A stretch of 64,000 nt of DNA. Origin: Escherichia coli. GTDB taxonomy: Bacteria > Pseudomonadota > Gammaproteobacteria > Enterobacterales > Enterobacteriaceae. The first letter of the stretch is position 1, and every line of letters starts with the position of its first letter. The notes below the pieces were generated by a model. It saw only the letters and a list, made by a program, of their open reading frames with translations, was not told the DNA's origin and did not search any database. This document shows, piece after piece, positions 1 through 64,000 of the stretch. The stretch lies in NCBI GenBank assembly GCA_032372955.1, contig GCA_032372955.1_4725.1. One strand, 5' to 3'. The translations under genes were made by a program, and so were the position numbers.

Positions 1-1
1 T

Positions 2-715
2 GGTGGCGTAGACACGCTGAAAAGCAACATCGATACCTTCAATCAGATGTTCCTTAAATCAGATGGTTATTCGGTTATTGATGGTTTAGGATTAAACATC
101 ATCGACTTCCATTTAGATATGGTTGAAAAACTTCCCGTTGATTATCTGTCTTTCTTGCACGCTGTCAAATCGACACTGGAAAATCGCGGTTCCGTGGAAG
201 GTGCTGACGTTATCACCCCGACGGTTTCCGGAAAACGTATCCGCTACATCAACGGCGCAGTCTTCTTGAAAGAATTCGACGCATCAAAAGACAATATCAT
301 CGATGCGGTTAAACGTTACCTCGACTTGGATATTGTCGTTGACGATGTTGAATGGGATAACGATCCAGAAACGTACGTCCTACCGACACCTGACGATTTG
401 CGTAGCGTTCGACAACTGACGTTCGCGAAAGATCTGTTGATGGTAACAAAACGCGGACGCGCTTTCTCTGAGATATTCTCTCGCAATAAAATCCGTACCA
501 TGGAGCGCATCCAGGAAATCACCATGAAACGCTTCAACGAGCAGAATTTTGATGCGAGCTACCAACAGTACATCGAGATCTATCCTAAGCTCGTTAAGCG
601 TGCGATTCTGCTTTGCGGTAAAGAGAACCGTATTGAAAACCAATTCGCTTACCAATATCTTCGTGCATTGACCTCATTTATCAACACTCTCGTTAAAGCT
701 TATACCAAAGGTTAA
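2..715 (+). CDS. hypothetical protein, 5'-truncated at window edge
   Basis: Frame is open from nt 2 to the ATG at 47 with no stop, so the gene probably starts upstream of the window; stop at 713-715. Confidence 0.55.
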   Translation, partial: GGVDTLKSNIDTFNQMFLKSDGYSVIDGLGLNIIDFHLDMVEKLPVDYLSFLHAVKSTLENRGSVEGADVITPTVSGKRIRYINGAVFLKEFDASKDNIIDAVKRYLDLDIVVDDVEWDNDPETYVLPTPDDLRSVRQLTFAKDLLMVTKRGRAFSEIFSRNKIRTMERIQEITMKRFNEQNFDASYQQYIEIYPKLVKRAILLCGKENRIENQFAYQYLRALTSFINTLVKAYTKG

Positions 716-724
716 GGAACTAAC

Positions 725-2014
725 ATGGCCCGCATCTCTCTTTTTGATAACGTCAATAAAAACGCATTCGAACTCGCTTTGCTGAGCGCCGAAGATCTTC
801 TTGCGACAATTCCAGCGGAGCAAAATGATCCCAACGCAGAAATCGAAGAGGACGAAGTTGAGTTGGTGATTCGACGCACCGACGAGACGATCGATGAATC
901 CAGCGAACTGGCTGAAATTGCAGTGCGTACTTCAGCAACGCTGGAAGATACCGCATACATGATCGCACCTACGATCCCTGAAGCACGTGCGAGCGACATC
1001 GCCCTTATCCGTCAGATTGCTTCGACGTCAGCAGCTAACCTGGGGATGTCTGATGAAGACATGTTCCAAGCTGACGATCGTTTGGTGGAAGGGCAAGCTA
1101 TTGTGCTGGAAGGCTTTAAAGAACGCGCCGCGCAAGCGTTATACGCAGTTTGGGTAATCATTGCGAACATGGCTGAACAGTTATGTAAGCTGATTCAGCT
1201 GCTTTTCAAAAACCTTGCGGTAGCGTATAAAAAAATTACCGATGTTGCAACCGCTGTAAATAAAGGCGAGCGTCACATCAAACAACTAAATAAACCGACC
1301 GGGAATATGATTAGCATGTTCCCTAACGCAAAAACGGTTAACGCGTTGGAGATTCGTAAACATATTGAGCAGTTGGCGGCATCCACACAAGCATCCTCTT
1401 TTTTACTACTCCAAACCGACGACATTAACAAGAAAGTTAATAAACTAACTGATTTGACGACACTTGCCGATATTCTGGACGATTATATTTACGCTATCAA
1501 GCCTGCGTTAAAAGGACTCAAAATACCAGAAAGCGGTGGGAAACGTTACGTCGTTAAAGGTCTCGACGCTCTTATGGCTGAGAAAGATACCATTAAGGCC
1601 TGCGCGCTCGTGAAGAATATTCAGATCGAAGTGGAAGAAACCGCGACTGGTAGTATCGAAAACGCGAACATTTTCAATAACGACGACGAATTGAAAGCCG
1701 CACTGACCTCGTATCTTAACGTATTTCGTATTGTTGACCCTGCATATTTCCGCCAGACCGAAAGTTTAACGAGTACTGTCGAACGTACTGCTAAACTAAA
1801 CGGTATGAAAATTAAAACTAAATGGGACGGTATGCTCGACAATCTGCCGGAAGCAGATCGTGAAACCGTTCGTCCTTATATAAGCGCCATCTCAGAAATG
1901 GCGCGCTTGAGCGCGGTATTAGCAGCTAAGATCCTCCGTGTTGCTAACCGTCAATATGCGGATGCTGTATTTGCTGCTGCGAAATACTTCGATGCCGTAA
2001 CCGAAAAAGCATAA
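725..2014 (+). CDS. hypothetical protein, member 1 of left-end paralogue trio
   Basis: 429-aa ORF, AAGGAA RBS 6 nt upstream; shares IRQIASTSAANLGM and following helix with the next two ORFs. Confidence 0.7.
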   Translation: MARISLFDNVNKNAFELALLSAEDLLATIPAEQNDPNAEIEEDEVELVIRRTDETIDESSELAEIAVRTSATLEDTAYMIAPTIPEARASDIALIRQIASTSAANLGMSDEDMFQADDRLVEGQAIVLEGFKERAAQALYAVWVIIANMAEQLCKLIQLLFKNLAVAYKKITDVATAVNKGERHIKQLNKPTGNMISMFPNAKTVNALEIRKHIEQLAASTQASSFLLLQTDDINKKVNKLTDLTTLADILDDYIYAIKPALKGLKIPESGGKRYVVKGLDALMAEKDTIKACALVKNIQIEVEETATGSIENANIFNNDDELKAALTSYLNVFRIVDPAYFRQTESLTSTVERTAKLNGMKIKTKWDGMLDNLPEADRETVRPYISAISEMARLSAVLAAKILRVANRQYADAVFAAAKYFDAVTEKA

Positions 2015-2024
2015 CCACCATGTC

Positions 2025-2056
2025 CCTTCCTCCAACCCAACAGGGAAGGAGGAAGG
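2025..2056 (+). terminator. conserved CCTCC-armed hairpin element followed by TTTATG
   Basis: CCTTCCTCC-AA-CCC-AACA-GGG-AA-GGAGGAAGG, read from sequence. Confidence 0.5.
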
Positions 2057-2162
2057 TTTATGGCGTTGGTATCCGGTTATCTTTTGACTTCTGAATCAAC
2101 GGTTCAGAAGGTAAATGGCGGACATGATCACCCGCCAAGATTTTCCTACGTAGGAGTTCCAA

Positions 2163-3464
2163 ATGGAAAACGTGTTACAACAACCCATGACATCGTTGTT
2201 TCAAGGGATTGATGATGAACCTGTAGAATCGTTCGGTATCGCTGGCAACGTTCTCGATGCCAGTAATATTGAGAATCAGTTTCACTCAATCGACGAAACA
2301 AACACGGTGATGAAAGAAGGTGAACAACACCTTCAAACATTAAATAAACTCAGGCTGGATATTGTCCCAAACATGGCTGAAGTTGAAGAACGCGATATCA
2401 GCACCATCAAACATATCGCATCGACCGCAGCAGCCGGAATGGGAATGGACCCAAACCACATCATCGAGGGCCTGGAAGAGGAAACTTCCAGCGGGATGAG
2501 CTTGAACATGGAAAGTTTTGACAAGACCGCAAAAGAAGCAACCCGAGCATTATGGCTTTACATGAACGAATTGTACCGCTACGCGATCGATATCTGCAAT
2601 CGTTGTTATCGTCGATTCGTTCGTCAGGTGAAGCCGTTATTAAAGAAAGCGGCTGCGTTGAAAACTATTTCCGAATACGATGTTAATGAAGATAACGCAT
2701 TCTGGGAGAACTTTCCTTACAACTGGCGATATCTTCATCCGAAAGGCGGTGCGGTAAACAGTATTGCTGATCTACGGCAAACCGCAGAAAACATCGTAAT
2801 GAACACAGGAATCCTCGCAGCATGGCATCGTCAACTCGATCCGTTATTAATGCAGCTACTAAAAGCACCGTCAGTGGATAACAAAGAAGGTATCGCTGCA
2901 GAAAACGAAGCCTGTTGGGAGAATATTCTCGAGGTCATCAACGATGCGTTATGCGAGAAGCCGTTAAAGCCTACCGGAACAGACGATATCGTCGTTGACG
3001 TACCTGTTGGTGCTTCCTATCTTAAAGTACACAACATCGAAGACGCAACAGGAACGCAATTCAGCGTTGTGTGGGAAGCCGTATCTTTCCAATCGGCAAA
3101 AGATGGATTCCGTTTCTTACCGTTAAACGATGTTATCGACGGAACCAACGCGATCATCAACGCATTAAGTACGTTATGGTCTACGCTACGACAGTTGGAA
3201 TTTAAACGTTGTCTTGAAGCAAGCCTTGCCGACCAGGACGAATGGATTCAACCTTACGAGCGTTTGCTACAACAGATGGACAACAACGATACCGCATCAT
3301 CCGCTATCGTTCAACGTGTGGGTATCGCGCGTAACGTCGTCGGCTTCCAGGCGGTTGCTTTTGCCCGATTCCTGTTAACTGTCTGCGACGTCATCGACGG
3401 TCTTAACGATTATCTTGACGCGCATCTCGAACTTGAGGAAACCAGCAATGCTGCAGACCTATGA
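2163..3464 (+). CDS. hypothetical protein, member 2 of left-end paralogue trio
   Basis: 433-aa ORF, AGGAG RBS; IKHIASTAAAGMGM motif paralogous to the 725 ORF. Confidence 0.7.
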   Translation: MENVLQQPMTSLFQGIDDEPVESFGIAGNVLDASNIENQFHSIDETNTVMKEGEQHLQTLNKLRLDIVPNMAEVEERDISTIKHIASTAAAGMGMDPNHIIEGLEEETSSGMSLNMESFDKTAKEATRALWLYMNELYRYAIDICNRCYRRFVRQVKPLLKKAAALKTISEYDVNEDNAFWENFPYNWRYLHPKGGAVNSIADLRQTAENIVMNTGILAAWHRQLDPLLMQLLKAPSVDNKEGIAAENEACWENILEVINDALCEKPLKPTGTDDIVVDVPVGASYLKVHNIEDATGTQFSVVWEAVSFQSAKDGFRFLPLNDVIDGTNAIINALSTLWSTLRQLEFKRCLEASLADQDEWIQPYERLLQQMDNNDTASSAIVQRVGIARNVVGFQAVAFARFLLTVCDVIDGLNDYLDAHLELEETSNAADL

Positions 3465-4554
3465 TGGACAGATTCAAGCGTTAAGCTTGTTAAAAACATT
3501 ACCTGTGCCAGAGACAGCAACGCAACGACAAATTCACCAGCTTATTTATCAGCAGGCGGGCGGTATGCTGCCGACCAGTTATACCACAGAAAGTGCTGAT
3601 CTCCTCACGATGGAATCGTACAATCAGCTTGCGATGAAAATTATCAAAGCTATCATCGATGCGATCTGGACAACGTTGCGGAACATTACTGCGTTTATCG
3701 CCAGGTTTATCGATCGTAGTCGCGCACTACAGCTCGAACTCAGCAATATCCGTCGTCACTACACAAAAGCCGTTGGTCGTAAACCCATCGCGCAAAGCTT
3801 CGAAGCTTCGACGACGCTGGCCCCACACTTACGGTATGGGAACAGTTTTGGGTTCGATTTCACAACCGGGAATACGCTATACAAACAGAATTTAGCAATC
3901 GCTGAATATCTCTTGTCTTCGTCGTTCCGTGATGATTTCAAGCAGTTCGCTAATACGTTAGATAGAGCGCTCGACATTATCTTAAAACAGACGGATACCG
4001 CATTAATCGATGTGATTAACCGTGATGCGTACACGTTATTGCATAAAGTCTACAGTACGCTGAACGAATCGAGACTTGTCAATGTAACGTTACTGGGCAA
4101 CCGTACGCTACGACTCGATCAGGTTACCGCCTCAGGTTCCGGATCAATTCAACAGTCCCTCGCCATTCAATCTGCACGGTTTGAAGTCCAGGATGTACCG
4201 TCCATTGAACGGGATATGGTGGTTACAACGCCAACATTAGAACAAGTTGGTGTGCTACTCGAGTCTGTAAATACGGGTGTTGATTTGCTGGTTAGTTACC
4301 ATCGTAAAAAGTACGCCAACGAGTTACTCGAAATCGCAGGGAATCTACAAGCAAAACTTAACGACGTTTATCGTCAACAAGGTCAGTTGTCAGTTGCTAC
4401 TGCTTCTGATGATGCTATGGTAGCCCTTTCTCGATACCTTACAGCGTATACCGCGTGGATCAAGGTGCCGCTTGTGGGCTATGCCGAGTTCTTTACGAAT
4501 TCAACAGCGGCTATGCTTGATGTCTCTCGCGAGGCGCTGAAATATTACTTTTAA
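3448..4554 (+). CDS. hypothetical protein, possible third paralogue
   Basis: Start moved to ATG 3448 (GAGGA RBS); the track start at 3415 overlaps the upstream gene by 50 nt. Weak IHQLIYQQAGGM similarity to neighbours. Confidence 0.6.
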   Translation: MLQTYDGQIQALSLLKTLPVPETATQRQIHQLIYQQAGGMLPTSYTTESADLLTMESYNQLAMKIIKAIIDAIWTTLRNITAFIARFIDRSRALQLELSNIRRHYTKAVGRKPIAQSFEASTTLAPHLRYGNSFGFDFTTGNTLYKQNLAIAEYLLSSSFRDDFKQFANTLDRALDIILKQTDTALIDVINRDAYTLLHKVYSTLNESRLVNVTLLGNRTLRLDQVTASGSGSIQQSLAIQSARFEVQDVPSIERDMVVTTPTLEQVGVLLESVNTGVDLLVSYHRKKYANELLEIAGNLQAKLNDVYRQQGQLSVATASDDAMVALSRYLTAYTAWIKVPLVGYAEFFTNSTAAMLDVSREALKYYF

Positions 4555-4569
4555 GAGGAATAACGCTTT

Positions 4570-7500
4570 ATGAAAAAATCGTTAGCTGATCTGATGCGTA
4601 AGTCGCATCTTAACCTGGAAAGCGGCGATACACCTATCGAAGTCAAAGCAACGCTTTCTACCGATAAAGAAGAGCAAGTGATCGCATTACCTACAGCGGC
4701 ACGGCCAGACAGCATCGAAGCGACGATCGAATCAGATACGCTCGAGGAAGGGGCTACCGTTGATGACGCCGTTCGTGTGATTCGTAGCACGGATGAGAAC
4801 GGTGAGGATGTCGTACGTGCTGTTATTGTGACCCGTCCTATTGATGGTAGTTTACGAATTCGTTTCACACCGAGCAGCGGTGGTGTGACCATGGAAGACG
4901 GTAACGATGTTCAACCGTTCGTTCTGATCGCGGTACCGACCGCACCTGGCGAAGAGCCGAAGAACCCATATCCGGCAAACGCGCCAACCGAAACACCGGC
5001 ACCGAAAGTGACCAATGATCCGACCGTTAACGCTGACCGTGACAACCTGAAGAACAAGATTCAGGATGCGGCTAACGCCATCGACCCGACCAACCCAGCA
5101 CAAATCGAACAGGCAGCACAACCTGCGGAAACCACCGAAGGTGTTAAAGGTAACGTCGTCGAACCGGAAAAAGCAGAACCTGTTGCTGAAACAGCGGCTG
5201 CGGCAGCCGAGGTGACGCCAGAAACCAAAACAACGGAAGAACCCATCAAAGTCACCGTGATTAAACGTGTCGTGGAGAAAGTAGAAAAGGTTGAAGATAA
5301 CGTCGCTGACGAACAACCTGTTGTCGACGCTAATGACGGTAATACCGGTGAGCAGAAAGCCGAAGCAGTTGCCCAGGAAACAGAACTGCAAGGCGATGTT
5401 GAGGTCGATAACGCTGACGAAACACCCACCGAGGACAGCACCACCGAACCTGCGTCCGAAGAACCTGCTAACACCGACGCTGACGCTGGTACCACCGACG
5501 ACACAACCACCAAGGGTGATGAAAACACCAAAGGTGACGATGATGAAGACGACGAAAACGAAGAAGATGAAGATCTGAAACAAGAGTCGTTCGAAATTCA
5601 TCAAGAGCTGGAAGCCCGTGGTGTATTAGATGTTCCTGTTGTTGAACAGCGCGCATCGGTTATTCTCGGTGAAGGTGAAACAGATGTAACCGTCATTGAA
5701 ACAGAACAACCGTACATTCCTGGCACCATGGTGGTACGTCGTCTTGATGGGGATAAGAGTGTTATTGTTCGCCGTACTCGTTACGCTGAACGCTTTAACG
5801 CTGATGGTCAGGGTGAAGCGATCGCCATTGTCGACCCTACTCTGCAAGGCGAACTGAAAATGGAATTCCGTCCGGCTGAAGGTCCGATGGAAAGCTTCGA
5901 GATTCGTCCTGAAATCAAAGACGAATACATCATGGAATCGTACAAACAGCTTGATATCGCACTGAATAGCGATCTCAATCTGGAAGACGGGGAAAAGCAA
6001 CCAGGTCGCTTTAAACAGATTCTGAAATCGGTTTACGAAGCGGTCGCGAAGTTCTTAAAAGCCCTCGTGGCACGTTTGAAAAATCTCTTTGGTGTTAATA
6101 AGAAAAAAATCGAAGGGAAGGCCAACAAGCTGACCAAAGAACAACGCACAGCACCGGTGATGAAACTGCTTCCTCCGCCGAGTAATACTTCGGATGAAAA
6201 GAAAGTCAACGTCGAATGGAACAAACTCGATACGCTGCTTGCGAACGACGCTAAATCCGTCGATAAAATCGTAAACGCGGTAAAAGACAGCAAACGTATC
6301 GCTGAAGCATCCCGTAAGTTCTTCGACCAGCTGAAGGATCTTAAAGAAGGCGAAAGTCCAAACGCTGATACGGACATGCTGACAGCAACAACAATGTCTG
6401 GCGTGGCCGCGTTCGGACATAGCGCCGACGCCGCTTTAGACGGTATTCGTAAGTTCCGTGACGAACTTAGCGCCATGAAACAGCAGGATGATGCTGTACC
6501 GTCTAACGTTAGCGTTGATATGCTGATCGATGCGTCAACGAAACTGTTTAACGAAGACCTTCTGAAAGCAGCTACACAACTTCAGGAGACAGCTGAACGG
6601 CTAATCCGTGACCTCGATAAGAGCGGTAGCGATTATGATGTTGGCTACATCGTTAAACGCACGCGCACACTGATGAACTTTGCGACAACAGCATGCACCG
6701 TCTACGGATTCGCTGCGAAAGAACTCGGCGATGTTACCGTTCGTATACTCACCGCTGTTGCAGCGGCTGATAACGGCGATCTCAAACAGGAAGAGTACCA
6801 GGATGTTGCTGGTGAAAACGATCCGGTTGTAACCGTCGAGACATTGGAAGGCGATGCTGGTACTCGTGTTGTTGCTGAGGCGGAAATCGTTGACGATCCT
6901 GCGGTGGTGGAATTCGTTGAGCGTGCTGAAGAAGCGCAGCGAAATCTGGCTATCGGTCGCCATGCGGTGAGCGCGGTGGAAGGTATTCTGGTAGCGGCAC
7001 GCGAGATCGGTCCTGATAACTTCCAGGGTAACGTCGAAGCTACCGAAATTGCGATGGAAGGATTCATGGATACCGTTAAGAGTGCGGTCAACCGTATCGG
7101 TAACTGGATTGAAACCAACCACCGTTACTATACCGCCGCTACGGCTCCATGGGATAAGCTGTTCGCCGAAACGCAGCAAGCGCTGGCCAAAGCGCGTCGC
7201 GGTAACCCAGCAGCGGAACGGATTATTCTGAAACGTTTCATCCGTCATCTTACCATCGGTGGTGAACCTGTTACCGATGTGAAGAAGCTCATCGCTGCGT
7301 TGGGTGAAATCAAAATGCTTGGTAACATGACGCGTGAATTAATCGTTGCTATCGATCGTGAACTCAGCGAAGTGCGGAAGAGCAACCAGTCCGAAACATC
7401 CGCTGGATCGGTTGTTGGTCTGAAGCGTATTCCTATTCAGAAATGGGATAAGCTTATGGTCGCTACCGTACAGCCGTGGAAAGACAGCGATCGTAAAGGC

Positions 7501-7956
7501 GTTGGGTCTAAAGCGTATCTTGGTGAAACGCACATCGTGAAGGTGAGCGCGACCTATGCGACAACGCGTAACAACCCGAACGAGGAAGCAGCGAAACTGA
7601 TGCAGTGGATCTACACCGGTATCAATCGCCAGTTTACGGTTTCTGACGACCTCACCAGTGAGGAATTACCGGTAGCCACTATCAGTGAACTGGAGGCAGT
7701 GCTGCGTGCGGCTCGTGAAGCGCATGAAGCTTGGCTTATTGCTGACAACGCCATGCAGACCCTGCGTTCAATCGATAAATTCCTGGATAGCGAACTCAAC
7801 GTTGAGAACGATGTTAATAATGTCGTTAACTACGGTATTGTTCTCGGCCTGGAAGATTGGTTGTTCCATCCGGCATTGACGTTATGGCAACAGTTCAATA
7901 AACCGATGCAAGCGGTGCTTTTCCTTATCAAAGCCCATTGCGGTGCCTACAAGTAA
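4570..7956 (+). CDS. large hypothetical protein with acidic Thr/Pro/Glu-rich low-complexity region (virion or internal head protein candidate)
   Basis: 1128-aa ORF, AAGAGGAA RBS; residues ~120-340 are strongly acidic low complexity (…GDDDEDDENEEDEDL…). Confidence 0.7.
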   Translation: MKKSLADLMRKSHLNLESGDTPIEVKATLSTDKEEQVIALPTAARPDSIEATIESDTLEEGATVDDAVRVIRSTDENGEDVVRAVIVTRPIDGSLRIRFTPSSGGVTMEDGNDVQPFVLIAVPTAPGEEPKNPYPANAPTETPAPKVTNDPTVNADRDNLKNKIQDAANAIDPTNPAQIEQAAQPAETTEGVKGNVVEPEKAEPVAETAAAAAEVTPETKTTEEPIKVTVIKRVVEKVEKVEDNVADEQPVVDANDGNTGEQKAEAVAQETELQGDVEVDNADETPTEDSTTEPASEEPANTDADAGTTDDTTTKGDENTKGDDDEDDENEEDEDLKQESFEIHQELEARGVLDVPVVEQRASVILGEGETDVTVIETEQPYIPGTMVVRRLDGDKSVIVRRTRYAERFNADGQGEAIAIVDPTLQGELKMEFRPAEGPMESFEIRPEIKDEYIMESYKQLDIALNSDLNLEDGEKQPGRFKQILKSVYEAVAKFLKALVARLKNLFGVNKKKIEGKANKLTKEQRTAPVMKLLPPPSNTSDEKKVNVEWNKLDTLLANDAKSVDKIVNAVKDSKRIAEASRKFFDQLKDLKEGESPNADTDMLTATTMSGVAAFGHSADAALDGIRKFRDELSAMKQQDDAVPSNVSVDMLIDASTKLFNEDLLKAATQLQETAERLIRDLDKSGSDYDVGYIVKRTRTLMNFATTACTVYGFAAKELGDVTVRILTAVAAADNGDLKQEEYQDVAGENDPVVTVETLEGDAGTRVVAEAEIVDDPAVVEFVERAEEAQRNLAIGRHAVSAVEGILVAAREIGPDNFQGNVEATEIAMEGFMDTVKSAVNRIGNWIETNHRYYTAATAPWDKLFAETQQALAKARRGNPAAERIILKRFIRHLTIGGEPVTDVKKLIAALGEIKMLGNMTRELIVAIDRELSEVRKSNQSETSAGSVVGLKRIPIQKWDKLMVATVQPWKDSDRKGVGSKAYLGETHIVKVSATYATTRNNPNEEAAKLMQWIYTGINRQFTVSDDLTSEELPVATISELEAVLRAAREAHEAWLIADNAMQTLRSIDKFLDSELNVENDVNNVVNYGIVLGLEDWLFHPALTLWQQFNKPMQAVLFLIKAHCGAYK

Positions 7957-7971
7957 TCCGTGCACATAAAC

Positions 7972-7993
7972 AGCCCGCCCTTCGGGGTGGGCT
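7972..7993 (+). terminator. hairpin with TTCG loop followed by TTTATGCTG
   Basis: AGCCCGCCC-TTCG-GGGGTGGGCT, 16 nt after the stop of the 1128-aa gene. Confidence 0.5.
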
Positions 7994-8044
7994 TTATGCT
8001 GTCGACCATCATGTGATATCTTATCTTTCAAACAGGAATCTGCG

Positions 8045-8428
8045 ATGACACGTGAAGCAAAATTTCTTTCACTCGCACTTAACGGTGCGCAGCAACAGAC
8101 ATGCTTGGTAGCGGCGTGCCCGCGACATTCAGTACCCGGTATGTATATTTGCCGTATTAACCCACATACCGCACACGAAACCGTCGTGCAGATTCCTGTT
8201 GCGGCACTACCGGAAGGTACCATCAAACCAATCATCCAAGGATTGCCGTTAGAAGCGCTATACGCTGTTTTAAACAACGAAATAGAAACATTAATGGAAA
8301 CGTCCAATGAAACAGATAAAACGCGTCTAGGGCTTGTTAGAGAGCTTCTACATAGCAGTCTGATTCATTATACCGGATATCGACAACAAGGAGGTGAGGA
8401 AATTAGCGAGGACGACACCGATGCCTAA
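8045..8428 (+). CDS. hypothetical protein
   Basis: 127-aa ORF; stop overlaps the next start (ATGCCTAA). Confidence 0.5.
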   Translation: MTREAKFLSLALNGAQQQTCLVAACPRHSVPGMYICRINPHTAHETVVQIPVAALPEGTIKPIIQGLPLEALYAVLNNEIETLMETSNETDKTRLGLVRELLHSSLIHYTGYRQQGGEEISEDDTDA

Positions 8429-9986
8429 ACTTGATCGAAAAATCAATGACGTATACGCGACGGTAACACGTCCGGTTGCAATCGCGGTGTTACGGCAGAT
8501 CAGCGAGCTTTGCGGATGGGATTATAATCGGGAGAACATTCTTTTTCGAGGGGAAGCGCTTCACGCTAAAATGAGCGCTGCGAACGAGCAACCGCCGCAA
8601 GTTGTTGATCAGGATGTAAAAGGGCCTGCTGACGGGTTTATCCAAATTGAGCTTAATATTGTCCCTGAAGAACAGGCGTCTATGTACGATACCGTTTACA
8701 AACGAAACAGTCTTCCCGTATTCGAAGACCGTAACCTTGGCGTATCGTTAGTACCTGTTTACAGTACAATGGTTGCGACCATGCAGATCACCAAACGGTT
8801 CGAGGATCAGGTCACCGCCGAACGTTGGTGGTACGACATGAAACGTTTGCTGACAAGCCAGCACGTCGCTGCCTTTCTTAGCGCTGAATACAGCTATGCG
8901 ATCCCAACACAGTTTCTCATGCTGTTAAAAGTTATCCACACACACCGAGAAGCAATAGCGGGTTACGGGGATAAGTTCAGCGAATACCTTAGAGACGGGT
9001 TCGACAACCGTGCAACCACCATGACGACAGTTGCCGGTGACGGTAAGAGCGTTAAATTGGTTATCAGGGAAATGCAAGAAGAGATCTCTGGCCAATTTGA
9101 TTTCACCGACGCACCAAAACCCGAGAAGAATGAGAACAGTTCTTCGTACAACGCAACCTTCTCTTACCGTTACACGTACGACACACCAACACACATCGTA
9201 GCACGGTATCCTGTTCAAGTACACCAACAGATACTCCCCGAAGAGTACCTTTACAAACCGAGCCTCTCGGTGCGTGATAAATCCCGTGCGCGTCGTGGTG
9301 GTATGGTGGTGCAGTATCAGGACATTCTTCGTGATTCGTTCTTGCCGGAGCAGGGTGCGTCGATTCAAGCGTATCGGTATCCTGATCTGGATGAATGGCT
9401 ACCGCCATCGAGCGTGGAAACCGAGCTTCCATCATGTACGCTTTTCACCGCACTGCTTGCTATCGATCCCGAACAACCTAACCTGTTGGTGACGTTGGAC
9501 TCGTTAGCCGAAGAAGGTGAATTCCATCCCGATCTTGTTCGGTGGTTCCGCGAGTACCCGGAATGGTCAAAATGCCATTACCAATCTCCTTTTTTCCTTG
9601 AGGTTTGGAAGGGTAAATACCGCTACGCAAGAGACGCGTGGACATTAACCGACGTTGGCGATCTTGAAGCGAAAGATCCGTTAGACTTACGGAGTGATTA
9701 CCACGTTCGTCTGGCGATACTGTTAGATTTAAGTCAGTTACAGGTTGAAACACTTGAAGCGTTGTGTTGTTATCCCAATCTGGTGGATGAACTGTTTGCG
9801 GTATTAGGTTTAGATAAAAAGTACTGGCCTAAGAAGAACAGTCGGGGATGCTATACGCTAATCGGGCTTATCGAAGCCATCAAACGTATCCCAACAACCG
9901 CTTCGTGGTTCAAACATCGTAGTTTATTCGTGCCGAGAATTCTTGTCGGTACCATCGTAGGAGTGAAACGCTATGGCGCTCGCTAA
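8421..9986 (+). CDS. hypothetical protein
   Basis: Start chosen at ATG 8421 (MPKLDRK) with GAGGA RBS; 521 aa; first of four translationally coupled ORFs. Confidence 0.6.
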   Translation: MPKLDRKINDVYATVTRPVAIAVLRQISELCGWDYNRENILFRGEALHAKMSAANEQPPQVVDQDVKGPADGFIQIELNIVPEEQASMYDTVYKRNSLPVFEDRNLGVSLVPVYSTMVATMQITKRFEDQVTAERWWYDMKRLLTSQHVAAFLSAEYSYAIPTQFLMLLKVIHTHREAIAGYGDKFSEYLRDGFDNRATTMTTVAGDGKSVKLVIREMQEEISGQFDFTDAPKPEKNENSSSYNATFSYRYTYDTPTHIVARYPVQVHQQILPEEYLYKPSLSVRDKSRARRGGMVVQYQDILRDSFLPEQGASIQAYRYPDLDEWLPPSSVETELPSCTLFTALLAIDPEQPNLLVTLDSLAEEGEFHPDLVRWFREYPEWSKCHYQSPFFLEVWKGKYRYARDAWTLTDVGDLEAKDPLDLRSDYHVRLAILLDLSQLQVETLEALCCYPNLVDELFAVLGLDKKYWPKKNSRGCYTLIGLIEAIKRIPTTASWFKHRSLFVPRILVGTIVGVKRYGAR

Positions 9987-11289
9987 GAAGCCCGCGAAAC
10001 CCATCATCAACCCCCAACAACCCGCGAAGGCTCGCGACGATGTTTATCGTTCTGCGGTGGTGGATGAGCAATACAATAGTCAAATCGGGTTAGTGAATTA
10101 CGCATCCGGTTATTCCGTAGAATGTGATTATTACGAACAGATTCTCGGTCGCGATGATGAACAAAGCAGTTTTCAAGCTAACCGTGATATCGCTGAACAG
10201 CAGTACCGTCGCATCAGACATTACCCTATCAAGTTAATGTCGTCATTGACGCCGTCGTACGACAACGGTACCGCACGTTTTCAATCCGAGGGTACGTGTA
10301 TACTTCCGGCGGTATCGGTTCCTCTTTTAGGTAACATGCTGTTAATCTCCGGTCTCGATCATCGTATCGCGGTGTACACAATCACCCGAATCACGCCGAA
10401 GAACATCAGCTTAGCACCGGCTTACGAATGCGATATTTCCTTCCAACGTATTCTTGACGAAAAACAGCTTATCGAACTGGAAGCGAAAATCGTTGAAGAT
10501 ACGCTATACGACCAAGACCAGTTAAAGCACGGAAAACATCCCGTAATGGCAACGGAGAAATACAATCGTAAGTATGATTATCTCCGTCGTGCACTGGGAC
10601 TTTGTCACGCGTATTACCACGAATTTTACAGCCGTGAACTCAACACACTGCTTGTTCCTGGTCAGGATGCGGCAACCTACGATCCCTGGTGTGTTAACGC
10701 GTTTACGAAATTATGGTCGTCGCTTGAAGGAAAGCCATCATGGAACTTCGGACGTCTTAACGTAGACGACAGCCAGGAAGCGAATGCGATTTCTGTCTTT
10801 GAATGGGTCATGGACGGACGTCGGGAAGACGAAGCACGGTTGACGGTGAAATTCACACTGTTGTCAACAAAGCGTTTCTATCAATACCCGGCTGCAGGTG
10901 GGATTCGTTTTAGCGGGGCGCGGTTCTGTATGTGGCCTGCGACCACGTCGCTCGGTGATGACGTCGGTAAAGAGTTAGCCGTGCCTGAAAACACACCACC
11001 GACAAACCCGTTGGTGACCAACCTTACATCGATGGAGTATGATGGCGTTCCGTTGTTTCCATCGGTAGCGGACGATCCGTACTATGTTTTCACAGAGGCT
11101 TTCTATCGCAACCAAGCCCCGATGACGATCATTGAGAGTATGGTGCGTGATATGGTCGATGAGAAAGCAATCAGCCATCCAGCACTAAAACAGATGGTTG
11201 ATGCAATACCGTTGCTTTCTCCGCTAGATCGTTATTATTTCACACCGTTCGTTATTATGCTGTTACGAGCAGGAGCTATTGAACCATGA
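9973..11289 (+). CDS. hypothetical protein
   Basis: 438-aa ORF, GGAGTGA RBS; overlaps upstream gene by 14 nt. Confidence 0.65.
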   Translation: MALAKKPAKPIINPQQPAKARDDVYRSAVVDEQYNSQIGLVNYASGYSVECDYYEQILGRDDEQSSFQANRDIAEQQYRRIRHYPIKLMSSLTPSYDNGTARFQSEGTCILPAVSVPLLGNMLLISGLDHRIAVYTITRITPKNISLAPAYECDISFQRILDEKQLIELEAKIVEDTLYDQDQLKHGKHPVMATEKYNRKYDYLRRALGLCHAYYHEFYSRELNTLLVPGQDAATYDPWCVNAFTKLWSSLEGKPSWNFGRLNVDDSQEANAISVFEWVMDGRREDEARLTVKFTLLSTKRFYQYPAAGGIRFSGARFCMWPATTSLGDDVGKELAVPENTPPTNPLVTNLTSMEYDGVPLFPSVADDPYYVFTEAFYRNQAPMTIIESMVRDMVDEKAISHPALKQMVDAIPLLSPLDRYYFTPFVIMLLRAGAIEP

Positions 11290-11891
11290 GTCTACAACAC
11301 GTTAAAGATACCCCAACCAAACGTCTATTTGAACGTAAATTCGAATTCTGGATTCCCCGTAAATTCATGGTGGATAACTACACCAACGAGGTCAGCGGCG
11401 TCTACTCTTCAGGGGTTGCAGAAATCGACGATATGGCCATGAACGAAGAGGTGCCCGCACAGCTCACCGTACCGCAGGCTGCTGAAAAACATTCTCGTGG
11501 TGTCCCTATGCGTATTGCAAATCCTGACGTGAACGCCATGAAGATGTTCATGCTTCTTCTGGAACACACGGAATACGTTAAATACAATCTCGAAAACGAT
11601 CCTAACGCGCGCGTACCGTCTCTCGAAGCCAGTCGTATCCTCGAAGAGTTCATGGGTGGTCTGTGGAACGTTGCACGCGGTCGCATTAAAGACCCAACCG
11701 AAATGAGCGGATTATCTTCACGTTTACGTGAAATCGGTCAGCGTCGTAAAATCGGCATCAACCGCGCACGTCGCGGTGGTCTCAATGCAGGCCCAACCGT
11801 TGAAGAGCAACTGCAGGCGGTTCGTCACAGTGAATTCCGTGGTACGAAGATCGAAGAATTCATCATCCAACAACAACAACGGGGTCGTTAA
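11286..11891 (+). CDS. hypothetical protein with basic C-terminus
   Basis: 201-aa ORF; ATGA start/stop overlap with the upstream gene. Confidence 0.6.
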   Translation: MSLQHVKDTPTKRLFERKFEFWIPRKFMVDNYTNEVSGVYSSGVAEIDDMAMNEEVPAQLTVPQAAEKHSRGVPMRIANPDVNAMKMFMLLLEHTEYVKYNLENDPNARVPSLEASRILEEFMGGLWNVARGRIKDPTEMSGLSSRLREIGQRRKIGINRARRGGLNAGPTVEEQLQAVRHSEFRGTKIEEFIIQQQQRGR

Positions 11892-11893
11892 AC

Positions 11894-13261
11894 ATGGATT
11901 ACAAACAGACGCCGTTAGGACGGTATATCGGTACATTTGCGCAGGAAGCAGTTGCTGTTGCGTATAAAGTCACCGCGGAATTAATCACGCCGTCAATGAC
12001 GGTGTCTGTTCCTTTAGTGACTCAAGTCCACACGTATCGAGACTATGAACGTAACGCAGGAGATGAACTTTATATCTCTGTAAAGTTCCCGCCTGGCAGT
12101 TACGGAAAATACATCTTACCGTACCAACAACAACTTAAAATGCGTATCATCGTGCAGGCATACAGCCTGATGCGTGGACAACGCCAAACCGTAGACGATG
12201 CCGCACAAGCTTACGTCTACCGAGCGGTTTGTTTAACAACCGTAGACAGTCGTATGTCTGCTACCGACGAACGTACCGCAACAGATTCTTCGAAGAAAGA
12301 CTACGAACAAATGGTCGATCTTCAATTTCAACTGTTCGATCCTGTTCTTGAAAGCTTCATGCAATCAGAAACCGGTGAAAACTATACTGGGTCGAAAGTG
12401 TTGGATGTGTTGCGCCTTGAATTCAGCAAGATACTTTCTGCGGTTGAAGCCGACACCGGATTCAAAATGCAGGGCGTGGACATTGTTGCGCCGAATAACG
12501 ACAATCTGTTCAAGTTGCTTATTCTTCCGCACGGTACCAACGCAATGGATCTCGTAGACAAAATCCAGAACCAGGTCGGTATTTATTCAGCGGACGTAGG
12601 TTGTTATTATCAATCCCCGTATCTGTATATTTATCCTCTCTACGACGAAACCCGTTTCTCTGACGGTCGTCGCACGGCTATCTTTTACAACTACCCTGCC
12701 GATATGTTTCCAGGCATGGACAAGACCTGGATCAATCGTGACAAATACGTGGAAATTGCATGTACGAGAGGGGCGTCGGTAAGCGACATCAATAACGCGG
12801 CTTCGTTGTTAGGTAATGCGGGTGGGCGTTTTGTTTCGGCAAGTCAGATGAGTCAGGGAATGACATTATCAAAAGGAGGCGATACGATAATCAGTCGTAC
12901 TGTAAACGTTAGCGAGTACGTAACTGAAGAACGTAGCGATAACGTGAAGGTGGCGAAAGGGATGGGACGCGTAACCGATAACCGATGGCGTGAATTAAGT
13001 AATACTGCTGGATTACGCGGCAGGACAATGCAGTTGGTGTGGGAATACGCAAACATGGATATGTTGTATCCCGGCATGCCTGCTAAAGTTGTGTGGATGC
13101 AGGATAACAATCTCTGCGAAGCATACGGGGTTATCATGCGTACCGATTGTGCTGTTACGATGGCAGGTTCTTCTGTACGTGAACCACAGTGGACATGCCA
13201 TGGTACGGTCACGTTATGGCTTGCACCAGAAAAAGACAACACCGTTCGTCCAACCGTTTAA
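11894..13261 (+). CDS. hypothetical protein
   Basis: 455-aa ORF beginning 2 nt after the previous stop. Confidence 0.65.
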   Translation: MDYKQTPLGRYIGTFAQEAVAVAYKVTAELITPSMTVSVPLVTQVHTYRDYERNAGDELYISVKFPPGSYGKYILPYQQQLKMRIIVQAYSLMRGQRQTVDDAAQAYVYRAVCLTTVDSRMSATDERTATDSSKKDYEQMVDLQFQLFDPVLESFMQSETGENYTGSKVLDVLRLEFSKILSAVEADTGFKMQGVDIVAPNNDNLFKLLILPHGTNAMDLVDKIQNQVGIYSADVGCYYQSPYLYIYPLYDETRFSDGRRTAIFYNYPADMFPGMDKTWINRDKYVEIACTRGASVSDINNAASLLGNAGGRFVSASQMSQGMTLSKGGDTIISRTVNVSEYVTEERSDNVKVAKGMGRVTDNRWRELSNTAGLRGRTMQLVWEYANMDMLYPGMPAKVVWMQDNNLCEAYGVIMRTDCAVTMAGSSVREPQWTCHGTVTLWLAPEKDNTVRPTV

Positions 13262-13265
13262 TATT

Positions 13266-13297
13266 CCCTCTCCCTTCCCTTACGGGTTGGGAGAGGG
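13266..13297 (+). terminator. conserved CCTCC-armed hairpin element followed by CTTATGCTG
   Basis: CCCTCTCCC-TT-CCC-TTAC-GGG-TT-GGGAGAGGG. Confidence 0.5.
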
Positions 13298-13340
13298 CTT
13301 ATGCTGTCTTATTTCGCATTACTCCAGTTTATTTCGCGAC

Positions 13341-13356
13341 TACATTACCTAGGTGA
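13341..13356 (+). promoter_or_regulatory. conserved promoter-like motif TACATTACCTAGGTGA (copy A)
   Basis: Identical 16-mer recurs at 19821; related copies at 48000 and 60503; all intergenic, upstream of + strand genes. Confidence 0.45.
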
Positions 13357-13558
13357 TAAGAGCGGTTACTGTTGTCGCTGTAAATTTCTCTTAATAATCG
13401 AGGATACAGTCATGGCCTTATTAATACGCGACCCGTCAGCATACGAAAACACGCGTTATAACCATAACCAGTTCGGCAATAATTTCTAACAAAGAACGAT
13501 CAATCTATGCATTGATTCTTCTATCCGCAATCCACCTAACATAGAAAGGTAAAATACG

Positions 13559-14128
13559 ATGTTTAATCCAGAAATCATGATTCTTGATCCTTGGTACCTC
13601 AACAAACTTCCAGGAATCAAAATGCCAGGCGATCCTCACGCATTCGATTTGATGGTCGTTGCCGAAGTTACCAGCAATACGGTTAACACCATCGACGATG
13701 ATGAGGTTCCTGTTGAAGAGGTGTTCTCTGTTACGACGACATTACTGGAAAGTCGAGAGCTGACCGAAAACGGCAGCGCCGATGAAATCATTCCTATCGA
13801 TGGTGAGATGGAGATCATGTTAACACAGGTCGAGTTGCACCATCGTGTCGCACCAACAAAAGACACGCCTTATGACAATGAACCTGCAGAACAACCTGAT
13901 GAAAACGGTCGAGTGAAACTTGCTGACATCGACGACGATGCTCTTGAAGATATCGACGAAAACGAAGAAACGAACTTCTACCAAGCTGAAGCGAAAGAAG
14001 CGTTTGATAAAGCGGTTCAGCATGATCGACGTATCACCGAGAAGATGATCCAACAACAACTTATCGGTAAACGTCTTAAGCTCGAATTCGCAAGCGGGGT
14101 GCTTACTACCTGGTCACTCATCGTCTAA
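13559..14128 (+). CDS. highly acidic hypothetical protein
   Basis: 189-aa ORF, AAAGG RBS; large D/E excess; sits downstream of promoter-like motif at 13341. Confidence 0.6.
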   Translation: MFNPEIMILDPWYLNKLPGIKMPGDPHAFDLMVVAEVTSNTVNTIDDDEVPVEEVFSVTTTLLESRELTENGSADEIIPIDGEMEIMLTQVELHHRVAPTKDTPYDNEPAEQPDENGRVKLADIDDDALEDIDENEETNFYQAEAKEAFDKAVQHDRRITEKMIQQQLIGKRLKLEFASGVLTTWSLIV

Positions 14129-14197
14129 AACCGAAACAACGTTTTCATTTCCAATCACATACTCAACAATCTAAATCCAATTAAGAGGACAACATTT

Positions 14198-14599
14198 ATG
14201 TTTAATATTCTTAGTGTACCGCGTTCCCCTGTCAGTTCTTACTTCGGTATTATGACCAGTAAAGAACACAACGTGGAATATACTGTTATCGCTAAAGATC
14301 CATCACCGATCAACGTAACGTTTGCTGAAGGTACTACCGAACTCGTTCCGTTAAATGGTGAATTCAGTAAACCTGTTAACGGCGTCTACGAACTTATCAC
14401 TCGCGATCCGAATAACAACGCGACCTACCGTGTGGTGTGTGCGTTCAACAATAACAAATTGGTTATTGTTGCGGATAGCCGTGGGTTATCGTGGATGGCT
14501 GAGGAAGGCACACATCGTTACTACGAAGAATGCTTACGAACCGCAGGCATCTACGATCTGGTAATGGACGCCCGTGCTAAAAACGACCGGATGTTTTAA
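14198..14599 (+). CDS. hypothetical protein
   Basis: 133-aa ORF with AAGAGGA RBS. Confidence 0.55.
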   Translation: MFNILSVPRSPVSSYFGIMTSKEHNVEYTVIAKDPSPINVTFAEGTTELVPLNGEFSKPVNGVYELITRDPNNNATYRVVCAFNNNKLVIVADSRGLSWMAEEGTHRYYEECLRTAGIYDLVMDARAKNDRMF

Positions 14600-14605
14600 A
14601 TTATC

Positions 14606-14932
14606 ATGATTACTCGAGAAATCATTTACGACGCTATTATCGAATGCCGCCATCGCGTCATGCGTGGAACGGTGTATAACTACCACTTAAACAACATTAT
14701 CAGTGAATGTACGGCGGTGATGACTAGCGCGCTGGGTAAACCTAGCGCTATCGCACTCTATCCAAACATCACTGAACAGGAGCAAATCAATATCGAAAAC
14801 CAACGTCGAGTGAATCGCCAATACGATGTAACAGCCATGCACGCATGGCTTATCGTTGCAGCGAAACTCAACACGCTTCTCACTGAGAACGGCTGGAAAT
14901 TTTCACCTAATGAATTCATGACAATAAGTTAA
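14606..14932 (+). CDS. hypothetical protein
   Basis: 108-aa ORF 6 nt after the previous stop; no clear RBS. Confidence 0.45.
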   Translation: MITREIIYDAIIECRHRVMRGTVYNYHLNNIISECTAVMTSALGKPSAIALYPNITEQEQINIENQRRVNRQYDVTAMHAWLIVAAKLNTLLTENGWKFSPNEFMTIS

Positions 14933-14947
14933 TCAAAGCGGTCATAA

Positions 14948-15002
14948 CCCCTCCTCCTTCCCTTACGGGTTGGAGGAGGGAACCGCACAATCTTTTTTTT
15001 TT
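14948..15002. terminator. conserved hairpin element plus T-run between convergent genes
   Basis: CCCCTCCTCC-TT-CCC-TTAC-GGG-TT-GGAGGAGGG then 10 T at 14993-15002. Confidence 0.6.
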
Positions 15003-15006
15003 GCGT

Positions 15007-16617
15007 TTAAAATTCTAAATCAAATTGTAATTCATTACTCGGTGCTGCGTTTTCATCGAACTTGTTCCACGGACCTTTACCTCCCTCGGAGACAGGTTGT
15101 CCGCCAACCTTGCGGCAATATACTGCTTTCTTACCGTAATCATCAGGAAGCATCCCGATGGTTTGGAATGGCATCGCGAAATGTTTGTCTTCAGGTTTCG
15201 TTGAACCGTTATCCGGTTGACGGTCTTTCCCTAATGCAAAGACCTGCCAGCTTTGACGTTTGCCGGGTTCCTTAACGATATCAACAATCACTTCAAGGTC
15301 AATCTCGCGGTCAATCCCTTTACAACCATCCCAGTAACTTAAACCTGCGACCTGGTCAACGAACTCTTCATCGTTACCATCACGTGCACGCATCTTCGCA
15401 TCGGATGACAGCTGGTGTACGGTCATGCCTAAAATACGTTTAACGCTGCAGAGGTTACGGACTTTGTTAAAGAGTTCTTGGAGCCATGCGCCGGTCGGCC
15501 CATTTCTATCCAGCCCTTCCGATGAGAACATTTTCAGATAGTCAATGAACAACGCCATGACTTCATAACCCATGCGTTCGAAATGGTCGATGAGATTAGC
15601 GAGTTGTTTATAACTCATCCCATCAACACGACGCATACAAACAGAGAAACCCGCATCATTGAACACCTTCAACACATAACGTGATGCCTCGCGAGGGTCA
15701 ATCTTACGAATATCGACATATTCGCCCGTTTCCTGTTCTCGCATGTTCTTGTATATTTGAAGCGTGTTTTCTTCCACTTCGTTTTCTGTCGACAAATGAA
15801 TCAGTAATGCTTTCTTTGCTCGCTCCGGAAAAAAGAAATGGGGTTTATTGTACAGTGCCAGATGCGTGAACAGTTTTAACAACACACCTGACTTGTTCCG
15901 GTGCTGCATCGCACCAATCAGTCCTAAGGTACCGCGACGTAAAACACCGACCGACCCCAACATTTTATTAAAACCTTGCCAGCCGGTTACAAACCCACCT
16001 TCAGGACTGTTACGTTCCATCGCTTTGACGAACATACGTTCAACTTTCTCGATATCGTCTTCACTGTCAGCGATAAAGCCGTCAATCATACACGACATCT
16101 CTTCGGGATTTTCGGTATCCATTTCGATACTGTCTAGCGATAATTTCAAATTCGCCATCGCATCGAAAAATTCTTTATCCCCAAGTCGCCCGTTACTGAT
16201 ATCCATGTACGTGTTTCTAAAGGTTTCGAAAACACGACGACGGGTAATCAGATTACGTAATTCGTTGTAATAGAGTGAACAGACCTTACTGATATGAGCG
16301 TCGTCTTCGATATCGTACAGTCCGTCGGCGAGAATCTCGTAAAGATTGCTTTGCTCAAGGCAATCTAAACGTATCCTTTGTAACAACTGTTGTTTATCGA
16401 AAGGTTCCGATAATGGTTGTTCCAACATCCAATGAATGGTATTCATCAGGTTGTTGAAAACCTCTCTATCTACGTCTGTAGCGAGATGGTTTTTCGGGGG
16501 TTCGACTTTATCTAAGACGGATTTAACATGTTCGATCGTACTGGGATCGGGATGGTTCAATTGTGCATTACGAAACAGTAACGTAATAATCTTAATGGCT
16601 ATCTGTTTTGGGTCCAT
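15007..16617 (-). CDS. DnaB-family replicative helicase-like protein
   Basis: Start chosen at MDPKQ (AAAGGA RBS). RecA-like C-terminal domain: Walker B FIDYLKMF, HQLSS (cf. DnaB SQLNR), DGCKGIDREIDLEVIV (cf. ESGxIEQDADxV); P-loop looks degenerate (GAMQHRNKSG). Confidence 0.55.
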   Translation of the reverse strand: MDPKQIAIKIITLLFRNAQLNHPDPSTIEHVKSVLDKVEPPKNHLATDVDREVFNNLMNTIHWMLEQPLSEPFDKQQLLQRIRLDCLEQSNLYEILADGLYDIEDDAHISKVCSLYYNELRNLITRRRVFETFRNTYMDISNGRLGDKEFFDAMANLKLSLDSIEMDTENPEEMSCMIDGFIADSEDDIEKVERMFVKAMERNSPEGGFVTGWQGFNKMLGSVGVLRRGTLGLIGAMQHRNKSGVLLKLFTHLALYNKPHFFFPERAKKALLIHLSTENEVEENTLQIYKNMREQETGEYVDIRKIDPREASRYVLKVFNDAGFSVCMRRVDGMSYKQLANLIDHFERMGYEVMALFIDYLKMFSSEGLDRNGPTGAWLQELFNKVRNLCSVKRILGMTVHQLSSDAKMRARDGNDEEFVDQVAGLSYWDGCKGIDREIDLEVIVDIVKEPGKRQSWQVFALGKDRQPDNGSTKPEDKHFAMPFQTIGMLPDDYGKKAVYCRKVGGQPVSEGGKGPWNKFDENAAPSNELQFDLEF

Positions 16618-16656
16618 CGACTCAATCCTTTCGATACTTGCAAAGAGGTAATCATA

Positions 16657-17277
16657 ATGAAGGAACTCCGATATCTCGTCGTTCCGAATTGGGTAGAACA
16701 CGCGATTATTCGAAATGCGCGTGATGACTTACAGGTGTTATTAGATCCTAAAAGTCTTTTCGGCATACTATCGCCCAATGATGTAGGTTTTTATTTCGCA
16801 GCCCAGAACGTGCCTTTCTTCATCACGAAAGAACACGAACAAGCGAACCCTGCGGTTCATCTTAACAACCTGCTTGGTGGTATGTTTGCGTATCACTATG
16901 ACGAAACAGGTTTGCCGCCAGAGAAGAATGTTGATGTGCTGTGTGAGTACATCAATCGTTATGACAATGGTTATTACCATTTACTGACGAGCTATCCGCG
17001 TGATATTGAACGTCGTTTGGCGGATCCAACTTACAGCCCAGACAAACGTCCGTTGAGTGTTCGGGTGCGTTATGTTAATGAGGATGTGATCGCGATTGTT
17101 GTCGATTGTCTTCCTTTATTGGCAGAAGAGTTATTGAGCGATCGTATTGCTGATAACTACAGCGCCGTTATTGAACACCTGCGAATTAATATGAGTCTTG
17201 CGGAAGTTGCGCAATTGCCGCTGTTCCGTTCATATTGCACCAATCGTTCCATCCATTATCGCCTGCGTCGTTTGTGA
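16657..17277 (+). CDS. hypothetical protein
   Basis: 206-aa ORF, AGAGG RBS; divergent from the helicase gene across a 39-bp gap. Confidence 0.55.
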   Translation: MKELRYLVVPNWVEHAIIRNARDDLQVLLDPKSLFGILSPNDVGFYFAAQNVPFFITKEHEQANPAVHLNNLLGGMFAYHYDETGLPPEKNVDVLCEYINRYDNGYYHLLTSYPRDIERRLADPTYSPDKRPLSVRVRYVNEDVIAIVVDCLPLLAEELLSDRIADNYSAVIEHLRINMSLAEVAQLPLFRSYCTNRSIHYRLRRL

Positions 17278-17426
17278 CGTAGGGAAAAGTTATGCGGCAT
17301 TTTTAGTGTTGTATCACGACCTCAATAACGGTAAGTGTTTACTGATACTATAGTGGCGCATGCACGCGTGTACGCTATGGTCTATCGACCGACTTATATA
17401 AGTTAATTCTGTAAAGGATACTTTCA

Positions 17427-19649
17427 ATGAATGATAAAACCCTTCTTAGCCAACAGGTCGCGGCCACTCGCCAGTTCCTGACCGCTAATGGTAGCAAACC
17501 AGCAGACAAAGGTCTGGAGAACACCTTCCTGTCTATGGAATCTGCTTCTAAGGTTGATTTCAAATCCATGGACAAACTGGTTAACGAAATGGATGTTAAG
17601 AGCTTCAGCAGCGACATCCGTAAAGCAGAAGAACCGGTTCTGTCCATGCTGGGCTTCGAAACCACCACTCCGGAAGAGAAGCAGCGTATTGAAGAACAGC
17701 TGTTCACCATGAACGCACAGCAGGCTCGTGCAGCAGCACTGATCATGCTGGCTCATGGCAACCCGGTGGAATATGCTAAACAAGCACGTTCCATGAACAT
17801 CAGCACCACTCCGTCTGGCCGTGAAGTTGACAGCTCTAACTTCGTCATGATGGCCGCCGATTCCTGCGGTTGCGAATCTGAAGAACTGGTTCAGCTGTCC
17901 TACGACCAGAAAGAACTGCGTGACATGATGCCGTACTCCGTTGTGTTCAACGTGAAGGCTTCTCGTCTGAGCCGCATGGGTAACGAACTGTACAACACCA
18001 TCGTTCTGGCTCCGAACCAGATCGGTTACGACGTATCTTTCCGTCGTCCGCTGGTGTTCAACCACCTGCGTCGTAACGCTGACGGTACTCCGGCTGATTG
18101 GGTACGTCGTCCGCTGCTGGATGCGTTCATGTACAACGACGTTCTGTCCAACGACGTGACCGATCTGCATCCGATCTATCGTGCTGACGATGCTAACGCG
18201 CAGTACTTCGTTGACAAAACTATCGTTGCTCCGCGTGACATCGAAATTAAAGGCGTAACTTACAAAACGTCTTACCTGGCCGTTGATAAACTGATCGACA
18301 TGATCGGTATTGCTGAAGACGATAGCATCCTGGCTAACGGTTACAGCGACAACACCGACGCGCTGGACGCTCAGATCACGCTGACCAAAATCCTGGTGGA
18401 AATCAAATCCACCAAACACAGCAAAACCTCTTACGTACCGTTCGACGTATCTGGTCTGATCACCAACGGTTTCCAGAAATCCCTGGAAGGCGACTTCCGC
18501 AAAATGACCCTGGCGTTCGACACCCACTCCATCTTCGTTGATGAGAACACCGTTGACGTTAAAGGTGCACGAGCTGAAGCGCTGCAGGACATCATCGATT
18601 CGAAATCCGCTGCTCAGCTGGCAATCGAAGTTTACGGTTCTTCCAACGTAGAGAAAGCCGGTCTGCGTGTTAACGGCGCTAACGCTGAACTGTATCGTCT
18701 GGTCGATCGTGACAACATCGAACAACCGCGTAAGGGCGAAGAGTTCAAACAGCTGGCTGAAGACCTGAGCTTCAAACTGGTTGGTTACGAACTGCGTATC
18801 CGCCGTAACAACAGCAACCGTCGTGAGCGTGGTAAGCACCTTGACTTCAACATGAAGCAAGAACGTTACGCAATCGGCCTGCTGGCTCCGTTCTCCATTC
18901 CTCGTCCGCTGGATTGGGAAGAAAACGCTGCTGACCTGGACGTTCTGATCCAAGCTGCTAACGCACGTTTCGACAACCTGATGGTTGAGAAACTGTTCAG
19001 CTACAAAGACGCACTGAAAGCGGTTGCGACCTCTCGCTTCCGTCAGTTCGGCGACATCCAGATCGAAGGTTTCGGTCGTTACCTGATCCGTCCGTGGTTC
19101 GAAGAAATCAATCTGGACCTGGAGAAATCTGTTCAGGGTACCACCACTGCAGAACGTCGTGCTGAAGTGTCCGCTGCGATCATGAACGTGATTCGTGAGA
19201 TGGCATACCGCATGTACTCCGAGTCTGGTTATCAGCCAGCTCTGCAGCTGCTGTCTTCCAACGCTGATGAGAAACCGCGTTGCGTAGTAGCAACTGACAA
19301 CTACATCCCGCAGTTCCTGCAGACCGATGGCGATTTCCGTACCGTTGGTGTGAGCTTCAACTTCGTGGTTGTAGATAACCCGAACGTCATGCTGCGCGAT
19401 AAGATCTTCGTGACCCTGTCTCGTGGTATCCAGGGTTCTCCGGATCCGCTGACCTTCGGTATGTTCCTGTATGTACCGGAACTGGTATCTGTTGCTCAGG
19501 TTACCCGTAACGGTCAGGTTTCTAAAGAAACCATGGTTCAGCCGCGCTGCCGCTTCGTTAACAACTGCCCGCTGCTGGGTCTGATTAACGTTGTGAACCT
19601 GCGTAAGGTCTACACTGAAAACATCAAGCTGCCTGTTCAGACTAACTGA
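17427..19649 (+). CDS. abundant virion structural protein, probable major capsid protein
   Basis: 740-aa ORF, AAAGGA RBS. Extreme bias to high-expression codons (ctg, cgt, ggt, aac, ttc), unlike neighbours; size fits jumbo-phage capsid proteins. Identity not verified. Confidence 0.55.
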   Translation: MNDKTLLSQQVAATRQFLTANGSKPADKGLENTFLSMESASKVDFKSMDKLVNEMDVKSFSSDIRKAEEPVLSMLGFETTTPEEKQRIEEQLFTMNAQQARAAALIMLAHGNPVEYAKQARSMNISTTPSGREVDSSNFVMMAADSCGCESEELVQLSYDQKELRDMMPYSVVFNVKASRLSRMGNELYNTIVLAPNQIGYDVSFRRPLVFNHLRRNADGTPADWVRRPLLDAFMYNDVLSNDVTDLHPIYRADDANAQYFVDKTIVAPRDIEIKGVTYKTSYLAVDKLIDMIGIAEDDSILANGYSDNTDALDAQITLTKILVEIKSTKHSKTSYVPFDVSGLITNGFQKSLEGDFRKMTLAFDTHSIFVDENTVDVKGARAEALQDIIDSKSAAQLAIEVYGSSNVEKAGLRVNGANAELYRLVDRDNIEQPRKGEEFKQLAEDLSFKLVGYELRIRRNNSNRRERGKHLDFNMKQERYAIGLLAPFSIPRPLDWEENAADLDVLIQAANARFDNLMVEKLFSYKDALKAVATSRFRQFGDIQIEGFGRYLIRPWFEEINLDLEKSVQGTTTAERRAEVSAAIMNVIREMAYRMYSESGYQPALQLLSSNADEKPRCVVATDNYIPQFLQTDGDFRTVGVSFNFVVVDNPNVMLRDKIFVTLSRGIQGSPDPLTFGMFLYVPELVSVAQVTRNGQVSKETMVQPRCRFVNNCPLLGLINVVNLRKVYTENIKLPVQTN

Positions 19650-19736
19650 ACTACCGTAGCTGCTTCGTTGGACGATATTCTTGACGACAACGTTGCGGAT
19701 GGTTTCATTGCACCGGACATTCATCCGGCACCGTGA
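19650..19736 (+). other. in-frame 28-codon open extension after the capsid TGA stop
   Basis: No stop from 19650 to TGA at 19734-19736, same frame as capsid ORF; encodes TTVAASLDDILDDNVADGFIAPDIHPAP. Confidence 0.4.
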
Positions 19737-19748
19737 TACATAAGTCAG

Positions 19749-19778
19749 CCTCCCTCAGCCCGTAAGGGTTGGGGGAGG
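19749..19778 (+). terminator. conserved hairpin element variant followed by TTTCTATG
   Basis: CCTCCC-TCAG-CCC-GTAA-GGG-TTGG-GGGAGG, downstream of the capsid gene and its extension. Confidence 0.5.
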
Positions 19779-19820
19779 TTTCTATGCCGTTTACGTTGTG
19801 AATAGAAAAAATTTGACGCT

Positions 19821-19836
19821 TACATTACCTAGGTGA
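19821..19836 (+). promoter_or_regulatory. conserved promoter-like motif TACATTACCTAGGTGA (copy B)
   Basis: Exact repeat of copy A, ~150 nt upstream of the 19986 gene. Confidence 0.45.
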
Positions 19837-19985
19837 CAGACGCCTGCGATGAATAAGGCATAGACAACACGTAAGGTCGTTCTCGCGCTAGGAACGATGC
19901 TGAAACCGTCGGCTGTCGGCTCGATAAGAACAAGAAAAGGGAAATGCGTTATGCGTGATAGTTTTCAATCAGATGGAGGTTGACG

Positions 19986-21422
19986 ATGCCCTCCATGCCA
20001 ATATGTGATACCGCGTTCGAACCGTGGGATGGTACGCACGCTTATCGCATTGACGGTTATGCTGAACCGTTATATGACCTGGAATTAGGATGGGCATGTA
20101 TTAATGAATCTGGCCATACCGTGTTGGTGATCACCTCCGACAATATGTTCCAGTACATTCCTGGTAGGGTTGAGGACGGCAATACATTCAGGATCGTACG
20201 ACGTTCAAAATTTCGTAGTCCTGTAATAGTTGACAGCCATGACGTATCTAATGCGAATGGTGCATTCAGAAACTTCGTCTACGCGGGTAGACGTCGGGAT
20301 ATACTCCGTGTTAAAAACGGCACAGGTTACGCGATAAGGAAACCGCATATCCGTCGTATTGTTAACACAGAGAAAATGCCGCGTCTACTAGACCAGCAAG
20401 ACTGGTACGATACGCTGGATGAAATATGTCAAATTGACCTCAACACGTTGAACTTTAATCAACCCGCATATGTCGCGCAAATCAACGTGGCAATCGTAAA
20501 AGTTAAAGGAGAATACAAAAGCGCAGACCACGTTACGAAAGGGATTGATCACCCCTACATCGCAACGTGCGCGCGGAGCTTGACGGGAAAAACAGAGGGT
20601 TTCCGAATTCTCGGAACGCAACTCACTATCCATTGGACGCCACCCGACTTTCATAATCCGTATAGCTTATGGGTTAACGTGTTAGGGAAAGCGTTCGAAA
20701 TAAAACCAACGAATGGAGCAGGCGCGCCAGGTATGTTGGTTACCTTCGGGAATAATGACTCCATCTTCGTACCGGTCGAAGATTTGGAAAAAGAGATGTG
20801 GAAGTACAATGTTTTTCCGACACGTGAATCGGCATTGCATTGGCGCGACCCCGTCCAAAAAGAAGCCTACAAAAATGATTTCGACCAACGTAGCTACGAA
20901 CGTAAGGCATCGGAAGAAACCCTTAAAGGGGTGATGGCTGAAATGCGACGTATGGCGGATGAACACAAGGCAGTTATCGCACAGATGCATGAGGCGCATC
21001 GCGCCGACGCAAAGCTGCGCGATGAACAACATAAAGCCGAACTCGATCAGCTTAAAGACGAACAAAAACGTAGGATGGAACAACACCAAGCCGAAATGAA
21101 ACGTCAAGATGATCTACGTAAACAAATACACGAAGATTATCAAGCTGATTTAAAACGTCGTGATGATGAGGCTAAACGCAAACATGAAGAATTCGTCGCT
21201 GAACTTCGTCGTCGAGATGAAGAATCCAAACGTAAGCACGACGAGTTTGCTGCTGAGATACGCCGACGTGATGAAGAGGCAAAAAGACAACGTGAAGCGG
21301 AAGAAGCGCGACGTCAACGTAACGTCGATGTTTGGAAAGCCGCTGCGAGTATAACTGCGGCCGTTGTCGGTATAGGTATGACCTTTTTCAAGATTCTTGA
21401 GAAGGCGTCATCGAAAAAGTAA
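19986..21422 (+). CDS. hypothetical protein with charged helical repeats and C-terminal transmembrane anchor
   Basis: Start chosen at ATG 19986 (GGAGG RBS). C-terminal ~130 aa is E/R/K-rich with tandem RRRDEEAKRKHEEF repeats, then hydrophobic AAASITAAVVGIGMTFF. Confidence 0.65.
   Translation: MPSMPICDTAFEPWDGTHAYRIDGYAEPLYDLELGWACINESGHTVLVITSDNMFQYIPGRVEDGNTFRIVRRSKFRSPVIVDSHDVSNANGAFRNFVYAGRRRDILRVKNGTGYAIRKPHIRRIVNTEKMPRLLDQQDWYDTLDEICQIDLNTLNFNQPAYVAQINVAIVKVKGEYKSADHVTKGIDHPYIATCARSLTGKTEGFRILGTQLTIHWTPPDFHNPYSLWVNVLGKAFEIKPTNGAGAPGMLVTFGNNDSIFVPVEDLEKEMWKYNVFPTRESALHWRDPVQKEAYKNDFDQRSYERKASEETLKGVMAEMRRMADEHKAVIAQMHEAHRADAKLRDEQHKAELDQLKDEQKRRMEQHQAEMKRQDDLRKQIHEDYQADLKRRDDEAKRKHEEFVAELRRRDEESKRKHDEFAAEIRRRDEEAKRQREAEEARRQRNVDVWKAAASITAAVVGIGMTFFKILEKASSKK
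21153..21314 (+). repeat. tandem ~54-nt (18-aa) coding repeats
   Basis: KRRDDEAKRKHEEFVAEL / RRRDEESKRKHDEFAAEI / RRRDEEAKRQREAEEARR read directly from the translation. Confidence 0.6.
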
Positions 21423-21461
21423 CTTTAATCTGCTTAAGCAACTTTCTGAAAGGAGTGTGTG

Positions 21462-23258
21462 ATGGATCCTAGATTCTGCAAAGCTGTCGCTGAGCTTGCA
21501 CCGAAGATGAACGAGAAGATAGCACGCAACATCGTCGTCGATAAGATGCAAGATGTTGAGTCCTATGTTGATCGTCTTTGGCGGAACAGCAAAGATAGTT
21601 TACCTAAGGATCTGGTGTATCATGGCCTGCGTCGCTGCATGGCCCGCGAACAGTTCCACTACTTAAGCGGAGGAAAGAAAACCAAAGGGAAGGATAGCGG
21701 TAAGCTGACCTTCGACCTTGCGCCTTCCGATGTGTTTATGGTGATGCTGGAATTCCGCTGGTACGGCGCAATGGAATCAGGTGACCGTCGTGAACCAGGA
21801 AAGGACTACTGCATTATCCGACACCCTCTCCTATTGCCCGCGGTAGGTCAGGGTGGTAAAATGCGTCTACGTGGTGCGAACTTCATTCTCAGTGCGGTGC
21901 TCGCTGACCCTGTAATCAGTTACACGAAAGACATGGCGTTCATCATGCTTCCGCGTGACAAAATCACGGTTAAACGTACACCGTATCAGTTCCTGAGCAA
22001 TGATACACCGACCGGTATCGATTATCGTCATTACCTATCATTACCCTGGTCGCAAATCTATCATCTTACCAAACAAAGTAAAGTGAACGGTGACAACATC
22101 AACCACACCAGCGTAACCACACTGGGTCACTATCTCTTTGCGAAGTATGGGGTGGGTGAGTGTTTCCGACGTTTTGCAGGCGTCGAAGCCGTAACCGGAC
22201 GGAACCTTGCTGAACGTGATTTTCCGCGCGACCAATGGGTAATCTATCGCACCATGGGGGTTATTCCTAAAGGCTTTAGTATCAGCAAAAGCGGTAAAAG
22301 CCGTAGCGCTAGCGCTGTACGTTACAAGCATCCTGATATTCAAATTGCCGTAAGACGTGGAGGCACGGAACGTATTGTTCTTGGCCTTGTCGGCGCATTC
22401 TTGTATCTCATCGACCGTTATTACGATCGTTTTCCGGAAGACTATCCGGTTGAAGAGTTCGCGAATGCGCCAGACCATTGGCGTACATTACTCGGTTTGA
22501 TTATCTTTAATAACAACAATGCAGATGCGCGTTTGTTGCGTGATGTAAACCACCACATCGACAGTCTCGATCTTTACGTTGACGAGATTCAGCAGAAGAA
22601 GTTCAAACAGGAAAATATTCCTTGCGATGACTTCTACGAATTTATGGCGTATCTGATTGACAATGTTACTATCGAAATGAGTCGTGTTGATACCACGACG
22701 ATGTTCGGTAAGGAATTGATGGTGTTGGAATATGTCATGGAGGATGTGCGTAAGAGCATCTTTAAACTGGGGTTCCATCTTAAAACCACAGAACGTGGTA
22801 AACGACAGAACAACCGTAAAGAGATGACCAATCGCGATGTACAGAAGGCGTTGCGAAATCAAGTTGCGACGGAAGCGATTCTCAATATCCAGAGCAATCG
22901 TGATAAGCGTGAGAAAGTGGCAACATCGATTCAGTCACCTGGTGATTGCATGCTGTTCAAAGTGAGCACGCATGTTGTTCTCCAGAGCCAAAATGCAGGC
23001 GGTGCTGCATTGGCTGACGAGAGTCGTTTGGTTAGTGGTTCCATCCCGTTCTGTGCAAGCTATCTGAATCTTCCACACTCCGAACCAACCGGACGTCAGA
23101 AGTTCAGTATGTACGCACCTATCGACGAACGTGGTCGGTTAATCATTACCCCACAAATTGCAAATGACGTTGCAGCAACCAATGCAGGCTTGAAGAAAGA
23201 CGTCGGTCGATTCGATGAAGAAATTGTAGAAATTAACGATCACGACATAATCGATTGA
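21462..23258 (+). CDS. hypothetical protein
   Basis: Start chosen at ATG 21462 (AAAGGAG RBS, 6-nt spacer); 598 aa. Confidence 0.65.
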   Translation: MDPRFCKAVAELAPKMNEKIARNIVVDKMQDVESYVDRLWRNSKDSLPKDLVYHGLRRCMAREQFHYLSGGKKTKGKDSGKLTFDLAPSDVFMVMLEFRWYGAMESGDRREPGKDYCIIRHPLLLPAVGQGGKMRLRGANFILSAVLADPVISYTKDMAFIMLPRDKITVKRTPYQFLSNDTPTGIDYRHYLSLPWSQIYHLTKQSKVNGDNINHTSVTTLGHYLFAKYGVGECFRRFAGVEAVTGRNLAERDFPRDQWVIYRTMGVIPKGFSISKSGKSRSASAVRYKHPDIQIAVRRGGTERIVLGLVGAFLYLIDRYYDRFPEDYPVEEFANAPDHWRTLLGLIIFNNNNADARLLRDVNHHIDSLDLYVDEIQQKKFKQENIPCDDFYEFMAYLIDNVTIEMSRVDTTTMFGKELMVLEYVMEDVRKSIFKLGFHLKTTERGKRQNNRKEMTNRDVQKALRNQVATEAILNIQSNRDKREKVATSIQSPGDCMLFKVSTHVVLQSQNAGGAALADESRLVSGSIPFCASYLNLPHSEPTGRQKFSMYAPIDERGRLIITPQIANDVAATNAGLKKDVGRFDEEIVEINDHDIID

Positions 23259-23292
23259 CACATAACCGAATAAATAAAAAGGATCGTAAGAA

Positions 23293-25851
23293 ATGTATAA
23301 TGGCAGTAACAACATGTATCAACAAATGGGCTATAGCGAAAACCCTTATACGAGCACGGTTAATTATGCGGCTGAACAGGTTCGTCAGCAACAGTATCAG
23401 CAATCACCGTACGGCGCATATCCGAATAACGCCTATCAACCACCACAATACCAACAACCCTCATATCAGCAGAACTATAACTTCATCACCCAAGAAGCAA
23501 CGATCGTCAAAATCCGTCAAGCTATCTTTAATGTCCTGAAAGACTTCGCTCAGCAAGACAAAATACAAACCGAGTTCGTCGCACGTTATACCAATAACGA
23601 TATGATGATGGAATCGCTTGTTGAAGACTGTTGTTGGAACGTGTTCTCTTACATCAACCCGATGCCGCAGAACGCGTCCGACGACCAGATCGTCTCTGCT
23701 GCCGTGAGCACAGTTGCGCTGTATCATCTTGTAACGTGGCTCTTTGAACCGAATCAGTACCCGGAATATTATCGCGCGATTGAATTATCACGCATTAACC
23801 CGGAAGCCGCGAATAAGTACACGCAGCTGAATAAAAGCGGGAGCCTGGCACAAATCGCGCAGAAGTCACGTGGTTTGAAGCAGCAGGTGATGCAGATGGG
23901 GATGACTTATCGTGGCCCGCAAGCAAGCGCGATGGTTAGTGGCGGGTACGGTCAACCACAACAGCCAGCGTACGCCATGTATGGTGGAACCTATCCGCAA
24001 CCGCAATACCAGCCTAATCCGGCAGTTATGCGTGGTATGGCTCCAACAACGCCAGGATACGGCGCACAACCTCGGCCGACGGTTGTTCAACCACAAGCGC
24101 CATCGTACATCGATTCGAAGGATTGTGCGTTCAACCGTTTGTATGATGTTGGTGATGACGATCCTATCGTTGATGATGCACCTGCTGCTACAGCGCCGCG
24201 TTACGAGGCACCACAACCACGGATTTACTCGACAAATCCTGAAGGAGATATTGGTGGTATCAACGATATCTTTGCAGCGGCTGAACAGTTTGCTGAACAG
24301 TACGAAGAGCCAGAATGGCATGTTAAGGCTGGGCAGCAGAAACCCGTTCAACCTGAACCTGCGCAGGTGAAACCGGAACCCGTTCGTACGGCTCGTTCTG
24401 CTACGGTAACAAAGACCGTTAATCCAATTGATGCGACCGAAGATGCTAAGCGTTACGGTCGTGTTGTTCAACATGAAGAATTTATGCAGATGCGTCTGAA
24501 AGCCAAAGACTTTGCACCTAATAGTCGTTGGCCGACGTTGTATGACTTCAGACACTTCGCTCGTCGGGCACGTATCGACGAAAACGGAATTCTTCATGAA
24601 ACCATTGTTGACATTACATCCCTCACGGAGGAAGAAGTGGAATACATCGAACTTGAATCAGATCCAACCGCTCGTCGTATGGCAGAGCAGGAAATGGCAA
24701 AACTGGATCGTATCGCGCAAGCAGAAGTTGTTCGTGTTAGCCTTAACAAACCGGTTCAGCGTGAGCCAATCGTTGTCGGTGAGCAGCGCGAAATGAAACT
24801 GTTTACCGTCACCGACGCGATCGCAGCGTCAAGCGTTGAGGATGCTGAAACCAAAGCTGCGGTAGCGATCATCCAGCAGACCAACACCGACGTCAACCAA
24901 AACGACGCATTAGCATTCCTGGCTACCGTCAATTCCTATCTGGGAACCTATACCGACAAAGAGCTAGATGCAATCCATGAATTCCTGGATGCGTTGTCTA
25001 TTGATAAGGGTCGTAGCGACGATATCAAAGCTTATCGTCAGATCATGCAACAGTATCGTGATGTCATTCCTCTGCGTATTTGGCATTTCCTGAACGATAG
25101 CATGACCAAAGACGTTAACAAGCTGATCAAACGTATCGTACCGAAGAACTTCTCTGAAACCACCATCTCTAGCTTCGTTGATGATATCGGAGAACTGTCC
25201 GGTTGGCTGATTCACGATCTTAAAATGGACCAGAAGTTCATTGAAGATGAATTCTCCAATTGCTACTACACCTGGGTCAACATGCTGAAGTGTCTCTACT
25301 GCAATCGCGATGGCGAAGGTCAGTGGAACATTCGTCTTTCCATGGCTGAACTGTACAACATGCATGACTACCTGAAAGCCGCTCACGAAAAATCTGCAGC
25401 GAATCGTGAACGTCATCTGGTTGCCATGAGTGAGTATCGTGCAGAACTGGAGAAAGATGGCTCTCTGGATGCTGACGAAATCGAACGTCGTTTGGCGGAT
25501 GCGGCTATCGAGGATATGCGTGTTAATCCAGACATCGTTACCGACGAAGATAGCAACGATGCTTACTGGTTCAATCACAGCGTATTCGCGATGCGTCCGC
25601 ATGTTGTTGTTCGCGTACCGACCAACGCCAAGATTCTGAAGCTGAACCAGAGCGGTTACACTCACGCATCGGCTGCAACCAACCCAAGCATTGCTCGTAT
25701 GCTGGATCAGGTGTTCAAGACCTTCGAAACCAAAGTAAAAGGTCTGCAATCTGTTACTGTAATTCTGAGCGATGATACTCGTCTGAAAGCAGTACGTACG
25801 GTAAACGGTATTACCGCTTCCGAGTATCTGCTGGAACGTGAAGAGCAGTAA
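23293..25851 (+). CDS. hypothetical protein with Q/Y/P/G-rich low-complexity regions
   Basis: 852-aa ORF, AAAGGA RBS; N-terminal ~65 aa and residues ~190-270 are Q/Y/P/N/G-rich. Confidence 0.7.
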   Translation: MYNGSNNMYQQMGYSENPYTSTVNYAAEQVRQQQYQQSPYGAYPNNAYQPPQYQQPSYQQNYNFITQEATIVKIRQAIFNVLKDFAQQDKIQTEFVARYTNNDMMMESLVEDCCWNVFSYINPMPQNASDDQIVSAAVSTVALYHLVTWLFEPNQYPEYYRAIELSRINPEAANKYTQLNKSGSLAQIAQKSRGLKQQVMQMGMTYRGPQASAMVSGGYGQPQQPAYAMYGGTYPQPQYQPNPAVMRGMAPTTPGYGAQPRPTVVQPQAPSYIDSKDCAFNRLYDVGDDDPIVDDAPAATAPRYEAPQPRIYSTNPEGDIGGINDIFAAAEQFAEQYEEPEWHVKAGQQKPVQPEPAQVKPEPVRTARSATVTKTVNPIDATEDAKRYGRVVQHEEFMQMRLKAKDFAPNSRWPTLYDFRHFARRARIDENGILHETIVDITSLTEEEVEYIELESDPTARRMAEQEMAKLDRIAQAEVVRVSLNKPVQREPIVVGEQREMKLFTVTDAIAASSVEDAETKAAVAIIQQTNTDVNQNDALAFLATVNSYLGTYTDKELDAIHEFLDALSIDKGRSDDIKAYRQIMQQYRDVIPLRIWHFLNDSMTKDVNKLIKRIVPKNFSETTISSFVDDIGELSGWLIHDLKMDQKFIEDEFSNCYYTWVNMLKCLYCNRDGEGQWNIRLSMAELYNMHDYLKAAHEKSAANRERHLVAMSEYRAELEKDGSLDADEIERRLADAAIEDMRVNPDIVTDEDSNDAYWFNHSVFAMRPHVVVRVPTNAKILKLNQSGYTHASAATNPSIARMLDQVFKTFETKVKGLQSVTVILSDDTRLKAVRTVNGITASEYLLEREEQ

Positions 25852-25871
25852 TTAACTTATCGTCCGACGGC

Positions 25872-25893
25872 GGGTATTGTATTTGCAATACCC
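25872..25893 (+). terminator. intergenic hairpin
   Basis: GGGTATTG-tatttg-CAATACCC after the 852-aa gene; no T tract. Confidence 0.35.
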
Positions 25894-25912
25894 TAGTTGA
25901 TAAGGAAACCGT

Positions 25913-26185
25913 ATGAGTCAATATAAACTCATTACCGTCTCTGTGGATGCAAAGGACTTACGCGAAATTACGTTAGCAGCCAACGCAGTTCAACAGGACA
26001 GTGAACTGACGGCATATGAACGTTACCAGCTTTTCCTCTCGATAAGCGACACGGTAGCACGTATGCAACAGAAGTACCAGGTTCAGCTAACCGTAATCGA
26101 CAAAGGCGCTGTGATCCCACCACACCCTAGTTGGCGCGTACTGAGAAGCAAACTCACCACAATTGAATCGTGGTTAACCTCGTAA
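25913..26185 (+). CDS. hypothetical protein
   Basis: 90-aa ORF with AAGGAAA RBS. Confidence 0.5.
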   Translation: MSQYKLITVSVDAKDLREITLAANAVQQDSELTAYERYQLFLSISDTVARMQQKYQVQLTVIDKGAVIPPHPSWRVLRSKLTTIESWLTS

Positions 26186-26205
26186 TAAATTAAATAGCGC
26201 ATAGC

Positions 26206-26264
26206 CCTTCTCCCCTTCCCTCATCGGGTTGGGGAGAAGGTTAACTATGTGTTATTTTTTTTTT
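26206..26264. terminator. conserved hairpin element plus T-run between convergent genes
   Basis: CCTTCTCCCC-TT-CCC-TCATC-GGG-TT-GGGGAGAAGG, TTAACTATG, then 10 T at 26255-26264. Confidence 0.6.
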
Positions 26265-26272
26265 ACGTCCGT

Positions 26273-29182
26273 TTAGACAATGTCACCTGAAGTATCGTCT
26301 TCTGACGTTGTGTCGGTCGTCGTATCCTCAGATGTGGTTGTTTCTTCTGTTGAGGTTTCCTCCATCGTTTCGGTATCGAAATCGGTATCTCCGAAATCGT
26401 CACCGCCACCGAAGTCATCAGAAGAACCGGTATCGCTACTTGAATCGGATGACCAAGAACCATCAGATGAAACGCTGCCGTCCTGTGCTTGAGCTCCCAT
26501 CTTCTCTTCAATCTTCTTCGTCAGATTCTGAATATACAATGCAAAATCACCCATGCATTTACCCATGACTTCAATATGTTCCATGGACATACGTTTCCAA
26601 TCTTGCACGGCATTCTTCTTATCGTCAAGACTGAAGAGATCAGCCAACTCCTGATTGAAGTTGTTCTCTTTTGCCCACGTACGCATTGCGGTACCAATAA
26701 TGCATGCGCGGATCATCTGCAGTGTTGTTTCATCAACACCGCCCAGACCCATGACGTAATCAGGTGTTAAATAATCATCAAGTTGCGCAGTAATCGCTTC
26801 CTTGTACTGATTATATTCACGTACCTGATCTTCAAGGCGACGAGCATTGCTATCCGGTAAATGCACACTCAGGCTGTTTAAGAACATGGATACATAAGCA
26901 TCGGCAATAACTTCCTGGACTTCTGGTTTAGTGTAATCCAGATCCATTGTTGCTGATTGGTCGTCAATCTCCTGATAAGCGTTAACGTTACGGATAACAC
27001 CGTTTTCGAAATCGCTACCAAAAAGCTGCTGCAATTGTGCCTGGGAGAGCTTAGACATGTTCGCACGAACCGTGTTTCGTAACGACGTCAACAACACGGG
27101 ACTGTATGCCGTGTATTTCTTGATGTGGTCCGATAACCCATTCGTGATCACCTCGCGACAAACCGTGAACTGTTTCTCTTGCATCGCGTTAGCTGTAATC
27201 ACAGAAGCTGCGAATTCAGATTGGTAGGAAGTATCGATAATCTCCGGAGAAACGCCCAAGCCCATGAAATGGTCACGACGGTAACGATCCATCAGCTCAT
27301 TATCAGGAGACTGATAGTTACGCTGCTCAACACTGACGTCTGTATTCAATTTTGGGAAGCGTGGGTTATTCCCCTCAACCTTCAATCGAATCGAGCTTCG
27401 TTCATACGCGTTGATGATATCCATCGGGTTAGTTTCACCCAACGGGAAACCAGACTGGTAGACACGAGCGAAACTATGCAGTGCTTGTTCGACGGTATCG
27501 ACCGGGTTTCTGTCGGTGTCTTCAAGCATTACGCTTAGCGTCGTATAGTTCAACGAACTTTTGATTTTTGCCATCAGTTCTTGAACCATGAGCATGGCTC
27601 GTTGCGACGAGATCATCTTCGTACTTTCAAGCAGCGAACGACCGATACCGTATTTGTTGTATTCATAGGCGATGTAAGTCACCATTTCACGAGGAATAAA
27701 CAAAACACGGGTCTGTTTATGGGCCAAGCTACGAGCAAGCATCGACAGATAAAACGATGATGTCGCACCGATCTCCACCGCACTGCCAAGATAACCGTTG
27801 ACAATACGTTCAACGATGTAGCGTTGCATCAGCGATTCGTACGATGATACGAAGGCCGACATGTCTACCTGATTACATGACGTACCTTGGATCATGTTCT
27901 TGGCTGCACCAATCATCTCGCTCGCCATGCCGTTGCTTGAAGTCCCTGCGATATCTGCAGTGATCTTCGACAACCGACCTTCCAACTGCTTGTAATACGC
28001 CGCATCTTCAACCAAACGTACTGGATAACCAAACTCATCCAACTGAACCAAATACCCGATATGGTTCTCCGGATCACCTGGTGCGTGTACGGGTTCTAAT
28101 GCCTCAGGTGGTACGTGCATCACACCAGGATGACCGACACTTTGACGATCGAGCGTATCTGGGGTTGCCAACGCGTAAACCGGCGATACCTTGGTGTGAC
28201 GCTGGATGTTGAGTTTATTCCAGATCTCGTTAACCTGTTCTTGCGTCAGCTCACGTCGGTTAGCGGTTAGGGTTGGGTCACCTGACAGTGTTACCAAACC
28301 ACTACCACCTAACGTGTTCGCACGTAACGCACGTTGTACCGCGGTCGCTGCTCGACGTTGATGTAGAATAGGCATGCGGAGGATGTCTGGGTTATCGACA
28401 ACCGTAACCATATCCGGAATATCGATCTTCGCTTCAATGAATTTACCGTCCTTATCACGAAGCAGGGTATTGGTAAACTTAATGCTGTCTATGCGAACAA
28501 CAGGATCGTACGGTATGGTTTCATTAACGCCTGAGAAATAATCTTCCATCGAAACCGTCGCAGGTAATTGATTTTCGTGGCGTTTGCGACTGTCGTTACC
28601 TAGAAGCCCCCAACTTGCAAAATGGTTGTCTTTAAATCCGTATTCTTCAAGTTTCAGTTGACCGTTACCATTAATGGCGCGGTCGAGCGTGCTTTCTGGC
28701 AGAACAACGAAGTTATAACTGCCCTTGATAAAGAAGACGTCTTCGATGATACGAGGGATAAGCGTCTTTATTTTATAGATATTCTTAAAATGCGTGTCGA
28801 TGGTATCGATCATCGGCTGAACGATTTCTGCGACTCTGCCGGGGAAATCTTCGCTGTCGATAAACATCTCGACCGTCTTAAGATCGTTAGGGTTCGTCAA
28901 CGCGGCAACATAGATCTGCATCACGCGTTTAAGTTCAGGGAACAACTCGAGGATGTTTTTATTATCCTCGATGTTTGTCGCGGTCGCACGCGTAACCGTG
29001 TTCATCGTCATTTGGTCGGGAACAACTAACCCGAAACGACCGCTCGCTCCTTCCGCATCACGTGTATTATAAAGACGTGACTGCGGAGCAGGAGCGACAA
29101 ATTTGTTCATGAGTGCCTTCGCAACGTCATTATTACTCATTTGACGTTCGAGGGCGACGCGCCCTTTATTTATATCGTTCAT
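26273..29182 (-). CDS. large hypothetical protein with acidic Ser/Thr/Asp-rich C-terminal tail (portal-like size; unverified)
   Basis: 969-aa ORF, AAGGAG RBS 9 nt upstream; C-terminal ~65 aa extremely acidic. Portal assignment is a size-based guess only. Confidence 0.6.
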   Translation of the reverse strand: MNDINKGRVALERQMSNNDVAKALMNKFVAPAPQSRLYNTRDAEGASGRFGLVVPDQMTMNTVTRATATNIEDNKNILELFPELKRVMQIYVAALTNPNDLKTVEMFIDSEDFPGRVAEIVQPMIDTIDTHFKNIYKIKTLIPRIIEDVFFIKGSYNFVVLPESTLDRAINGNGQLKLEEYGFKDNHFASWGLLGNDSRKRHENQLPATVSMEDYFSGVNETIPYDPVVRIDSIKFTNTLLRDKDGKFIEAKIDIPDMVTVVDNPDILRMPILHQRRAATAVQRALRANTLGGSGLVTLSGDPTLTANRRELTQEQVNEIWNKLNIQRHTKVSPVYALATPDTLDRQSVGHPGVMHVPPEALEPVHAPGDPENHIGYLVQLDEFGYPVRLVEDAAYYKQLEGRLSKITADIAGTSSNGMASEMIGAAKNMIQGTSCNQVDMSAFVSSYESLMQRYIVERIVNGYLGSAVEIGATSSFYLSMLARSLAHKQTRVLFIPREMVTYIAYEYNKYGIGRSLLESTKMISSQRAMLMVQELMAKIKSSLNYTTLSVMLEDTDRNPVDTVEQALHSFARVYQSGFPLGETNPMDIINAYERSSIRLKVEGNNPRFPKLNTDVSVEQRNYQSPDNELMDRYRRDHFMGLGVSPEIIDTSYQSEFAASVITANAMQEKQFTVCREVITNGLSDHIKKYTAYSPVLLTSLRNTVRANMSKLSQAQLQQLFGSDFENGVIRNVNAYQEIDDQSATMDLDYTKPEVQEVIADAYVSMFLNSLSVHLPDSNARRLEDQVREYNQYKEAITAQLDDYLTPDYVMGLGGVDETTLQMIRACIIGTAMRTWAKENNFNQELADLFSLDDKKNAVQDWKRMSMEHIEVMGKCMGDFALYIQNLTKKIEEKMGAQAQDGSVSSDGSWSSDSSSDTGSSDDFGGGDDFGDTDFDTETMEETSTEETTTSEDTTTDTTSEDDTSGDIV

Positions 29183-29209
29183 TTACACTGGCTCCTTGGA
29201 GGACCGATC

Positions 29210-31621
29210 GTGTCCAACACTGACTATCAGCTTTATTCGGAAAGCGTGCAGCGTCTAACGGACACCCTGATTATTAAAAGCGACATCACGGCAGAACGGT
29301 TAAACCTCAAGGTTTCCGAAGTCTACCAGATGGCCGTCGGGGACGACCCACGCACGTGGTTATACTACATGAATCTCGCTGGCGAGTATCATCCTTGTCA
29401 GACAATGATGACCGTAAATTCCCTGGATACGCTCGAAGAGATCGAGTTCACCAAGGAAAACATGTTACGGCATCGCATGACAGCAAGGGAATACGCGTAT
29501 GGTGGAGATTATTTCAATCGTTTAATTGCGCGGTACCCGGAACAACGTATGTTGATCTTGGGTATCCTTAACCCCATCGATATCGAGAAAGCAATTGCGG
29601 CACGCAATCATGAGATTCTCTGGTACGATACACAAGAGGTTGAGTCGCGCGAGGCCAATCTTATTCCACGTTTACAGCAAGAAATCGACGATTACTTCAG
29701 ACGCTGGGAACATCCGGCATATGAGAGCGTCGATATGCTTCATTGGCCTGCGCTATACGCCATCCTATTCACACAAATACCTGAGATGATAAAAGGTATT
29801 CGTTGGGAAAACTGTCATACCCATTATGCCCATAGCTTCCATATCTGGAGTTATCTGGCAAGCCATCAAGGTCTTGATCGATTCAAGCGATACATGACCG
29901 AATCCCAAATGCTCTGGTTCTATCGTAACATCGCTTACATTGAAAGAAACATGGGCAGAACGGAAAACTACGATAAGCTCATTCAAAAGGTATTAACCGA
30001 TCGTGGGATTCCAATCGGTGCGTTCTCGATCAAACAAGACGCTTCCGAGATACCTCAGACGTTAAAACCCACAGTTTACATGGAGCGTAAACCGCTTAAC
30101 CTTCAAGAGATCGTCGGTAATGGCACGGTAAGACGTAAGGTCACTACCGTGATGCAACAACAGTTCCCTCTAGCGCGGGATAACGAAGCGGAGTATTATA
30201 CCGAGCTTAACCGCACGATAGAGAAGATGTCGATGCACGACAACAATACCTTAACGACCAAGGTGTTGGAAAGTGAAGCCGAAGACCTTACAGACAGTGA
30301 ACTGTATCCTAAGTATGATTTCCTACTGAACGAATGGATTCATCTTAGCGCGATAGGCATGTATCAGTCACGGTTGACAACAACCAACCCGGTGACGGGT
30401 GATACCATGACGATGTCGATGAAAGATGCATACAAGCTGTTCTTGTATTTGCTGAACTATTCGATGGGCATGACGCTGATTGAAGTACCTAAGATCCATG
30501 CTAACCACGTCAGGGTATTAACGCTACCGACATTCGACCATCTCCGTAGCATTACCGATCCTGCTATCATTCCCGATAAACTGATCTGGTGGTGTTTGGA
30601 TAAGCAAGTGACGCTGCGTGCGGTCGTCAGTACTGAAGAGTTTCTGAGCGCCGTTACCGAGATTTACCAGGGTTGGCGTCGCCATCAGTTCATGTATCAG
30701 CTCCAGGAACATTATCAAGCTCGAGGCATGGCTGAAGCAATCGTTGAAAACTTCTACATGGATGTTGGTGTCGACTTCGGTATTGGGCAGCTTTACAAGG
30801 AATGGTTCTTATCGATGGATTGGGAGCTTGACGCAATCAGTCAAGAAGAGGCGGGAATTCTGGCTCTCGATATCTTCACAAAGGCCACCGGTCAAGATTT
30901 GGAAGATGTCACCAGTCTTAAGGATATTCAATACGGAATGCTGCAGCTGCTTAAGACATTGAGCAGTTACACCATCCATTTTATCCAGACAATCAACAGC
31001 GATCCAATCAAACCGCTAAACAAAATTGCCATCCGTCTCGGCTCGAGTTTAGTAAGCGGTAGTGAAGAACTGTGGGAAGACTGGGCGCAAGCAAACGTTC
31101 ATGATACGGATAACCAGGCTACGGAAGTTATCAAATTCGTACATGATAACAACCCGATGACGAACTGGCGTGAATCGGCAGTTGAAAGTTTGGAAGCGCC
31201 TCCGAAACCAACCTGGTGTGATTGTAGTGGTTACGAGAACACCCAAACCGTTCGATTCAGTACGCAATATTGGGCACAAGTCATTAGCGATCCTGTCTCG
31301 TTGCGTTTCCGTAAAAATCCGCTCGACGGTTTGTGGCTTGCGCCGTTCCCAGGTCGGGCACCACGCGACCTTCGTGAACGTCTGCCGTCAGAGTCGTTGC
31401 GTGGGTTAACCGTAACCCCAATCAAACCGTTCGAACAACGTTTCCGTAAACGTGATCTTCGAGGTCTCTGGATAGAACCGATTTACAAACAGTTGAACGG
31501 TCGTTTCAGATCAGTGGCTCTAAGTGAGACGAATCATGTTGCGTATAAGCCTATCAGTATGCGTCTATCGAATCCGCTCAATCGTTTGATTGTTAAACCT
31601 TTGCCTATCGAGGACGTTTAA
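29210..31621 (+). CDS. hypothetical protein
   Basis: Start moved to GTG 29210 (GGAGGA RBS, 6-nt spacer); the track start at 29141 would overlap the divergent 969-aa gene. 803 aa, no NTPase motif seen. Confidence 0.55.
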   Translation: MSNTDYQLYSESVQRLTDTLIIKSDITAERLNLKVSEVYQMAVGDDPRTWLYYMNLAGEYHPCQTMMTVNSLDTLEEIEFTKENMLRHRMTAREYAYGGDYFNRLIARYPEQRMLILGILNPIDIEKAIAARNHEILWYDTQEVESREANLIPRLQQEIDDYFRRWEHPAYESVDMLHWPALYAILFTQIPEMIKGIRWENCHTHYAHSFHIWSYLASHQGLDRFKRYMTESQMLWFYRNIAYIERNMGRTENYDKLIQKVLTDRGIPIGAFSIKQDASEIPQTLKPTVYMERKPLNLQEIVGNGTVRRKVTTVMQQQFPLARDNEAEYYTELNRTIEKMSMHDNNTLTTKVLESEAEDLTDSELYPKYDFLLNEWIHLSAIGMYQSRLTTTNPVTGDTMTMSMKDAYKLFLYLLNYSMGMTLIEVPKIHANHVRVLTLPTFDHLRSITDPAIIPDKLIWWCLDKQVTLRAVVSTEEFLSAVTEIYQGWRRHQFMYQLQEHYQARGMAEAIVENFYMDVGVDFGIGQLYKEWFLSMDWELDAISQEEAGILALDIFTKATGQDLEDVTSLKDIQYGMLQLLKTLSSYTIHFIQTINSDPIKPLNKIAIRLGSSLVSGSEELWEDWAQANVHDTDNQATEVIKFVHDNNPMTNWRESAVESLEAPPKPTWCDCSGYENTQTVRFSTQYWAQVISDPVSLRFRKNPLDGLWLAPFPGRAPRDLRERLPSESLRGLTVTPIKPFEQRFRKRDLRGLWIEPIYKQLNGRFRSVALSETNHVAYKPISMRLSNPLNRLIVKPLPIEDV

Positions 31622-31680
31622 CGTGATAGCGCAGCAAATCGTAAAGTCTTTTTTATCTAATTCCCGGCGAGGAGGTCACC

Positions 31681-32616
31681 GTGAGTGATACGGTAACAAC
31701 TATTGACGACACCGAACTTTACCCGGTCGACGTCTCTTTACCCTCATCCGATCTCGTGTATGGTCTTATCAACCACGATAACCCACCTCAGAACGGAGAG
31801 CATGTTCTAACCCCTGAATTATTGGTTTTAGGAACACCAACCACCAACCAAAGCGCCTACGAGCGCGACACCCAGATTACGGCGACAGCAACCGCTAAGC
31901 TTACCGAGTTGGACGATTATGAAGGTTCGACGACGCTGTATTACGATCGTATTAACATCGGTGCGTATCTGCGTAACGTAGCGCCTATTCTTATCGATGC
32001 GCCAGACGCCGCCAAGATGCGTGATATCTGGCCTATCATCAAAGAACGTTTCGGTCTTGGCCTTACCGCGGAAGAAATCGTCAACGACGAACTTAACTGG
32101 GATACCGTTAACGGACAATTGCTTCGTGTCGCATCTAACTGCCTGGCTTGGACGGGGAGCGTTCGTATCTTGATGAAGTCGCGTGTACCGAATCTTGATG
32201 ATATTATCGCGATCAAGGAGCTGGACGGCCTTAAGTTCTTCGGTCAAGGCGTACGCGCTAGCGGCGAGATTTACAGTTACAGCCGTGATACTTCTGATTA
32301 CGGTGAACTGCTGGCTTCGCTGGTAACAGGTACCGTTATTAGCGATGTGGTGGTTGCCGATCTTCTGGCTGAAATGACTACCGATCGTTGGGTATTAGAC
32401 GACAACGCCGCACCGTATAACCTGTATAATGCTAAAGTGGCTTTCAACGGTGAGTTAGGCGGACGTATTCCAGCAAGAGCAGGTTACCAATACGGTATCG
32501 AGATCAGTCTGGATGAAAACTACTGTACTGCCGTTGGCGGTCCATTGATTTTCTATTACAATGTCGACGGACATACCGCAAGCCTCCAGGGTCGTTCTCC
32601 AGAAGAACAAGGCTAA
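31681..32616 (+). CDS. paralogue family protein (YYDRI / LAWTGSV motifs), member 1
   Basis: 311-aa ORF, GTG start with GAGGAGG RBS; motifs YYDRINIG, ERFGLGLT, LAWTGSV. Confidence 0.65.
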   Translation: MSDTVTTIDDTELYPVDVSLPSSDLVYGLINHDNPPQNGEHVLTPELLVLGTPTTNQSAYERDTQITATATAKLTELDDYEGSTTLYYDRINIGAYLRNVAPILIDAPDAAKMRDIWPIIKERFGLGLTAEEIVNDELNWDTVNGQLLRVASNCLAWTGSVRILMKSRVPNLDDIIAIKELDGLKFFGQGVRASGEIYSYSRDTSDYGELLASLVTGTVISDVVVADLLAEMTTDRWVLDDNAAPYNLYNAKVAFNGELGGRIPARAGYQYGIEISLDENYCTAVGGPLIFYYNVDGHTASLQGRSPEEQG

Positions 32617-32626
32617 GGAATAAACA

Positions 32627-33478
32627 ATGAGTCAGAAATTGTTAAACAAAAGTCCTAAAGTACTGGTCGCTGAACTTATTCAGGCAGCCAATCCTGACTT
32701 CGACTTTAACTTCGATGCAATTGATATCACGGATGTTGCTGAAAACGGAAACCACGCGTATAAACGGAACACGCGCGCTAAGGTATCGCCTTCGGCAACA
32801 GTAACACCAGCACAATACCGTGAAAGCAGCTACGTGTGGTACGATCGTATCCCTATCCAAGACTTCTTCTTGGGGATGGAACCGAAGCTTGCTATCGATG
32901 CCGGGGTTAAAACGACGCACGATCTTATCCCTCTGATTCAATCAACGTACGGAATCGTTATCGATCAGGATAGCTGCGTCGATTCTCCGATCGTACGAGG
33001 CGATGAATATCCGTTCCCGCACACCGTAGAATTGAAAACCACCGGATTGGCTTGGACGGGAAGTGTTACGTTCTATCTCCTCGATAGTGCCCACGATATT
33101 GCGGGGATGATGAAGACTTCGGTGATGACCGGTCTCAATTTCCCGTACTACACCGCAAATCGTATCCAGGCATTGGTCTACAGTTACGCCATAGACTGTA
33201 CAGCGATCCGTTCCGATCTCGCCGGATTAAAAGTTGGCGGTAACTTAAGCGCACTGGTTAGCTTATTCAACAACGTTGCGCCAACCCCGTGGGTTTATAA
33301 CGGCCGTGAAGACGAAAACAACCTTTACGGAGCCACCGTGCTTGCAACCGGTAAAACAACAGAACTTATCGCACAGGGTTATCCTGTTAACCCGGCGTTC
33401 GCTAACGCTGTCATCGTTACGCTTAGCCAAGATTACTGCACGAACTACGGCGGTATCCTGTTGATGCAATATAACTGA
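32627..33478 (+). CDS. paralogue family protein, member 2
   Basis: 283-aa ORF, AAGGAA RBS; motifs VWYDRIPI, STYGIVID, LAWTGSV. Confidence 0.65.
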   Translation: MSQKLLNKSPKVLVAELIQAANPDFDFNFDAIDITDVAENGNHAYKRNTRAKVSPSATVTPAQYRESSYVWYDRIPIQDFFLGMEPKLAIDAGVKTTHDLIPLIQSTYGIVIDQDSCVDSPIVRGDEYPFPHTVELKTTGLAWTGSVTFYLLDSAHDIAGMMKTSVMTGLNFPYYTANRIQALVYSYAIDCTAIRSDLAGLKVGGNLSALVSLFNNVAPTPWVYNGREDENNLYGATVLATGKTTELIAQGYPVNPAFANAVIVTLSQDYCTNYGGILLMQYN

Positions 33479-33494
33479 TTAAATAGGAAAAGAC

Positions 33495-34379
33495 ATGGCT
33501 TCTACACAAATCCGTGCTACCGATCGTATCGTCCGTACGATTATCGGCGGTCAAGTACAAACTAACCTTACGCTCGGTCTTCCTCATGCATGGGAAGAAC
33601 ACAGCACCTTGAATGAAAAGCTTCAGATTCAATCAAAGGTTTACCCCGAGGGTAATCCTGCTGTACGTTACTTCTGTATCGGCAACCAGGGTCACGAATT
33701 CATCCGCAACGCTAACGGTATCCCTTCCTCGATGCCGATCGCTCACGAAGCAAGCGATCTATCACCGTGGAAAATCAAACCTTTCGTAATGCGTGAAGTT
33801 GGTAACGACTTGACCACGGACGAACGCGCTAAATTTGGGTTACGTCGTATTGAGACACTGGAAAGCGGTAAAAAGTATATCTGTTATTACGGTCGTCGCA
33901 TCGATTTCGATAACGTTGTCCGCTCCATGCGTTATACCAAATACGTCGACGGTGTCGCTCAGACCATCGAATGGCATCCAACCGACGCGAACCTCAACCC
34001 CGCCCGACCAGATATTCCAACAACCGGAATTCTGGTAGCGACCGGGGAGTACTACGACTACAGCTGTAAAGTCTCTTTGGTTTGGACGCCATGGGATATT
34101 AACGAATATCTCAATGTGGCTAAACTCACCGAAGGTGGTGAAGAGTACGCGGTTATTTCTGAAATTGGGATGGTCTCTGCGGGCGATAAAATCGTTCGTG
34201 CTGATGATGGTCAAGGTTCGGCCTTCGACATGAACGAAATCGTCGGTGCGCAGGTTACCGATCTGATTTCGACTTACCACAACCTTTATACCACCAACGA
34301 TACGCTGACACTGAAATACGACCTTGGTGCGTTGGAAGCTCGTAAGGCAGGCCCGACGGGCGCAGAAATCCTACCGTAA
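33495..34379 (+). CDS. paralogue family protein, divergent member 3
   Basis: 294-aa ORF, AGGAAAA RBS; weaker motifs YYGRRIDF and LVWTPWD in the same order. Confidence 0.55.
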   Translation: MASTQIRATDRIVRTIIGGQVQTNLTLGLPHAWEEHSTLNEKLQIQSKVYPEGNPAVRYFCIGNQGHEFIRNANGIPSSMPIAHEASDLSPWKIKPFVMREVGNDLTTDERAKFGLRRIETLESGKKYICYYGRRIDFDNVVRSMRYTKYVDGVAQTIEWHPTDANLNPARPDIPTTGILVATGEYYDYSCKVSLVWTPWDINEYLNVAKLTEGGEEYAVISEIGMVSAGDKIVRADDGQGSAFDMNEIVGAQVTDLISTYHNLYTTNDTLTLKYDLGALEARKAGPTGAEILP

Positions 34380-34394
34380 CCTAAGGGGTGTTAA

Positions 34395-35300
34395 ATGGAG
34401 TACAGTGAAATCCTAGGGTTAGAATCGAAAGAAATCCTCTTTCGGCTGATTCGAAAGCATAGCGATTTCGATGCTCGAGGCGTAACGCTGGATAAACTGG
34501 TTATCGGTGAGGCTTCTGAAAGCACAGGGTACAAGCGTAACAGCAAGTTAACCGTGCATCCCCAGCCGGGTTCAGGGCTGGTGAACTCTGTCGACATCTA
34601 TTATAACCGCATCGATCTTGGTAAACTGGGTACTTGGCCTGGCGGACAGCACCACTGGCCCGTCGAGATCGAAACCTTAGATGCGCTAACCAAGGTCTCT
34701 GAGATCCTACCTGTCTTAGCATCGACGTACGGTATCCTTCTCAACAAAACCGAGATTGTCGACGCAGATCTGGATAAGTCCAAGTCACCGATACAGGTTG
34801 TGATAACACCTAAACCCGGTAACCAAGTATGGGTTGGTCAGTTACTTGTCGAGTTAACTTCAGGACATAATGACCTCAACAACCTCGTTCGCAACAATAT
34901 GTTGGCTGGGTTGAATTATATCATCGATCGAGATAGCAGTAAACTCCCGGGCGCTATTGTTTCGTACAACTGGTTCGTATCTGCTGGTGTTCTGGCGTCA
35001 CTTACCGATGGTTATACGTTAACCTCAGGTGATACGCAATCGGAGGCACTAATCGCAGAAATGAACATGCTGCAATTGGGTCTCTCTGAAGAGATCGACG
35101 GCCTTATGGTCAACGATCGCTGGGTATTGTCAGCAATACCTGGACCACTCAACTTGCAGAATGCGAGAGTAATAGCCGATCCAGAGCAATTCAAAACACT
35201 ACCGTTTGGCGTGCGTACGGATGTTAGTAAAGCCGTCGTACTTCAACTTAGTGTGATGAATACGCTCATCGATGGTTATCTAACGCTATATGTAGCATAA
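34395..35300 (+). CDS. paralogue family protein, member 4
   Basis: 301-aa ORF; motifs YYNRIDLG, STYGILLN, VWVGQL. Confidence 0.65.
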   Translation: MEYSEILGLESKEILFRLIRKHSDFDARGVTLDKLVIGEASESTGYKRNSKLTVHPQPGSGLVNSVDIYYNRIDLGKLGTWPGGQHHWPVEIETLDALTKVSEILPVLASTYGILLNKTEIVDADLDKSKSPIQVVITPKPGNQVWVGQLLVELTSGHNDLNNLVRNNMLAGLNYIIDRDSSKLPGAIVSYNWFVSAGVLASLTDGYTLTSGDTQSEALIAEMNMLQLGLSEEIDGLMVNDRWVLSAIPGPLNLQNARVIADPEQFKTLPFGVRTDVSKAVVLQLSVMNTLIDGYLTLYVA

Positions 35301-35308
35301 CAGCATAT

Positions 35309-35341
35309 CCCCTCCTCCTTCCCTGTTGGGTTGGAGGAGGG
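35309..35341. terminator. conserved hairpin element between convergent genes
   Basis: CCCCTCCTCC-TT-CCC-TGTT-GGG-TT-GGAGGAGGG followed by TTATG and T-rich sequence. Confidence 0.55.
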
Positions 35342-35351
35342 TTATGTTTGG

Positions 35352-36632
35352 TTATTTGTTTTTCTGACTGGAATCGATCAATTCGAGCTTGTGTACTGTC
35401 TGCAACGTCGCATGCGTTTCCAACCAGACCTGGTGAAGATAAGGCGTATCGTTAAGCCGCTTAACGCGCGTATGTTTGTACAACGTATTTTCAAACAACA
35501 TGTTCTTACGAAGTCCCCAGCGCGAGTGAAGTACCCATAACGGTTTTTCATAGGTCTGCACGTAAGCTGGTAACTCGCCGAGATCGGCTCGAATCAGTCC
35601 TTCCGGTTTCTTACCTAAGAAATACTGTCCTGGTACACCACTTCGTGGTAAAGGTTCTTGTGTAACCTGAATCGATGTTGCTTTGATGTACACCCAGAAA
35701 CTGCAAGGATGCGTCACCCACGCTTTCAATGCTTTATCAGACAATAAACGATTGGCAACAATGTCGGACTGTGGGTCTTCTTCGTTCAACAGAATACCAA
35801 GAGATGTTAGATCAAGGTATTTGCGGGAACGGAAGTATCTTTCATAGAGAAACATGTTAATGCAGTTTATTTTCGCTGTCGTGTCGCTAACGATCGTGTA
35901 ACAATCGTCAAGAAGATGTAAATATCCCCCGAACACCAGCGCGACGGTTTCATCTTCGGCGACCTTGCGCGGTAGCCGTAAATACATCTCGTCCTTATAC
36001 GGCAAGAGCTTCGTGGAATCAGCGATCATCTCTTCTGTGATAGCATGGATTTCCAAACTCCCGATACGGCTAAAATCAATCATACCGATATCGTTTTCTT
36101 GGCCACGCTGTGCTGTCTTGAACCCACCTTGGATATAGACACCAACGTCTTTACCGTAAACGTGAGGATGGACATAACCGCCTACGGTGAACAAGCAGTG
36201 TTTGCCGATATTTTCGTAATTCGTATTCGCTTTCGTCAACAGGATATCAGTGCGTTCCGACTCGGGAATCGCGTTGCTTGGATGATAGCCACTATTACCG
36301 ACTTTAGGGAGAAAGCCTACCGTAATAGCGTCATGACAATAAAGCTTGTGGGTTTTAATCGACAGCTCGCCAGGCTGTCCACGAAGGTTAGTATGCGCAT
36401 CCGATTTCGCTTTCAACCACGCATTGAGTGTATCACTGCTGTTTTGAAGCTCGGATTGAAATGTGTACAGATCAATAACTTGTTGCTGGTCAGCATAGCT
36501 TTCATGGACCTGGATCTTGAGTTTTTGATACGTTGAGAACAACGTACTCAGGACACTTTCACCCGCCTCAAGCGCTGTCCAGGCCGTGCCAGAACCCACG
36601 GGTAATCCGTAAGTTTTTACCAATGTATACAT
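35352..36632 (-). CDS. hypothetical protein (opposite-strand gene inside host-range module)
   Basis: 426-aa ORF, AAGGGGG RBS; divergent from the first tail-fibre gene. Confidence 0.65.
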   Translation of the reverse strand: MYTLVKTYGLPVGSGTAWTALEAGESVLSTLFSTYQKLKIQVHESYADQQQVIDLYTFQSELQNSSDTLNAWLKAKSDAHTNLRGQPGELSIKTHKLYCHDAITVGFLPKVGNSGYHPSNAIPESERTDILLTKANTNYENIGKHCLFTVGGYVHPHVYGKDVGVYIQGGFKTAQRGQENDIGMIDFSRIGSLEIHAITEEMIADSTKLLPYKDEMYLRLPRKVAEDETVALVFGGYLHLLDDCYTIVSDTTAKINCINMFLYERYFRSRKYLDLTSLGILLNEEDPQSDIVANRLLSDKALKAWVTHPCSFWVYIKATSIQVTQEPLPRSGVPGQYFLGKKPEGLIRADLGELPAYVQTYEKPLWVLHSRWGLRKNMLFENTLYKHTRVKRLNDTPYLHQVWLETHATLQTVHKLELIDSSQKNK

Positions 36633-36686
36633 GGGAGAGGCCCCCTTATTTTATAGTTACAGTAATATTTTACCGCTGTTAACACA

Positions 36687-36704
36687 GGATACCCCAGGGT
36701 ATCC
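36687..36704. promoter_or_regulatory. 18-bp perfect palindrome in divergent promoter region (operator candidate)
   Basis: GGATACCC-CA-GGGTATCC between - gene start 36632 and + gene start 36737. Confidence 0.4.
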
Positions 36705-36736
36705 CATACTTACTAACAACTTGTAAAGGGCGCATC

Positions 36737-38890
36737 ATGACAGATGAAATTAAACGCCTTCCGTATAACCCGCAGGGGAATTTGGATGGCGCATGGGTTC
36801 CAGAAGAACCCGTCACTGTCCGTCCTTCCACGGGGACCGGATTTAACTTTCTCGTTCCTAAATACGCGCCATATTTTCGTAATGGGTTAAAGATCTACAA
36901 CCCTGAAACAAACGCGTATCTGGAAGAAGGCGTTGACTTTTTATGCACTCACCCCTTCCGTGCCATGGCTGCGCTGACCGGCCTGGAATTATACGGTTCC
37001 ATCATGCTGTTGGACACCGCATTCAGTGGACAGTTGCAACTGAACTACTATTCACTGGGGGGTGAGTTTACACTTGATCAACAACAAATTCTTAACGTTT
37101 TAGCCAACAACCTCTACGACCCCCGCGTTACGTTCTGGGAAAAGGTTGCTGACGTTCCTTCCGTATTCCCGCCAATCAACCACCAACATAATGTCGAAAC
37201 CGACACAATGACGTGGGACGATGTGGTGGCGGCAATCGAATCATTGAAAGAACCGCTTGAAGAAGGGTTCAATAAAGCAATGACCGCATTGCTGCAGCAC
37301 GAGAATCGTCGCGATAACCCCCATGGCGTAACCAAGGCTCAAGTTGGATTGGGGAATGTTCAGAACTTCACAACGGCGACCGAGAGCGATCTGGAAACCA
37401 TCGGTGAAAATCTGTACATGACGTTGGCGATGACGCGTAAGATGATCGCTAACCTGAGTGGTGATAGTGCTGCTGCACACATCAGCAACTACAACAACCC
37501 ACACAAGGTAACTAAAGCCCAGGTGGGACTCGGAAACGTTGAGAACTACGGTACAGCCGATAGTAATGCAACCATTACCGGTACGGCCACAAATCTGTAC
37601 ACAACACCAGCGGGTGTACGTGCGGCAATCAAGGCGATCACGGACGGCTTAAGTACGCGCATCGATCATGTCAACGCTGCGTTAACAACCCATACCGGGG
37701 ATAATAACAACCCTCACGCTGTTACGAAAGCACAGGTAGGACTGGGGGACGTACAGAACTACGGTGTGGCGTCTAATGGGGAAGCCGGTGCAGGTGTTGC
37801 TAACAACAAATACATGACGCCCGCAACCACAGCAGCCGCCATCGCAGCGTTAATCACCCCAACCGTAACCGAACATATCGGTAACACCAACAACCCACAT
37901 GGGGTGACCAAAGCCCAAGTCGGTCTGGGAAGCGTGCAGAACTTTGGGGTTGCTACTACCCAAGAAGCTATCGACGGTCAGGCTAACAACAAGTACATGA
38001 CACCAATACTTGTTCGTTACGCGATCGAGCAAATGGCTGGTCAAGGGTTCAGTAGTCACATCGCAAATACCGAGAACCCGCACCAAGTATCTAAAGCACA
38101 GGTAGGGTTGGGGAGTGTTGAAAACTATCCTGTCGCTTCTGATGTGGAAGCACAAACAGGTGTAGCGACCAACCGCTATATGACACCGGCTGCGACAAAA
38201 GCGGCAATCATCGCTTTAGCGGGTGATGGTTTTGCGGCACACGTTGTCGATAAGAGCAACCCGCATGAAGTAACAAAATCTCAAGTTGGGTTAGGGAACG
38301 TACAGGACTTTGCTGTCGCCACCGACACGCAAGCTGCCGACAAGACTAACCAGACGACGTACATGACACCGTACTCGACTTACAAGTCAATTGCGGCGTT
38401 TGCGGCGTTAGCCGATCATACGCACACAGCCGAACAAGTCGGTGCGCTCCCCATCAATGGGGGTAAGTTAACCGGACCAATCGATCTTTCAGCAACGTCT
38501 ATCACGGGTACCGGACTCGGTATCGATGGTGCTAATGGTTCAATCAACGTCAATAAGTTGACCATCAACCAGCTTCTGGAAGCTTACGGTGGCATTGAAT
38601 CCAGTGATACGATTAAAATCCTGAACGACGATGAGACGCCCGCTAACTTCCTTGCCGATGGCGATCTCGAAGGGATCAAATGGGTTAACATCAACAGCCA
38701 AGAACCTGGAGAGAACCAAGACGGCGAGAAGATGCAGAAGATCGGTAAGCTGAGCGATTACCTTAAGAACGATTATTTAACCAGCTTGAAGACGAACACA
38801 GCGTTCCGTGATGTCTTCCAAGCACTGCTTAGGGAATTCCTTGCTAACTTCAACGCGGTTATCAAAGCAACCGACTTCGAGACGTTATAA
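36737..38890 (+). CDS. tail fibre protein with T4-type repeats
   Basis: 717-aa ORF, AAAGGG RBS; six copies of NPHxVTKAQVGLGNVxNY spaced ~60 aa apart. Confidence 0.8.
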   Translation: MTDEIKRLPYNPQGNLDGAWVPEEPVTVRPSTGTGFNFLVPKYAPYFRNGLKIYNPETNAYLEEGVDFLCTHPFRAMAALTGLELYGSIMLLDTAFSGQLQLNYYSLGGEFTLDQQQILNVLANNLYDPRVTFWEKVADVPSVFPPINHQHNVETDTMTWDDVVAAIESLKEPLEEGFNKAMTALLQHENRRDNPHGVTKAQVGLGNVQNFTTATESDLETIGENLYMTLAMTRKMIANLSGDSAAAHISNYNNPHKVTKAQVGLGNVENYGTADSNATITGTATNLYTTPAGVRAAIKAITDGLSTRIDHVNAALTTHTGDNNNPHAVTKAQVGLGDVQNYGVASNGEAGAGVANNKYMTPATTAAAIAALITPTVTEHIGNTNNPHGVTKAQVGLGSVQNFGVATTQEAIDGQANNKYMTPILVRYAIEQMAGQGFSSHIANTENPHQVSKAQVGLGSVENYPVASDVEAQTGVATNRYMTPAATKAAIIALAGDGFAAHVVDKSNPHEVTKSQVGLGNVQDFAVATDTQAADKTNQTTYMTPYSTYKSIAAFAALADHTHTAEQVGALPINGGKLTGPIDLSATSITGTGLGIDGANGSINVNKLTINQLLEAYGGIESSDTIKILNDDETPANFLADGDLEGIKWVNINSQEPGENQDGEKMQKIGKLSDYLKNDYLTSLKTNTAFRDVFQALLREFLANFNAVIKATDFETL

Positions 38891-38895
38891 CGGAT

Positions 38896-38932
38896 GGGTG
38901 GGTTCTACCCACCTTTCCTTCTTTTTATTTTT
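38896..38932 (+). terminator. rho-independent terminator after tail-fibre gene
   Basis: GGGTGGG-TTCTA-CCCACC followed by TTTCCTTCTTTTTATTTTT. Confidence 0.6.
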
Positions 38933-38947
38933 CGATAGGATGTGAAA

Positions 38948-39457
38948 ATGGGCACAAAAATGAGTGAATTGGGTGCTCGCATGACGGCATGGTACGCAAG
39001 GAAGGATAACCCTAACCAAGTCACCGCAGCACAAATCGACGCACCCGATAAAAACACGATCGATACGAGAATCGGCAAAAAGCTCCCTAAGGGGATACTC
39101 CCCGTAGCGTATTTCGGTGATTGTACTGATATCCGTAGCGAACGCATCAGCAACGTTACCGCCAGCGGTACGGTAATCTCGTATCCTGAAATACCCGTCA
39201 TGATCGCCGGTACCGACTATATTCTGGCGAAGGGAACGCTAGACATCAAAAAACTTACTTCCGACTGGGCGAACAAAACCGGTTATCTTTTCATTCGTCA
39301 GAAAGACGGATCGATCGATTGGATCTGGCAGAGTAGTGCTGGGGTCGATACGTCAACAGCAATTCGCGTCGGGCAGGTGAGCTGTAACGCAACAGGAATC
39401 ACTTCGGTGGTCTTTAACAAAGTCTTCATCCTCGGCCAAAAACGTTACATGGGGTAA
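38948..39457 (+). CDS. tail-fibre-associated protein
   Basis: Start chosen at ATG 38948 (AGGA RBS); N-terminal NPNQVTAAQIDAPDK resembles the fibre repeat. Confidence 0.5.
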   Translation: MGTKMSELGARMTAWYARKDNPNQVTAAQIDAPDKNTIDTRIGKKLPKGILPVAYFGDCTDIRSERISNVTASGTVISYPEIPVMIAGTDYILAKGTLDIKKLTSDWANKTGYLFIRQKDGSIDWIWQSSAGVDTSTAIRVGQVSCNATGITSVVFNKVFILGQKRYMG

Positions 39458-39461
39458 CCGC

Positions 39462-39947
39462 ATGAAGCTATCAACACTGCTTTCTGAATGGGGGACGTAT
39501 CTTACCCAAAAGAACCCTCACGAGGTAACGCCAACACAAACAGATGTCTACGTTAAGACCGAAGTGGCTTCTAAACTTGCACCGCTTGTTACCCAGTGTT
39601 ACCTTCCCTTTCTTTTTTTCAGTCGCGATCGTATCGTACCGTCTGGTTCTTACAACAACGGAAGAATAAGTTTGTCGGAAGGTGTTGCCGAATACAATAC
39701 CAAAGAGGGTGTTGTTCCTGCAACGACGTTGGATGTGTCTGGTGTAAGTGAATCTGTTGGCTGGGTTTATCTTGCTGTCACCGATAGCGGTTTCGCCTAT
39801 ACGTTAACGGATAGCAACAGTAGTTACAAAAACGTGATGCGTATCGGGACATGGAACAAAGTTCAGGGTACCGTGCACCTCGCGGCAACACGTAAGATCG
39901 GCACCGTTGAAATCGACGACGGACAGCTTCCTGACTCGCCTATTTAA
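39462..39947 (+). CDS. tail-fibre-associated protein
   Basis: 161-aa ORF; N-terminal KNPHEVTPTQTDV motif; follows previous gene by 4 nt. Confidence 0.5.
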   Translation: MKLSTLLSEWGTYLTQKNPHEVTPTQTDVYVKTEVASKLAPLVTQCYLPFLFFSRDRIVPSGSYNNGRISLSEGVAEYNTKEGVVPATTLDVSGVSESVGWVYLAVTDSGFAYTLTDSNSSYKNVMRIGTWNKVQGTVHLAATRKIGTVEIDDGQLPDSPI

Positions 39948-39959
39948 TCGAGGTGAATA

Positions 39960-42563
39960 ATGGCAATGAAAAAGTTCAGCGAACTGGTGAATAGCGTTAC
40001 TACGCGTATCGCCAGTCGCAACAATCCAACAGGACTAAACGCGAGCGATCTCGGTGCCTACAGTACCGCTGAGTTCAACACTGAGATGGAAAAATACATC
40101 GATATTGGCGTAACCGATATCGAACAGGTTGGGGACCAAAGTTATTTTCCTCTGGCAATCGAAGGCTCCGCTGACGGTGCTATCTCCCTAAACGACAGAT
40201 ACCGTCGTTACGGCGTATGTCGTGAATCAGACGGTACTATCGTGTTATTGCGTTCAGCAACGAACAGCGTAAAGAAAGGGGTTTACTACGTTATCTGTAA
40301 AACAGATCAAAACGGGCAAATCACCGAAGTTATCCCAACCAGTCGTCGTTATGAACCCGCGACGCTCGACCGTATTCCTACGGCGATATACTGTCACCAG
40401 AACGGTATCATGTTAGGTCAAGCTGCTTTTGAAGACGGTAGCAGCCCTAAAATGTTTATCGCGTTGACAGACGGAACGTTTGACGCATCCAAACATGTCG
40501 CCATGTATCTTGATGGTAGTCTTGCCAACTTTGTTGATACATCACCGCATATCTGCTGTTGGGAAATTAACGGTAAAATCTACATCGCTATCGCTGGCAC
40601 TAACAGTTATAAACTCTACTTAAATGTTTATACCGTAACTAAATCTTCCATCGGTCCCAGCGGTGGCAGCGTAGCGGCTACGCAGCTTACGAATATTAGC
40701 GGTAGAACGATAGAAGGAACAGCGATAAGCAACAGTGCCGAGATGATTGTCTGCAACCGCATATCTGCGAACGATTTCCCTTCTGACGGGATCGGTCAAA
40801 TCGTCTGGCGCGCTCAGATTCGTCTGCATGCGGCAACCAAAGGCACGAAAGCACGTATTCTGATTGCTTCGTCGTGGTGGACAAACAACCGCAAAAATCA
40901 GCAAAAGAACGGGGTACATCAGTTCTATCTGGATTTTGAAACCACCAACAACAGTTATAGCATGAATCCAGGCGCTGGACAATCCACGTACGTGTCAACC
41001 GATAGCGGAATAGACTGGGTAGGACCTTCCAACACAACGGCGGGGACAAGCGGGTATAACGACGGTTTCTGGCAGTGGGGTTCGGGTAACAGTACGGGAA
41101 ATATTGAAATCGATGAACGTGGTCAAGTCGCTGTGATTCAAAACGACAACTTATCCGCTCCCTACGCACGATCGTACACTATCAGAGGTTTCTCTGGAAA
41201 CGTGTTTGACGAACTTGCCAAACTTGGTCCAACCAGTGGAATACAGCACGACTCAAACTGGAAAAGCGTTGACGATCGTGTCGTTGGTGCACTTGCGTCC
41301 CATGGTTACCTGGGTTTCTTTGCTAAAAACAAGGTTTTCGTTAACTCGCGTACGGCTGGTGGGCAAGGTAATTTCGAAGCCCGTTTGGTGACTTACGATT
41401 GGAACCTTAGCTATCGTTATCGAGGTGAGGGTATAGACGTTTACGGTTTTCCACCTTCCAACAACGTGGTGGTTAGCGCAGGTCAACTATCGCGACCTTT
41501 CCTAACCGTACATTTAAGCGATGACAATACGGTAGTTAGCGGGTCTTATTTAACTGATTCAAACTTATCCGGTAAAATCGGATACGACGCCACCAAACTC
41601 GCACCTTCCGGTGAAGACATCAGTATAACCGCAGCCAACCTGCAAGCGGGCGGACAGCTCGTGTGGAACGCGTATACTGGAACCAAGGTGTCTGGTGTTA
41701 GTCAGTGGCAGCATGCGTTAGCCGTACCTCCAGATGGTACAAACGCACCCTGTATTCTGTTTGTTGCTGGCTGTAATAACAGCACGCGCGTACATGGACG
41801 AATCGCTGCGGAAGTTACCGTATCCGCACGTAAAGGTGCTATTACGGTGACGGGCGTAACCAAACTGCTGGGTTATGTCGAGGAAGCCGATACAACAACT
41901 ATCGGTAGTCAGTATGCTGCCTGGGGTGCATTAGCTTACAAGAAGGTGAGTGATGGATGGCTTGTTGCGGGACATGTTCCGTACTCCCGTCAGTCTGCAG
42001 GGAACCAGAACACCTATCAGTTCCGAGCTGGACGACAAAACGATGGGAACTGGACAACCATCGCATTTGAAGGTATGTATGCTTACCTACAGACAAGCGG
42101 CTGGCGCTGGAACGTGCATCCGGTGTGGGGAATCGGTTATGTTGATACCGCAGTCTCTACGGTGATGGGTAATGGCGGTCAAGTCTTTAGCGCTGTCGGT
42201 AATTCCGTTGCGGAATATAAAGCTCTCGCTGTTAAAAACCGTTACATGGTTTCTACGGTCGTTGCTGCTTCCGGTTACGATATCTACATCAACGAAGACA
42301 TCACTTGCTTGTTTGCCGGTAAAGTCATGACCCTACCTAAAGGCCATTATAACCTAAAAGACTATAATAGCTCACCAGGTAATAAAACATGGTACGTTTC
42401 CGTTGTTCCTAATGGCGACCAGTTAGAACTGGAGTTAACCATCTACAAGCAAGAGGATGATAAAGGACAGCGCGTTAATATCGGAACGATTACGACCAGC
42501 GATACCCAGATCTCTGTCATTAATCTCAATAAGACAACCAAATTAGGTACAGTCACGTTATAA
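39960..42563 (+). CDS. large tail fibre/tail spike protein
   Basis: 867-aa ORF, GAGGTGA RBS; N-terminal NNPTGLNASDLGAYS adaptor-like motif; sits within fibre module. Confidence 0.6.
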   Translation: MAMKKFSELVNSVTTRIASRNNPTGLNASDLGAYSTAEFNTEMEKYIDIGVTDIEQVGDQSYFPLAIEGSADGAISLNDRYRRYGVCRESDGTIVLLRSATNSVKKGVYYVICKTDQNGQITEVIPTSRRYEPATLDRIPTAIYCHQNGIMLGQAAFEDGSSPKMFIALTDGTFDASKHVAMYLDGSLANFVDTSPHICCWEINGKIYIAIAGTNSYKLYLNVYTVTKSSIGPSGGSVAATQLTNISGRTIEGTAISNSAEMIVCNRISANDFPSDGIGQIVWRAQIRLHAATKGTKARILIASSWWTNNRKNQQKNGVHQFYLDFETTNNSYSMNPGAGQSTYVSTDSGIDWVGPSNTTAGTSGYNDGFWQWGSGNSTGNIEIDERGQVAVIQNDNLSAPYARSYTIRGFSGNVFDELAKLGPTSGIQHDSNWKSVDDRVVGALASHGYLGFFAKNKVFVNSRTAGGQGNFEARLVTYDWNLSYRYRGEGIDVYGFPPSNNVVVSAGQLSRPFLTVHLSDDNTVVSGSYLTDSNLSGKIGYDATKLAPSGEDISITAANLQAGGQLVWNAYTGTKVSGVSQWQHALAVPPDGTNAPCILFVAGCNNSTRVHGRIAAEVTVSARKGAITVTGVTKLLGYVEEADTTTIGSQYAAWGALAYKKVSDGWLVAGHVPYSRQSAGNQNTYQFRAGRQNDGNWTTIAFEGMYAYLQTSGWRWNVHPVWGIGYVDTAVSTVMGNGGQVFSAVGNSVAEYKALAVKNRYMVSTVVAASGYDIYINEDITCLFAGKVMTLPKGHYNLKDYNSSPGNKTWYVSVVPNGDQLELELTIYKQEDDKGQRVNIGTITTSDTQISVINLNKTTKLGTVTL

Positions 42564-42576
42564 GGACCTCCAGGTT

Positions 42577-44625
42577 ATGTCGACACCAATTACCCTGAAG
42601 TACCCCGAGGACTGGACCGGTACACTCGCCAGCAACCACATCGTTGGTGAAGAGCATACCGTTCCACGAACCGAGAATAAATGTTACGCCCTTGATGGCG
42701 GACCGTTCTTCACCGAAAGTCTGGTCATCACTGAAAAGCTTACCGGTAAGACACTGGTACGAGGCGTGGATTATAAACCCATTTTCTTGTATCAGGATGC
42801 AACGCTTTACGCAGGTAAAGAAATCTGTGCAGCCATCGCCATCATCAACGATGATATCGAGGGGACATTAGTTAACGACTATTGTATCATCGGTGGTGTT
42901 TACGTAAGTCTTATTGACGCGTTATATCAGGCTATCGAAGAACTCAAACTTGACGATCGTCCGATCAACTGGGACGACATCAAGAACAAACCGGAACTTT
43001 ATCCGCCTGAACCACACATCCACCACGTTAGCGCCATCTACGGTACCGAACATCTTTGCTTAGCGATCTATTCACTGAAAGCCGCAATACTTATCGGTGA
43101 TGCTGCGTCCGATAACCGTCTCTGGGCAGCAATCGATCAGTTACGCAAAGACATGCAAGCAGCGGATAAAGATCTGACCGATCTGCATTACGCTCACGCT
43201 AACCGTACCGATAACCCGCACGAAACCACAAAAGCCCAAGTCGGACTAGGTAACGTACAGAACTATCCTACCGCAAACAAGGCGGAGGCAGAAGCCGGTA
43301 CTGCACCTGACCGATACATGACCGCACAAACGGTTGGTTGGGCGATTGCTAAACTGGCGGGCGATCTAGTCGATGCGCACGCTAACCGTCGGGATAACCC
43401 GCACAGCGTCACCAAAGCGCAGGTTAACCTTGGGAACGTTGATAACTTCCCGACCGCTTCGGATGATGAGGCGAAAGCCGGGACAGCGAACAACCGTTTC
43501 ATGACGCCGCTACGTACCGTTGCCGCGATCGAACAGTTCGCGTTGATTCCACTTAACGCGCATAAAGCCGATTATAACAACCCACACAGGGTAACGAAAG
43601 CCCAGGTGGGATTAGGGAATGTGCAAGACTATCCGATGGCTTCTGAAGAAGAAGCGCGTGCCGGTGTTGCAGCTAACCGATTAATGGCACCGAACACAAC
43701 CAAAGCGTCCATTGAGACCTTTGCGTTAGTTCCGCTTAATGCACACATCGCTGACAAGAATAACCCACACCAAGTGTCTAAAGCACAAGTAGGGTTAGGA
43801 AGTGTTGAGAACTACCCAACCGCTAACCAAGCTGAGGCGCAAGGTGGTTCTGCGACGAACCGTTACATGACGCCACAGTCTACCAACTGGGCAATTCAGA
43901 AATTAGCGGGTGATCTGGTTAACGCTCACGCTAACCGTCGAGACAACCCGCACGCTGTTACGAAAGCGCAGGTAGGGTTAGGGAACGTACAGAACTATGG
44001 TATCGCTTCCGATGCGCATGCGCAGCAAGATGTTAACACCGTGTATTCTACACCACGTAACGCCCGTCTCGCTGCAACGCACATCATCGACACACGCTTG
44101 TTCTGGGGTTCTTACAGCGGAAACAAACTGGTCTTCGTTGATGGTAATGGTGGTACGCGTTTAGGTAAACATGTCATCATCACGGAGAATGGCGGCGGTG
44201 AGATCACACGCTTCTATTGGGGGAACTCTGCGGGCGGTGGTAGTGCGCTATACTTCAACAGCAATATCGATGTTCCTAACGCTTACATTCGCTCGGATGA
44301 GCGTAGTAAACACGACATCCGTTATCTGAAAGACCATCCAGAATCTCTCAGTGAACGTTTACGTGAAATGGCGCGCAATGGGCTTGCCCGCTTCCGTCAC
44401 AACTACGATCCTGATGTCGAGAAGATCGGTGTTATCGCACAGCGTGTTCAAGAACAGTTCCCTGAAATGATCAACGTATCAGATAAAGGACTGTTAAGTC
44501 TTGACACCATGGTGTATAGCGGGGTTCTGTTAGGCGGTTGGTACGAACACGACCAACAGCTTCGTGCTCTGCGTGCAATGGTTGAAGAAATTGCACATCA
44601 CGTGAAAGGAACCAAGGGTATTTAA
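42577..44625 (+). CDS. tail fibre protein with C-terminal S74-type intramolecular chaperone
   Basis: 682-aa ORF; eight NPHxVTKAQVGLGNV repeats; last 110 aa begin SDERSKHDIRYL and contain IGVIAQRVQEQFPEM. Confidence 0.8.
   Translation: MSTPITLKYPEDWTGTLASNHIVGEEHTVPRTENKCYALDGGPFFTESLVITEKLTGKTLVRGVDYKPIFLYQDATLYAGKEICAAIAIINDDIEGTLVNDYCIIGGVYVSLIDALYQAIEELKLDDRPINWDDIKNKPELYPPEPHIHHVSAIYGTEHLCLAIYSLKAAILIGDAASDNRLWAAIDQLRKDMQAADKDLTDLHYAHANRTDNPHETTKAQVGLGNVQNYPTANKAEAEAGTAPDRYMTAQTVGWAIAKLAGDLVDAHANRRDNPHSVTKAQVNLGNVDNFPTASDDEAKAGTANNRFMTPLRTVAAIEQFALIPLNAHKADYNNPHRVTKAQVGLGNVQDYPMASEEEARAGVAANRLMAPNTTKASIETFALVPLNAHIADKNNPHQVSKAQVGLGSVENYPTANQAEAQGGSATNRYMTPQSTNWAIQKLAGDLVNAHANRRDNPHAVTKAQVGLGNVQNYGIASDAHAQQDVNTVYSTPRNARLAATHIIDTRLFWGSYSGNKLVFVDGNGGTRLGKHVIITENGGGEITRFYWGNSAGGGSALYFNSNIDVPNAYIRSDERSKHDIRYLKDHPESLSERLREMARNGLARFRHNYDPDVEKIGVIAQRVQEQFPEMINVSDKGLLSLDTMVYSGVLLGGWYEHDQQLRALRAMVEEIAHHVKGTKGI
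44293..44622 (+). other. S74-type autoproteolytic intramolecular-chaperone domain
   Basis: Residues 573-682 of the 42577 ORF; Ser of SDERSK would be the autocleavage nucleophile by analogy with endosialidase/T5 L-shaped fibre domains. Confidence 0.6.
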
Positions 44626-44630
44626 TTCAA

Positions 44631-44709
44631 CGTTCTAGAACGCGTTGTAACGCTTCGAAAAGTTTAACCTGGGGTTTGCCTGGATTAAATCGTTTATCGC
44701 GTTCTAGAC
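44631..44709. promoter_or_regulatory. pair of GTTCTAGA-containing palindromic sites upstream of endolysin gene
   Basis: CGTTCTAGAACG at 44631-44642 and GCGTTCTAGAC at 44699-44709. Confidence 0.3.
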
Positions 44710-44752
44710 CCTTCCTTGTTCCTCTAAATCGTTATTCCGACGAGGAGTTCTA

Positions 44753-45388
44753 ATGGCTAAGATTACTGAAAAAGATTTTACCTGCGAATTCATCATTCGC
44801 GACAAAACCGATGTTGAAGGTGGGTATATTGATGACCCGGATGACAGCGGGAAATGTACAAACCACGGCATCACGCAAGCGCTTGCTAATCAATACAAAA
44901 CCACGCTGAAAACGAAATTCGGCTGGAACGGTAACATGCGTAACCTTACCACGGAAATGGCGTTCTTTATCTACAAGACTCATTTCTGGGATAAGATGAA
45001 GCTTGACGAAGTCATGAAACGTTCTGTGTTCTTAGCTGACCGTCTCTTTGACCTGGGTATCAATGCAGGTAAAACGGTTGCGGTTAAGAACCTTCAGCGT
45101 TACCTGAACGTCATGAACAACCGTCAAACTTACTGGAAAGATATCAACGCCGACGGTTTGATGGGACCTGCGACGTTAGGCGTACTCGACGCTTACATCG
45201 CTAAACGCGGAGAAACCGGTAAAGATTATCTCATCGACGCGATGCTAGATATGCAGAGCACTTACTACATCGAATTAGCTGAACGTCGTGAGAAAGACGA
45301 GAAGTTCATTTACGGTTGGCAGGCACGTAAACGTCGTGAGCGTAAGCGTTATGAAGCGATCATCTTGAACGGGTTCAGTGCTGAGTAA
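44753..45388 (+). CDS. endolysin, GH108-type muramidase with peptidoglycan-binding C-terminus
   Basis: 211-aa ORF, GAGGAG RBS; N-terminal EGGYIDDPDDSGKCTNHGIT matches the GH108 motif. Confidence 0.75.
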   Translation: MAKITEKDFTCEFIIRDKTDVEGGYIDDPDDSGKCTNHGITQALANQYKTTLKTKFGWNGNMRNLTTEMAFFIYKTHFWDKMKLDEVMKRSVFLADRLFDLGINAGKTVAVKNLQRYLNVMNNRQTYWKDINADGLMGPATLGVLDAYIAKRGETGKDYLIDAMLDMQSTYYIELAERREKDEKFIYGWQARKRRERKRYEAIILNGFSAE

Positions 45389-45451
45389 AACCCTGCCGTA
45401 AACCGTCATAAAACGCTCCAGAACGAACGGAACGCATAAAGACGTATAAGA

Positions 45452-45483
45452 CCCCTCCTCACCCAATAACGGATGAGGAGGGG
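45452..45483 (+). terminator. CCTCC-armed hairpin with different loop
   Basis: CCCCTCCTCA-CCCAATAACGGA-TGAGGAGGGG, perfect 10-bp stem after the endolysin gene. Confidence 0.45.
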
Positions 45484-45631
45484 CTTAACAGGTGTTCGTG
45501 TTTATTCAGGTTGGTCTGGGTCCCTGGCCGCTTGAGGAGATCCACAACCCTTTCAACACCACGCTTCATACGAAGCGCTCAATGAGAAAGATAAGCGTGC
45601 AACCACGCAGATTGTTACAACCAAATTGTAG

Positions 45632-45678
45632 AAGAGCAATAGCCGAGCTGTACAAAACCCATACTATTGCTCTTTATG
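45632..45678. terminator. hairpin followed by TATG at the 3' end of the - strand abundant gene
   Basis: AAGAGCAATAG ... CTATTGCTCTT (11-bp stem, 21-nt loop) then TATGCTT. Confidence 0.4.
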
Positions 45679-45682
45679 CTTA

Positions 45683-46225
45683 TTAGCCAACAACGCTAAC
45701 GGTCGGTTTCACGAAGCCATCAGCTACGTTATCCGCCAGAACGGTTGCCAGGTCATCTTTCGGTGCAGCTGCGTAGGTCAGTGCAACCTGCAGAGTGCCG
45801 GTATATACCAGGCCATTCTCGATCGCATTCAGAGTTACCTGACCAACAGTACCTGCAGACAGCTGGAAGGTTTCTTCATTGATTTCACCGGTCAGGGAAG
45901 CCAGACCGAATTTGGTGACCAGCTTGCTTACCAGCTCGGAAGCCTTAATGCTGTCGGTACCGTGCGGCAGTTCGAAAGTAACATCGCCAGTTACATCAGC
46001 GAAAACTTCGGACAGAGCCAGACGATCGTAGTAGAACTGCTGAGTACCCTGCAGGTTAGCTGCTTCAGCTGCAGCATCCAGCTGAATAACGGTGTTCTTT
46101 TCATGTTCGGAAGACGTCTGCGGAGTACCGAACTGCAGTTCTTCTTCGGTCAGCGTGCGGGTTGCTTTGGTGTTGATAAGATCAAGCAGAAGGGATTTCG
46201 CTGCTTTGTTAAAGTCTAAGGCCAT
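45683..46225 (-). CDS. abundant small protein, short member of the YYDR/LxYTG paralogue family
   Basis: Start chosen at internal ATG (MALDFNK) with GAGGACA RBS; high-expression codon usage like the capsid gene; motifs FYYDRLAL, TKFGLASLT, LVYTGTLQV. Confidence 0.65.
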   Translation of the reverse strand: MALDFNKAAKSLLLDLINTKATRTLTEEELQFGTPQTSSEHEKNTVIQLDAAAEAANLQGTQQFYYDRLALSEVFADVTGDVTFELPHGTDSIKASELVSKLVTKFGLASLTGEINEETFQLSAGTVGQVTLNAIENGLVYTGTLQVALTYAAAPKDDLATVLADNVADGFVKPTVSVVG

Positions 46226-46366
46226 GATAATGTGTCCTCTGATTTTTGATGGTCGAAAAGGAGATTCGGAGTCGTTCTCCATAATATTTACATTAATATA
46301 AAATATATTAATTTCTGTAAACACTTACATCTTTTGAGAGTGATGTAACAACCATAGAGGTAGAAA

Positions 46367-47260
46367 ATGGCAACTCAAGTTTCGCTTACTTTAAAAACAC
46401 CTTGGCAACTTATCGTTGATGAGATTAACAAACTCAACGCCGACACTGGTGCCAGCTTCCAATACACCGACCTTAAATACGTTCTTAAAGAAAAGAATCC
46501 TTCTGCTCCAGAAGCAACTTTAACGCTTAGCCCTGGTGATGGTACCCCTTACTTCAATAACCGTGATGTTACCTACCATCGTCTGGATCTGGCTAAATGG
46601 TTCCAGAAAATCGCTGTACGTGTTAACGTTACTGCTGACACCACCATCGGTGATGTGGTTGACCTTGTAGCTCAACGCTACGGTATGATCACACCGACCG
46701 GTGAGAAGTTCCTGGATAAAGATAAAGACATCAAAGCCGATACGTTATCTAATCCGGTTACCTTCAACGAGCATGGTATCCAGACGATCACCCTGGAAGC
46801 TAAAGAAGATTCGTTGGCGTGGTACGGCTCTGTTCAAGTTAAAGTTTATAACACCACGCTGGATCTGGCTAACATCATCAAGGTTACCAATCTGGGTAAC
46901 TTAACCTACGTTGATGAAGGCGACGGCACCAAAACGTCAGCACGTCTGTTAACCTATCCGTTAGACTTCAGTACTTACACCGCAGGTTTACAAGCTATTA
47001 CCAGCAACGATACCAAGATCGATGCAGGCTTAGCAGGTAACCTGACTACCCTGATCAAAGAGCAGACTGGTGTAAGTGATGATATCATCAATGAACTGAA
47101 AACCAATCTGCAAACAGCTACCTTTGTCTATAACGGTGCTACCACCGGGTCTACTGACAAAGGTGTTAACGCTACGTACAGCAATGTGCTGGTGCTGTCG
47201 TTAGCTGACGGTACTCACACCTACGGTAAAGCAGTATTCGGTTATAACGTTTCCGAATAA
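46367..47260 (+). CDS. paralogue family protein, member 5
   Basis: 297-aa ORF, AGAGG RBS; motifs VTYHRLDLA, QRYGMITP, LAWYGSVQV; divergent from the 45683 gene. Confidence 0.65.
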   Translation: MATQVSLTLKTPWQLIVDEINKLNADTGASFQYTDLKYVLKEKNPSAPEATLTLSPGDGTPYFNNRDVTYHRLDLAKWFQKIAVRVNVTADTTIGDVVDLVAQRYGMITPTGEKFLDKDKDIKADTLSNPVTFNEHGIQTITLEAKEDSLAWYGSVQVKVYNTTLDLANIIKVTNLGNLTYVDEGDGTKTSARLLTYPLDFSTYTAGLQAITSNDTKIDAGLAGNLTTLIKEQTGVSDDIINELKTNLQTATFVYNGATTGSTDKGVNATYSNVLVLSLADGTHTYGKAVFGYNVSE

Positions 47261-47276
47261 TTTTAATTAATCTCTC

Positions 47277-47308
47277 CCTTCCTCCTTCCCTGTTGGGTTG
47301 GAGGAAGG
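47277..47308 (+). terminator. conserved hairpin element followed by TTTATG
   Basis: CCTTCCTCC-TT-CCC-TGTT-GGG-TT-GGAGGAAGG. Confidence 0.55.
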
Positions 47309-48097
47309 TTTATGTTTGTGATTATTCTTCTCTTTTATAATTTCTAATGATAAGATTAAGTACCTGGAGTAAAAGTTTACAGATGTTGTAAATGTATTTG
47401 GAAAGTAAAATTTCCACGACCTCGGCCCCTTCGGGGGACGGGGGAGGAGCGAAGTCCTTTAGAGACGAGCAACAGGATAACTCTAAGAAAAAGAAAAACT
47501 AAACGAGCGAAGCGAGTTTATGTTTTTATCCTTAGAGTTATCAAGCTATAAGCGTAGCGTTAGCGTATAACGGTTATGTCGTATACGAATGCAATGAGTA
47601 TAGACGAGATACTCTGATGAACAACGTGAAGAAGAGTATCACAAATGTTTTTTGAGTTATCCGGATTTAACTAGCATGTAACGAAGTGTAATGCACAGAT
47701 GACATGTGTTACCGTTAAGGTAGTAAACACATGTTATCCATTGTTTTGAAGATAAGCTTATTAACTTACTTTTAAATCAATTTAAATATACAAACAACTT
47801 AAACATACCAAGATAAAACAATTGAACCTAAGATAAACAAGATAACTTAGACAATACACTTTTAACGAATACAGATAACATCTTACTTAAATCAAAATAC
47901 CTATCCTCGTTTACCTTCCTTGCTTGCAACACCTCTTCTAAATCCATCCCTTCTTAAGAAACAACAAAACCCTTACTGTAACACAAATCCTTTCACGACT
48001 ATATTACCTAAGTGATGCGTACGTACGATGTTCGTATTGCGTCAAATAGAACTCAATACGTTGTTTAATTAACGTGAAAAACAGAGGAACTTTTTAA
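47309..48097. other. 789-bp AT-rich non-coding region with inverted and direct repeats
   Basis: No ORF of 60 aa or more; 12-bp inverted repeat 47476-47487 / 47531-47542; five AGATAA copies 47750-47880; direct repeat CTTACTT(TT)AAATCAA at 47765 and 47882. Confidence 0.6.
48000..48015 (+). promoter_or_regulatory. conserved promoter-like motif TATATTACCTAAGTGA (copy C)
   Basis: Preceded by TTTCACGAC as in copy D; ~80 nt upstream of the 48098 gene cluster. Confidence 0.45.
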
Positions 48098-48880
48098 ATG
48101 AACGATGAAATCATTTTTGATACCATGTTTACTGGAGATGAATACCTGGCGTTACCGAGCGATGTTCAAAACGAATGCGTGAAGGTAGCATGCTACAGCG
48201 GCGGTCAGGCTGGGATGCGTGTACGTTGCGTTGACGGGACGAACGGGAAAGTTGTTTGGCGTGGTGCTCACACGTACCCTTACCTGCTTACCGGCAACAA
48301 GAATTGGTACGCTCATCGCAGCCAGCATCCTGCACGGATGAGCGCGAGCGGATTCGTGGTACGTGGTGCGTTGGATGAACGGGTGGAACGCATCGAGATC
48401 ACCGATCGCGCGTTCATCGATCAGCTTGCACAGGTTGCTTACGATGAGGGACGTGCAACAGGGCGATACGGTTGGTTGAAGGTGAACAGCGATACGCAAT
48501 TACAGGTAGGATTCCATCACGCGCTTCCTGGGTGGGCGAACCATACCGTTGGAACGTATTACACCAAAAAGCTTACCATGGTGAAACCTTACATGGCGGA
48601 TGCGAGCTTGGAGGCAACGGATCAGATGCATCAATTGCTTCGCATGTATTATCCACGGGTGGTGCATCCACTTGGGTTCGCTTGGGTCAGCGAAGTGCGC
48701 TACAACCCACGCAAGAAACGCGTTGAAGCGAAGGTGCTTAACGAACGTTGGTTACCGGTTGTGCAACCAGGGCTTGACGATGAATCCATCATGATGCGGG
48801 TAAGCCGAAGCCGGTTCGTACAATGGGATGCTACCATGCTACAACGCCCACAACACGTTACAGGAGAAACGTTCGCATGA
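48098..48880 (+). CDS. hypothetical protein
   Basis: 260-aa ORF, AGAGGAA RBS; first gene after the AT-rich region and promoter-like motif. Confidence 0.6.
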   Translation: MNDEIIFDTMFTGDEYLALPSDVQNECVKVACYSGGQAGMRVRCVDGTNGKVVWRGAHTYPYLLTGNKNWYAHRSQHPARMSASGFVVRGALDERVERIEITDRAFIDQLAQVAYDEGRATGRYGWLKVNSDTQLQVGFHHALPGWANHTVGTYYTKKLTMVKPYMADASLEATDQMHQLLRMYYPRVVHPLGFAWVSEVRYNPRKKRVEAKVLNERWLPVVQPGLDDESIMMRVSRSRFVQWDATMLQRPQHVTGETFA

Positions 48881-49176
48881 TACGCGCAACAGGATACGAA
48901 AACAAAGGCAAGAACAGCGTGCAGCGTTACGTTGCCGACGAGGAAGGGAAAGCAGAATACCTGGATTGGTTCAACCGTTACAGCGCAAGCAAGGTACGTG
49001 ATCCTAGCATCCTGAGGTTACAGAGCAGTTTCCAATGGCAGGCTTCCGAACAACGCTGGTACATCACGTTGGAAATCGGAACGGTACGGGAAGACCAGCT
49101 TCCTGCATACTTAAAAGAACAACGGGAGCAGATCAACACATTACTCGCACAACACAAAACGGAACCTAAACCTTAA
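48877..49176 (+). CDS. hypothetical protein
   Basis: Start chosen at ATG 48877 (CAGGAGAAA RBS), ATGA overlap with upstream stop. Confidence 0.5.
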   Translation: MIRATGYENKGKNSVQRYVADEEGKAEYLDWFNRYSASKVRDPSILRLQSSFQWQASEQRWYITLEIGTVREDQLPAYLKEQREQINTLLAQHKTEPKP

Positions 49177-49216
49177 TCCAACACCAACAAGCGAAAAGGA
49201 AAGTACAACAGAAATC

Positions 49217-49492
49217 ATGTTGATGAAACCGACAGCAAAGAACAAGGTTTATAAAGCAATCTACGCGTCAGACACAGTCAGCCTGACGAAGATCATCAAA
49301 TACAAACTTGAGAAGGTGCTACGTGTTGAACCGAGCATAGGCTTAGTCCGTTATCGCCTGATTACCGAGAACGGTGAAGGGTATTACGCACCGTCGTCTC
49401 GAAGCGATAACGCCGTTGTGTTAACCCGGGATGTGGTTGAAGCAATCAACAACGGAACGAAGGCGTTCTACGCGCACAGAAAAGCCGTATAA
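49217..49492 (+). CDS. hypothetical protein
   Basis: 91-aa ORF; RBS weak. Confidence 0.45.
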   Translation: MLMKPTAKNKVYKAIYASDTVSLTKIIKYKLEKVLRVEPSIGLVRYRLITENGEGYYAPSSRSDNAVVLTRDVVEAINNGTKAFYAHRKAV

Positions 49493-49569
49493 CGCAATAA
49501 ACGAATCCAAAGAAGGGAAACTATACCTTAACTTAAAACGACGCTTAGAGAGCGTTACAGGAGCTTAGA

Positions 49570-49977
49570 ATGCAACATGATCAAACGAACACCACCGCAA
49601 CGTCAATAGCCCTTGCCGATGCCGTCCAGGCGTGGAACGAGAACCCAGCCTGTCGAGCAAAGATGGAATTGGTGTACGAAGGATCAACCCGTGTCAGGAC
49701 GGCTGATGATGTTCTGGTCGTACGAGGTGAATTCTTCGCCTTAGGTGTCACGGACCGTGGTCCGTTAGATGCGCTTTGGATCGAGTTACAAACCTGCCCG
49801 CAGAGACCACGCTACGTGACCCGTGACCATCGTCCTGAGAACGCGTTGGTCGGAACCGGTTCCGTGGATATTTTCATCTGGCAGGATACCCTCGACAACA
49901 TGAACAAGATGATCGACGTTGAGAACATCGTTGCAAATAAGTTAACCCAACTTAAAGAACGTCTGATGCCGCTATAA
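49570..49977 (+). CDS. hypothetical protein
   Basis: 135-aa ORF, AGGAG RBS. Confidence 0.55.
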   Translation: MQHDQTNTTATSIALADAVQAWNENPACRAKMELVYEGSTRVRTADDVLVVRGEFFALGVTDRGPLDALWIELQTCPQRPRYVTRDHRPENALVGTGSVDIFIWQDTLDNMNKMIDVENIVANKLTQLKERLMPL

Positions 49978-50089
49978 CGCATCAACATCACCCGCCTGTA
50001 CCTCATCGTGTTCGGGCGGGGCAATAAGAAACCAAGGGGACATCGCCGTCCCCGTTACTATCATCAACCACTATCAAGAGGAACCTACC

Positions 50090-50533
50090 ATGGAAATTAA
50101 ATTCTGTAAATCGATCGCGATTGTACCTGAACAACCTGCGGATGATCTCGAAAAGCTCGATCATCCCACACTGCAACATGCGCTGGAACGTTTAGCCTCT
50201 TTTGCGCCGTTAGAGAATCATCTTCACTGCGTTAATCTTGAAGCATCCGACTTCGACGTGAAGCTTGGGTTCGTGTTTTCACAAACGGGGAAGGATGTGT
50301 TAGAAAACATATTCTGGTCTGCTGAGCATAAGGCGAGAAATGTGATGACGAAGTTAGTTTATAACGTTAGCCTTAGTGAAGACGGCACCTATTGGACGTC
50401 AGAGGCTTGCTGGACGATTTCTGCGATTTCACGAATGGACAAAATACACTATTTGCATCGTGTTGCTGATAGCATTGTACACCAACTGGATCGTTTTGAT
50501 ACCACCCGCTTATCGAATGGAACACAGTGTTAA
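50090..50533 (+). CDS. hypothetical protein
   Basis: 147-aa ORF, AGAGGAA RBS. Confidence 0.55.
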   Translation: MEIKFCKSIAIVPEQPADDLEKLDHPTLQHALERLASFAPLENHLHCVNLEASDFDVKLGFVFSQTGKDVLENIFWSAEHKARNVMTKLVYNVSLSEDGTYWTSEACWTISAISRMDKIHYLHRVADSIVHQLDRFDTTRLSNGTQC

Positions 50534-50548
50534 TACGAGGAATCGAAC

Positions 50549-50977
50549 ATGCAAATTAAATGGCCTGAATCAGCAGTAACTGCAGCGCGCGTTGGTCTTT
50601 ATCATTCGCTGGTTGCTCAGCATACCAGCTTACATCGCACCCTATCACTTTTACGCGAAGACGAAAAACTACGTGAACACATTCAGCCGATCTCAGCATC
50701 AATGAATGCGAACACGTTGTCTATGCGTTGCGTTCGATTGACTTTTGTGTGTACCACGTTAGGAAAGACGTTGCTTGAGGCTGCCTATCTTCGTTGTTGC
50801 GAAAGCACGACGTTCACCGACGATATGGTGTTGTCGATCGAGATGTATTGTCAGACAAATGGAATACGTCAACCGCAGATAGTTTGGAAAATATACGGAT
50901 TGACACCAAAAGTAATCAGCACGAAGTTAGATGCGGTTGCTAATAGCCTTAATGAAATTTTGAAAGAAGGAATTTGA
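50549..50977 (+). CDS. hypothetical protein
   Basis: 142-aa ORF, GAGGAA RBS. Confidence 0.55.
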   Translation: MQIKWPESAVTAARVGLYHSLVAQHTSLHRTLSLLREDEKLREHIQPISASMNANTLSMRCVRLTFVCTTLGKTLLEAAYLRCCESTTFTDDMVLSIEMYCQTNGIRQPQIVWKIYGLTPKVISTKLDAVANSLNEILKEGI

Positions 50978-50978
50978 T

Positions 50979-51341
50979 ATGCAACAACGTATCGGTTTAT
51001 CGCTCGCCATTGACCGACTGATCAAAGTCTCATCGTTACGAAGTGAATTTGTTGGCGTCCGTGAAGAAGCGGCGAATAACCGCTGTATTTTAACGTTTAC
51101 GTGTACCAAGAAAGGCGTGACGGTTATCCGTGATGTTTGGGACGCTGTGAACAAACGTGAACCCCGCTGCTCGGTATCTGTCGTTGATTACAAAAACCTG
51201 GATAATACTTACACTATCCGTTTAGAATGGGAGCATCGCCTCAGGACATTCGTTGAAGTTCGGTCGAAGCTGTTAGCTGAATTGTTGAACGAAGCCTGTT
51301 TACGTGACGAGAACGCTACAGAACTCTTCAGAACGCTTTAA
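50979..51341 (+). CDS. hypothetical protein
   Basis: 120-aa ORF, AAGGAA RBS; starts 2 nt after the previous stop. Confidence 0.55.
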   Translation: MQQRIGLSLAIDRLIKVSSLRSEFVGVREEAANNRCILTFTCTKKGVTVIRDVWDAVNKREPRCSVSVVDYKNLDNTYTIRLEWEHRLRTFVEVRSKLLAELLNEACLRDENATELFRTL

Positions 51342-51447
51342 TTCAATCTTAGATAAGGAAACCCCTTAGAAATTAAAACAAACCGTTATACGTCGTTCTG
51401 TGACGTTTAAGCTATACATTGAACTCATGGCAATCGAGGAAAGAAAA

Positions 51448-51837
51448 ATGTTAAATTCAACTTTTACCCACTATCTCCACACCTATGCAAAATTATGCTG
51501 CGTTGACATGGAAGAGCTCGCGAACGATAATACTGTTCGCGATTGTGAGATGCTTCCTAAGCGACAAGGTTTTCTACCCGGTTCGCGGTCAGCGGCGTTC
51601 TTCTTAATCGCTTACTTCATCGTTAGTCATAGTGCGGCGCTGTTGAGCCAAACCAAGAAACAGCGAAAGGATTACGCTACCGCAATCACTCAAGTTTATT
51701 TCGATCGTCTTCACGGACGTGCAGTGAGTATCGATACCGCGTTAACGACCGCGTTTCGTCATCGAGGCGCAACCGCGGTACAGCTACCTGCTTTGGTTAA
51801 GATCGGAAAAGAAATCATCCAGAATGCAACGCGTTAA
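51448..51837 (+). CDS. hypothetical protein
   Basis: Start chosen at ATG 51448 (GAGGAAAG RBS); 129 aa. Confidence 0.5.
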   Translation: MLNSTFTHYLHTYAKLCCVDMEELANDNTVRDCEMLPKRQGFLPGSRSAAFFLIAYFIVSHSAALLSQTKKQRKDYATAITQVYFDRLHGRAVSIDTALTTAFRHRGATAVQLPALVKIGKEIIQNATR

Positions 51838-51852
51838 TAAATAAACCATAAA

Positions 51853-51909
51853 CCTTCCTTCCCCGGCCTTTACGGCTAGGGAAGGAGGTTGTATAGCATT
51901 TCTTTTTTT
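51853..51909. terminator. imperfect member of hairpin family plus T-run between convergent genes
   Basis: CCTTCCTTCCCCGGCC-TTTAC-GGCTAGGGAAGGAGG then TCTTTTTTTATT. Confidence 0.45.
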
Positions 51910-52996
51910 ATTGGAACGGGTCTGTACGACCGCTGCCACGATCTACACCACCGTGATCGTGGGTGTATACGTTTGTTCCGGTTGGTGAACGCCAAGAGCC
52001 TGCGATGTGTATGAAGTTCCCATTCAACGTCATCGTGTTCCCGTCTTCACCTGTGAAGCTTACAGCTCCAGTGAATACCGTATTAGGACATTTGAACGTG
52101 GTCTGTCCTGATACTTGCGCGGTGTAGCGATCACACTTCAAAGAAACATTCTGGCTCGTAACGCTTTCTGTTTTACTGGTACGCTCGAAGTTCTCACATT
52201 CGGTATAAATGTTTTTTGCTTTCATTCGGATATCGTTCTTAGCAATTGCTTTGAGCGTATCCTCGCATTGGAATGTGATGTTCTTTTTTGTCACGTCGAT
52301 GATGCTGTCGTCCTGGTTTTGATAACGCAGCATATGCTCGACAAAATGGAGTAACAGCAGATTTTGATGGACGCTGTCCGCAACCTGTAGGTAACCCTCG
52401 TCCAGATTAAGTTCCATGTAGACTTGGGTAACTTCACCAAGCTGTGCGCTGGTGCCGATAACCGCTTTCTTGAGGAAAGTATCAACCATTAGGTAATAGC
52501 AGTCTTCCGTTGAAATCGATTTACGGTCCTTCTTGGCGCTAGGACGTGCGCTGATGGTGAGGATAACCGATTCCATGGTCATCAGCTCGCTATCCCCTCC
52601 TTTGGGCTGCCAGTATAGCTGTTCTTCATCGGCGGTACGCCAGACCACCACACGCTGACCTTTCCTCAAGTTAGGTGCTGTCATCCGGTTACTGCCGAAG
52701 GGTAACCAGTAACACTGTACGCTGGTTGTTGTTGCCGCTTTCGCCGTATAACTGTTCCCTTGAGCGTCTGTTGCACTGACTTCTTTCACGCTTCCCGCCG
52801 CTTCAACTTTCCCGTCAGCACCTGACATCATCTCATCAAGAAAGACCTCCAGCGCCTGGTTAGGATCTTCTTCCAGACTTTTATTGGAAAAGTCGGCAGC
52901 AACAGTACCCAAGGCAAAGATACGGAAAACGCTTACGTTGTTGTCTGGAGCTAGCTGACTCCCTTTTGTGCGATTGTCTGTTGCCAGATCGCTCAT
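51908..52996 (-). CDS. hypothetical protein with His/Gly-rich C-terminus (possible baseplate spike-like; unverified)
   Basis: 362-aa ORF, AGGAG RBS; C-terminal VYTHDHGGVDRGSGRTDP. Confidence 0.55.
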   Translation of the reverse strand: MSDLATDNRTKGSQLAPDNNVSVFRIFALGTVAADFSNKSLEEDPNQALEVFLDEMMSGADGKVEAAGSVKEVSATDAQGNSYTAKAATTTSVQCYWLPFGSNRMTAPNLRKGQRVVVWRTADEEQLYWQPKGGDSELMTMESVILTISARPSAKKDRKSISTEDCYYLMVDTFLKKAVIGTSAQLGEVTQVYMELNLDEGYLQVADSVHQNLLLLHFVEHMLRYQNQDDSIIDVTKKNITFQCEDTLKAIAKNDIRMKAKNIYTECENFERTSKTESVTSQNVSLKCDRYTAQVSGQTTFKCPNTVFTGAVSFTGEDGNTMTLNGNFIHIAGSWRSPTGTNVYTHDHGGVDRGSGRTDPFQ

Positions 52997-53039
52997 GCTG
53001 TAATCTCCTACTGATTTAAATAACGATATAGAAAATAAC

Positions 53040-53083
53040 GCTGAAGTATGGCTTCAGCTTCGCATTCTGAACCCGTGGTTCAG
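53040..53083. promoter_or_regulatory. two adjacent inverted repeats upstream of the Rad50-like gene
   Basis: GCTGAAG-TATGG-CTTCAGC (53040-53058) and CTGAACC-CGT-GGTTCAG (53067-53083). Confidence 0.35.
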
Positions 53084-53110
53084 AAGGTATCGAAGAAGGA
53101 TTATCATAGC

Positions 53111-55567
53111 ATGCGATGCACCTATCTCCACTTACGTGGATTCAATCGTTTTGATACCGGGATGATTCGGGAGCTGGTCATCCGGCCAGATAATCCCGTA
53201 CAACTCATTTTAGGCAGTAATGGTTCCGGTAAGAGTAGTCTACTGCCTTTGCTGTATCCAACCGTTCCTGAGCGTGCCGATTTTGATAAAGATGGGTATT
53301 ACGAGTACCGCTGCGAACACCGTAATAAGCAATACCGTCTTATCAGTCGTTTAGAAAAAGGGTTTAAGCACGAGTTCTACGTTAACGATAGCGAGAACCT
53401 GAATGGTGGTGGTACACAACCAGCCCAGTGGAAACTAATCGAGGAACATTTTGAACTTAATGACGACACCATTCGTTTGTTGTTAGGTTACGAAACGGCT
53501 TACCAGTTCACCGAAATGGGGCCGATGAAACGTCGCGAACGATTAACGCAGATATGTCCGGTTAACGTCGATTATGCGCTTGAGTTGTTTCAGGTGGTTA
53601 AGCAACAAGTACGTTCACTGAAAGCGGTGAATGAACATACACTGAATAAGTTGGTTGAAACATCACAGCGCATTGAAGCGAAATACACCGGCACCGACCA
53701 CCAGGGATTGGAAGCAGAGTTAAAGCAGCAACGCTCAGCGCTCGAAGCGATGATGGGGTTGCCGTTATTCGATAGTGATGTCGATCAACGACAGCTTCTG
53801 GAATCCGCACAACGTGCCCATCATTTTAATCGCGAGCTTCTTCGTGCGGTTGTTCGTTACCAAGGAGGAACATCGCAACAAGAACAGCAGAATCTGGCTG
53901 GACTAAGAGAACAACTCGCGAATGCGAATGCAAAACTCGAAAGTCAGGTTGACGAGCTGTTGGGTATCGATAACATTCTTGACCAGTTGAAACAGTCTGG
54001 AGAAGGTGATATCGATCAAATTAAAGCCCGCATTGCACGTTTGGACGAACAACTTCAGCAAGATCATCCAGGTGAGCTTTTAACAATGAATCTGGACGCT
54101 GCGGTTTGTTTACAACAGCTCATGCAAGTTCAGGCTCCGTTAACGGAATTGCTGCAAGAATGGATTGATACCGACAACACCTATCACGTCTACGATGCTG
54201 AAGCTTACATCAAGGAGGAAGAGGCGGCAAGAATGCGTTTGCGTAACGCGAAACATGCGTTAGCCGATTTGGAAGCGCATCTCGACCATCTTAACCATCA
54301 ACCCCAGACCAGCTGTCCAAAATGCAATTATCGCTTTCACGTTGGTGAAACGGAAAAGACCAGCAAAGCGAGTATTGAACAGCGTATTCAGAAAGGCCGT
54401 GCTTGGGTTGAAGAACAAGAGAAATCGTTAGCTGAGCTTAGCGAGAAGGTTCAGCGCTATACGCTCTGGATGGAACAGCATCGTCAGTTAACACGTTGGA
54501 CGAAGGATTATTACGCCATTAAACCCATGTGGGACAATCTGCTGGAAGAAGGACGTAAAAACGGTTTAGGATTCCGCAGCATTGGAATCATTAACGACTG
54601 GTTGCTTGCGTTTGAGAAACTTGCGCGTTACACACAAGCCGAGCAAGAACGGAAGCATCTTCAAGGCATGCTCGAACGTGTACAAGCGGTTGATGTTGAA
54701 CCGTTACAGCAACGTCGAGAATTGCTTTATAAGAACAGGACAGAGTTGTTAACAACCGTTGAGCGGTTAACACAAGCCATCACAGCTACGGAAGGCAGAT
54801 TGGAAACCATTACGACGATTATGGAAGATCAGGTGCGTTCTGATAACAGCGATAAAGCGTTAACGCAACTGTGGTTAGAGTATCTGCAACACCTCTACAC
54901 GAAATCGTTACGTGCTGCGATGTCTGATACGGTTCGCCGAATAAGTCATGTCGAACAGCAACTACAGGAAGCTAAAACCGACCAGCAGCTTCTGGCTCAG
55001 TTGGAAACGACACAAAAAGAGGTGGAAGAACAGCTCAGTTACGCACAACTTGTTTTGGATGAGTTGAGTCCATCCAACGGATTGATTGCCGAAACAATTG
55101 CTGGCCCAATCAACGCATTCGTTGAATACATGAACGGTATCATTTCGAGTATTTGGGAATACCAACTTCAGATACTCCCGTGTGCTATCGACGCGCAAGG
55201 ATTGAACTATCGTTTTCCGCTTTTAACTGAGAAGTATCCGACACCGCGAAAAGATATTGTTTATGGGAGTAAGGGACAAAAGGAAATTATCAACATCGCG
55301 TTCATCATCGCGATGATGCATTACAAAGGGTTTACGGATTATCCGTTGATGTTAGATGAATTCGCATCAACATTCGATCCGCAGCACCAATCTAATGCCA
55401 TGGATTTTGTTCGTCGTCTGGTTGATGGTCACCGCGTAAGCCAGGTGTGGTTTATCAGTCACTATGTAATCAACCATGCATCATTCCGTAAAGCCGAGTG
55501 TATGGTTCTTGATAAAACGAACATCATTCTCCCTGAAACATATAACGAACACGTCACGATTATTTAA
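53111..55567 (+). CDS. SMC/Rad50/SbcC-family ATPase
   Basis: Start chosen at MRCTYLHLRGFNRF (typical family N-terminus). Walker A LILGSNGSGKSSLL, long Q/E/L-rich coiled coil, signature-like GSKGQKE, Walker B PLMLDEF, H-loop WFISHY. Confidence 0.7.
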   Translation: MRCTYLHLRGFNRFDTGMIRELVIRPDNPVQLILGSNGSGKSSLLPLLYPTVPERADFDKDGYYEYRCEHRNKQYRLISRLEKGFKHEFYVNDSENLNGGGTQPAQWKLIEEHFELNDDTIRLLLGYETAYQFTEMGPMKRRERLTQICPVNVDYALELFQVVKQQVRSLKAVNEHTLNKLVETSQRIEAKYTGTDHQGLEAELKQQRSALEAMMGLPLFDSDVDQRQLLESAQRAHHFNRELLRAVVRYQGGTSQQEQQNLAGLREQLANANAKLESQVDELLGIDNILDQLKQSGEGDIDQIKARIARLDEQLQQDHPGELLTMNLDAAVCLQQLMQVQAPLTELLQEWIDTDNTYHVYDAEAYIKEEEAARMRLRNAKHALADLEAHLDHLNHQPQTSCPKCNYRFHVGETEKTSKASIEQRIQKGRAWVEEQEKSLAELSEKVQRYTLWMEQHRQLTRWTKDYYAIKPMWDNLLEEGRKNGLGFRSIGIINDWLLAFEKLARYTQAEQERKHLQGMLERVQAVDVEPLQQRRELLYKNRTELLTTVERLTQAITATEGRLETITTIMEDQVRSDNSDKALTQLWLEYLQHLYTKSLRAAMSDTVRRISHVEQQLQEAKTDQQLLAQLETTQKEVEEQLSYAQLVLDELSPSNGLIAETIAGPINAFVEYMNGIISSIWEYQLQILPCAIDAQGLNYRFPLLTEKYPTPRKDIVYGSKGQKEIINIAFIIAMMHYKGFTDYPLMLDEFASTFDPQHQSNAMDFVRRLVDGHRVSQVWFISHYVINHASFRKAECMVLDKTNIILPETYNEHVTII

Positions 55568-55588
55568 GACAAATAAGGATTTCTGTTG

Positions 55589-56401
55589 ATGAAAAAGCCC
55601 ATGAAGAAGCTAGGCCATGCACGCAAGCATCGCTATTCCGATCTGGAGAAAATGTTTTTAACGCAGCAGCCGTTTCTCCAGACTTATTTTAACGGGATGG
55701 CGAAGAAGTTAGCCGATGAGTACCAGGAGCGTGGTACGCCAGCACGAATTACAATCACCGTAATTCCAACGTTCGCTGAAAAGATCTATAACGTCATGAC
55801 GGAGATTATTCCCGAAGACGCAAAATCCCAGGATGAAGTTCTGCGATTAACACGCTACATCCGTTTTAAAGAACATCTGGACGCACAAGCCACCATCATT
55901 CTGGAAAACGAAAAACCTGAACCCGACGTTGAGCTTATTGCTTCTCTCCTCCCTGACCGTTTATTACACGATTTTGTTACCGTGAAACGTATCGACGAAC
56001 AAGGAAAAGAGGTTGAGGTTCAGCTACGCCAAGAAACCGTGGTTGCGTTGGATTGGATTGAAGACCGTTGTAAAGCGCTGAGCAAGCTTCTGGATGATGA
56101 AGGGACGAATGCTCGTGTCGCTATCGATTTCGGTTATGAACCGGATGATGCAGTAACCATGATGCGCGTGCTGTACGATCCTAAGGTTAATGACCACGCG
56201 ATCATCGTTAAACGCGAAGGCGTTAAAGGCGAAGTTAGCCTGGTTAAAGACCTGGGTCCTATTCACACGGTAGGTTTAACCGAAGACCAAACGCCGTTCG
56301 AAAAGCTTTCGGTGTATGAGCAATCGGAAGTTGAACGCTTCCTGGAAGGTGTTGTTGCGAAAACCTTCCCATGGTCAGTAGAGGCTGTTGTAACATCATG
56401 A
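55589..56401 (+). CDS. hypothetical protein
   Basis: 270-aa ORF, AAGGA RBS; no phosphoesterase (Mre11/SbcD) motifs seen. Confidence 0.55.
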   Translation: MKKPMKKLGHARKHRYSDLEKMFLTQQPFLQTYFNGMAKKLADEYQERGTPARITITVIPTFAEKIYNVMTEIIPEDAKSQDEVLRLTRYIRFKEHLDAQATIILENEKPEPDVELIASLLPDRLLHDFVTVKRIDEQGKEVEVQLRQETVVALDWIEDRCKALSKLLDDEGTNARVAIDFGYEPDDAVTMMRVLYDPKVNDHAIIVKREGVKGEVSLVKDLGPIHTVGLTEDQTPFEKLSVYEQSEVERFLEGVVAKTFPWSVEAVVTS

Positions 56402-57012
56402 TCCCACCAGAATACGCTTACGATATTCTGGCAATCGACCCTGGCACCGATACACTCGGTGCGTCGTTACTACGTTTGGACGTGCGTGTCGAAGATATTG
56501 AACTGCTGTATGCGGGGACATGGCACGCCTCACGTCGATACGATCCCGATGGCGATATTGCGCTTGGATACGGTAATCGTGCCGCGCGTATCCAAGAACA
56601 CCGTCGTTCGCTGACAACGTTATTGCAAGAGTACCAGCCGCAAGCGGTTGCTTGTGAGACACCGTTCATCGGTCGTTTCAAGCAAAGCGGTATGGCGCTC
56701 AGCGAGCTGTTTTCAGCGATTCAGACAACGGTTATCGACTTTGATCCTACGGTATCTTTCTTAGGGGTTGATAACCGAAGCGCAAAACGCGCTGTTGGGA
56801 TTATGACGTCCCGTGTTGGTAAGGACGATGTTCGCCAGAAAGTGCTGAACCTCATGAACATCACACCCAGAAACGGTGTCGTGTTAGCGAATCTTGATGA
56901 GCATGCGATAGACAGCATCGCCGTGGGTTATTTCGCAGCTGAACTCCTGTTCGAAGAATGGCGTATTCTTGATGACCATCGAAACGGGAAGGTCGGTACA
57001 AAACGCCGTTAG
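56398..57012 (+). CDS. RuvC-like Holliday junction resolvase
   Basis: Start at MIPPEY (ATGA overlap). ILAIDPGTDTLG N-terminal Asp motif, VACETPF Glu, NLDEHAIDSIAVGYF (DxxD/A pattern of RuvC). Confidence 0.7.
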   Translation: MIPPEYAYDILAIDPGTDTLGASLLRLDVRVEDIELLYAGTWHASRRYDPDGDIALGYGNRAARIQEHRRSLTTLLQEYQPQAVACETPFIGRFKQSGMALSELFSAIQTTVIDFDPTVSFLGVDNRSAKRAVGIMTSRVGKDDVRQKVLNLMNITPRNGVVLANLDEHAIDSIAVGYFAAELLFEEWRILDDHRNGKVGTKRR

Positions 57013-57044
57013 CAACTCGTACAAAACCCAAGAAGGAAAACGTT

Positions 57045-58226
57045 ATGAATACGGTTGAATGGGGCCTAGTTGATTATTGTCCTCAAGTCCCGGTTATCTG
57101 TGGTGCAGAGAAATACAGCGAAGATCGTTTTATCGTACCGTTGGTCAGTACGACGACAAAACGTCCGGTTAGTGAAGGTGCAATAACCGGTCTGTTGGCG
57201 CATCTTAACGACGGTAAGGTGCCCGTCATTAGCAGTAAAATCGAAGCGGTGCTTGATGGCGCTGAAGTGCTCTTCCCGATTCGTGACGTGAACGATATCG
57301 TCGGTCGCGTTTTAACAGGATGGTTGGAAGACGACGGTGTGGTAAAAGCCTTGATTCATATTGACCGCGATACTCCTAATGCGGAACGTGTGAAACAGGC
57401 ATTGAATTCGGATGCTACGCGTTTGCAGATCACCGTCATGGACGTTGGTGCTGAAAACAAGTATTTAGTTGAATACTTCGTTCCCATGGTGTCCATCGAA
57501 CCTTTTGACCGCATTGTTGAGCAACCTGAACCTACCGCAGATAAAATAGTGACGCCAGCGGTAATGCGAAGTATCACTGCAGACAACTCGGTATTGAACA
57601 ATGAATCTATCATCCTACGTGGTATTGTTCCTACCGGATACAACGGTGAAGCATTATTAGTCAGAATTCCGGAACTTAATAACCGTCGTGTGTTTATCGG
57701 ATGTGTTGGGTATGAAGTTCTGTACTTCGACGCCGAAGGTCGTGCTGTGATTGCGACAAAATCAAAGTTATTTAACCAGCATAAAGCGCAAGCGTCCGCA
57801 ACCCAACCGTACCGGCTGGTGTATTCCGAAGATAAAGTAACGATCTGGTTCGTGAATGGAAACGATACCCTTAATAGTGCTTTTCCAGAGAAAACATTCA
57901 AACCAGTGACATTAATAGAAATGTTCGGTGGTGAGGCATACGTAGCTAATTGTGTTAATGGTCAGTTCCGTCTACCCTCCTGTTGTGAATTCAAGACGGA
58001 TGACACCATTACCGTAAACAATGTGCGTGTAAGTCTAATAAGAATCGACGCTAGTTCCGGTTTTGCGGTGTTTGAACCCCACGGCATGATTCTCGAAAAT
58101 CTTAAAGAGGCTTGTAAGGTCTCAGAACCATTCGGTGATGAACGCAGCCTTATCATCGTTAAACGTACCGATGTTGATCGGGTGGAGATTACAGTATCGC
58201 AGCCGATGTCGGCGAAAACGAAGTAG
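57045..58226 (+). CDS. hypothetical protein
   Basis: 393-aa ORF, AAGGAAAA RBS. Confidence 0.6.
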   Translation: MNTVEWGLVDYCPQVPVICGAEKYSEDRFIVPLVSTTTKRPVSEGAITGLLAHLNDGKVPVISSKIEAVLDGAEVLFPIRDVNDIVGRVLTGWLEDDGVVKALIHIDRDTPNAERVKQALNSDATRLQITVMDVGAENKYLVEYFVPMVSIEPFDRIVEQPEPTADKIVTPAVMRSITADNSVLNNESIILRGIVPTGYNGEALLVRIPELNNRRVFIGCVGYEVLYFDAEGRAVIATKSKLFNQHKAQASATQPYRLVYSEDKVTIWFVNGNDTLNSAFPEKTFKPVTLIEMFGGEAYVANCVNGQFRLPSCCEFKTDDTITVNNVRVSLIRIDASSGFAVFEPHGMILENLKEACKVSEPFGDERSLIIVKRTDVDRVEITVSQPMSAKTK

Positions 58227-58242
58227 TTAATTGGAGCGGGGA

Positions 58243-64000: not shown

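What the first reader, a model, noticed from the sequence alone, without database searches (positions are those of the whole stretch)
45683..46225. Short paralogue with capsid-like codon optimisation, divergently paired with a normal paralogue
The - strand gene 45683-46225 uses almost exclusively high-expression codons (ctg, cgt, ggt, ttc, aac), like the capsid gene and unlike its five paralogues. It is about 180 aa, roughly the C-terminal two-thirds of the family, and ends with the DNVADGF motif that also appears after the capsid stop codon. A gene family member recruited as a very abundant protein, sharing a C-terminal tag with the capsid locus, is unusual.
Basis: partly seen in the sequence, partly recalled or inferred. 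Interest (0 to 1): 0.55.

Follow-up and report, generated by a model that had tools for sequence, protein, structure and literature searches.

The report
Abundant filament subunit mimicked by capsid readthrough tail
The gene is the orthologue of phage Goslar gp23, a very abundant virion protein already described in a 2026 preprint, but its C-terminal docking peptide is also encoded, in frame, just behind a leaky TGA stop of the capsid gene in several related jumbo phages, which suggests an unreported read-through capsid isoform that anchors these proteins to the head.

Summary
The window is a Goslar-like nucleus-forming jumbo phage (Chimalliviridae). The gene at 45683-46225(-) is the orthologue (91% aa) of Goslar gp23. 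The codon claim holds: by two measures only this gene and the major capsid protein (MCP) gene are strongly optimised. The abundance is already published: an April 2026 preprint estimates about 2,140 gp23 copies per virion and predicts head-to-tail DUF7941 filaments. The protein is the N-terminal two-thirds of the family (globular domain plus linker), and the window holds four full-length paralogues, not five. The DNVADGF observation is real and is the interesting part. It lies in a 28-codon extension that is in frame with the MCP and directly follows its TGA stop. The motif half of that extension is as conserved as the MCP itself. All five TGA-ending MCP genes examined (Goslar-like, a 68%-identical metagenomic relative, Erwinia PhiEaH1, Serratia Haymo, Ralstonia RP12) carry an in-frame G-F-motif extension; six TAA-ending ones do not. 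In Goslar, PhiEaH1 and Haymo the extension best matches that phage's own short DUF7941 tail. Inference: programmed UGA read-through yields a minor MCP isoform that anchors gp23/DUF7941 chains. No read-through protein has been observed.

The parts
45683..46225 (-). CDS of the 180-aa short DUF7941 protein, orthologue of Goslar gp23 (globular N-terminal domain plus linker/tail, no C-terminal domain)
   Evidence: 91% aa identity and conserved gene order with Goslar gp023. Pfam PF25613 scores 77.8 bits against a cut-off of 27; PHROG 2935 also matches. AF2 model has pLDDT 89, and its only significant PDB fold match is a chain of the phiKZ outer peripheral baseplate, 9xqd_0, E 3.4e-7.
45995..46225 (-). 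Residues 1-77, the conserved N-terminal part of the globular domain (inferred acceptor site for a neighbour's tail)
   Evidence: 57-77% identity between the two allele classes and many invariant columns in 18 homologues. The acceptor role is inferred from AlphaFold 3 predictions reported in the preprint.
45761..45994 (-). Residues 78-155, hypervariable centre (two allele classes in otherwise near-identical phages)
   Evidence: 31% aa identity here, while the flanks are 88-91% nt identical and the MCP is 99% identical on the same contig.
45686..45760 (-). Residues 156-180, conserved C-terminal tail (DUF7941 linker/docking peptide) containing DNVADGF at 45713-45733
   Evidence: LATVLA[DN]NVA[DE]GF.KP is kept in homologues that are only 45-57% identical overall. 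C-terminal peptides were detected in Goslar virions. The homologous motif lies at the junction of the N- and C-terminal domains in the long paralogues.
45632..45682 (-). Second TAA stop (45680-45682) and a terminator-like hairpin (about 45632-45674)
   Evidence: Read directly from the sequence. The tandem stops contrast with the single TGA of the MCP gene.
46226..46366 (.). Divergent intergenic region. It holds the 12-mer GTAAGTGTTTAC (46317-46328, - strand) followed after 33 nt by TATGG (46279-46283), upstream of the target gene
   Evidence: The exact 12-mer occurs only here and upstream of the MCP gene, with the same 33-nt spacing to TATGG. Degenerate copies are conserved in relatives.
46367..47260 (+). 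Divergently transcribed full-length DUF7941 paralogue, orthologue of Goslar gp22 (about 580 copies per virion in Goslar)
   Evidence: Pfam hit at 1.1e-50. Third-highest CAI in the window, 0.473. The divergent pairing is conserved in L054, L056 and L058. Copy number comes from the preprint.
17427..19649 (+). Major capsid protein gene (740 aa) ending in TGA (19647-19649) followed by A
   Evidence: PF25620 PhiKZ_MCP, E 4.6e-216. CAI 0.741. It uses TGA, whereas 46 of 59 ORFs use TAA.
19650..19736 (+). In-frame 28-codon extension TTVAASLDDILDDNVADGFIAPDIHPAP plus a TGA stop; putative read-through tail of the MCP
   Evidence: Among 13 close relatives the variable sites are 3 synonymous third positions and one V-to-A change. 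Against L084, codons 14-28 differ at 1 of 45 nt, versus 7 of 39 in codons 1-13 and 10 of 54 in the 3' UTR (Fisher p = 0.007). Smith-Waterman score 61 against the gp23 tail, shuffle p = 0.0002.
19749..19783 (+). Intrinsic terminator hairpin of the MCP transcript, downstream of the extension's stop
   Evidence: Because of its position, the extension lies on the MCP mRNA.
17331..17380 (+). GTAAGTGTTTAC-N33-TATGG element upstream of the MCP gene
31681..35300 (+). Cluster of three full-length DUF7941 paralogues (31681-32616, 32627-33478, 34395-35300) around a DUF7208 gene (33495-34379, orthologue of the Goslar gp32 baseplate spoke protein)
   Evidence: The role of gp32 comes from the preprint.

Best explanation
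The gene encodes the orthologue of Goslar gp23, the minimal subunit of the chimallivirus-specific DUF7941 family: a globular N-terminal domain plus a flexible C-terminal tail. This is shown. [quoted passage not shown] That comes from the literature: AlphaFold 3 predictions, and filaments seen for gp22. Goslar gp23 is present at about 2,140 copies per virion, above the 1,615 MCP copies. This explains why it and the MCP are the only two strongly codon-optimised genes in the window, why both lie behind the same GTAAGTGTTTAC-N33-TATGG element, and why gp23 ends in tandem TAA stops. The conserved termini are the polymerisation interfaces, and the hypervariable centre is inferred to be an exposed surface. 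The new inference concerns the capsid gene. A copy of the gp23 tail is encoded in frame directly behind the MCP's TGA stop. A small fraction of ribosomes is proposed to read through this UGA and make an MCP isoform with a 29-residue C-terminal tail. The MCP C-terminal arms meet at the centre of each hexon, so the tail would emerge there and could capture the N-terminal domain of gp23 or another DUF7941 protein. The capsid, not only the baseplate, would then be an attachment or nucleation site for DUF7941 chains. In some relatives (Salmonella SA002, and more weakly Xanthomonas RTH11 and Erwinia RAY) a linker-like tail is fused to every MCP copy with no stop. In others it sits behind TGA. In others it is absent.
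For: IDENTITY AND ABUNDANCE. establish the identity; the preprint gives the copy number. CODON BIAS.. THE EXTENSION IS UNDER SELECTION. (1) The two DNVADGF copies differ at 4 of 7 third-codon positions and at no other position. (2) Among 13 close relatives the extension shows 3 synonymous changes and one V-to-A change. (3) Against L084, the motif half diverges by 2.2%, close to the 3.3% of the MCP coding sequence, while the linker half and the 3' UTR diverge by 18% (p = 0.007). (4) L053, whose MCP is 68% identical, also has TGA followed in frame by SLLELLGDGLLDGFGYPELP. Its stop sits 5 codons later, but the spacing from the conserved PV residues to the SL at the start of the motif is the same. 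(5) RP12, PhiEaH1 and Haymo (MCPs about 30-37% identical over the last 200 aa) end in Pro-TGA followed in frame by ...SPDGFNEFGA...LSQAIVNPQLNGFTKP and ...FENPLSGFDPA. None of the six TAA-ending MCP genes examined (L052, Eowyn, RSL2, MJ359, pEa_SNUABM_6, CR5) has such an extension. (6) Lineage-specific matching: each extension scores best against its own phage's short DUF7941 tail, at 61, 40 and 29, with shuffle p = 0.0002, 0.0004 and 0.009. (7) The SA002 MCP tail, which lies inside the ORF, matches a linker profile built only from long paralogues (10.7 bits, p = 0.0005). SUPPORTING CONTEXT. (8) The most codon-optimised gene uses the leakiest stop codon, in a TGA-A context, and the terminator lies after the extension. 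(9) The extension's CAI of 0.459 is below 99.3% of same-size windows inside the MCP gene, as expected for rarely translated codons. (10) The MCP C-terminal arms form a barrel at the hexon centre in Goslar. In phiKZ pentons they contact the outer-surface protein gp244.
Against: No read-through protein has been observed. The published mass spectrometry searched annotated proteins only, and the extension has no Lys or Arg, so trypsin would give one 35-residue peptide. The cryo-EM model ends at MCP residue 740, and gp23 is not resolved anywhere on the virion. The first 13 codons of the extension evolve fast, with mostly non-synonymous, conservative changes. The low CAI is also what non-coding DNA would show. 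L052, phiKZ, SPN3US, CR5 and others lack the tail, so it is dispensable in some lineages. One contig combines an MCP extension reading DDNVADGF with a gp23 tail reading NNVAEGF, so matching is not residue-exact. Whether the C-terminus points outward or inward in hexons is not stated in the papers read. Similarities for RTH11 and RAY are weak (p = 0.03-0.23). I could not run a multimer prediction of the extension bound to the N-terminal domain.
Confidence: 0.6

Rival explanations
1. gp23 and the other DUF7941 proteins attach only at the peripheral baseplate, as the preprint proposes. The sequence after the MCP stop is a decaying remnant of an ancestral MCP C-terminal tail, or is translated only as harmless noise, and has no present function.
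For: The phiKZ gp127 N-terminal domain is modelled at the tip of the baseplate star lobe, and the target's model matches that chain. There is no density or mass-spectrometry evidence for an extended MCP. The extension has low CAI and its first half evolves fast. Some lineages have lost the tail.
Against: A remnant would not keep its frame, its motif and a TGA stop in five lineages whose MCPs have diverged to 30-70% identity. It would not track each phage's own short DUF7941 tail. It would not be as conserved as the MCP coding sequence while the adjacent UTR diverges six-fold faster. The preprint's own arithmetic, with six anchoring sites, requires filaments of about 3 micrometres.
Confidence: 0.2
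2. The shared C-terminal peptide is a recognition tag for a third factor rather than a DUF7941 docking peptide. Candidates are an assembly chaperone, a factor at the capsid-docking or phage-nucleus surface, or an internal head component. gp23 would then be a head-associated protein, possibly internal, delivered by that tag.
For: The peptide is C-terminal in both proteins. The gp23:MCP ratio is about 1.3:1, and the two genes share a promoter-like element. gp23's location in the virion is unresolved. The orientation of the MCP C-terminus in hexons is not known to me.
Against: In the long paralogues the same motif is internal, at the linker that AlphaFold 3 docks on the next subunit's N-terminal domain, and purified gp22 forms filaments. 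No other ORF in the window carries the motif. Full-length gp23, including several S/A/G-x-E sequences, is recovered from virions at 90% coverage. This argues against exposure to the prohead protease, whose phiKZ-type cleavage motif I recall from memory.
Confidence: 0.15
3. The codon bias does not reflect expression level. It would instead result from recent horizontal acquisition, strand or compositional effects, or gene conversion with the capsid gene.
For: The gene lies on the minus strand among mostly plus-strand genes, and its centre is a variable cassette.
Against: GC3 is ordinary at 0.52. The bias runs specifically towards E. coli major codons and MCP-like usage. The protein is measured as hyper-abundant in Goslar. 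The two motif copies differ at synonymous sites, which rules out recent gene conversion.
Confidence: 0.03

Closest known systems
Goslar gp23 (YP_009820708) and the DUF7941 family (PF25613), as described in bioRxiv 10.64898/2026.04.21.720040
   Same: Orthologue: 91% aa identity, the same divergent pairing with gp22 and the same endolysin neighbour. Same architecture of N-terminal domain plus linker without the C-terminal domain. [quoted passage not shown]
   Different: The protein itself does not differ in any essential way. The preprint does not mention the codon bias, the hypervariable centre, or the copy of the tail behind the MCP stop codon: it has no occurrence of read-through, stop codon or MCP extension. 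It places the anchor only at the baseplate.
phiKZ gp127/gp126 (DUF7941; PDB 9xqd, outer peripheral baseplate)
   Same: Same fold in the N-terminal domain (Foldseek E 3.4e-7, TM 0.61/0.72). A head-to-tail gp126-gp127 dimer is predicted.
   Different: The phiKZ proteins are full length and few in number. The phiKZ MCP ends ...GKLADLKP with no linker-like tail and no extension.
Q-beta A1 (minor coat protein made by UGA read-through of the coat gene); also luteovirus CP-RTD
   Same: A leaky UGA at the end of the most highly expressed capsid gene, followed by an in-frame extension. This gives a minority isoform that is incorporated into the capsid and serves host interaction (established knowledge, cited from memory).
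   Different: Those are small RNA viruses with long, folded read-through domains. Here the virus is a 240-kb dsDNA jumbo phage, the extension is only 16-28 residues, and it appears to mimic the polymerisation peptide of a separate structural protein family. Read-through here is inferred, not demonstrated.
T7/T3 gp10B (minor capsid protein made by a -1 frameshift at the end of gene 10A)
   Same: A dsDNA phage makes a minor capsid isoform with a surface-exposed C-terminal extension by translational recoding (established knowledge, from memory).
   Different: That mechanism is frameshifting, not read-through. No function as an anchor for another protein family is known for the gp10B extension.

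Membership tests
DUF7941 (Pfam PF25613) | Sequence match to the family profile above the curated threshold | tested here: met
   77.8 bits against a cut-off of 27, covering profile positions 4-174 of 276. PHROG 2935 matches at 1.7e-21 over the full 180-position profile.
DUF7941 (Pfam PF25613) | Fold of the N-terminal globular domain as in phiKZ gp127 | tested here: met
   AF2 model with pLDDT 89. Its single significant PDB hit is 9xqd_0 (phiKZ outer peripheral baseplate), E 3.4e-7. That this chain is gp127 is inferred from the papers.
DUF7941 (Pfam PF25613) | Linker motif D-L-x3-[IVLM]-x5-6-[LA]-x-G-[LF] after the N-terminal domain | tested here: met
   The sequence KDDLATVLADNVADGF aligns with the linkers of all four long paralogues and of the SA002, RAY and RTH11 members.
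DUF7941 (Pfam PF25613) | C-terminal globular domain (full-length architecture) | tested here: not met
   The protein stops 9 residues after the motif. Short forms make up a recognised subgroup: PHROG 2935, Goslar gp23, the RTH11 179-aa protein, pEa_SNUABM_54 gp46, Haymo gp40 and the PhiEaH1 200-aa protein.
DUF7941 (Pfam PF25613) | Head-to-tail oligomerisation or filament formation | not testable with these tools
   Known only from the preprint's AlphaFold 3 predictions and its negative-stain images of gp22. No multimer prediction was available here.
Orthologue of Goslar gp23 | High identity and conserved gene order | tested here: met
   93.5% nt identity over 2 kb and 91% aa identity. The gene lies between the endolysin and the gp22 orthologue, as in Goslar.
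Orthologue of Goslar gp23 | Very high copy number in virions | not testable with these tools
   Goslar gp23 has about 2,144 copies by label-free quantification, at 90% coverage. Here only the codon bias can be measured, and it agrees.
Programmed stop-codon read-through capsid isoform (Q-beta A1 type) | Leaky stop codon (UGA) ending the major capsid gene, with an open in-frame extension on the same mRNA | tested here: met
   TGA-A is followed by 28 sense codons, a second TGA and then the terminator. The same layout is found in L053, RP12, PhiEaH1 and Haymo.
Programmed stop-codon read-through capsid isoform (Q-beta A1 type) | The extension is conserved at the protein level across diverged relatives | tested here: met
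   Conservation is confined to the motif half, and the number of independent lineages is small (five).
Programmed stop-codon read-through capsid isoform (Q-beta A1 type) | The extended protein is made and incorporated into virions | not testable with these tools
   The published peptide list comes from a search against annotated proteins only.
Programmed stop-codon read-through capsid isoform (Q-beta A1 type) | A known stimulatory RNA element or SECIS downstream of the stop | tested here: not met
   No Rfam family matches at 19400-20000. The small hairpins around the stop are not conserved between the window and L053. Q-beta-type leakiness does not require such an element.

The most novel reading that the evidence does not exclude
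Several genera of Chimalliviridae use programmed UGA read-through of the major capsid gene to make a minor capsid isoform. Its short C-terminal tail mimics the polymerisation peptide of the DUF7941 family. Hexon centres would then nucleate or capture chains of the hyper-abundant short subunit (gp23), tipped by carbohydrate-binding DUF7941 proteins. The result would be a 'hairy' capsid that helps find the host. The density of anchors would be tuned by evolution through three states: tail fused to every MCP copy, tail behind a leaky stop, or tail absent.
Probability: 0.4. Interest if true: 0.8.

Novelty: new variant of a known kind. Interest (0 to 1): 0.68.

Why it matters
The gene itself is a new member of a family described in 2026, and its abundance is already known. 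The link to the capsid gene is, as far as I could find, unreported. No paper in the searchable library connects read-through with jumbo-phage capsid genes. If it is true, three things follow.

- It would add a conserved case of translational recoding in the main structural gene of large dsDNA phages.
- It would offer an answer to an open question raised by the Goslar structure paper: where more than 2,500 unresolved DUF7941 subunits per virion attach. Their baseplate-only model implies filaments of about 3 micrometres.
- It would point to a natural, tunable C-terminal display site on a T=27 capsid, useful for engineering.

The idea can be tested directly with existing mass-spectrometry raw data and simple stop-codon mutants.

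Tried and rejected
- **PDB sequence searches.** Searches with the target and with a long paralogue found nothing. Only the fold search found the phiKZ baseplate chain.
- **DNVADGF back-translated scan of viral contigs.** It gave 46 loci. Apart from the Goslar-like contigs, all were chance matches in unrelated proteins.
- **Collection scans for diverged MCPs.** The search for related loci on viral and metagenome contigs returned only MCPs that are 98-99% identical. The diverged MCPs came from the protein database and from isolated phages.
- **Linking L053's extension to a gp23 orthologue from the same phage.** The samples differ. The best-matching tail (P0034, score 43) cannot be assigned to that lineage.
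- **Residue-exact co-variation within the Goslar clade.** This was not found: one contig pairs an extension reading DDNVADGF with a gp23 tail reading NNVAEGF.
- **Short DUF7941 paralogue in SA002.** None was found in its first 70 kb.
- **Generic linker profile.** It scores the very short extensions of RP12, PhiEaH1 and Haymo poorly. Their similarity shows only against their own phage's short-paralogue tails.
- **E. coli complete genomes.** They contain no copy of the MCP 3' region.
- **Alternatives for the extension that were rejected.** Selenocysteine or a known RNA element: no Rfam hit. An independent small ORF: the only candidate start is a TTG with no Shine-Dalgarno sequence. Recent gene conversion between the two motif copies: they differ at 4 of 7 synonymous sites.
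- **The 766-aa antisense ORF over the MCP gene.** It has no family match and is a by-product of codon bias.
Full report
**What the window is.** The region around the finding is 93.5% identical in DNA to Escherichia phage vB_EcoM_Goslar, and the capsid region is 98% identical. Goslar is a nucleus-forming jumbo phage of the Chimalliviridae. The gene at 45683-46225(-) corresponds to Goslar gp023, annotated 'virion structural protein'. It lies between the endolysin gene and a divergently transcribed 297-aa gene, the gp022 orthologue.

**Checking the observation: codon usage.** The ORF starts at the ATG at 46225 and encodes 180 aa.
- The major capsid protein (MCP) gene, 17427-19649(+), scores 0.741.
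- The target scores 0.669.
- Every other ORF scores 0.473 or less.

A test that needs no external table asks, per codon, whether MCP codon usage or the usage of the rest of the window fits better. The target is the only ORF with a positive value (+0.276, z = 5.3). CTG makes up 83% of its Leu codons, against 96% in the MCP, 27% in the paralogues and 22% elsewhere. Rare codons are 2.2% against 12%. The codon observation is solid.

**Checking the observation: the motif.** DNVADGF occurs exactly twice in the six-frame translation. One copy is at residues 165-171 of the target. The other is at 19686-19706(+), in the same frame as the MCP and 12 codons after its stop.

- Pfam places the protein on positions 4-174 of the 276-position DUF7941 profile. 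It is therefore the N-terminal two-thirds of the family, not the C-terminal.
- Only four full-length DUF7941 paralogues are in the window. The gene at 33495-34379 is DUF7208.

**What the protein is.** An AlphaFold2 model built on 18 homologues is confident (pLDDT 89). Its only significant match in the PDB is a 150-residue chain of the phiKZ outer peripheral baseplate (9xqd_0, E 3.4e-7).

A preprint of April 2026 (bioRxiv 10.64898/2026.04.21.720040) reports the Goslar virion structure together with quantitative mass spectrometry.
- gp23 is the most abundant unmodelled virion protein, at about 2,140 copies. The MCP has 1,615 copies and gp22 about 580.
[quoted passage not shown] - Purified gp22 forms filaments.
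- The authors propose a 'fibre cloud' anchored at the peripheral baseplate.

So the reading that a family member was recruited as a very abundant protein is correct, and it is already published for the orthologue. The CAI ranking in this window (MCP, then gp23, then gp22) follows the published copy numbers.

**Further anatomy of the gene.** Homologues of the short protein keep the N-terminal 77 residues and the last 25 residues. Residues 78-155 are hypervariable. One viral contig has an MCP that is 99% identical and flanks that are 88-91% identical in DNA, yet its gp23 is only 52% identical, and 31% in the centre. This pattern fits conserved polymerisation interfaces around an exposed, diversifying surface.

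The gene ends in tandem TAA TAA stops. Ninety-two nt upstream of its ATG lies the 12-mer GTAAGTGTTTAC, followed 33 nt later by TATGG. The only other exact copy in the window lies 85 nt upstream of the MCP start, with the same spacing. Degenerate copies are conserved upstream of both genes in relatives. This is a candidate strong late promoter shared by the two most abundant proteins.

**The capsid-locus copy of the motif.** The MCP ends ...KLPVQTN-TGA. The same frame continues as TTVAASLDDILDDNVADGFIAPDIHPAP-TGA, and only then comes the intrinsic terminator. Several observations indicate selection on the encoded peptide.
- The two DNVADGF copies differ at four of seven third-codon positions and nowhere else.
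- Across 13 near-identical relatives the extension shows three synonymous changes and one V-to-A change.
- In a more diverged relative (L084), codons 14-28 differ at 1 of 45 nt. This is similar to the 10 of 300 in the MCP coding sequence. Codons 1-13 differ at 7 of 39 and the 3' UTR at 10 of 54 (Fisher p = 0.007).
- The extension aligns with the gp23 tail with a local score of 61 (shuffle p = 0.0002).

**Relatives.** A metagenomic MCP that is 68% identical (L053) also ends in TGA and continues in frame as SLLELLGDGLLDGFGYPELP before a TAA and a terminator. Its stop lies five codons later than in the window, but the distance from the conserved PV residues to the SL that begins the motif is unchanged. 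A 71%-identical MCP (L052) ends in TAA and has no extension.

Among isolated chimalliviruses, three more MCP genes end in Pro-TGA followed by a short in-frame ORF with a G-F motif:
- Ralstonia RP12: RIGNTSPDGFNEFGA
- Erwinia PhiEaH1: TPLSQAIVNPQLNGFTKP
- Serratia Haymo: TLGEAFENPLSGFDPA

Five MCP genes ending in TAA (Eowyn, RSL2, MJ359, pEa_SNUABM_6, CR5) have nothing comparable. In total, five of five TGA-ending MCP genes carry the extension, and none of six TAA-ending ones does. The stop context is TGA-ACT in the window, PhiEaH1 and Haymo.

In other phages a tail lies inside the MCP ORF with no stop:
- SA002: ...GDLAANIATAVLDGLNAQPKP
- RTH11: ...VNNVYLNGLKYPSI
- RAY: ...AQDLGGLNTTP...

The SA002 tail matches a linker profile built only from long paralogues (10.7 bits, p = 0.0005). 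RTH11 and RAY match only weakly.

**Lineage-specific matching.** I located the short DUF7941 paralogues of PhiEaH1 (200 aa, ending ...HLNTAIKTTDLDGFTPPNNDLSEAIIYPTLAGYRYPSLPDDEQPE) and of Haymo (gp40, ending ...QTLQSFSENLGGFDAPSA). In a score matrix each MCP extension scores best against the tail of its own phage's short paralogue: Goslar-like 61, PhiEaH1 40 and Haymo 29, with shuffle p = 0.0002, 0.0004 and 0.009. This co-variation is hard to explain unless the extension is expressed and binds the same partner as the tail.

**Proposed mechanism.**
- Shown: the identity, fold and family of the protein; its codon bias; the conservation pattern of the gene; and the existence, frame, conservation and lineage-matching of the MCP extension.
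- From the literature: the copy numbers, the predicted head-to-tail docking, the gp22 filaments, and the Goslar MCP C-terminal arms forming a six-stranded barrel at the hexon centre. In phiKZ pentons the arms touch the outer-surface protein gp244.
- Inferred: a small fraction of ribosomes read through the MCP's UGA, the least efficient stop codon in enterobacteria, here mostly in a UGA-A context and often after Pro. This would produce an MCP isoform whose tail emerges at hexon centres and captures the N-terminal domain of gp23 or another DUF7941 protein. The capsid would then be an attachment or nucleation site for DUF7941 chains.

This would ease the preprint's difficulty that six baseplate anchors imply filaments of about 3 micrometres. 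The extension's CAI (0.459, below 99.3% of equal-sized windows in the MCP) fits rare translation, although it would also fit non-coding DNA.

**What argues against it.**
- No extended MCP has been seen. The published peptide list comes from a search of annotated proteins only, and the extension has no tryptic site.
- gp23 is not resolved anywhere on the virion.
- The first half of the extension evolves quickly.
- Several lineages lack the tail.
- Matching is not residue-exact within the Goslar clade.
- I do not know whether the hexon C-termini point outward.
- I could not run a multimer prediction.
- No known RNA element (Rfam) lies near the stop, but UGA leakiness of the Q-beta type does not need one.

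**Comparison with known systems.** The protein is a member of DUF7941 and the orthologue of Goslar gp23; only the C-terminal domain of the full-length architecture is missing, as in the recognised short subgroup (PHROG 2935). The inferred capsid isoform works like Q-beta A1 or luteovirus CP-RTD (read-through) and like T7 gp10B (a recoded minor capsid isoform). It differs in occurring in a jumbo dsDNA phage, in being very short, and in mimicking the polymerisation peptide of another protein family. The searchable literature has no report of read-through in jumbo-phage capsid genes, and DUF7941 appears only in the preprint and one unrelated paper.

**Verdict.** The abundant-paralogue part is already explained by a recent preprint. 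The capsid-locus motif reveals a conserved in-frame post-TGA extension that matches each phage's own short DUF7941 tail. It is most simply explained by programmed read-through that creates a capsid anchor for these proteins.
- Confidence in the protein's identity: about 0.97.
- Confidence that the extension is translated and functional: about 0.6.
- Confidence in the specific model of capsid-anchored filaments: about 0.4.

Noticed in passing
window 17424-19724 (-): A 766-aa ORF runs antisense across the whole MCP gene and is longer than the MCP ORF itself. It has no Pfam or PHROG match and is best read as a by-product of the MCP's extreme codon bias, not as a gene.
   Followed up: partly
window 17331-17380 (+) and 46279-46328 (-): The element GTAAGTGTTTAC-N33-TATGG has its exact 12-mer only twice in the window: upstream of the MCP gene and upstream of the target gene, the two most codon-optimised genes. 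Degenerate copies are conserved upstream of the same genes in L052, L053, L056, L058 and L098. It is a candidate strong late promoter or transcription start.
   Followed up: partly
window 45761-45994 (-); L098 1501-2028: The centre of the short protein (residues 78-155) exists in two allele classes that are about 31% identical. The phages carrying them have 99% identical MCPs and flanks that are 88-91% identical in DNA. This looks like a diversifying or exchangeable surface cassette.
   Followed up: partly
L109 13685-14830 (Serratia phage Haymo gp42); L108 26990-27592 (Erwinia phage PhiEaH1): Haymo gp42 is a DUF7941 N-terminal domain followed by about six tandem copies of the linker motif (DL..I...DLEGLEYP). 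The PhiEaH1 short paralogue carries two tandem linker motifs. If each motif binds one N-terminal domain, these proteins could be branching hubs of the filament network.
   Followed up: no
window 33495-34379 (+): A DUF7208 gene, the orthologue of Goslar gp32, sits in the middle of the tandem DUF7941 paralogues. gp32 is the baseplate spoke protein and is homologous to phiKZ gp139, next to which the gp127 N-terminal domain is modelled. The gene order mirrors that reported physical neighbourhood.
   Followed up: no
window 46267-46281 (-), 5' UTR of the target: A small hairpin (GGAGAACGACTCCGAATCTCC) starts right at the conserved TATGG and is kept in L056, L058 and L098. It could be a 5' stem-loop that stabilises the mRNA of a very highly expressed gene.
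   Followed up: no
window, all 59 ORFs: Stop-codon usage is TAA 46, TGA 10 and TAG 3. The most codon-optimised gene (the MCP) uses TGA, while the second most optimised (the target) uses tandem TAA TAA.
   Followed up: yes

What the first reader, a model, noticed from the sequence alone, without database searches (positions are those of the whole stretch)
48000..48015. Conserved promoter-like motif TTTCACGRCTAYATTACYTARGTGA upstream of four + strand genes
A 16-bp core occurs at 13341-13356 and 19821-19836 (identical TACATTACCTAGGTGA) and at 48000-48015 and 60503-60518 (TATATTACCTAAGTGA / TATATTACTTAAGTGA, both preceded by TTTCACGRC). All four are intergenic, on the + strand, 25-200 nt upstream of a gene start (the acidic protein, the charged-repeat membrane protein, the small-gene cluster, the C-terminal-TM protein). 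A degenerate version (TATCACGACCTCAATAACGGTAAGTG) lies upstream of the capsid gene at about 17312-17337. Conservation of this length is not expected by chance; it looks like a phage-specific promoter, possibly an early class.
Basis: seen in the sequence. Interest (0 to 1): 0.65.

Follow-up and report, generated by a model that had tools for sequence, protein, structure and literature searches.

The report
Early promoters of a Goslar-like jumbo phage
The repeated 25-base motif is real and is almost certainly the early-gene promoter read by the RNA polymerase that this E. coli nucleus-forming jumbo phage injects with its DNA; this promoter class is already known from phiKZ and its relatives, so the finding is sound but ordinary.

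Summary
The window comes from a relative of Escherichia phage Goslar (about 92-96% DNA identity; Chimalliviridae). The four motif copies exist exactly where stated. All are on the + strand and intergenic, 24-203 nt upstream of a co-oriented gene. A weight matrix built only from Goslar copies outside the window-syntenic region scores them at 34-46 bits. The next best position scores 7 and the best of 100 random windows scores 18.

Goslar has exactly 14 such sites. They lie upstream of chimallin (chmA) and of homologues of the non-virion RNA polymerase subunits PHIKZ068, 074 and 123, which are hallmark early genes. The PHIKZ123 homologue lies in this window, downstream of site 19821.

The same architecture (A-tract, TTTCA, N5, ATATTAC, N5, TG) precedes chmA in phiKZ, RSL2, RAY, Eowyn and Proteus phage 10. 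It matches the published early-promoter consensus: phiKZ TATATTAC, and N1M2 TTTCARRYAKATATTATYWAAGTGWA.

The claimed fifth, degenerate copy at 17312 is no better than chance.

Verdict: these are virion-RNA-polymerase early promoters, a new member of a known kind. Interest is low to moderate.

The parts
13332..13356 (+). Early promoter copy P1, TTTCGCGACTACATTACCTAGGTGA. Weaker conservation extends about 11 nt further upstream. Predicted start site about 13354-13356.
   Evidence: PWM score 34.4 bits with orthologues left out. Conserved in Goslar and in IMGVR_3300011560.
19812..19836 (+). Early promoter copy P2, TTTGACGCTTACATTACCTAGGTGA. Predicted start site about 19834-19836.
   Evidence: PWM score 41.3 bits. 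Identical in Goslar at 43266.
47991..48015 (+). Early promoter copy P3, TTTCACGACTATATTACCTAAGTGA, the copy named in the finding. Predicted start site about 48013-48015.
   Evidence: PWM score 36.0 bits. Across four Goslar-like genomes only positions 8, 12 and 19-22 vary, and the sequence diverges right after TGA.
60494..60518 (+). Early promoter copy P4, TTTCACGGCTATATTACTTAAGTGA. Predicted start site about 60516-60518.
   Evidence: PWM score 46.5 bits. Identical in four genomes.
13411..14932 (+). Predicted early unit of P1: a possible 25-aa ORF (13411-13489), then genes 13559-14128, 14198-14599 and 14606-14932. None has a family match.
   Evidence: The unit is closed by the conserved hairpin at 14948-14980.
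19986..26185 (+). Predicted early unit of P2: four genes, 19986-21422, 21459-23258, 23293-25851 and 25913-26185. The second is a homologue of PHIKZ123, a non-virion RNA polymerase subunit.
   Evidence: PHIKZ123, chain 7ogp_E, E 5.8e-41. (phrog_2943 'polymerase', E 7e-120)..
48098..51837 (+). Predicted early unit of P3: eight small genes of unknown function, equivalent to Goslar_00021 to Goslar_00014.
60542..61232 (+). Predicted early unit of P4: one 218-aa gene (60542-61198) followed by a 12-bp-stem terminator-like hairpin (61205-61232).
   Evidence: A terminator is annotated at the orthologous place in Goslar.
13266..13297 (+). Conserved terminator-like hairpin about 35 nt upstream of P1. It closes the preceding structural-gene unit.
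19749..19778 (+). Conserved terminator-like hairpin about 35 nt upstream of P2, after the major capsid gene.

Best explanation
The four copies are early promoters of a Goslar-like chimallivirus. They are read by the multisubunit virion RNA polymerase (vRNAP), which is packaged in the capsid and injected with the DNA.

Inferred anatomy, numbered from a start site at the G/A of the terminal TGA:
- a loosely conserved A-rich stretch around -35 to -24;
- TTTCA at about -23 to -19;
- an extended -10-like element, (C)TAYATTAC, at about -15 to -7;
- a variable 4-5 nt spacer;
- an invariant TG(A) at the start site.

Transcription begins right after injection and independently of host RNA polymerase. 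It yields short co-oriented units that are insulated from the surrounding late structural genes by conserved hairpin terminators. One unit in this window carries a subunit of the second, non-virion polymerase that takes over middle and late transcription.

Shown here: the motif, its statistics, its position and orientation, its orthology to the family's early-promoter consensus, and the identity of the downstream genes. Inferred: which polymerase reads it, the start site, and the timing.
For: 1. The window is 92% identical to Goslar. Chimalliviridae use a vRNAP for early genes and an nvRNAP for later ones.
2. The four sites are sharply separated from background: 34-46 bits against 7.2 for the next best position and 18.4 for the null maximum. 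The matrix was trained only on 10 Goslar sites outside the syntenic region.
3. Goslar has exactly 14 sites (24.5-40 bits, next 10.5). All are intergenic and 24-203 nt upstream of a co-oriented gene (annotation). Non-coding DNA makes up only 7% of the syntenic 64 kb.
4. The Goslar sites head chmA (Goslar_00189, followed by an RNAP beta'-like gene), the PHIKZ074 homologue, the PHIKZ068 homologue and the unit holding the PHIKZ123 homologue. chmA and the nvRNAP genes are the genes stated to be transcribed by vRNAP.
5. The published consensus sequences match in sequence and spacing: phiKZ TATATTAC, 201phi2-1 TTTRARR_BTATATTACDWHDGTG, OBP TTTYARRYAKATATTATYWWADTG, N1M2 TTTCARRYAKATATTATYWAAGTGWA.
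6. The regions upstream of chmA in phiKZ, RSL2, RAY, Eowyn and Proteus phage 10 carry A-tract + TTTCA/TTTGA/TTACA + N5 + ATATTAC + N5 + TG, and PhiPA3 and Noxifer carry ATATCAC variants. The core sits at -79 from the ATG in both phiKZ and Goslar. PHIKZ054 has a mapped primary start site tied to the early motif, described as an extended -10 box plus a T-rich motif upstream of -19.
7. Among four Goslar-like genomes, substitutions fall only at positions 8, 12 and 19-22. Similarity ends right after TGA in one genome.
8. In a Goslar RNA-seq study, the sequence shown for the chmA start site begins 91 nt upstream of the ATG. That is 2 nt before the TTTCA of the motif copy there.
Against: No transcript 5' ends or timing data for this phage or for the four orthologous Goslar sites could be examined. 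The supplementary expression table was not available. The legend about the chmA start site is ambiguous: if the start were literally at -91 it would lie upstream of the motif, not downstream. Fourteen sites is fewer than phiKZ's 28-32 early promoters, while 175 of 249 Goslar genes are detected by 5 min. So either the units are long or other early signals exist. Flanks at sites 1, 2 and 4 are about 97-100% identical between genomes, so conservation there says little. Most downstream genes have no known function. How vRNAP recognises the motif is not known for any family member.
Confidence: 0.87

Rival explanations
1. The motif is a promoter for the host sigma-70 RNA polymerase, with TAYATT serving as the -10 hexamer.
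For: TATATT matches TATAAT at 5 of 6 positions. The consensus scan flags site 48000 with GTAACA-16-TATATT at 9/12.
Against: The other three sites are not flagged. The conserved upstream block TTTCACGRC lies only 0-9 nt from TAYATT, not 17 nt. Sigma-70-like matches are fewer than in shuffles throughout (6 vs 10.9, 17 vs 28.6, 6 vs 9.7). Chimallivirus infection is rifampicin-insensitive and independent of host RNAP. The motif is conserved in Pseudomonas, Ralstonia and Erwinia phages whatever the host.
Confidence: 0.03
2. The motif is a promoter of the non-virion polymerase (middle class), or a site used by both polymerases, rather than a strictly early vRNAP promoter.
For: Polymerase assignment rests on homology only. 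PHIKZ054 has both an early and a middle promoter. Many Goslar genes stay expressed throughout infection.
Against: phiKZ middle promoters have a TACT motif near -22 and late promoters have TATG at the start site, both unlike this motif. The motif precedes the nvRNAP subunit genes themselves, and nvRNAP cannot be the first to transcribe those. It matches the element labelled early in phiKZ, 201phi2-1, OBP and N1M2.
Confidence: 0.06
3. The motif is a binding site for a phage regulator (operator), or part of a dispersed or mobile repeat, and not itself a promoter.
For: TCAC and GTGA form a 4-bp inverted repeat around the core. Some copies share up to 42 nt at 95% identity, for example Goslar 2567 and 166069, which suggests duplication.
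Against: The inverted repeat is absent from many copies and from other family members. Similarity among copies is limited to about 45 nt. Every copy is co-oriented with the gene immediately downstream. There is no stable DNA or RNA hairpin. The only matches outside Goslar-like genomes are two chance hits inside one coding sequence.
Confidence: 0.04

Closest known systems
phiKZ early promoters (virion RNA polymerase; 28-32 sites; core TATATTAC plus a T-rich element upstream of -19)
   Same: Same core (TAYATTAC vs TATATTAC) and the same T-rich/TTTCA block 5 nt upstream. Both have a TG 5 nt downstream and sit intergenic and co-oriented. Both precede chmA, at -79 from the ATG in each.
   Different: The Goslar-lineage version is conserved over a longer stretch (25 nt, weaker to about 45 nt). 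It has a G+C-containing CACGRC between TTT and the core and tolerates C at core position 3. There are only 14 sites per genome, and nothing has been tested experimentally.
Predicted promoters of Klebsiella phage N1M2, Pseudomonas phages OBP, 201phi2-1 and EL
   Same: N1M2 TTTCARRYAKATATTATYWAAGTGWA aligns without gaps to TTTCACGRCTAYATTACYTARGTGA, with TTTCA, N5, AYATTAY and YWARGTG(A) in register.
   Different: The core ends in T rather than C in OBP, N1M2 and EL, and the spacer bases differ. Those sites are also bioinformatic predictions.
Bacillus phage AR9 early promoters (vRNAP of a uracil-DNA jumbo phage)
   Same: The same logic applies: an over-represented AT-rich motif near -10 upstream of early operons, confirmed by dRNA-seq and primer extension.
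   Different: Different sequence, a non-nucleus-forming phage, and uracil DNA.
T7/SP6-type single-subunit RNA polymerase promoters
   Same: A roughly 23-25 nt highly conserved phage-specific motif that runs up to the start site. There is a superficial shared ACGACT.
   Different: No single-subunit polymerase is annotated in Goslar. The family uses split beta/beta' multisubunit enzymes. The motif is orthologous to the phiKZ class instead.
Coliphage N4 vRNAP early promoters
   Same: Both are read by an injected virion polymerase immediately after infection.
   Different: N4 promoters are DNA hairpins (own knowledge). The four copies here show no consistent hairpin: DNA folding energies are -0.6 to -4.4 kcal/mol, and z-scores are non-significant at three of four sites.

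Membership tests
Chimalliviridae (phiKZ-like) vRNAP early promoter | Highly conserved AT-rich element of about 8-10 nt of the TATATTAC type | tested here: met
   TAYATTAC is present in all 4 window copies. In Goslar, 13 of 14 copies have it and one has TACATAAC. The published phiKZ core is TATATTAC.
Chimalliviridae (phiKZ-like) vRNAP early promoter | T-rich element a fixed distance upstream (upstream of -19 in phiKZ) | tested here: met
   TTT(C/G)(A/G) lies 4 nt upstream of the TAYATTAC core in all 4 window copies. The equivalent block (5 nt before ATATTAC) is present in the phiKZ, RSL2, RAY, Eowyn and Proteus phage 10 chmA promoters (for phiKZ).
Chimalliviridae (phiKZ-like) vRNAP early promoter | Intergenic position, co-oriented with and closely upstream of an operon | tested here: met
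   4 of 4 window sites and 14 of 14 Goslar sites are intergenic, against 7% non-coding DNA, and lie 24-203 nt from the next co-oriented start codon.
Chimalliviridae (phiKZ-like) vRNAP early promoter | Drives the hallmark early genes (chmA, nvRNAP subunits) | tested here: met
   Sites lie upstream of Goslar chmA and of the PHIKZ074, PHIKZ068 and PHIKZ123 homologues. The PHIKZ123 homologue is in the window at 21459-23258.
Chimalliviridae (phiKZ-like) vRNAP early promoter | The genome encodes the two multisubunit polymerases | tested here: met
   nvRNAP subunit homologues were found. Further beta/beta'-like genes are annotated in Goslar. A vRNAP subunit of Goslar was used as a virion marker in the literature. 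The vRNAP genes lie outside this window.
Chimalliviridae (phiKZ-like) vRNAP early promoter | Primary transcript 5' end a few nt downstream of the core, appearing immediately after infection and rifampicin-resistant | not testable with these tools
   There is only an ambiguous figure legend for Goslar chmA. The expression table is not held.
Sigma-70 host promoter | -35 and -10 hexamers separated by 16-18 nt | tested here: not met
   Only 1 of 4 sites reaches the minimal 9/12 score. The conserved upstream block is at the wrong distance.
N4-type hairpin promoter | Short stable DNA hairpin at the promoter | tested here: not met
   No shared hairpin. Z-scores are 0.42, 0.11, 0.79 and -2.43.
T7-type single-subunit RNAP promoter | A cognate single-subunit RNA polymerase gene in the genome | tested here: inconclusive
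   None is annotated among the 249 Goslar genes. I ran no dedicated search of all ORFs.

The most novel reading that the evidence does not exclude
The Goslar lineage may have an unusually long, tripartite early promoter: a conserved A at -35/-30, TTTCACGRC, and TAYATTACCT-N3-TGA. It is paired with a near-identical 32-nt terminator hairpin about 35 nt upstream at some sites. This could mean that terminator-promoter cassettes act as portable insulators that drop early transcription units into late-gene regions, and perhaps as recombination hot spots, as proposed for T4 promoter-stem-loop cassettes. Alternatively, an extra lineage-specific specificity factor may read the longer motif.
Probability: 0.1. 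Interest if true: 0.5.

Novelty: new member of a known kind. Interest (0 to 1): 0.25.

Why it matters
The result gives a precise, testable map of the early transcription units of Goslar-type E. coli nucleus-forming phages: 4 in this window and 14 in Goslar. The GenBank record annotates terminators but no promoters, and I found no published Goslar promoter motif in the searchable literature.

It also shows that the bipartite core plus the TG at the start site is conserved from Pseudomonas and Ralstonia to enterobacterial chimalliviruses. That narrows down what the still uncharacterised vRNAP specificity determinant must recognise.

In practice the 25-45 nt element is a ready-made early promoter for engineering Goslar, as is already done with the phiKZ consensus early promoter. 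It also flags likely annotation errors. It does not reveal a new kind of system.

Tried and rejected
- **Structured 5' leader or hairpin just downstream of the motif.** RNA folds of the four predicted leaders give z-scores of -0.09, 0.85, -0.68 and 0.70. The differences between the window and Goslar are not compensatory. Rejected.
- **N4-like DNA hairpin promoter.** No shared hairpin. Rejected.
- **Host sigma-70 promoter.** Only one marginal hit. Rejected.
- **Fifth, degenerate copy at 17312 upstream of the capsid gene.** At chance level. Its 100% identity with Goslar says nothing, because the whole region is identical.
- **Longer dispersed repeat.** Similarity among copies is limited to about 45 nt.
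- **Matches outside the lineage.** An exact 19-mer scan of IMG/VR found only Goslar, two Goslar-like contigs, and two unrelated contigs where the match lies inside the same coding sequence. Those two are chance hits.
- **Distant chmA loci from one protein query.** This returned only close relatives. I used tblastn against annotated phages instead.
- **Cassette-mediated insertion.** The ~650-bp insertion in IMGVR_3300011560 at window 13260/13261 is an extra gene placed before the terminator, not between terminator and promoter. It gives no support to the cassette idea.
- **Sources I could not obtain.** Ceyssens et al. 2014 is not held. The supplementary start-site and expression tables of three papers are not held.

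Full report
**What the window is.** Window 47000-52000 matches Escherichia phage vB_EcoM_Goslar (MK327938/NC_048170; Goslarvirus, a nucleus-forming jumbo phage) at 92% identity over its full length. The window's + strand corresponds to Goslar's - strand. Other parts of the window are 94-97% identical to Goslar and to two IMG/VR contigs (3300011560_000001, 237.5 kb; 3300045988_173921, 182.9 kb), and none of these is identical to the window. So the window comes from an undeposited Goslar-like chimallivirus. The Goslar record annotates terminators but no promoters.

**Checking the observation.**
- The 16-mer TAYATTACYTARGTGA occurs four times at the stated coordinates, all on the + strand and all exact. 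Nothing else matches at up to 2 mismatches, against 0.12 expected.
- The copies extend to a 25-mer, TTTCRCGRCTAYATTACYTARGTGA. Nothing else in the window comes within 6 mismatches of it.
- To avoid circularity I built a weight matrix from the 10 Goslar copies that lie outside the region syntenic to the window. The four window sites score 46.5, 41.3, 36.0 and 34.4 bits. The next best position on either strand scores 7.2, and the maximum over 100 first-order Markov windows is 18.4.
- All four sites are intergenic, where non-coding DNA is 7% of the syntenic Goslar region. They sit 24, 83, 150 and 203 nt upstream of the next + strand start codon.
It is absent from the PWM top list. It does not reach 18/25 matches with one indel allowed, a level reached about 27 times per random window.

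**The motif in the whole Goslar genome.** Goslar has exactly 14 sites, scoring 24.5-40 bits with the next position at 10.5. All are on the gene-rich strand. Against the annotation, each is intergenic and 24-203 nt upstream of a co-oriented gene. Four of them are the orthologues of the window sites. The other ten include:
- a site 65 nt upstream of Goslar_00189, the chimallin (ChmA) gene, which is followed by an RNAP beta'-like gene;
- a site 88 nt upstream of Goslar_00165, a homologue of PHIKZ074 (E 1.3e-86);
- a site 50 nt upstream of Goslar_00175, a homologue of PHIKZ068 (E 6e-28).

In the window, the second gene downstream of site 19821 (21459-23258) is a homologue of PHIKZ123 (E 5.8e-41; phrog 'polymerase'). 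PHIKZ068, 074 and 123 are chains of the solved phiKZ non-virion RNA polymerase. Reviews state that the injected virion polymerase transcribes 'particularly chmA and the nvRNAP' and that its early promoters drive the nvRNAP subunits. The motif therefore sits where the early promoters must be.

**Relation to the known family.**
- A review of jumbo-phage polymerases says that each RNAP-encoding jumbo phage has a conserved motif upstream of presumed early operons. It is AT-rich, about 10 nt long and centred near -10, and it proved to be the early promoter wherever transcripts were profiled.
- dRNA-seq of phiKZ describes the early motif as an extended -10 box plus a T-rich motif upstream of -19. 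It also reports that PHIKZ054 (chmA) has a primary start site tied to it.
- A comparative table in the N1M2 paper gives the consensus sequences: phiKZ TATATTAC, 201phi2-1 TTTRARR_BTATATTACDWHDGTG, OBP TTTYARRYAKATATTATYWWADTG, N1M2 TTTCARRYAKATATTATYWAAGTGWA and EL WTTTYAAACCTACATTATY. The window motif aligns to N1M2 without gaps.
- As an independent test I fetched the regions upstream of chmA from eight distant chimalliviruses. phiKZ, RSL2, RAY, Eowyn and Proteus phage 10 carry A-tract + TTTCA/TTTGA/TTACA + N5 + ATATTAC + N5 + TG. PhiPA3 and Noxifer carry ATATCAC variants, and LucasX carries a more divergent one. The core lies at -79 from the ATG in both phiKZ and Goslar.

The window motif is thus the Goslar-lineage form of the family's early promoter.

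**Anatomy and likely mechanism (inferred).**
- I place the phiKZ landmarks (extended -10, T-rich upstream of -19, core centred near -10) on the 25-mer. TTTCA then falls at about -23 to -19 and (C)TAYATTAC at about -15 to -7. The start site falls at the G or A of the terminal TGA: window positions about 13354-13356, 19834-19836, 48013-48015 and 60516-60518.
- Natural variation agrees with this. At orthologous P3 in four genomes, only positions 8 (R), 12 (Y) and 19-22 change (AAG/TCA). TTTCACG, ATTACCT and TGA are fixed. In one genome all similarity ends right after TGA.
- Weaker conservation (an invariant A at 20 and 15 nt upstream of the core, and A-rich tracts) extends the element to about 45 nt.
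- P1 and P2 lie about 35 nt downstream of a conserved terminator hairpin that closes the preceding structural-gene unit. The P1 and P4 units end at hairpins (14948-14980 and 61205-61232). The early units are therefore short insulated modules set among late genes.
- A Goslar RNA-seq study reports that 175 of 249 genes are detected at 5 min and that the vesicle-enclosed vRNAP runs this programme. Its figure legend places the sequence shown for the chmA start site 91 nt upstream of the ATG, which is 2 nt before the TTTCA of the motif copy. This is suggestive, but the wording is ambiguous and the figure is not available.

**Rivals.**
- A host sigma-70 promoter is unlikely. Only site 48000 reaches the minimal 9/12 score, the conserved upstream block is at the wrong distance, and sigma-70-like matches are depleted relative to shuffles. 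The family is independent of host RNAP.
- An nvRNAP (middle or late) promoter is unlikely. Those classes have different signatures, TACT near -22 and TATG at +1, and the motif precedes the nvRNAP genes themselves.
- An operator or a mobile repeat is unlikely given strict co-orientation, similarity limited to about 45 nt and the absence of any hairpin.
- Exact matches outside the lineage are two chance hits inside one coding sequence.

**Novelty and score.** The kind of element is well known; it has been predicted since the first phiKZ-like genomes and validated in phiKZ and AR9. I found no description of the Goslar version in the searchable library, and the GenBank record lacks it. This is a new member of a known kind. 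It is useful for annotation, for engineering and for defining what vRNAP recognises, but it would not surprise a specialist. Interest 0.25.

Noticed in passing
window 2026-2038(-), 13284-13296, 14967-14979, 19766-19778, 35328-35340, 47295-47307, 63042-63054(-): A second repeat family: seven near-identical ~32-nt hairpins of the form CCCTCCTCC-TTCCC-TGTT/TTAC-GGGTT-GGAGGAGGG. The pattern GGGTTGGRGRAGG gives 7 matches against 0.08 expected. Each sits at the end of a transcription unit, and two sit about 35 nt upstream of early promoters. They are probably a lineage-specific terminator class. The simple terminator scan misses them because the T-run is weak.
   Followed up: partly
window 47261-48097: An ~840-nt stretch with no ORF of 40 aa or more and low G+C (0.41 for 46001-48000). 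It is also gene-free in Goslar (14972-15825). It holds several hairpins (47277-47308, 47476-47542 with 20-nt arms, 47698-47738) and repeated AGATAA(C/A) words at 47749-47880, directly upstream of promoter P3. There is no Rfam or tRNA hit. It could be a non-coding RNA, a regulatory region or an origin.
   Followed up: partly
window 13301-13489: The 62-aa ORF annotated in Goslar as Goslar_00047 starts upstream of promoter P1 and overlaps it. A 25-aa ORF (13411-13489, MALLIRDPSAYENTRYNHNQFGNNF) with a GAGGA Shine-Dalgarno sequence 7 nt upstream fits the predicted transcript better. It shows two amino-acid differences from Goslar.
   Followed up: partly
window 21459-23258: This gene, annotated only as a hypothetical protein in Goslar (Goslar_00039), is a clear homologue of PHIKZ123, a subunit of the solved phiKZ non-virion RNA polymerase (E 5.8e-41).
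   Followed up: yes
L016 1622-2274 (IMGVR_UViG_3300011560_000001), equivalent to window 13260/13261: A close relative carries an extra ~210-aa gene, inserted between the stop codon of the 455-aa structural gene and the terminator hairpin that precedes promoter P1.
   Followed up: partly
Goslar 2567 and 166069 (L015, L007); window 60481-60522: Two promoter copies in different parts of the genome share 42 nt at 95% identity (AATCCAACATTTTTCACGGCTATATTACTTA...). This suggests promoter duplication or gene conversion rather than mere convergence on a consensus.
   Followed up: no
window 13000-20200, 19700-26400, 47000-64000: Sigma-70-like promoter matches are fewer than in dinucleotide shuffles in all three scanned regions (6 vs 10.9, 6 vs 9.7, 17 vs 28.6). 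This fits a genome that does not rely on host RNA polymerase.
   Followed up: no
window 17340-17360: Upstream of the major capsid gene (17427) lies TTTACTGATACTATAGTGG, which contains TACT words. TACT near -22 is the reported phiKZ middle-promoter signature, so this may be a middle or late promoter. I did not test it.
   Followed up: no

What the first reader, a model, noticed from the sequence alone, without database searches (positions are those of the whole stretch)
47309..48097. 789-bp AT-rich non-coding region with iteron-like and inverted repeats
This is the only long stretch in the window with no ORF of 60 aa or more. It contains a 12-bp perfect inverted repeat with a 43-nt spacer (GATAACTCTAAG 47476-47487 / CTTAGAGTTATC 47531-47542), a GCCCC-TTCG-GGGG hairpin near 47424, a GAGTAT...ATACTC hairpin at 47596-47614, five AGATAA(A/C) copies between 47750 and 47880, and a direct repeat CTTACTT(TT)AAATCAA at 47765 and 47882. 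It ends with promoter-like motif copy C and is followed by a run of small genes. Candidates: replication origin, a structured non-coding RNA, or an early regulatory region.
Basis: seen in the sequence. Interest (0 to 1): 0.65.

Follow-up and report, generated by a model that had tools for sequence, protein, structure and literature searches.

The report
Ultra-conserved structured non-coding element, Goslar-like phage
The 837-base gene-free gap in this Goslar-like nucleus-forming jumbo phage holds a roughly 290-base element, far better conserved than the neighbouring genes, that most likely encodes an undescribed structured non-coding RNA, followed by a variable AT-rich spacer and an ordinary early promoter.

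Summary
The window is a relative of Escherichia phage Goslar (Chimalliviridae), and the gap matches the unannotated 854-bp gap between Goslar gp022 and gp021.

The region has three parts:
- **Core (47361-47653).** It is 92-100% identical across more than 15 Goslar-like genomes. The adjacent virion gene is 75-96% identical. Only 6.9% of core columns vary, against 48% in that gene.
- **Spacer (47654-47993).** It evolves fast and holds the AGATAA copies, which number 0 to 6 among relatives. It is the lowest-GC and most G-depleted 200 nt of the whole Goslar genome.
- **Promoter (47994-48015).** An early-type promoter motif drives a variable island of ORFan genes.

The core folds into about eight hairpins on the + strand, capped by UUCG and GNA loops. 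Many G·U pairs work only on that strand, and a few substitutions are compensatory. The core starts at a palindromic promoter-like motif and ends in a hairpin plus a U-run.

It has no Rfam match, no coding signal and no homologue outside the Goslar clade. The best reading is a new phage non-coding RNA gene of unknown function. An iteron-type origin is not supported. A transcription-primed origin is not excluded.

The parts
47277..47317 (+). Intrinsic terminator of the upstream virion-protein gene (gp022 homologue, 46367-47260). It is a GC-rich hairpin CCTTCCTCCTTCCC/GGGTTGGAGGAAGG followed by TTTATGTTT.
   Evidence: Inverted repeat I6. Hairpin energy is -23.5 kcal/mol. The same hairpin sequence recurs at 2025-2056(-), 14952-14977, 35308-35343 and 63039-63069(-). 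It is conserved in all relatives.
47318..47368 (+). T-rich leader with the conserved box ATAAGATTARGTA (47350-47362). It is moderately conserved and may be the upstream part of a promoter.
   Evidence: Alignments. The box has no other good copy in the window.
47369..47380 (+). Palindromic promoter-like motif GTAAAAGTTTAC at the 5' edge of the conserved core. It is invariant in all 15 core variants.
   Evidence: The Goslar genome has 5 exact copies against 0.33 expected, all of them intergenic. With up to 1 mismatch, 12 of 23 copies are intergenic although only 7.8% of the DNA is intergenic. In the window, copies lie 85 nt upstream of the major head protein ATG (17331), 64 nt upstream of the gene starting at 36737 (36662) and 39 nt upstream of the gp022 ATG (46317).
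47361..47653 (+). Ultra-conserved core, the candidate structured non-coding RNA.

Hairpins:
- H1 47375-47393
- H2 47399-47416
- H3 47420-47443 (C-UUCG-G cap)
- H4 47444-47459
- H5 47476-47542 (long, GAA triloop)
- H6 47548-47577 (uncertain)
- H7 47578-47605
- H8 47608-47640
- U-run 47648-47653

The predicted RNA runs from about 47400 to 47653, or on to about 47749.
   Evidence: - The core is 92-100% identical in 15 relatives, against 75-96% for the adjacent CDS.
- 6.9% of its columns vary, against 48% in the CDS and 29% at codon position 2.
- 79 modelled pairs are 99.6% paired, and 3 pairs carry changes on both sides (12 cells). Partners slid by 1-3 columns are only 35-54% paired.
- The consensus fold is -79.4 kcal/mol on the + strand and -62.5 on the - strand.
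- Fold z-score is -4.9.
- There is no Rfam match.
- There is no ORF with a start codon longer than 36 aa.
47654..47697 (+). Variable linker after the U-run. In some relatives an extra perfect hairpin, AACGTTTTG/CAAAACGTT, is inserted here.
   Evidence: Alignments.
47698..47749 (+). Accessory terminator-like hairpin GATGACATGTGTT/AACACATGTTATC followed by CATTGTTTTG. The stem is conserved and the loop varies. It is absent from L007, L023 and L025.
   Evidence: Inverted repeat. Energy is -18.6 kcal/mol. Presence and absence among relatives are shown.
47750..47993 (+). Variable spacer, AT-rich and nearly G-free on the + strand. It holds five AGATAA words (47750, 47811, 47831, 47840, 47873), the direct repeat CTTACTT(TT)AAATCAA (47765, 47882) and a C/T-rich tract next to the promoter.
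   Evidence: - G content is 5.8% and A+T is about 71%.
- It is the lowest-GC and most base-depleted 200 nt of the window and of the Goslar genome.
- 72% of its columns vary.
- Spacer length ranges from 123 to 463 nt and the AGATAA count from 0 to 6 among relatives.
47994..48015 (+). Early-type promoter motif CACGACTATATTACCTAAGTGA preceded by a T-run.
   Evidence: The motif recurs at 13335, 19815 and 60497. At 13335 and 19815 it lies 30-40 nt after a terminator hairpin and upstream of a + strand gene. In Goslar there are 10 copies, all in the direction of the genes, and one lies about 65 nt upstream of chmA.
48016..48097 (+). 5' UTR of the first gene of the variable early island (ATG at 48098). 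It has a small hairpin (48033-48060) and a Shine-Dalgarno sequence AGAGGAA.
   Evidence: Sequence, inverted repeat I17 and ORF 48098-48880.

Best explanation
The gap is a composite of three units.

**Unit 1: a non-coding RNA gene.** Directly after the terminator of the late virion gene lies an independent gene for a highly structured non-coding RNA on the + strand. Its conserved core is 47361-47653.
- Transcription probably starts about 20 nt downstream of the palindromic motif GTAAAAGTTTAC (47369-47380), near 47400. That motif also precedes late structural genes. By analogy with the phiKZ middle promoter, the non-virion phage RNA polymerase would be the enzyme, acting inside the phage nucleus.
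- The RNA would then begin with hairpin H2 and run through H3-H8.
- It would end at the U-run 47648-47653 or, in most genomes, at the stronger hairpin terminator 47698-47749. The product would be about 250-350 nt.
- Loops and linkers are as invariant as stems. The RNA therefore most likely acts in trans as a protein-bound scaffold or decoy, not merely as a fold. Its partner is unknown.

**Unit 2: a spacer.** The AT-rich, G-poor stretch with the AGATAA words is a fast-evolving, dispensable spacer or upstream region.

**Unit 3: an early promoter.** The motif at 47994 is an ordinary early promoter for a variable island of ORFan genes.

**Shown:** the conservation, the strand-specific foldability, the limited covariation, the absence of coding signal, the motif statistics and the clade restriction.

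**Inferred:** transcription itself, the start and end points, the polymerase, and action in trans.
For: **Identity of the locus**
- The window is about 91% identical to Goslar, and the gap equals the unannotated Goslar 14972-15825.

**Conservation**
- The core is 92-100% identical in 15 relatives, against 75-96% for the gp022 CDS and 70-94% for the spacer.
- 6.9% of core columns vary, against 48% in the CDS (29% at codon position 2) and 72% in the spacer. The longest invariant run is H5, 47476-47541.

**Structure**
- The fold z-score is -4.9.
- The consensus hairpins are given.
- 79 pairs are 99.6% paired. No shuffle out of 500 reaches the observed covariation score or the number of doubly changed cells. 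Slid controls are 35-54% paired with no double changes.
- The apical stem of H7 shows AU/UA, AU/CG, GU/CG and GC/CG.
- In L023, three changes turn H3 into a perfect 10-bp helix. Its UUCG cap is replaced by a GAA-type cap.

**Strand**
- Three constant and several variable G·U pairs exist only on the + strand.
- The consensus energy is -79.4 kcal/mol on the + strand and -62.5 on the - strand.

**Boundaries**
- The promoter-like palindrome sits at the 5' edge and is strongly enriched in intergenic DNA upstream of late genes.
- Conservation stops at the U-run.
- The phiKZ middle promoter is described as a TACT motif about 22 nt upstream of the start site, preceded by an A-rich repeat (PMC8244752).

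**Not coding**
- Stop codons occur in all frames except one 62-codon open stretch that has no start codon.
- 1-nt indels occur between clades.

**An independent insert**
- Elsewhere the terminator is followed by the early promoter within 30-40 nt.
- The sister clade L008 has terminator followed directly by promoter, with no core.
- The core stays invariant although the downstream genes differ between relatives.
Against: - No transcript data could be examined. Published Goslar RNA-seq is reported per gene only, and its supplement is not held.
- Covariation rests on 3 pairs, and 70 of the 79 pairs never vary. Related sequences can beat the shuffle control without any structure.
- Three positions break modelled pairs: an A-U to G·G double change in H7 in L035/L039, and single breaks in H6.
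- H8 is followed by its U-run only after 7 nt, and the strict terminator scan finds nothing.
- The predicted start site would exclude H1, so H1 may be promoter DNA and not RNA.
- GNA-capped mini-hairpins such as GCGAAGC are also very stable in single-stranded DNA (my recollection of Hirao and co-workers, not checked here).
- Near-total sequence invariance is unusual for an RNA constrained by its fold alone.
- No homologue exists outside one narrow clade.
Confidence: 0.55

Rival explanations
1. Transcription-primed replication origin. The promoter-like motif drives a structured, G-rich pre-primer RNA. This RNA forms an R-loop at or next to the very AT-rich stretch and is processed by the phage RNase H-clamp protein to prime DNA synthesis. 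The model follows T4 ori(uvsY)/ori(34), the T7 primary origin and ColE1 RNA II.
For: - A promoter-like motif and a conserved transcript-like unit lie directly upstream of the lowest-GC, most strand-skewed 200 nt of the entire Goslar genome.
- The G-runs GGGGGACGGGGGAGGAG lie within the core.
- Goslar genome replication needs the RNase H activity of Rhc (PMC13648698).
- The 2025 review of nucleus-forming phages describes no origin.
Against: - The AT-rich stretch is dispensable in nature. L023 has a 123-nt spacer with no AGATAA, and L025 has a largely different spacer, yet both keep the core.
- The + strand of the spacer is G-poor, which disfavours a stable R-loop by a rightward transcript (inference).
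- The G-runs are paired inside H3, and substitutions there preserve that hairpin.
- Cumulative GC skew follows gene direction and shows no inflection at about 15 kb.
- There is no initiator-like gene nearby and no DnaA-box enrichment.
Confidence: 0.15
2. Cis-acting leader or attenuator. The structured RNA is the 5' part of a longer transcript and controls read-through into the downstream early-gene island at later times, by termination and antitermination.
For: - It has the same orientation as the downstream genes.
- Four segments, GUAUAC, GAGUAUA, GAUACUCU and AGAGUAUC, can pair 1:2, 2:3 or 3:4, with 3:4 lying before a U-run.
- Two successive terminator-like hairpins are present.
Against: - The alternative 2:3 fold is 6.4 kcal/mol worse.
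- The U-run lies 7 nt from the stem, and the strict terminator scan is negative.
- The regulated genes would be 340-450 nt away, behind their own promoter.
- The core is invariant while the downstream genes differ between relatives.
Confidence: 0.1
3. Double-stranded DNA platform for proteins, such as a regulator operator cluster, a packaging-initiation site or a centromere-like site, and not an RNA.
For: - The palindrome GTAAANNTTTAC is a recurrent intergenic DNA motif.
- GTAAA words lie at 47369, 47387 and 47405, exactly 18 nt apart.
- Six GATAAC/GTTATC words are present, in both orientations.
- Loops and linkers are as invariant as stems.
Against: - Substitutions in stems keep pairing, including double changes.
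- Wobble pairs make the fold specific to one strand.
- One stable cap (UUCG) is swapped for another (GAA) in L023.
- Apart from the palindrome, no other copy of the core sequence exists in the genome.
Confidence: 0.1
4. The conservation has no function of its own. The stretch is a recently spread or recombination-homogenised segment, or a remnant of a mobile insertion.
For: - Goslar-like genomes are mosaics with patches of 100% identity elsewhere.
- The core-plus-spacer behaves as an insertion relative to the sister clade L008.
Against: - The core is the most conserved segment in every one of 15 pairwise comparisons, including those where both flanks have diverged to 70-80%.
- The two clades keep fixed differences inside the core, so it has not simply been swept.
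- The sites that do vary avoid disrupting pairs.
Confidence: 0.05
5. The region encodes one or more small proteins that the 60-aa cut-off missed.
For: - A 36-aa ATG ORF lies at 47392-47502.
- A 62-codon open stretch lies in frame +2.
Against: - The 36-aa ORF has no Shine-Dalgarno sequence before its ATG, and that ATG lies inside hairpin H1.
- The 62-codon stretch has no ATG, GTG or TTG.
- Observed substitutions are mostly non-synonymous in both frames, and 1-nt indels separate the clades (my reading).
Confidence: 0.03

Closest known systems
Small non-coding RNAs mapped in other chimalliviruses (201phi2-1 sRNA001-011 and the phiKZ gp182-leader sRNA, by ONT-cappable-seq)
   Same: These are phage-encoded, intergenic or leader-derived short transcription units in the same virus family, each with its own start and a nearby terminator. 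One of them is conserved across genera by position and by fold (PMC11512511).
   Different: Those RNAs were selected as shorter than 250 nt, and eight of the eleven are 5' UTR-derived. None is reported at this locus. There is no sequence similarity, since blastn finds only Goslar. The present element is larger, is not attached to a gene, and is conserved far more strongly than its neighbours.
Transcription-primed phage and plasmid origins (T4 ori(uvsY)/ori(34), T7 primary origin, ColE1 RNA II), as I recall them from established literature
   Same: Both have a promoter followed by a non-coding transcript and an AT-rich, easily unwound stretch. Both depend on RNase H in the replication system (for Goslar: PMC13648698).
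   Different: Here the AT-rich stretch is variable and missing in L023. The transcript strand is G-poor across it. No replication start has been mapped.
Large structured RNAs of unknown function found in phages and prophages (GOLLD, ROOL and similar Rfam families)
   Same: They are long, multi-hairpin, non-coding elements carried by phages, recognised by conservation and structure before any function was known.
   Different: There is no match to any of the 4227 Rfam models even at E-values up to 10. This element is shorter, is restricted to one genus-level clade, and shows very little sequence variation.
Iteron-type replication origins
   Same: Both have short direct repeats in an AT-rich non-coding region.
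   Different: The repeats here are 6-7 nt long, irregularly spaced (61, 20, 9 and 33 nt) and number from 0 to 6 among relatives. There is no adjacent initiator gene and there are no DnaA boxes.

Membership tests
Any Rfam 15 RNA family | Covariance-model match at the family's gathering score | tested here: not met
   There are no matches over the whole window. At E-values up to 10 on 47200-48150 there are only three chance-level hits, of 13.6-19.3 bits against cut-offs of 58-171 bits.
Independent structured non-coding RNA gene | Conserved secondary structure supported by compensatory changes on one strand | tested here: met
   99.6% of cells are paired, 3 pairs have changes on both sides, and slid controls are 35-54% paired. 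The + strand consensus is 17 kcal/mol better than the - strand. Support is limited because 70 of the 79 pairs never vary.
Independent structured non-coding RNA gene | Own promoter and own terminator | tested here: inconclusive
   A promoter-like palindrome lies at 47369-47380, enriched upstream of late genes. H8 plus a U6 run lies 7 nt downstream, and a hairpin of -18.6 kcal/mol with a U-rich tail lies at 47698-47749. The strict terminator scan is negative. No transcript data were available.
Independent structured non-coding RNA gene | No protein-coding potential | tested here: met
   The longest ORF with a start codon is 36 aa and has no ribosome-binding site. Clade-specific 1-nt indels are present.
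Iteron-type replication origin | Array of three or more direct repeats of about 17-22 bp at regular spacing, conserved among relatives | tested here: not met
   Only 6-7-nt AGATAA words are present, with spacings of 61, 20, 9 and 33 nt. Their number ranges from 0 to 6 among relatives. No longer direct-repeat family was found.
Iteron-type replication origin | Adjacent AT-rich unwinding element | tested here: met
   The stretch has 24.5-25.5% GC, the minimum for both the window and the Goslar genome. It is absent in L023.
Iteron-type replication origin | Adjacent initiator gene or host DnaA boxes | tested here: not met
   The neighbouring genes have no Pfam or PHROG family. TTATNCACA with up to 1 mismatch gives one hit in the region and 57 in the window against 60.6 expected.
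Transcription-primed origin (T4, T7 or ColE1 type) | Persistent RNA-DNA hybrid and a mapped replication start downstream of the promoter | not testable with these tools
   This needs DRIP-seq or marker-frequency data. GC skew gives no signal at the locus.
Transcription attenuator or riboswitch leader | Mutually exclusive antiterminator and terminator helices of comparable stability | tested here: inconclusive
   The alternative pairings exist, but the antiterminator state is 6.4 kcal/mol less stable.
Transcription attenuator or riboswitch leader | Terminator stem directly followed by a U-tract, with the regulated ORF immediately downstream | tested here: not met
   There is a 7-nt gap before the U-run. 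The next ORF is 445 nt away, behind its own promoter.
Base-pairing trans-acting small RNA | Seed region with significant complementarity to translation-initiation regions of target mRNAs | tested here: inconclusive
   The best duplex with 262 Goslar start regions is -55.1 kcal/mol. Shuffled cores reach -52.2. The top hit overlaps a GC-rich terminator.

The most novel reading that the evidence does not exclude
The conserved core and its promoter-like motif are the first replication origin identified for nucleus-forming Chimalliviridae. A structured, G-rich pre-primer RNA would be made by the phage's own polymerase inside the phage nucleus. The essential RNase H-clamp subunit (Rhc) of the phage DNA polymerase would process it next to the most AT-rich, most strand-skewed DNA of the genome.
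Probability: 0.12. Interest if true: 0.85.

Novelty: new member of a known kind. Interest (0 to 1): 0.55.

Why it matters
Goslar is the E. coli model for nucleus-forming jumbo phages. Goslar-like phages are also found mostly as persistent infections in Enterobacteriaceae isolates (10.1101/2024.12.31.630880). No non-coding RNA and no replication origin turned up for them in the papers I searched and read.

Only 6.9% of the element's positions vary, against 29% at the second codon positions of the adjacent virion gene. An element conserved that strongly is very likely important to the phage. If it is an RNA made in the phage nucleus, it offers a handle on several open questions:
- RNA retention versus export;
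- regulation in the middle and late phases;
- anti-defence or persistence functions.

If it is instead a primer or origin element, it would open the unstudied question of how replication starts in this family.

Two by-products may help annotate these genomes: the promoter-like palindrome GTAAANNTTTAC and the early promoter motif.

Tried and rejected
- **Rfam.** Searches at gathering and at permissive thresholds found nothing.
- **tRNA and tmRNA scan.** Nothing was found.
- **Homologues.** Searches of 50,697 phage genomes, PLSDB plasmids and complete E. coli genomes, in near and distant modes, found only Goslar. An exact 29-mer scan of GTDB species representatives gave 0 hits.
- **Synteny in other genera.** The gp022-like hits in CR5 and SPLA1a are paralogue arrays of virion proteins with no long gap. 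The gp021 homologue exists only in Goslar.
- **Two- and four-genome comparisons.** These were not decisive on their own, because these genomes are mosaics with other patches of 100% identity.
- **A closing helix.** I guessed one joining 47363-47369 to 47470-47475. It was mis-registered and is not supported, at 29-50% paired. The closing stem also differs between clades in single-sequence folds.
- **Attenuator switch.** The alternative fold is clearly less stable.
- **Antisense targets.** The search among Goslar start regions did not exceed shuffled controls.
- **Whole-genome GC skew.** It tracks gene orientation only.
- **Paralogues of the core in Goslar.** None were found apart from the shared 16-mer AGTAAAAGTTTACAGA upstream of chmA/gp245, which led to the palindromic motif.
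- **DnaA boxes.** They are not enriched.
- **Sigma-70 promoter scan.** It gave no more hits than chance.
- **CRISPR-repeat mimicry.** I considered mimicry of E. coli type I-E or I-F repeats from memory and saw no resemblance. This was not formally tested.
- **Literature.** No paper I searched or read describes this element, a Goslar non-coding RNA or a chimallivirus origin. The supplement with Goslar per-gene RNA-seq counts is not held.
Full report
**What the window is.** The region and its flanks are about 91% identical to Escherichia phage vB_EcoM_Goslar, a nucleus-forming jumbo phage of the Chimalliviridae. The finding corresponds to Goslar 14972-15825, on the reverse strand. That is an 854-bp gap with no annotated feature, lying between gp022 (a virion structural protein, DUF7941) and gp021 (hypothetical). 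In the window the flanking genes are 46367-47260 and 48098-48880, both on the + strand.

**Checking the observation.**
- 47261-48097 is the longest stretch without a six-frame ORF of 60 aa or more: 837 nt, against 255 nt for the runner-up.
- The 12-bp inverted repeat, the CCCC-TTCG-GGGG hairpin, the GAGTAT/ATACTC repeat, the five AGATAA copies, the CTTACTT..AAATCAA direct repeat and the promoter-like motif are all at the stated coordinates.
- The stretch around 47700-47920 is the lowest-GC 200 nt of the window (25.5%), and the same place is the minimum of the entire 237-kb Goslar genome.
- 47751-47993 has only 5.8% G on the + strand. It is the most single-base-depleted stretch of that genome.

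**Relatives and the conservation profile.** I collected the same locus from more than 15 Goslar-like genomes and contigs. They came through the neighbouring protein and through exact core words. The profile is strongly uneven.
- 47361-47653 is 92-100% identical to every relative. The adjacent gp022 CDS is 75-96% identical, and the rest of the gap 70-94%.
- Across ten genomes, 6.9% of core columns vary. The figures are 48% for the gp022 CDS (29% at second codon positions, 77% at third), 47% for the terminator and leader, 72% for the spacer and 47% for the promoter and UTR.
- A two-genome comparison would not have shown this, because these genomes are mosaics with other identical patches.
- The nearest outgroup, L008, has a gp022 only 50% identical at the protein level. 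There the terminator is followed directly by the early promoter motif, with neither core nor spacer.
- At two of the other three promoter copies in the window (13335, 19815), the terminator-to-promoter distance is also only 30-40 nt.

Together, core and spacer therefore behave as an insertion specific to the Goslar clade.

**The core is a folded single strand, most likely RNA on the + strand.**
- The + strand of 47361-47655 folds to -86.5 kcal/mol (z = -4.9). The - strand folds to -69.2 kcal/mol.
- On an alignment of ten variants, the consensus fold is -79.4 kcal/mol on the + strand and -62.5 on the - strand.
- The consensus has a series of hairpins: H1 47375-47393, H2 47399-47416, H3 47420-47443, H4 47444-47459, H5 47476-47542, H7 47578-47605 and H8 47608-47640. 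A less certain H6 lies between H5 and H7.
- On 15 distinct variants, 79 modelled pairs are standard pairs in 99.6% of cells, and three pairs carry changes on both sides (12 cells). No shuffle out of 500 reaches the observed covariation score. Sliding the partners by 1-3 columns drops pairing to 35-54% with no double changes.
- The apical stem of H7 occurs as AU/UA, AU/CG, GU/CG and GC/CG.
- In the most divergent variant, L023, three substitutions convert a G·A mismatch and a U·G pair of H3 into Watson-Crick pairs. The C(UUCG)G cap is replaced by a C(GAA)G-type cap, so one very stable cap is exchanged for another.
- Constant G·U pairs (three) and variable ones (H1, H3, H7) would be A·C mismatches on the other strand.
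- The hairpin caps are UUCG, GAA (twice), GUA and GCA. Two of the hairpins have tandem G·A pairs beside the cap (sequence).

The caveats are real. 70 of the 79 pairs never vary. The shuffle control can be beaten by related sequences without any structure. Three positions break modelled pairs: an A-U to G·G double change in H7 in L035/L039, and single breaks in H6.

**Not coding.** The longest ORF with a start codon is 36 aa (47392-47502). It has no ribosome-binding site, and its ATG lies inside H1. A 62-codon open stretch in another frame has no ATG, GTG or TTG. Substitutions are mostly non-synonymous in both frames, and the two clades differ by 1-nt indels (my reading).

**Boundaries: a promoter-like motif and a U-run.** A search for paralogues of the core in the complete Goslar genome found none. 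It did find a 16-nt exact match, AGTAAAAGTTTACAGA, in the chmA/gp245 intergenic region. This led to the palindrome GTAAANNTTTAC.
- Goslar has five exact copies against 0.33 expected, all of them intergenic.
- With up to one mismatch, 12 of 23 copies are intergenic although only 7.8% of the genome is.
- In the window, copies lie 85 nt upstream of the major head protein ATG (17331), 64 nt upstream of the gene starting at 36737 (36662), 39 nt upstream of gp022 (46317) and at 47369-47380, the 5' edge of the core.
- In the direction of the genes the consensus is GTAA(A/G)NNTTTAC(T/A)GA.
- It resembles the published description of the phiKZ middle promoter: a TACT motif about 22 nt upstream of the start, preceded by an A-rich repeat (PMC8244752).
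- At gp022 the start must lie within about 24 nt of the motif, because the Shine-Dalgarno sequence follows.

By the same geometry the core transcript would start near 47400, at the foot of H2. This is inference. It would also make H1 part of the promoter DNA and not of the RNA.

At the 3' side, conservation ends exactly at the U-run 47648-47653, which follows H8 after 7 nt. Most genomes also carry a stronger hairpin (47698-47738, -18.6 kcal/mol) with a U-rich tail. Its stem is conserved and its loop varies. L007, L023 and L025 lack it.

**The spacer and the AGATAA words.** The segment between the U-run and the early promoter is 123-463 nt long among relatives. The number of AGATAA words is 4-6 in most, 2 in L025 and 0 in L023 (123-nt spacer), and all these genomes keep the core. 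The words are 6-7 nt long and irregularly spaced. This does not fit iterons. The extreme composition remains unexplained. A second, milder stretch of the same kind lies upstream of Goslar gp228.

**The right end.** CACGACTATATTACCTAAGTGA (47994-48015), preceded by a T-run, recurs at 13335, 19815 and 60497 upstream of + strand genes. In Goslar the motif occurs ten times, always in the direction of the genes, and once about 65 nt upstream of chmA. The chmA start site was mapped from 5-minute RNA-seq (10.1101/2023.09.20.558163). The phiKZ early promoter is described as an extended -10 element with an upstream T-rich motif (PMC8244752). I therefore read this as the early, virion-polymerase promoter. 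The genes it drives have no Pfam or PHROG family and differ between relatives.

**What it most likely is and how it works.** The best-supported reading, at about 0.55, is an independent gene for a structured non-coding RNA of about 250-350 nt. It would be transcribed rightward from the palindromic promoter-like motif and would end at the U-run or at the following hairpin. Loops and linkers are as invariant as stems, so the sequence is probably read by a partner, either a protein or another nucleic acid. A protein-bound scaffold or decoy acting in trans is my preferred mechanism, but this step is inferred.

The rivals are:
- a transcription-primed origin (0.15);
- a cis-acting leader or attenuator (0.10);
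- a double-stranded DNA protein platform (0.10);
- function-less conservation (0.05);
- small proteins (0.03).

The evidence for and against each is given in its own entry. The key points are as follows.
- The AT-rich stretch is dispensable in nature.
- GC skew is uninformative.
- The alternative attenuator fold is 6.4 kcal/mol worse.
- The antisense-target search did not exceed shuffled controls.

**Comparison with what is known.** There is no match to any of the 4227 Rfam families and no tRNA or tmRNA. There is no similar DNA in phage, plasmid or E. coli collections outside Goslar. Small RNAs have been mapped in phiKZ and 201phi2-1, but they were selected as shorter than 250 nt, are mostly leader-derived and lie at other loci (PMC11512511). 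The reviews and Goslar papers I could read mention no such element and no origin. I therefore file it as a new member of a known kind: a phage-encoded structured non-coding element of unknown function.

**Verdict.** The interesting object is the 290-nt core, not the AGATAA repeats. Interest is 0.55. The conservation is striking in an important model phage and the element is directly testable with existing RNA-seq data. Its function is unknown, and the structural evidence rests on little variation.

Noticed in passing
window 17331-17342, 36662-36673, 46317-46328, 47369-47380; Goslar 15706, 81200, 173087, 176758, 188961: The palindromic motif GTAAANNTTTAC(T/A)GA is strongly enriched in intergenic DNA upstream of late and middle genes: the major head protein, virion proteins, the tail sheath and DNA polymerase parts. 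It is probably the middle/late promoter element, or an operator, of Goslar-like phages.
   Followed up: partly
window 13335, 19815, 47994, 60497; Goslar 172979 upstream of chmA: An early-type promoter motif, T-run + CACGRCTAYATTACYTARGTGA. At 13335 and 19815 it lies 30-40 nt after a terminator hairpin. Goslar has ten copies, all in the direction of the genes.
   Followed up: partly
window 2025-2056(-), 14952-14977, 35308-35343, 47277-47308, 63039-63069(-): A family of nearly identical GC-rich terminator hairpins (CCTTCCTCCTTCCC..GGGTTGGAGGAAGG + TTTATG). Several public short-read contigs (L013, L015, L018) break about 45 nt after the gp022 stop, which is at this repeat.
   Followed up: partly
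Goslar (L030) 185750-186100, upstream of gp228: This is the second most AT-rich and base-depleted stretch of the Goslar genome. It also contains AGATAA/ACATAAC words and G-runs (GGGAGAATGGGGAGGTGGGGAG). It may be a related kind of upstream region.
   Followed up: no
Goslar (L030) 188951-189143: A 193-nt gap between two convergent genes (gp224, gp223) carries an exact copy of the promoter-like palindrome. It could be a second non-coding transcription unit.
   Followed up: no
Goslar (L028) 82470-83288: An 819-nt unannotated gap follows the NUMOD1/HNH endonuclease gene gp069, next to the split DNA polymerase gene gp068. It is outside the window and was not examined.
   Followed up: no
window 17424-19724 (-) versus 17427-19649 (+): A 766-aa antisense ORF mirrors almost exactly the 740-aa major head protein ORF.
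   Followed up: no
window 48098-51837 and the same place in L009, L010, L014, L016, L017: The early-gene island downstream of the finding consists of ORFans with no Pfam or PHROG family. Its gene content differs between relatives, so it is a hypervariable accessory region that begins right after the invariant core.
   Followed up: partly
window 47369, 47387, 47405: Three GTAAA words are spaced exactly 18 nt apart at the 5' end of the core (GTAAAAGTTTAC, GTAAATGTATTT, GTAAAATTTCCA). They might be protein-binding repeats and not, or as well as, RNA hairpins H1 and H2.
   Followed up: no
L009, L017, L021, L026, just after the U-run (equivalent to window about 47655): Some relatives carry an inserted perfect hairpin, AACGTTTTG-TGAAGA-CAAAACGTT, between the core and the accessory terminator.
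   Followed up: no

What the first reader, a model, noticed from the sequence alone, without database searches (positions are those of the whole stretch)
48098..51837. Run of eight small genes of unknown function immediately after the AT-rich region
Eight closely spaced + strand ORFs of 91-260 aa, none with a recognisable motif, lie between the AT-rich region with promoter-like motif C and a bidirectional hairpin at 51853; small hairpins also occur at about 49991-50053. The pattern resembles an early or host-takeover gene cluster. By eye the first genes look slightly more GC-rich than the neighbourhood, but this was not computed.
Basis: inference. Interest (0 to 1): 0.45.

Follow-up and report, generated by a model that had tools for sequence, protein, structure and literature searches.

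The report
Early accessory gene cassette, Goslar-like jumbo phage
The eight small genes are real, lineage-restricted genes of a Goslar-like nucleus-forming jumbo phage that sit behind the same promoter motif as the phage's known early genes and form the fastest-changing spot of the whole window, but what they do is still unknown and the pattern is ordinary for large phages.

Summary
The window is collinear with Escherichia phage Goslar (95.7% identity). The eight ORFs are orthologues of Goslar gp021-gp014, all annotated "hypothetical". Two starts need correcting: ORF2 is 99 aa, ORF8 is 129 aa. All eight have ribosome-binding sites and dN/dS of 0.12-0.44. Three orthologues gave peptides in a published Goslar virion preparation.

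"Early" is supported indirectly. A 25-nt motif (TTTCACGrCTAyATTACyT...TGA) lies 83 nt upstream of ORF1 and is conserved in seven relatives. In Goslar it precedes chmA, nvRNAP subunit gp175, an RNAP beta-like gene and about ten other operons. A bidirectional terminator closes the unit.

"Host takeover" is untested. No protein matches any Pfam, PHROG, NCBIfam, PADLOC or PDB family. Homologues occur only in Goslar-like phages.

New points:
- ORF5, ORF6 and, less securely, ORF7 are tandem paralogues with a confident beta2-alpha-beta2-alpha sandwich model.
- ORF1 has a hypervariable centre and two extra paralogues in relatives.
- Gene content varies from 8 to 11 genes.
- ORF6 is the most diverged 500 nt of the 64 kb.

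My best reading is an early, non-structural accessory operon of binder-type proteins evolving in an arms race. It is an ordinary kind of feature and of modest interest.

The parts
47991..48015 (+). Early-promoter-like motif TTTCACGACTATATTACCTAAGTGA (core CTATATTACCT)
   Evidence: 3 matches in the window within 3 mismatches against 0 in shuffles. Conserved upstream of the ORF1 orthologue in 7 genomes. The same motif precedes Goslar chmA, nvRNAP gp175, RNAP beta-like gp165 and about 10 other operons.
48013..48076 (+). Conserved structured 5' leader with two hairpins (48013-48044 and 48057-48076), followed by the RBS AGAGGAA at 48083-48089
   Evidence: RNAalifold on 7 genomes gives 24 pairs, 2 of them with compensatory changes. 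The leader is more conserved than the ORF1 coding sequence.
48098..48880 (+). ORF1 (260 aa), orthologue of Goslar gp021. Conserved N-terminus (aa 1-30), a conserved island at aa 71-90 and a conserved C-terminal half, with hypervariable blocks at aa 31-70 and 91-140.
   Evidence: 23 homologues, all from Goslar-like contigs. A profile search of 1.84 billion representatives finds only its own family and the 277-285 aa paralogues. Column entropy profile. dN/dS 0.44. Paralogues A2/A3 are present in relatives. The AF2 model is poor, pLDDT 56.6.
48877..49176 (+). ORF2 (99 aa), orthologue of gp020. Overlaps the ORF1 stop (ATGA). Very hydrophilic and well conserved.
   Evidence: 84-96% aa identity among relatives, dN/dS 0.14. 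GRAVY -1.0. Only Goslar is found by tblastn against phages.
49217..49492 (+). ORF3 (91 aa, pI 9.8), orthologue of gp019
   Evidence: 100% identical to Goslar, 67-85% to other relatives, dN/dS 0.25.
49570..49977 (+). ORF4 (135 aa), orthologue of gp018. Relatives with the long cassette carry a 156-aa version that is 35-40% identical.
   Evidence: Goslar gp018 gave 2 peptides in the virion preparation.
49991..50053 (+). Two G+C-rich hairpins without a U-tract between ORF4 and ORF5. They mark the boundary between the GC-richer half (ORF1-4) and the GC-poorer half (ORF5-8).
   Evidence: Sequence and fold. Kept in relatives with different loops and stems. Composition split.
50090..50533 (+). ORF5 (147 aa), orthologue of gp017. 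Member 1 of a tandem paralogue family.
   Evidence: 100% identical to Goslar gp017, which gave 4 peptides at 35% coverage. hhalign against the ORF6 family: 93% probability, E 3.6e-7. AF2 model pLDDT 83.6, pTM 0.79, beta2-alpha-beta2-alpha sandwich. Fold matches.
50549..50977 (+). ORF6 (142 aa), counterpart of gp016. Paralogue of ORF5 and the most diverged segment of the window.
   Evidence: 55% aa identity to Goslar gp016 but 97% to a Salmonella-associated contig. dS against Goslar is 1.42. It is the only 500-nt window below 80% identity to Goslar in 64 kb.
50979..51341 (+). ORF7 (120 aa), orthologue of gp015. Probable third, N-terminally shorter member of the ORF5/6 family.
   Evidence: Aligns with ORF5/6 over the core, with six invariant columns (M, L, L, F, G, W) and a seventh L invariant in A3. 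hhalign support is weak: E 7.5e-4, 25% probability. 72-97% identical among relatives.
51448..51837 (+). ORF8 (129 aa, pI 9.5), orthologue of gp014. Has one hydrophobic 19-residue segment (aa 49-67).
   Evidence: 85-99% identical among relatives, dN/dS 0.12. Kyte-Doolittle mean 1.85 over AAFFLIAYFIVSHSAALLS.
51848..51894 (.). Bidirectional terminator hairpin shared with the convergent tail-spike gene (51908-52996, - strand)
   Evidence: 21-nt arms with T-runs on both strands. Annotated as a terminator in Goslar.

Best explanation
The region is one self-contained transcription unit. It consists of an early-type promoter at 47991-48015, a structured leader, eight genes and a bidirectional terminator at 51848-51894. 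It sits between late structural genes of a Goslar-like nucleus-forming jumbo phage.

I infer that the virion RNA polymerase transcribes it from the injected genome in the first minutes of infection, together with chmA and the non-virion RNA polymerase genes. I infer that its products are small, soluble, non-structural proteins. ORF8 may be membrane-associated. I infer that they act by stoichiometric binding to host, or rival-phage, targets rather than as enzymes.

The cassette is accessory and fast-evolving. It contains two paralogue families. One is ORF1 plus two extra copies in relatives. The other is ORF5, ORF6 and probably ORF7. Gene number varies from 8 to 11, and whole alleles are exchanged by recombination. 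This pattern is expected for host-interaction or counter-defence genes in an arms race.

Shown: the genes are real, the motif is shared with chmA and polymerase genes, the families are lineage-restricted, the paralogy is real, and the region is mosaic and variable. Inferred: early timing, cytoplasmic action, binder mechanism, arms-race function.
For: Real genes: every ORF has an RBS. dN/dS is 0.12-0.44 across 6-7 genomes. Peptides were found for Goslar gp016, gp017 and gp018.

Promoter: the 25-nt motif exceeds chance and is conserved in 7 genomes while its flanks diverge. The 11-nt core finds 15 sites in Goslar, all on the gene strand. Fourteen lie 40-220 nt upstream of a same-strand gene and share the extended motif. 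Thirteen of those are intergenic, and one overlaps the short annotated ORF gp047. Downstream genes include chmA, nvRNAP gp175 and RNAP beta-like gp165. The chmA transcription start was mapped from 5-mpi RNA-seq, and 175 of 249 Goslar genes are expressed at 5 mpi. The literature equates such motifs with virion-polymerase early promoters.

Non-structural: five of the eight orthologues were not detected in virions. The other three carry no assigned substructure and are at contaminant level.

Accessory and fast-evolving: homologues occur only in Goslar-like contigs. Relatives have 8, 10 or 11 genes here. ORF1, 4, 5 and 6 are 35-57% identical to their more distant relatives, against 67-100% among relatives for ORF2, 3, 7 and 8. 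Synonymous divergence from Goslar ranges from 0 (ORF3, ORF5) to 1.42 (ORF6). ORF6 is the single most diverged 500 nt of the 64 kb.

Binder-type fold: the confident ORF5 model is a beta2-alpha-beta2-alpha sandwich. Its PDB neighbours are small interaction or dimerisation modules such as Rpb11/L/alpha-NTD, Pcc1 and an immunity protein. No enzyme active site is apparent.
Against: I could not reach per-gene expression data for Goslar gp014-gp021. Early timing rests on a motif by analogy, and 70% of Goslar genes are 'early' anyway, so the class is not very informative.

The same motif also precedes gp214, a high-copy virion protein. The motif therefore does not exclude virion association.

gp017 is estimated at about 18 copies per virion, similar to bona fide virion polymerase subunits at 7-21 copies.

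Confidence: 0.55

Rival explanations
1. The cassette encodes low-copy virion, injected or assembly proteins that belong to the neighbouring host-recognition module. That module comprises the DUF7941 filament proteins gp022/gp023, tail fibre gp025 and tail spike gp013. On this reading the hypervariability reflects receptor or host-range adaptation, not intracellular takeover.
For: The cassette is flanked on both sides by structural genes. gp017, gp018 and gp016 were detected in purified virions, with gp017 at a level like virion polymerase subunits. A variable centre between conserved ends (ORF1) and allele swapping are also typical of host-range determinants. The early-type motif also precedes the virion protein gp214.
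Against: In Table S4 the rows for gp016, gp017 and gp018 carry no assigned substructure. Five of the eight were not detected at all, including ORF1/gp021, while the neighbours gp022 and gp023 reach 580-2140 copies. Non-structural enzymes contaminate the same preparation at equal or higher levels. The unit has its own promoter of the chmA/nvRNAP type and its own terminator. There is no similarity to fibre, chaperone or baseplate families apart from one PHROG hit at E 0.0014 for ORF7.
Confidence: 0.15
2. The proteins serve the phage's own gene-expression machinery. The ORF5/6/7 sandwich proteins would act as small dimerising adaptors of the alpha-less phage RNA polymerases, or of mRNA handling at the vesicle or nucleus. 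They would not target the host.
Confidence: 0.1
3. The ORFs are non-functional filler: decaying or spurious reading frames in a variable region.
For: No known domain in any library. Gene content varies between relatives.
Against: All eight frames are intact in 6-7 genomes with dN/dS of 0.12-0.44 at dS up to 1.5. All have an RBS. Three have peptide evidence. The ORF5 family gives a confident compact fold.
Confidence: 0.02

Closest known systems
Escherichia phage vB_EcoM_Goslar gp014-gp021 (NC_048170, 11236-14971)
   Same: Direct orthologues in the same order and orientation, between the same neighbours (DUF7941 gp022/gp023 and tail spike gp013), with the same terminator. Three are 97-100% identical.
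   Different: ORF6 is a different allele, 55% aa identical and 97% identical to a Salmonella-associated contig. ORF1 is 86% identical. All are annotated only as hypothetical proteins, so the comparison gives no function.
PhiKZ-type early operons transcribed by the injected virion RNA polymerase
   Same: A conserved AT-rich motif around -10 heads operons of mostly small orphan genes. The same motif class heads the chimallin gene. Both are lineage-specific small proteins with host-directed roles expected.
   Different: The Goslar-type motif has its own extended sequence (TTTCACGr...TGA). Only about 14 sites were found, against 28-32 in PhiKZ. Timing is not measured here. There is no sequence homology to any PhiKZ early protein.
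DCoH-like / RBP11-like two-layer alpha/beta sandwiches (Rpb11, archaeal subunit L, alpha N-terminal domain, Pcc1) and TYW3-like proteins
   Different: Sequence identity is 1-12% and there is no profile match. Many de novo designed sandwiches score the same. Dimerisation and partner binding are untested. This is a resemblance of fold, not membership.
Early host-takeover and anti-defence gene clusters of large virulent phages (T4 early region, T7 class I genes, anti-defence islands)
   Same: Small orphan genes behind an early promoter, with paralogue expansion, presence/absence variation and mosaic recombination (my own knowledge of these systems).
   Different: No member matches any known takeover or anti-defence family. 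No phenotype is known. The phage shields its DNA in a vesicle and a protein nucleus, so any targets may differ.

Membership tests
Jumbo-phage early (virion RNA polymerase) transcription unit | A conserved AT-rich motif of about 10 nt, centred near -10, shared by the starts of early operons | tested here: met
   CTAyATTACyT with extended flanks lies 83 nt upstream of ORF1. It is shared with about 13 other operon starts in Goslar, including chmA and RNA polymerase genes. All sites are on the coding strand and all but one are intergenic. Definition from PMC7598289.
Jumbo-phage early (virion RNA polymerase) transcription unit | Transcripts present within minutes of infection, before or without nucleus formation, with a TSS just downstream of the motif | not testable with these tools
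   Goslar RNA-seq exists (5-60 mpi, ChmA knock-down), but the per-gene table is not held.
Jumbo-phage early (virion RNA polymerase) transcription unit | A discrete unit bounded by a terminator | tested here: met
   Hairpin 51848-51894 with T-runs on both strands, annotated as a terminator in Goslar. Internal hairpins at 49991-50053 lack a U-tract.
Virion structural or injected proteins of Goslar | Detected in purified virions above the level of non-structural contaminants | tested here: inconclusive
   gp017 about 18 copies, gp018 about 4, gp016 about 0.6. gp014, 015, 019, 020 and 021 were not detected. Thymidylate synthase about 20, ChmC about 78 and ChmA about 126 in the same table.
Virion structural or injected proteins of Goslar | Assigned to a substructure of the cryo-EM model | tested here: not met
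   The substructure column is empty in the Table S4 rows for gp016, gp017 and gp018. The other five orthologues are not in the table. The neighbour gp013 is the modelled tail spike.
RBP11-like / DCoH-like fold (ORF5-7 family) | beta2-alpha-beta2-alpha two-layer sandwich | tested here: met
RBP11-like / DCoH-like fold (ORF5-7 family) | Sequence or profile relationship to RNA polymerase alpha/Rpb3/Rpb11 families | tested here: not met
RBP11-like / DCoH-like fold (ORF5-7 family) | Homo- or heterodimerisation and binding to polymerase large subunits | not testable with these tools
   No multimer prediction or interaction data available.
Known phage protein families, anti-phage defence proteins, curated bacterial families | Significant profile match | tested here: not met
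   PHROGs: only ORF7 at E 0.0014 to a baseplate wedge family and ORF8 at E 0.052. Pfam none below E 0.027. PADLOC none. NCBIfam none. No dedicated anti-defence library was available.

The most novel reading that the evidence does not exclude
The cassette is a counter-defence (or inter-phage competition) island made of new protein families. On this reading the hypervariable centre of ORF1 and the allele-swapping ORF5/6/7 sandwich proteins are binders that track variable host immune proteins met in the minutes before the phage nucleus is built. The ORF5-type fold, seen by structure search in other chimalliviruses and jumbo phages, would then mark a widespread, so far unnamed family of jumbo-phage early effectors.
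Probability: 0.2. Interest if true: 0.6.

Novelty: new member of a known kind. Interest (0 to 1): 0.3.

Why it matters
Nucleus-forming phages are naked to cytoplasmic defences only in the first minutes. The small early proteins made then are the least understood part of their biology.

This cassette gives a compact, well-delimited set of candidates: a defined promoter, eight genes, two paralogue families and natural allele variants between E. coli- and Salmonella-associated relatives. They could be tested with the knock-down tools already working in Goslar.

The promoter motif, catalogued here for about 14 Goslar operons, is a practical handle for predicting the early regulon of Goslar-like phages. 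In itself, a run of orphan early genes in a jumbo phage is expected rather than surprising.

Tried and rejected
- Domain searches of all eight proteins gave nothing usable (Pfam, PHROGs, NCBIfam, PADLOC). Member-by-member Pfam scans of the two family alignments also gave nothing.
- PDB sequence searches, with two profiles and four single proteins, gave nothing below E 0.19.
- A profile search with the ORF1 family against 1.84 billion representatives found only the family itself and its 277-285 aa paralogues.
- tblastn of ORF2, 3, 4 and 8 against 50,697 phage records found only Goslar. A genome-contig scan with ORF7 found no relative.
- I considered an ADP-ribosyltransferase-like reading of the invariant His/Tyr/Glu residues of ORF1. 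I dropped it because no profile or fold evidence supports it.
- The afdb50 fold library was unavailable.
- I looked for per-gene Goslar expression or knock-down data. The supplements are not held or the genes are not mentioned.
- Sigma-70 promoter and intrinsic terminator scans of 46000-53500 did not exceed shuffles.
- The exact 8-mer TATATTAC alone is not enriched (2 found, 1.8 expected). Only the extended motif is.
- Horizontal acquisition from a host was rejected. The only 'bacterial' hits are 240-250 kb phage contigs inside genome assemblies.
Full report
**Identity of the window.** The region 47200-52000 matches Escherichia phage vB_EcoM_Goslar at 92.3%. The whole window is collinear with the reverse complement of Goslar positions 1-63064 at 95.7% identity. 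Goslar is a nucleus-forming jumbo phage (Chimalliviridae). The eight ORFs correspond one-to-one to Goslar gp021, gp020, gp019, gp018, gp017, gp016, gp015 and gp014, all annotated as hypothetical proteins. Upstream lie gp023 and gp022. These are DUF7941 proteins present at about 2140 and 580 copies per virion (bioRxiv 10.64898/2026.04.21.720040). Downstream, convergent, lies gp013, the modelled tail spike, then an SbcC-like gene.

**Check of the observation.** The eight + strand ORFs exist. Each ATG is preceded by an AGGAG/GAGGAA-type site.

Two starts need revision:
- ORF2 begins at 48877 (99 aa, ATGA overlap with the ORF1 stop), as in Goslar. The 117-aa form is not kept in relatives.
- ORF8 begins at ATG 51448 (129 aa) behind GAGGAA. 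The GTG at 51400 has no RBS.

The upstream intergenic region is 34.6% GC, against 47.1% for the window. The hairpin at 51848-51894 has T-runs on both strands and is an annotated terminator in Goslar.

The two hairpins at 49991-50021 and 50036-50053 are present and kept in relatives with altered loops and stems. They lack a U-tract, and the region's folding z-score is only -1.67.

The GC impression is right. Among 56 window genes, ORF1 and ORF4 are at the 98th and 96th percentile of GC. ORF1-4 are at the 86th-96th percentile of GC3. ORF5 and ORF6 are at the 7th-23rd percentile. The cassette is therefore two compositional halves split at the hairpins.

**Are they genes?** Orthologues were recovered from six further Goslar-like genomes:
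- Goslar itself.
- A 243-kb contig in a Shigella sonnei assembly.
- A 240-kb contig in a Salmonella assembly.
- A 248-kb ENA scaffold.
- Two IMG/VR contigs.

All frames are intact. Median pairwise dN/dS is 0.12-0.44 at dS up to about 1.5. Goslar gp017 is 100% identical to ORF5 and gave 4 peptides at 35% coverage. gp018 and gp016 gave 2 peptides each, all in a purified-virion LC-MS/MS data set. The ORFs are real protein-coding genes.

**What the proteins are.** None matches Pfam, PHROGs, NCBIfam or PADLOC at a meaningful level, nor any PDB sequence. Homologues exist only in Goslar-like phage contigs:
- 23 clusters for ORF1.
- 21 clusters for an ORF5/6/7 profile.
- Only Goslar among 50,697 phage records for ORF2, 3, 4 and 8.
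- A profile of the ORF1 family, read against 1.84 billion representative proteins, found only itself and a set of 277-285 aa paralogues.

Two paralogue families emerge.

The first is ORF1. Relatives with a longer cassette carry two extra genes of 280-300 aa between ORF2 and ORF3. These are related to ORF1 (hhalign 96-98% probability). Within the ORF1 family the N-terminus (aa 1-30), a short island (aa 71-90, AHxSQHP) and the C-terminal half are conserved. Residues 31-70 and 91-140 are hypervariable. This matches the stretch (about 48186-48647) that fails to align at the DNA level in three relatives.

The second is ORF5 and ORF6, which are full-length paralogues (hhalign 93%, E 3.6e-7). ORF7 aligns with them over the core. 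Six columns are invariant in both alignments (M, L, L, F, G, W), and a seventh L is invariant in A3. Profile support for ORF7 is weak (E 7.5e-4).

An AlphaFold2 model of ORF5, built on a 21-sequence alignment, is confident (pLDDT 83.6, pTM 0.79). It shows an N-terminal helix followed by a beta2-alpha-beta2-alpha two-layer sandwich.

- Pcc1, an immunity protein and many de novo designed sandwiches.

This is a generic small interaction or dimerisation fold with no enzyme signature.

Foldseek against viral models puts uncharacterised 140-165 aa proteins first. They come from PhiPA3, 201phi2-1, the Erwinia phages Simmy50, Kwan and Stratton, and RaK2 (E 1e-5 to 1e-3, TM 0.4-0.5). The fold may therefore recur in jumbo phages.

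**Transcription signals.** The 25-nt sequence TTTCACGACTATATTACCTAAGTGA at 47991-48015 recurs at 60494 (exact to the degenerate pattern) and at 13332 (3 mismatches). A related site lies at 19820. No match occurred in 100 shuffles.

The motif is conserved upstream of the ORF1 orthologue in all seven genomes. The AT-rich DNA just upstream of it is full of indels.

In the complete Goslar genome the core [CT]TA[CT]AT[TA]AC[CT]T finds 15 sites, all on the main coding strand. Fourteen share the extended flanks and lie 40-220 nt upstream of a same-strand gene. Thirteen of these are intergenic, and the fourteenth overlaps the short annotated ORF gp047. The fifteenth (229755) lies inside gp195 and lacks the extended flanks. 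The downstream genes are:
- chmA (gp246), nvRNAP gp175 and RNAP beta-like gp165.
- HD-domain gp159.
- gp004, gp040, gp046, gp075, gp105, gp182, gp200, gp214, gp225 and gp021.

For jumbo phages with their own polymerases, a conserved AT-rich motif near -10 upstream of early operons is the virion-polymerase early promoter (PMC7598289). In PhiKZ the chimallin gene carries that early motif (PMC8244752). In Goslar the chmA start site was mapped from 5-mpi RNA-seq, and 175 of 249 genes are expressed at 5 mpi.

I therefore infer that the cassette is an early operon. This is inference. The per-gene table was not available, and the same motif also precedes gp214, an abundant virion protein.

Between the promoter and the ATG lies an 82-nt leader. 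It has two conserved hairpins, and two of their base pairs covary.

**Variability.** Relatives carry 8 genes (window, Goslar, one IMG/VR contig) or 10-11 genes. The longer forms add two ORF1 paralogues and a 145-aa gene, carry a 156-aa version of ORF4, and one lacks ORF5.

Divergence is mosaic. ORF2, 3, 7 and 8 are 67-100% identical among relatives. ORF1, 4, 5 and 6 fall to 35-57% in the more distant relatives.

Against Goslar, dS is 0 for ORF3 and ORF5, 0.02 for ORF4, and 0.14-0.28 for ORF1, 2, 7 and 8. It is 1.42 for ORF6. ORF6 is 97% identical to the allele of the Salmonella-associated contig.

In the whole 64 kb, the only 500-nt window below 80% identity to Goslar is 50501-51000, that is ORF6. 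ORF1 alleles also reassort independently of cassette length.

**Virion question.** gp017, gp018 and gp016 are in the virion MS table at about 18, 4 and 0.6 estimated copies. The other five are absent. The table rows for the three detected proteins carry no assigned substructure.

The same table lists several proteins that are not structural:
- ChmA about 126 copies and PhuZ about 170.
- ChmC about 78.
- A 3'-5' exoribonuclease about 59.
- Thymidylate synthase about 20.

True virion polymerase subunits are at 7-21 copies. The detection proves translation and does not prove packaging. A low-copy packaged role for gp017 cannot be excluded.

**Interpretation.** My best reading (confidence 0.55) is an early, self-contained accessory operon of small non-structural proteins that act by binding. 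It evolves by duplication, loss and allele exchange, as expected for host-interaction or counter-defence genes. It acts in the interval when the injected genome sits in its vesicle and the nucleus is not yet built.

Rivals:
- Low-copy virion or assembly proteins tied to the neighbouring host-recognition module (0.15).
- Adaptors of the phage's own transcription or RNA machinery, suggested by the Rpb11-like fold (0.10). The alpha-independent PhiKZ polymerase structure and the family's variability weaken this.
- Non-functional ORFs (0.02), contradicted.

**Novelty and score.** The genes are already in GenBank as Goslar hypothetical proteins. A run of orphan early genes is a normal feature of jumbo phages.

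New here are:
- The delimitation of the unit.
- The promoter catalogue.
- The two paralogue families and the confident fold of one.
- The finding that the cassette holds the window's divergence hot spot.

Interest 0.3. It is a new member of a known kind.

Noticed in passing
window 47370-47655 (+), inside the 'AT-rich' intergenic region: A block of about 290 nt is essentially 100% identical in six Goslar-like genomes whose flanking genes are only 42-93% identical (alignment A5). It folds into a chain of hairpins (MFE -80.8 kcal/mol against -56.4 +/- 4.5 for shuffles, z -5.4). It ends in the hairpin GATACTCT...AGAGTATC followed by a T-run. It has no Rfam match even at E<=1 and no tRNA. I found it only in three Goslar-like IMG/VR contigs. 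It is a candidate phage non-coding RNA.
   Followed up: partly
window 47369-47383, and Goslar 173096-173082 (- strand): The 15-mer GTAAAAGTTTACAGA heads the conserved non-coding block. Its only other copy in Goslar lies about 120 nt upstream of the early-type promoter of chmA. About 20 nt downstream both copies have a similar TAT(A/T)TG..GAAAG stretch. It may be a second promoter class. PhiKZ chmA has both an early and a middle promoter.
   Followed up: partly
window 47660-47990: The truly AT-rich, indel-rich part of the intergenic region carries 5 of the window's 21 + strand AGATAA words within 125 nt, and relatives have more copies. A DnaA-box-like TTATCCATT lies at about 47733. The cumulative GC skew of the window is flat or falling up to about 48 kb and rises steadily afterwards. 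A replication-origin or protein-binding array is possible. I did not test this.
   Followed up: no
window 60494-60518, 13332-13356 and 19820-19836 (+): Further copies of the early-promoter-like motif, upstream of the orthologues of Goslar gp004, gp046/gp047 and gp040. In Goslar the copy at 49733 lies inside the annotated 62-aa ORF gp047, which may therefore be a mis-call.
   Followed up: partly
L003 7930-7990 and L008 about 4040-4100 (upstream of their ORF1 orthologues): Two relatives carry a 43-nt insertion that duplicates the TTACCT part of the promoter and adds a perfect hairpin (TTCATGATGC...GCATCATGAA) right at the expected start site. A similar promoter-plus-hairpin arrangement precedes Goslar gp200.
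   Followed up: no
Goslar virion MS table (bioRxiv 10.64898/2026.04.21.720040, Table S4): The purified-virion preparation contains many plainly non-structural proteins at tens to more than 100 estimated copies (ChmA, PhuZ, ChmC, thymidylate synthase, exoribonuclease, helicase). Low-copy 'virion' assignments from this table need independent confirmation.
   Followed up: yes
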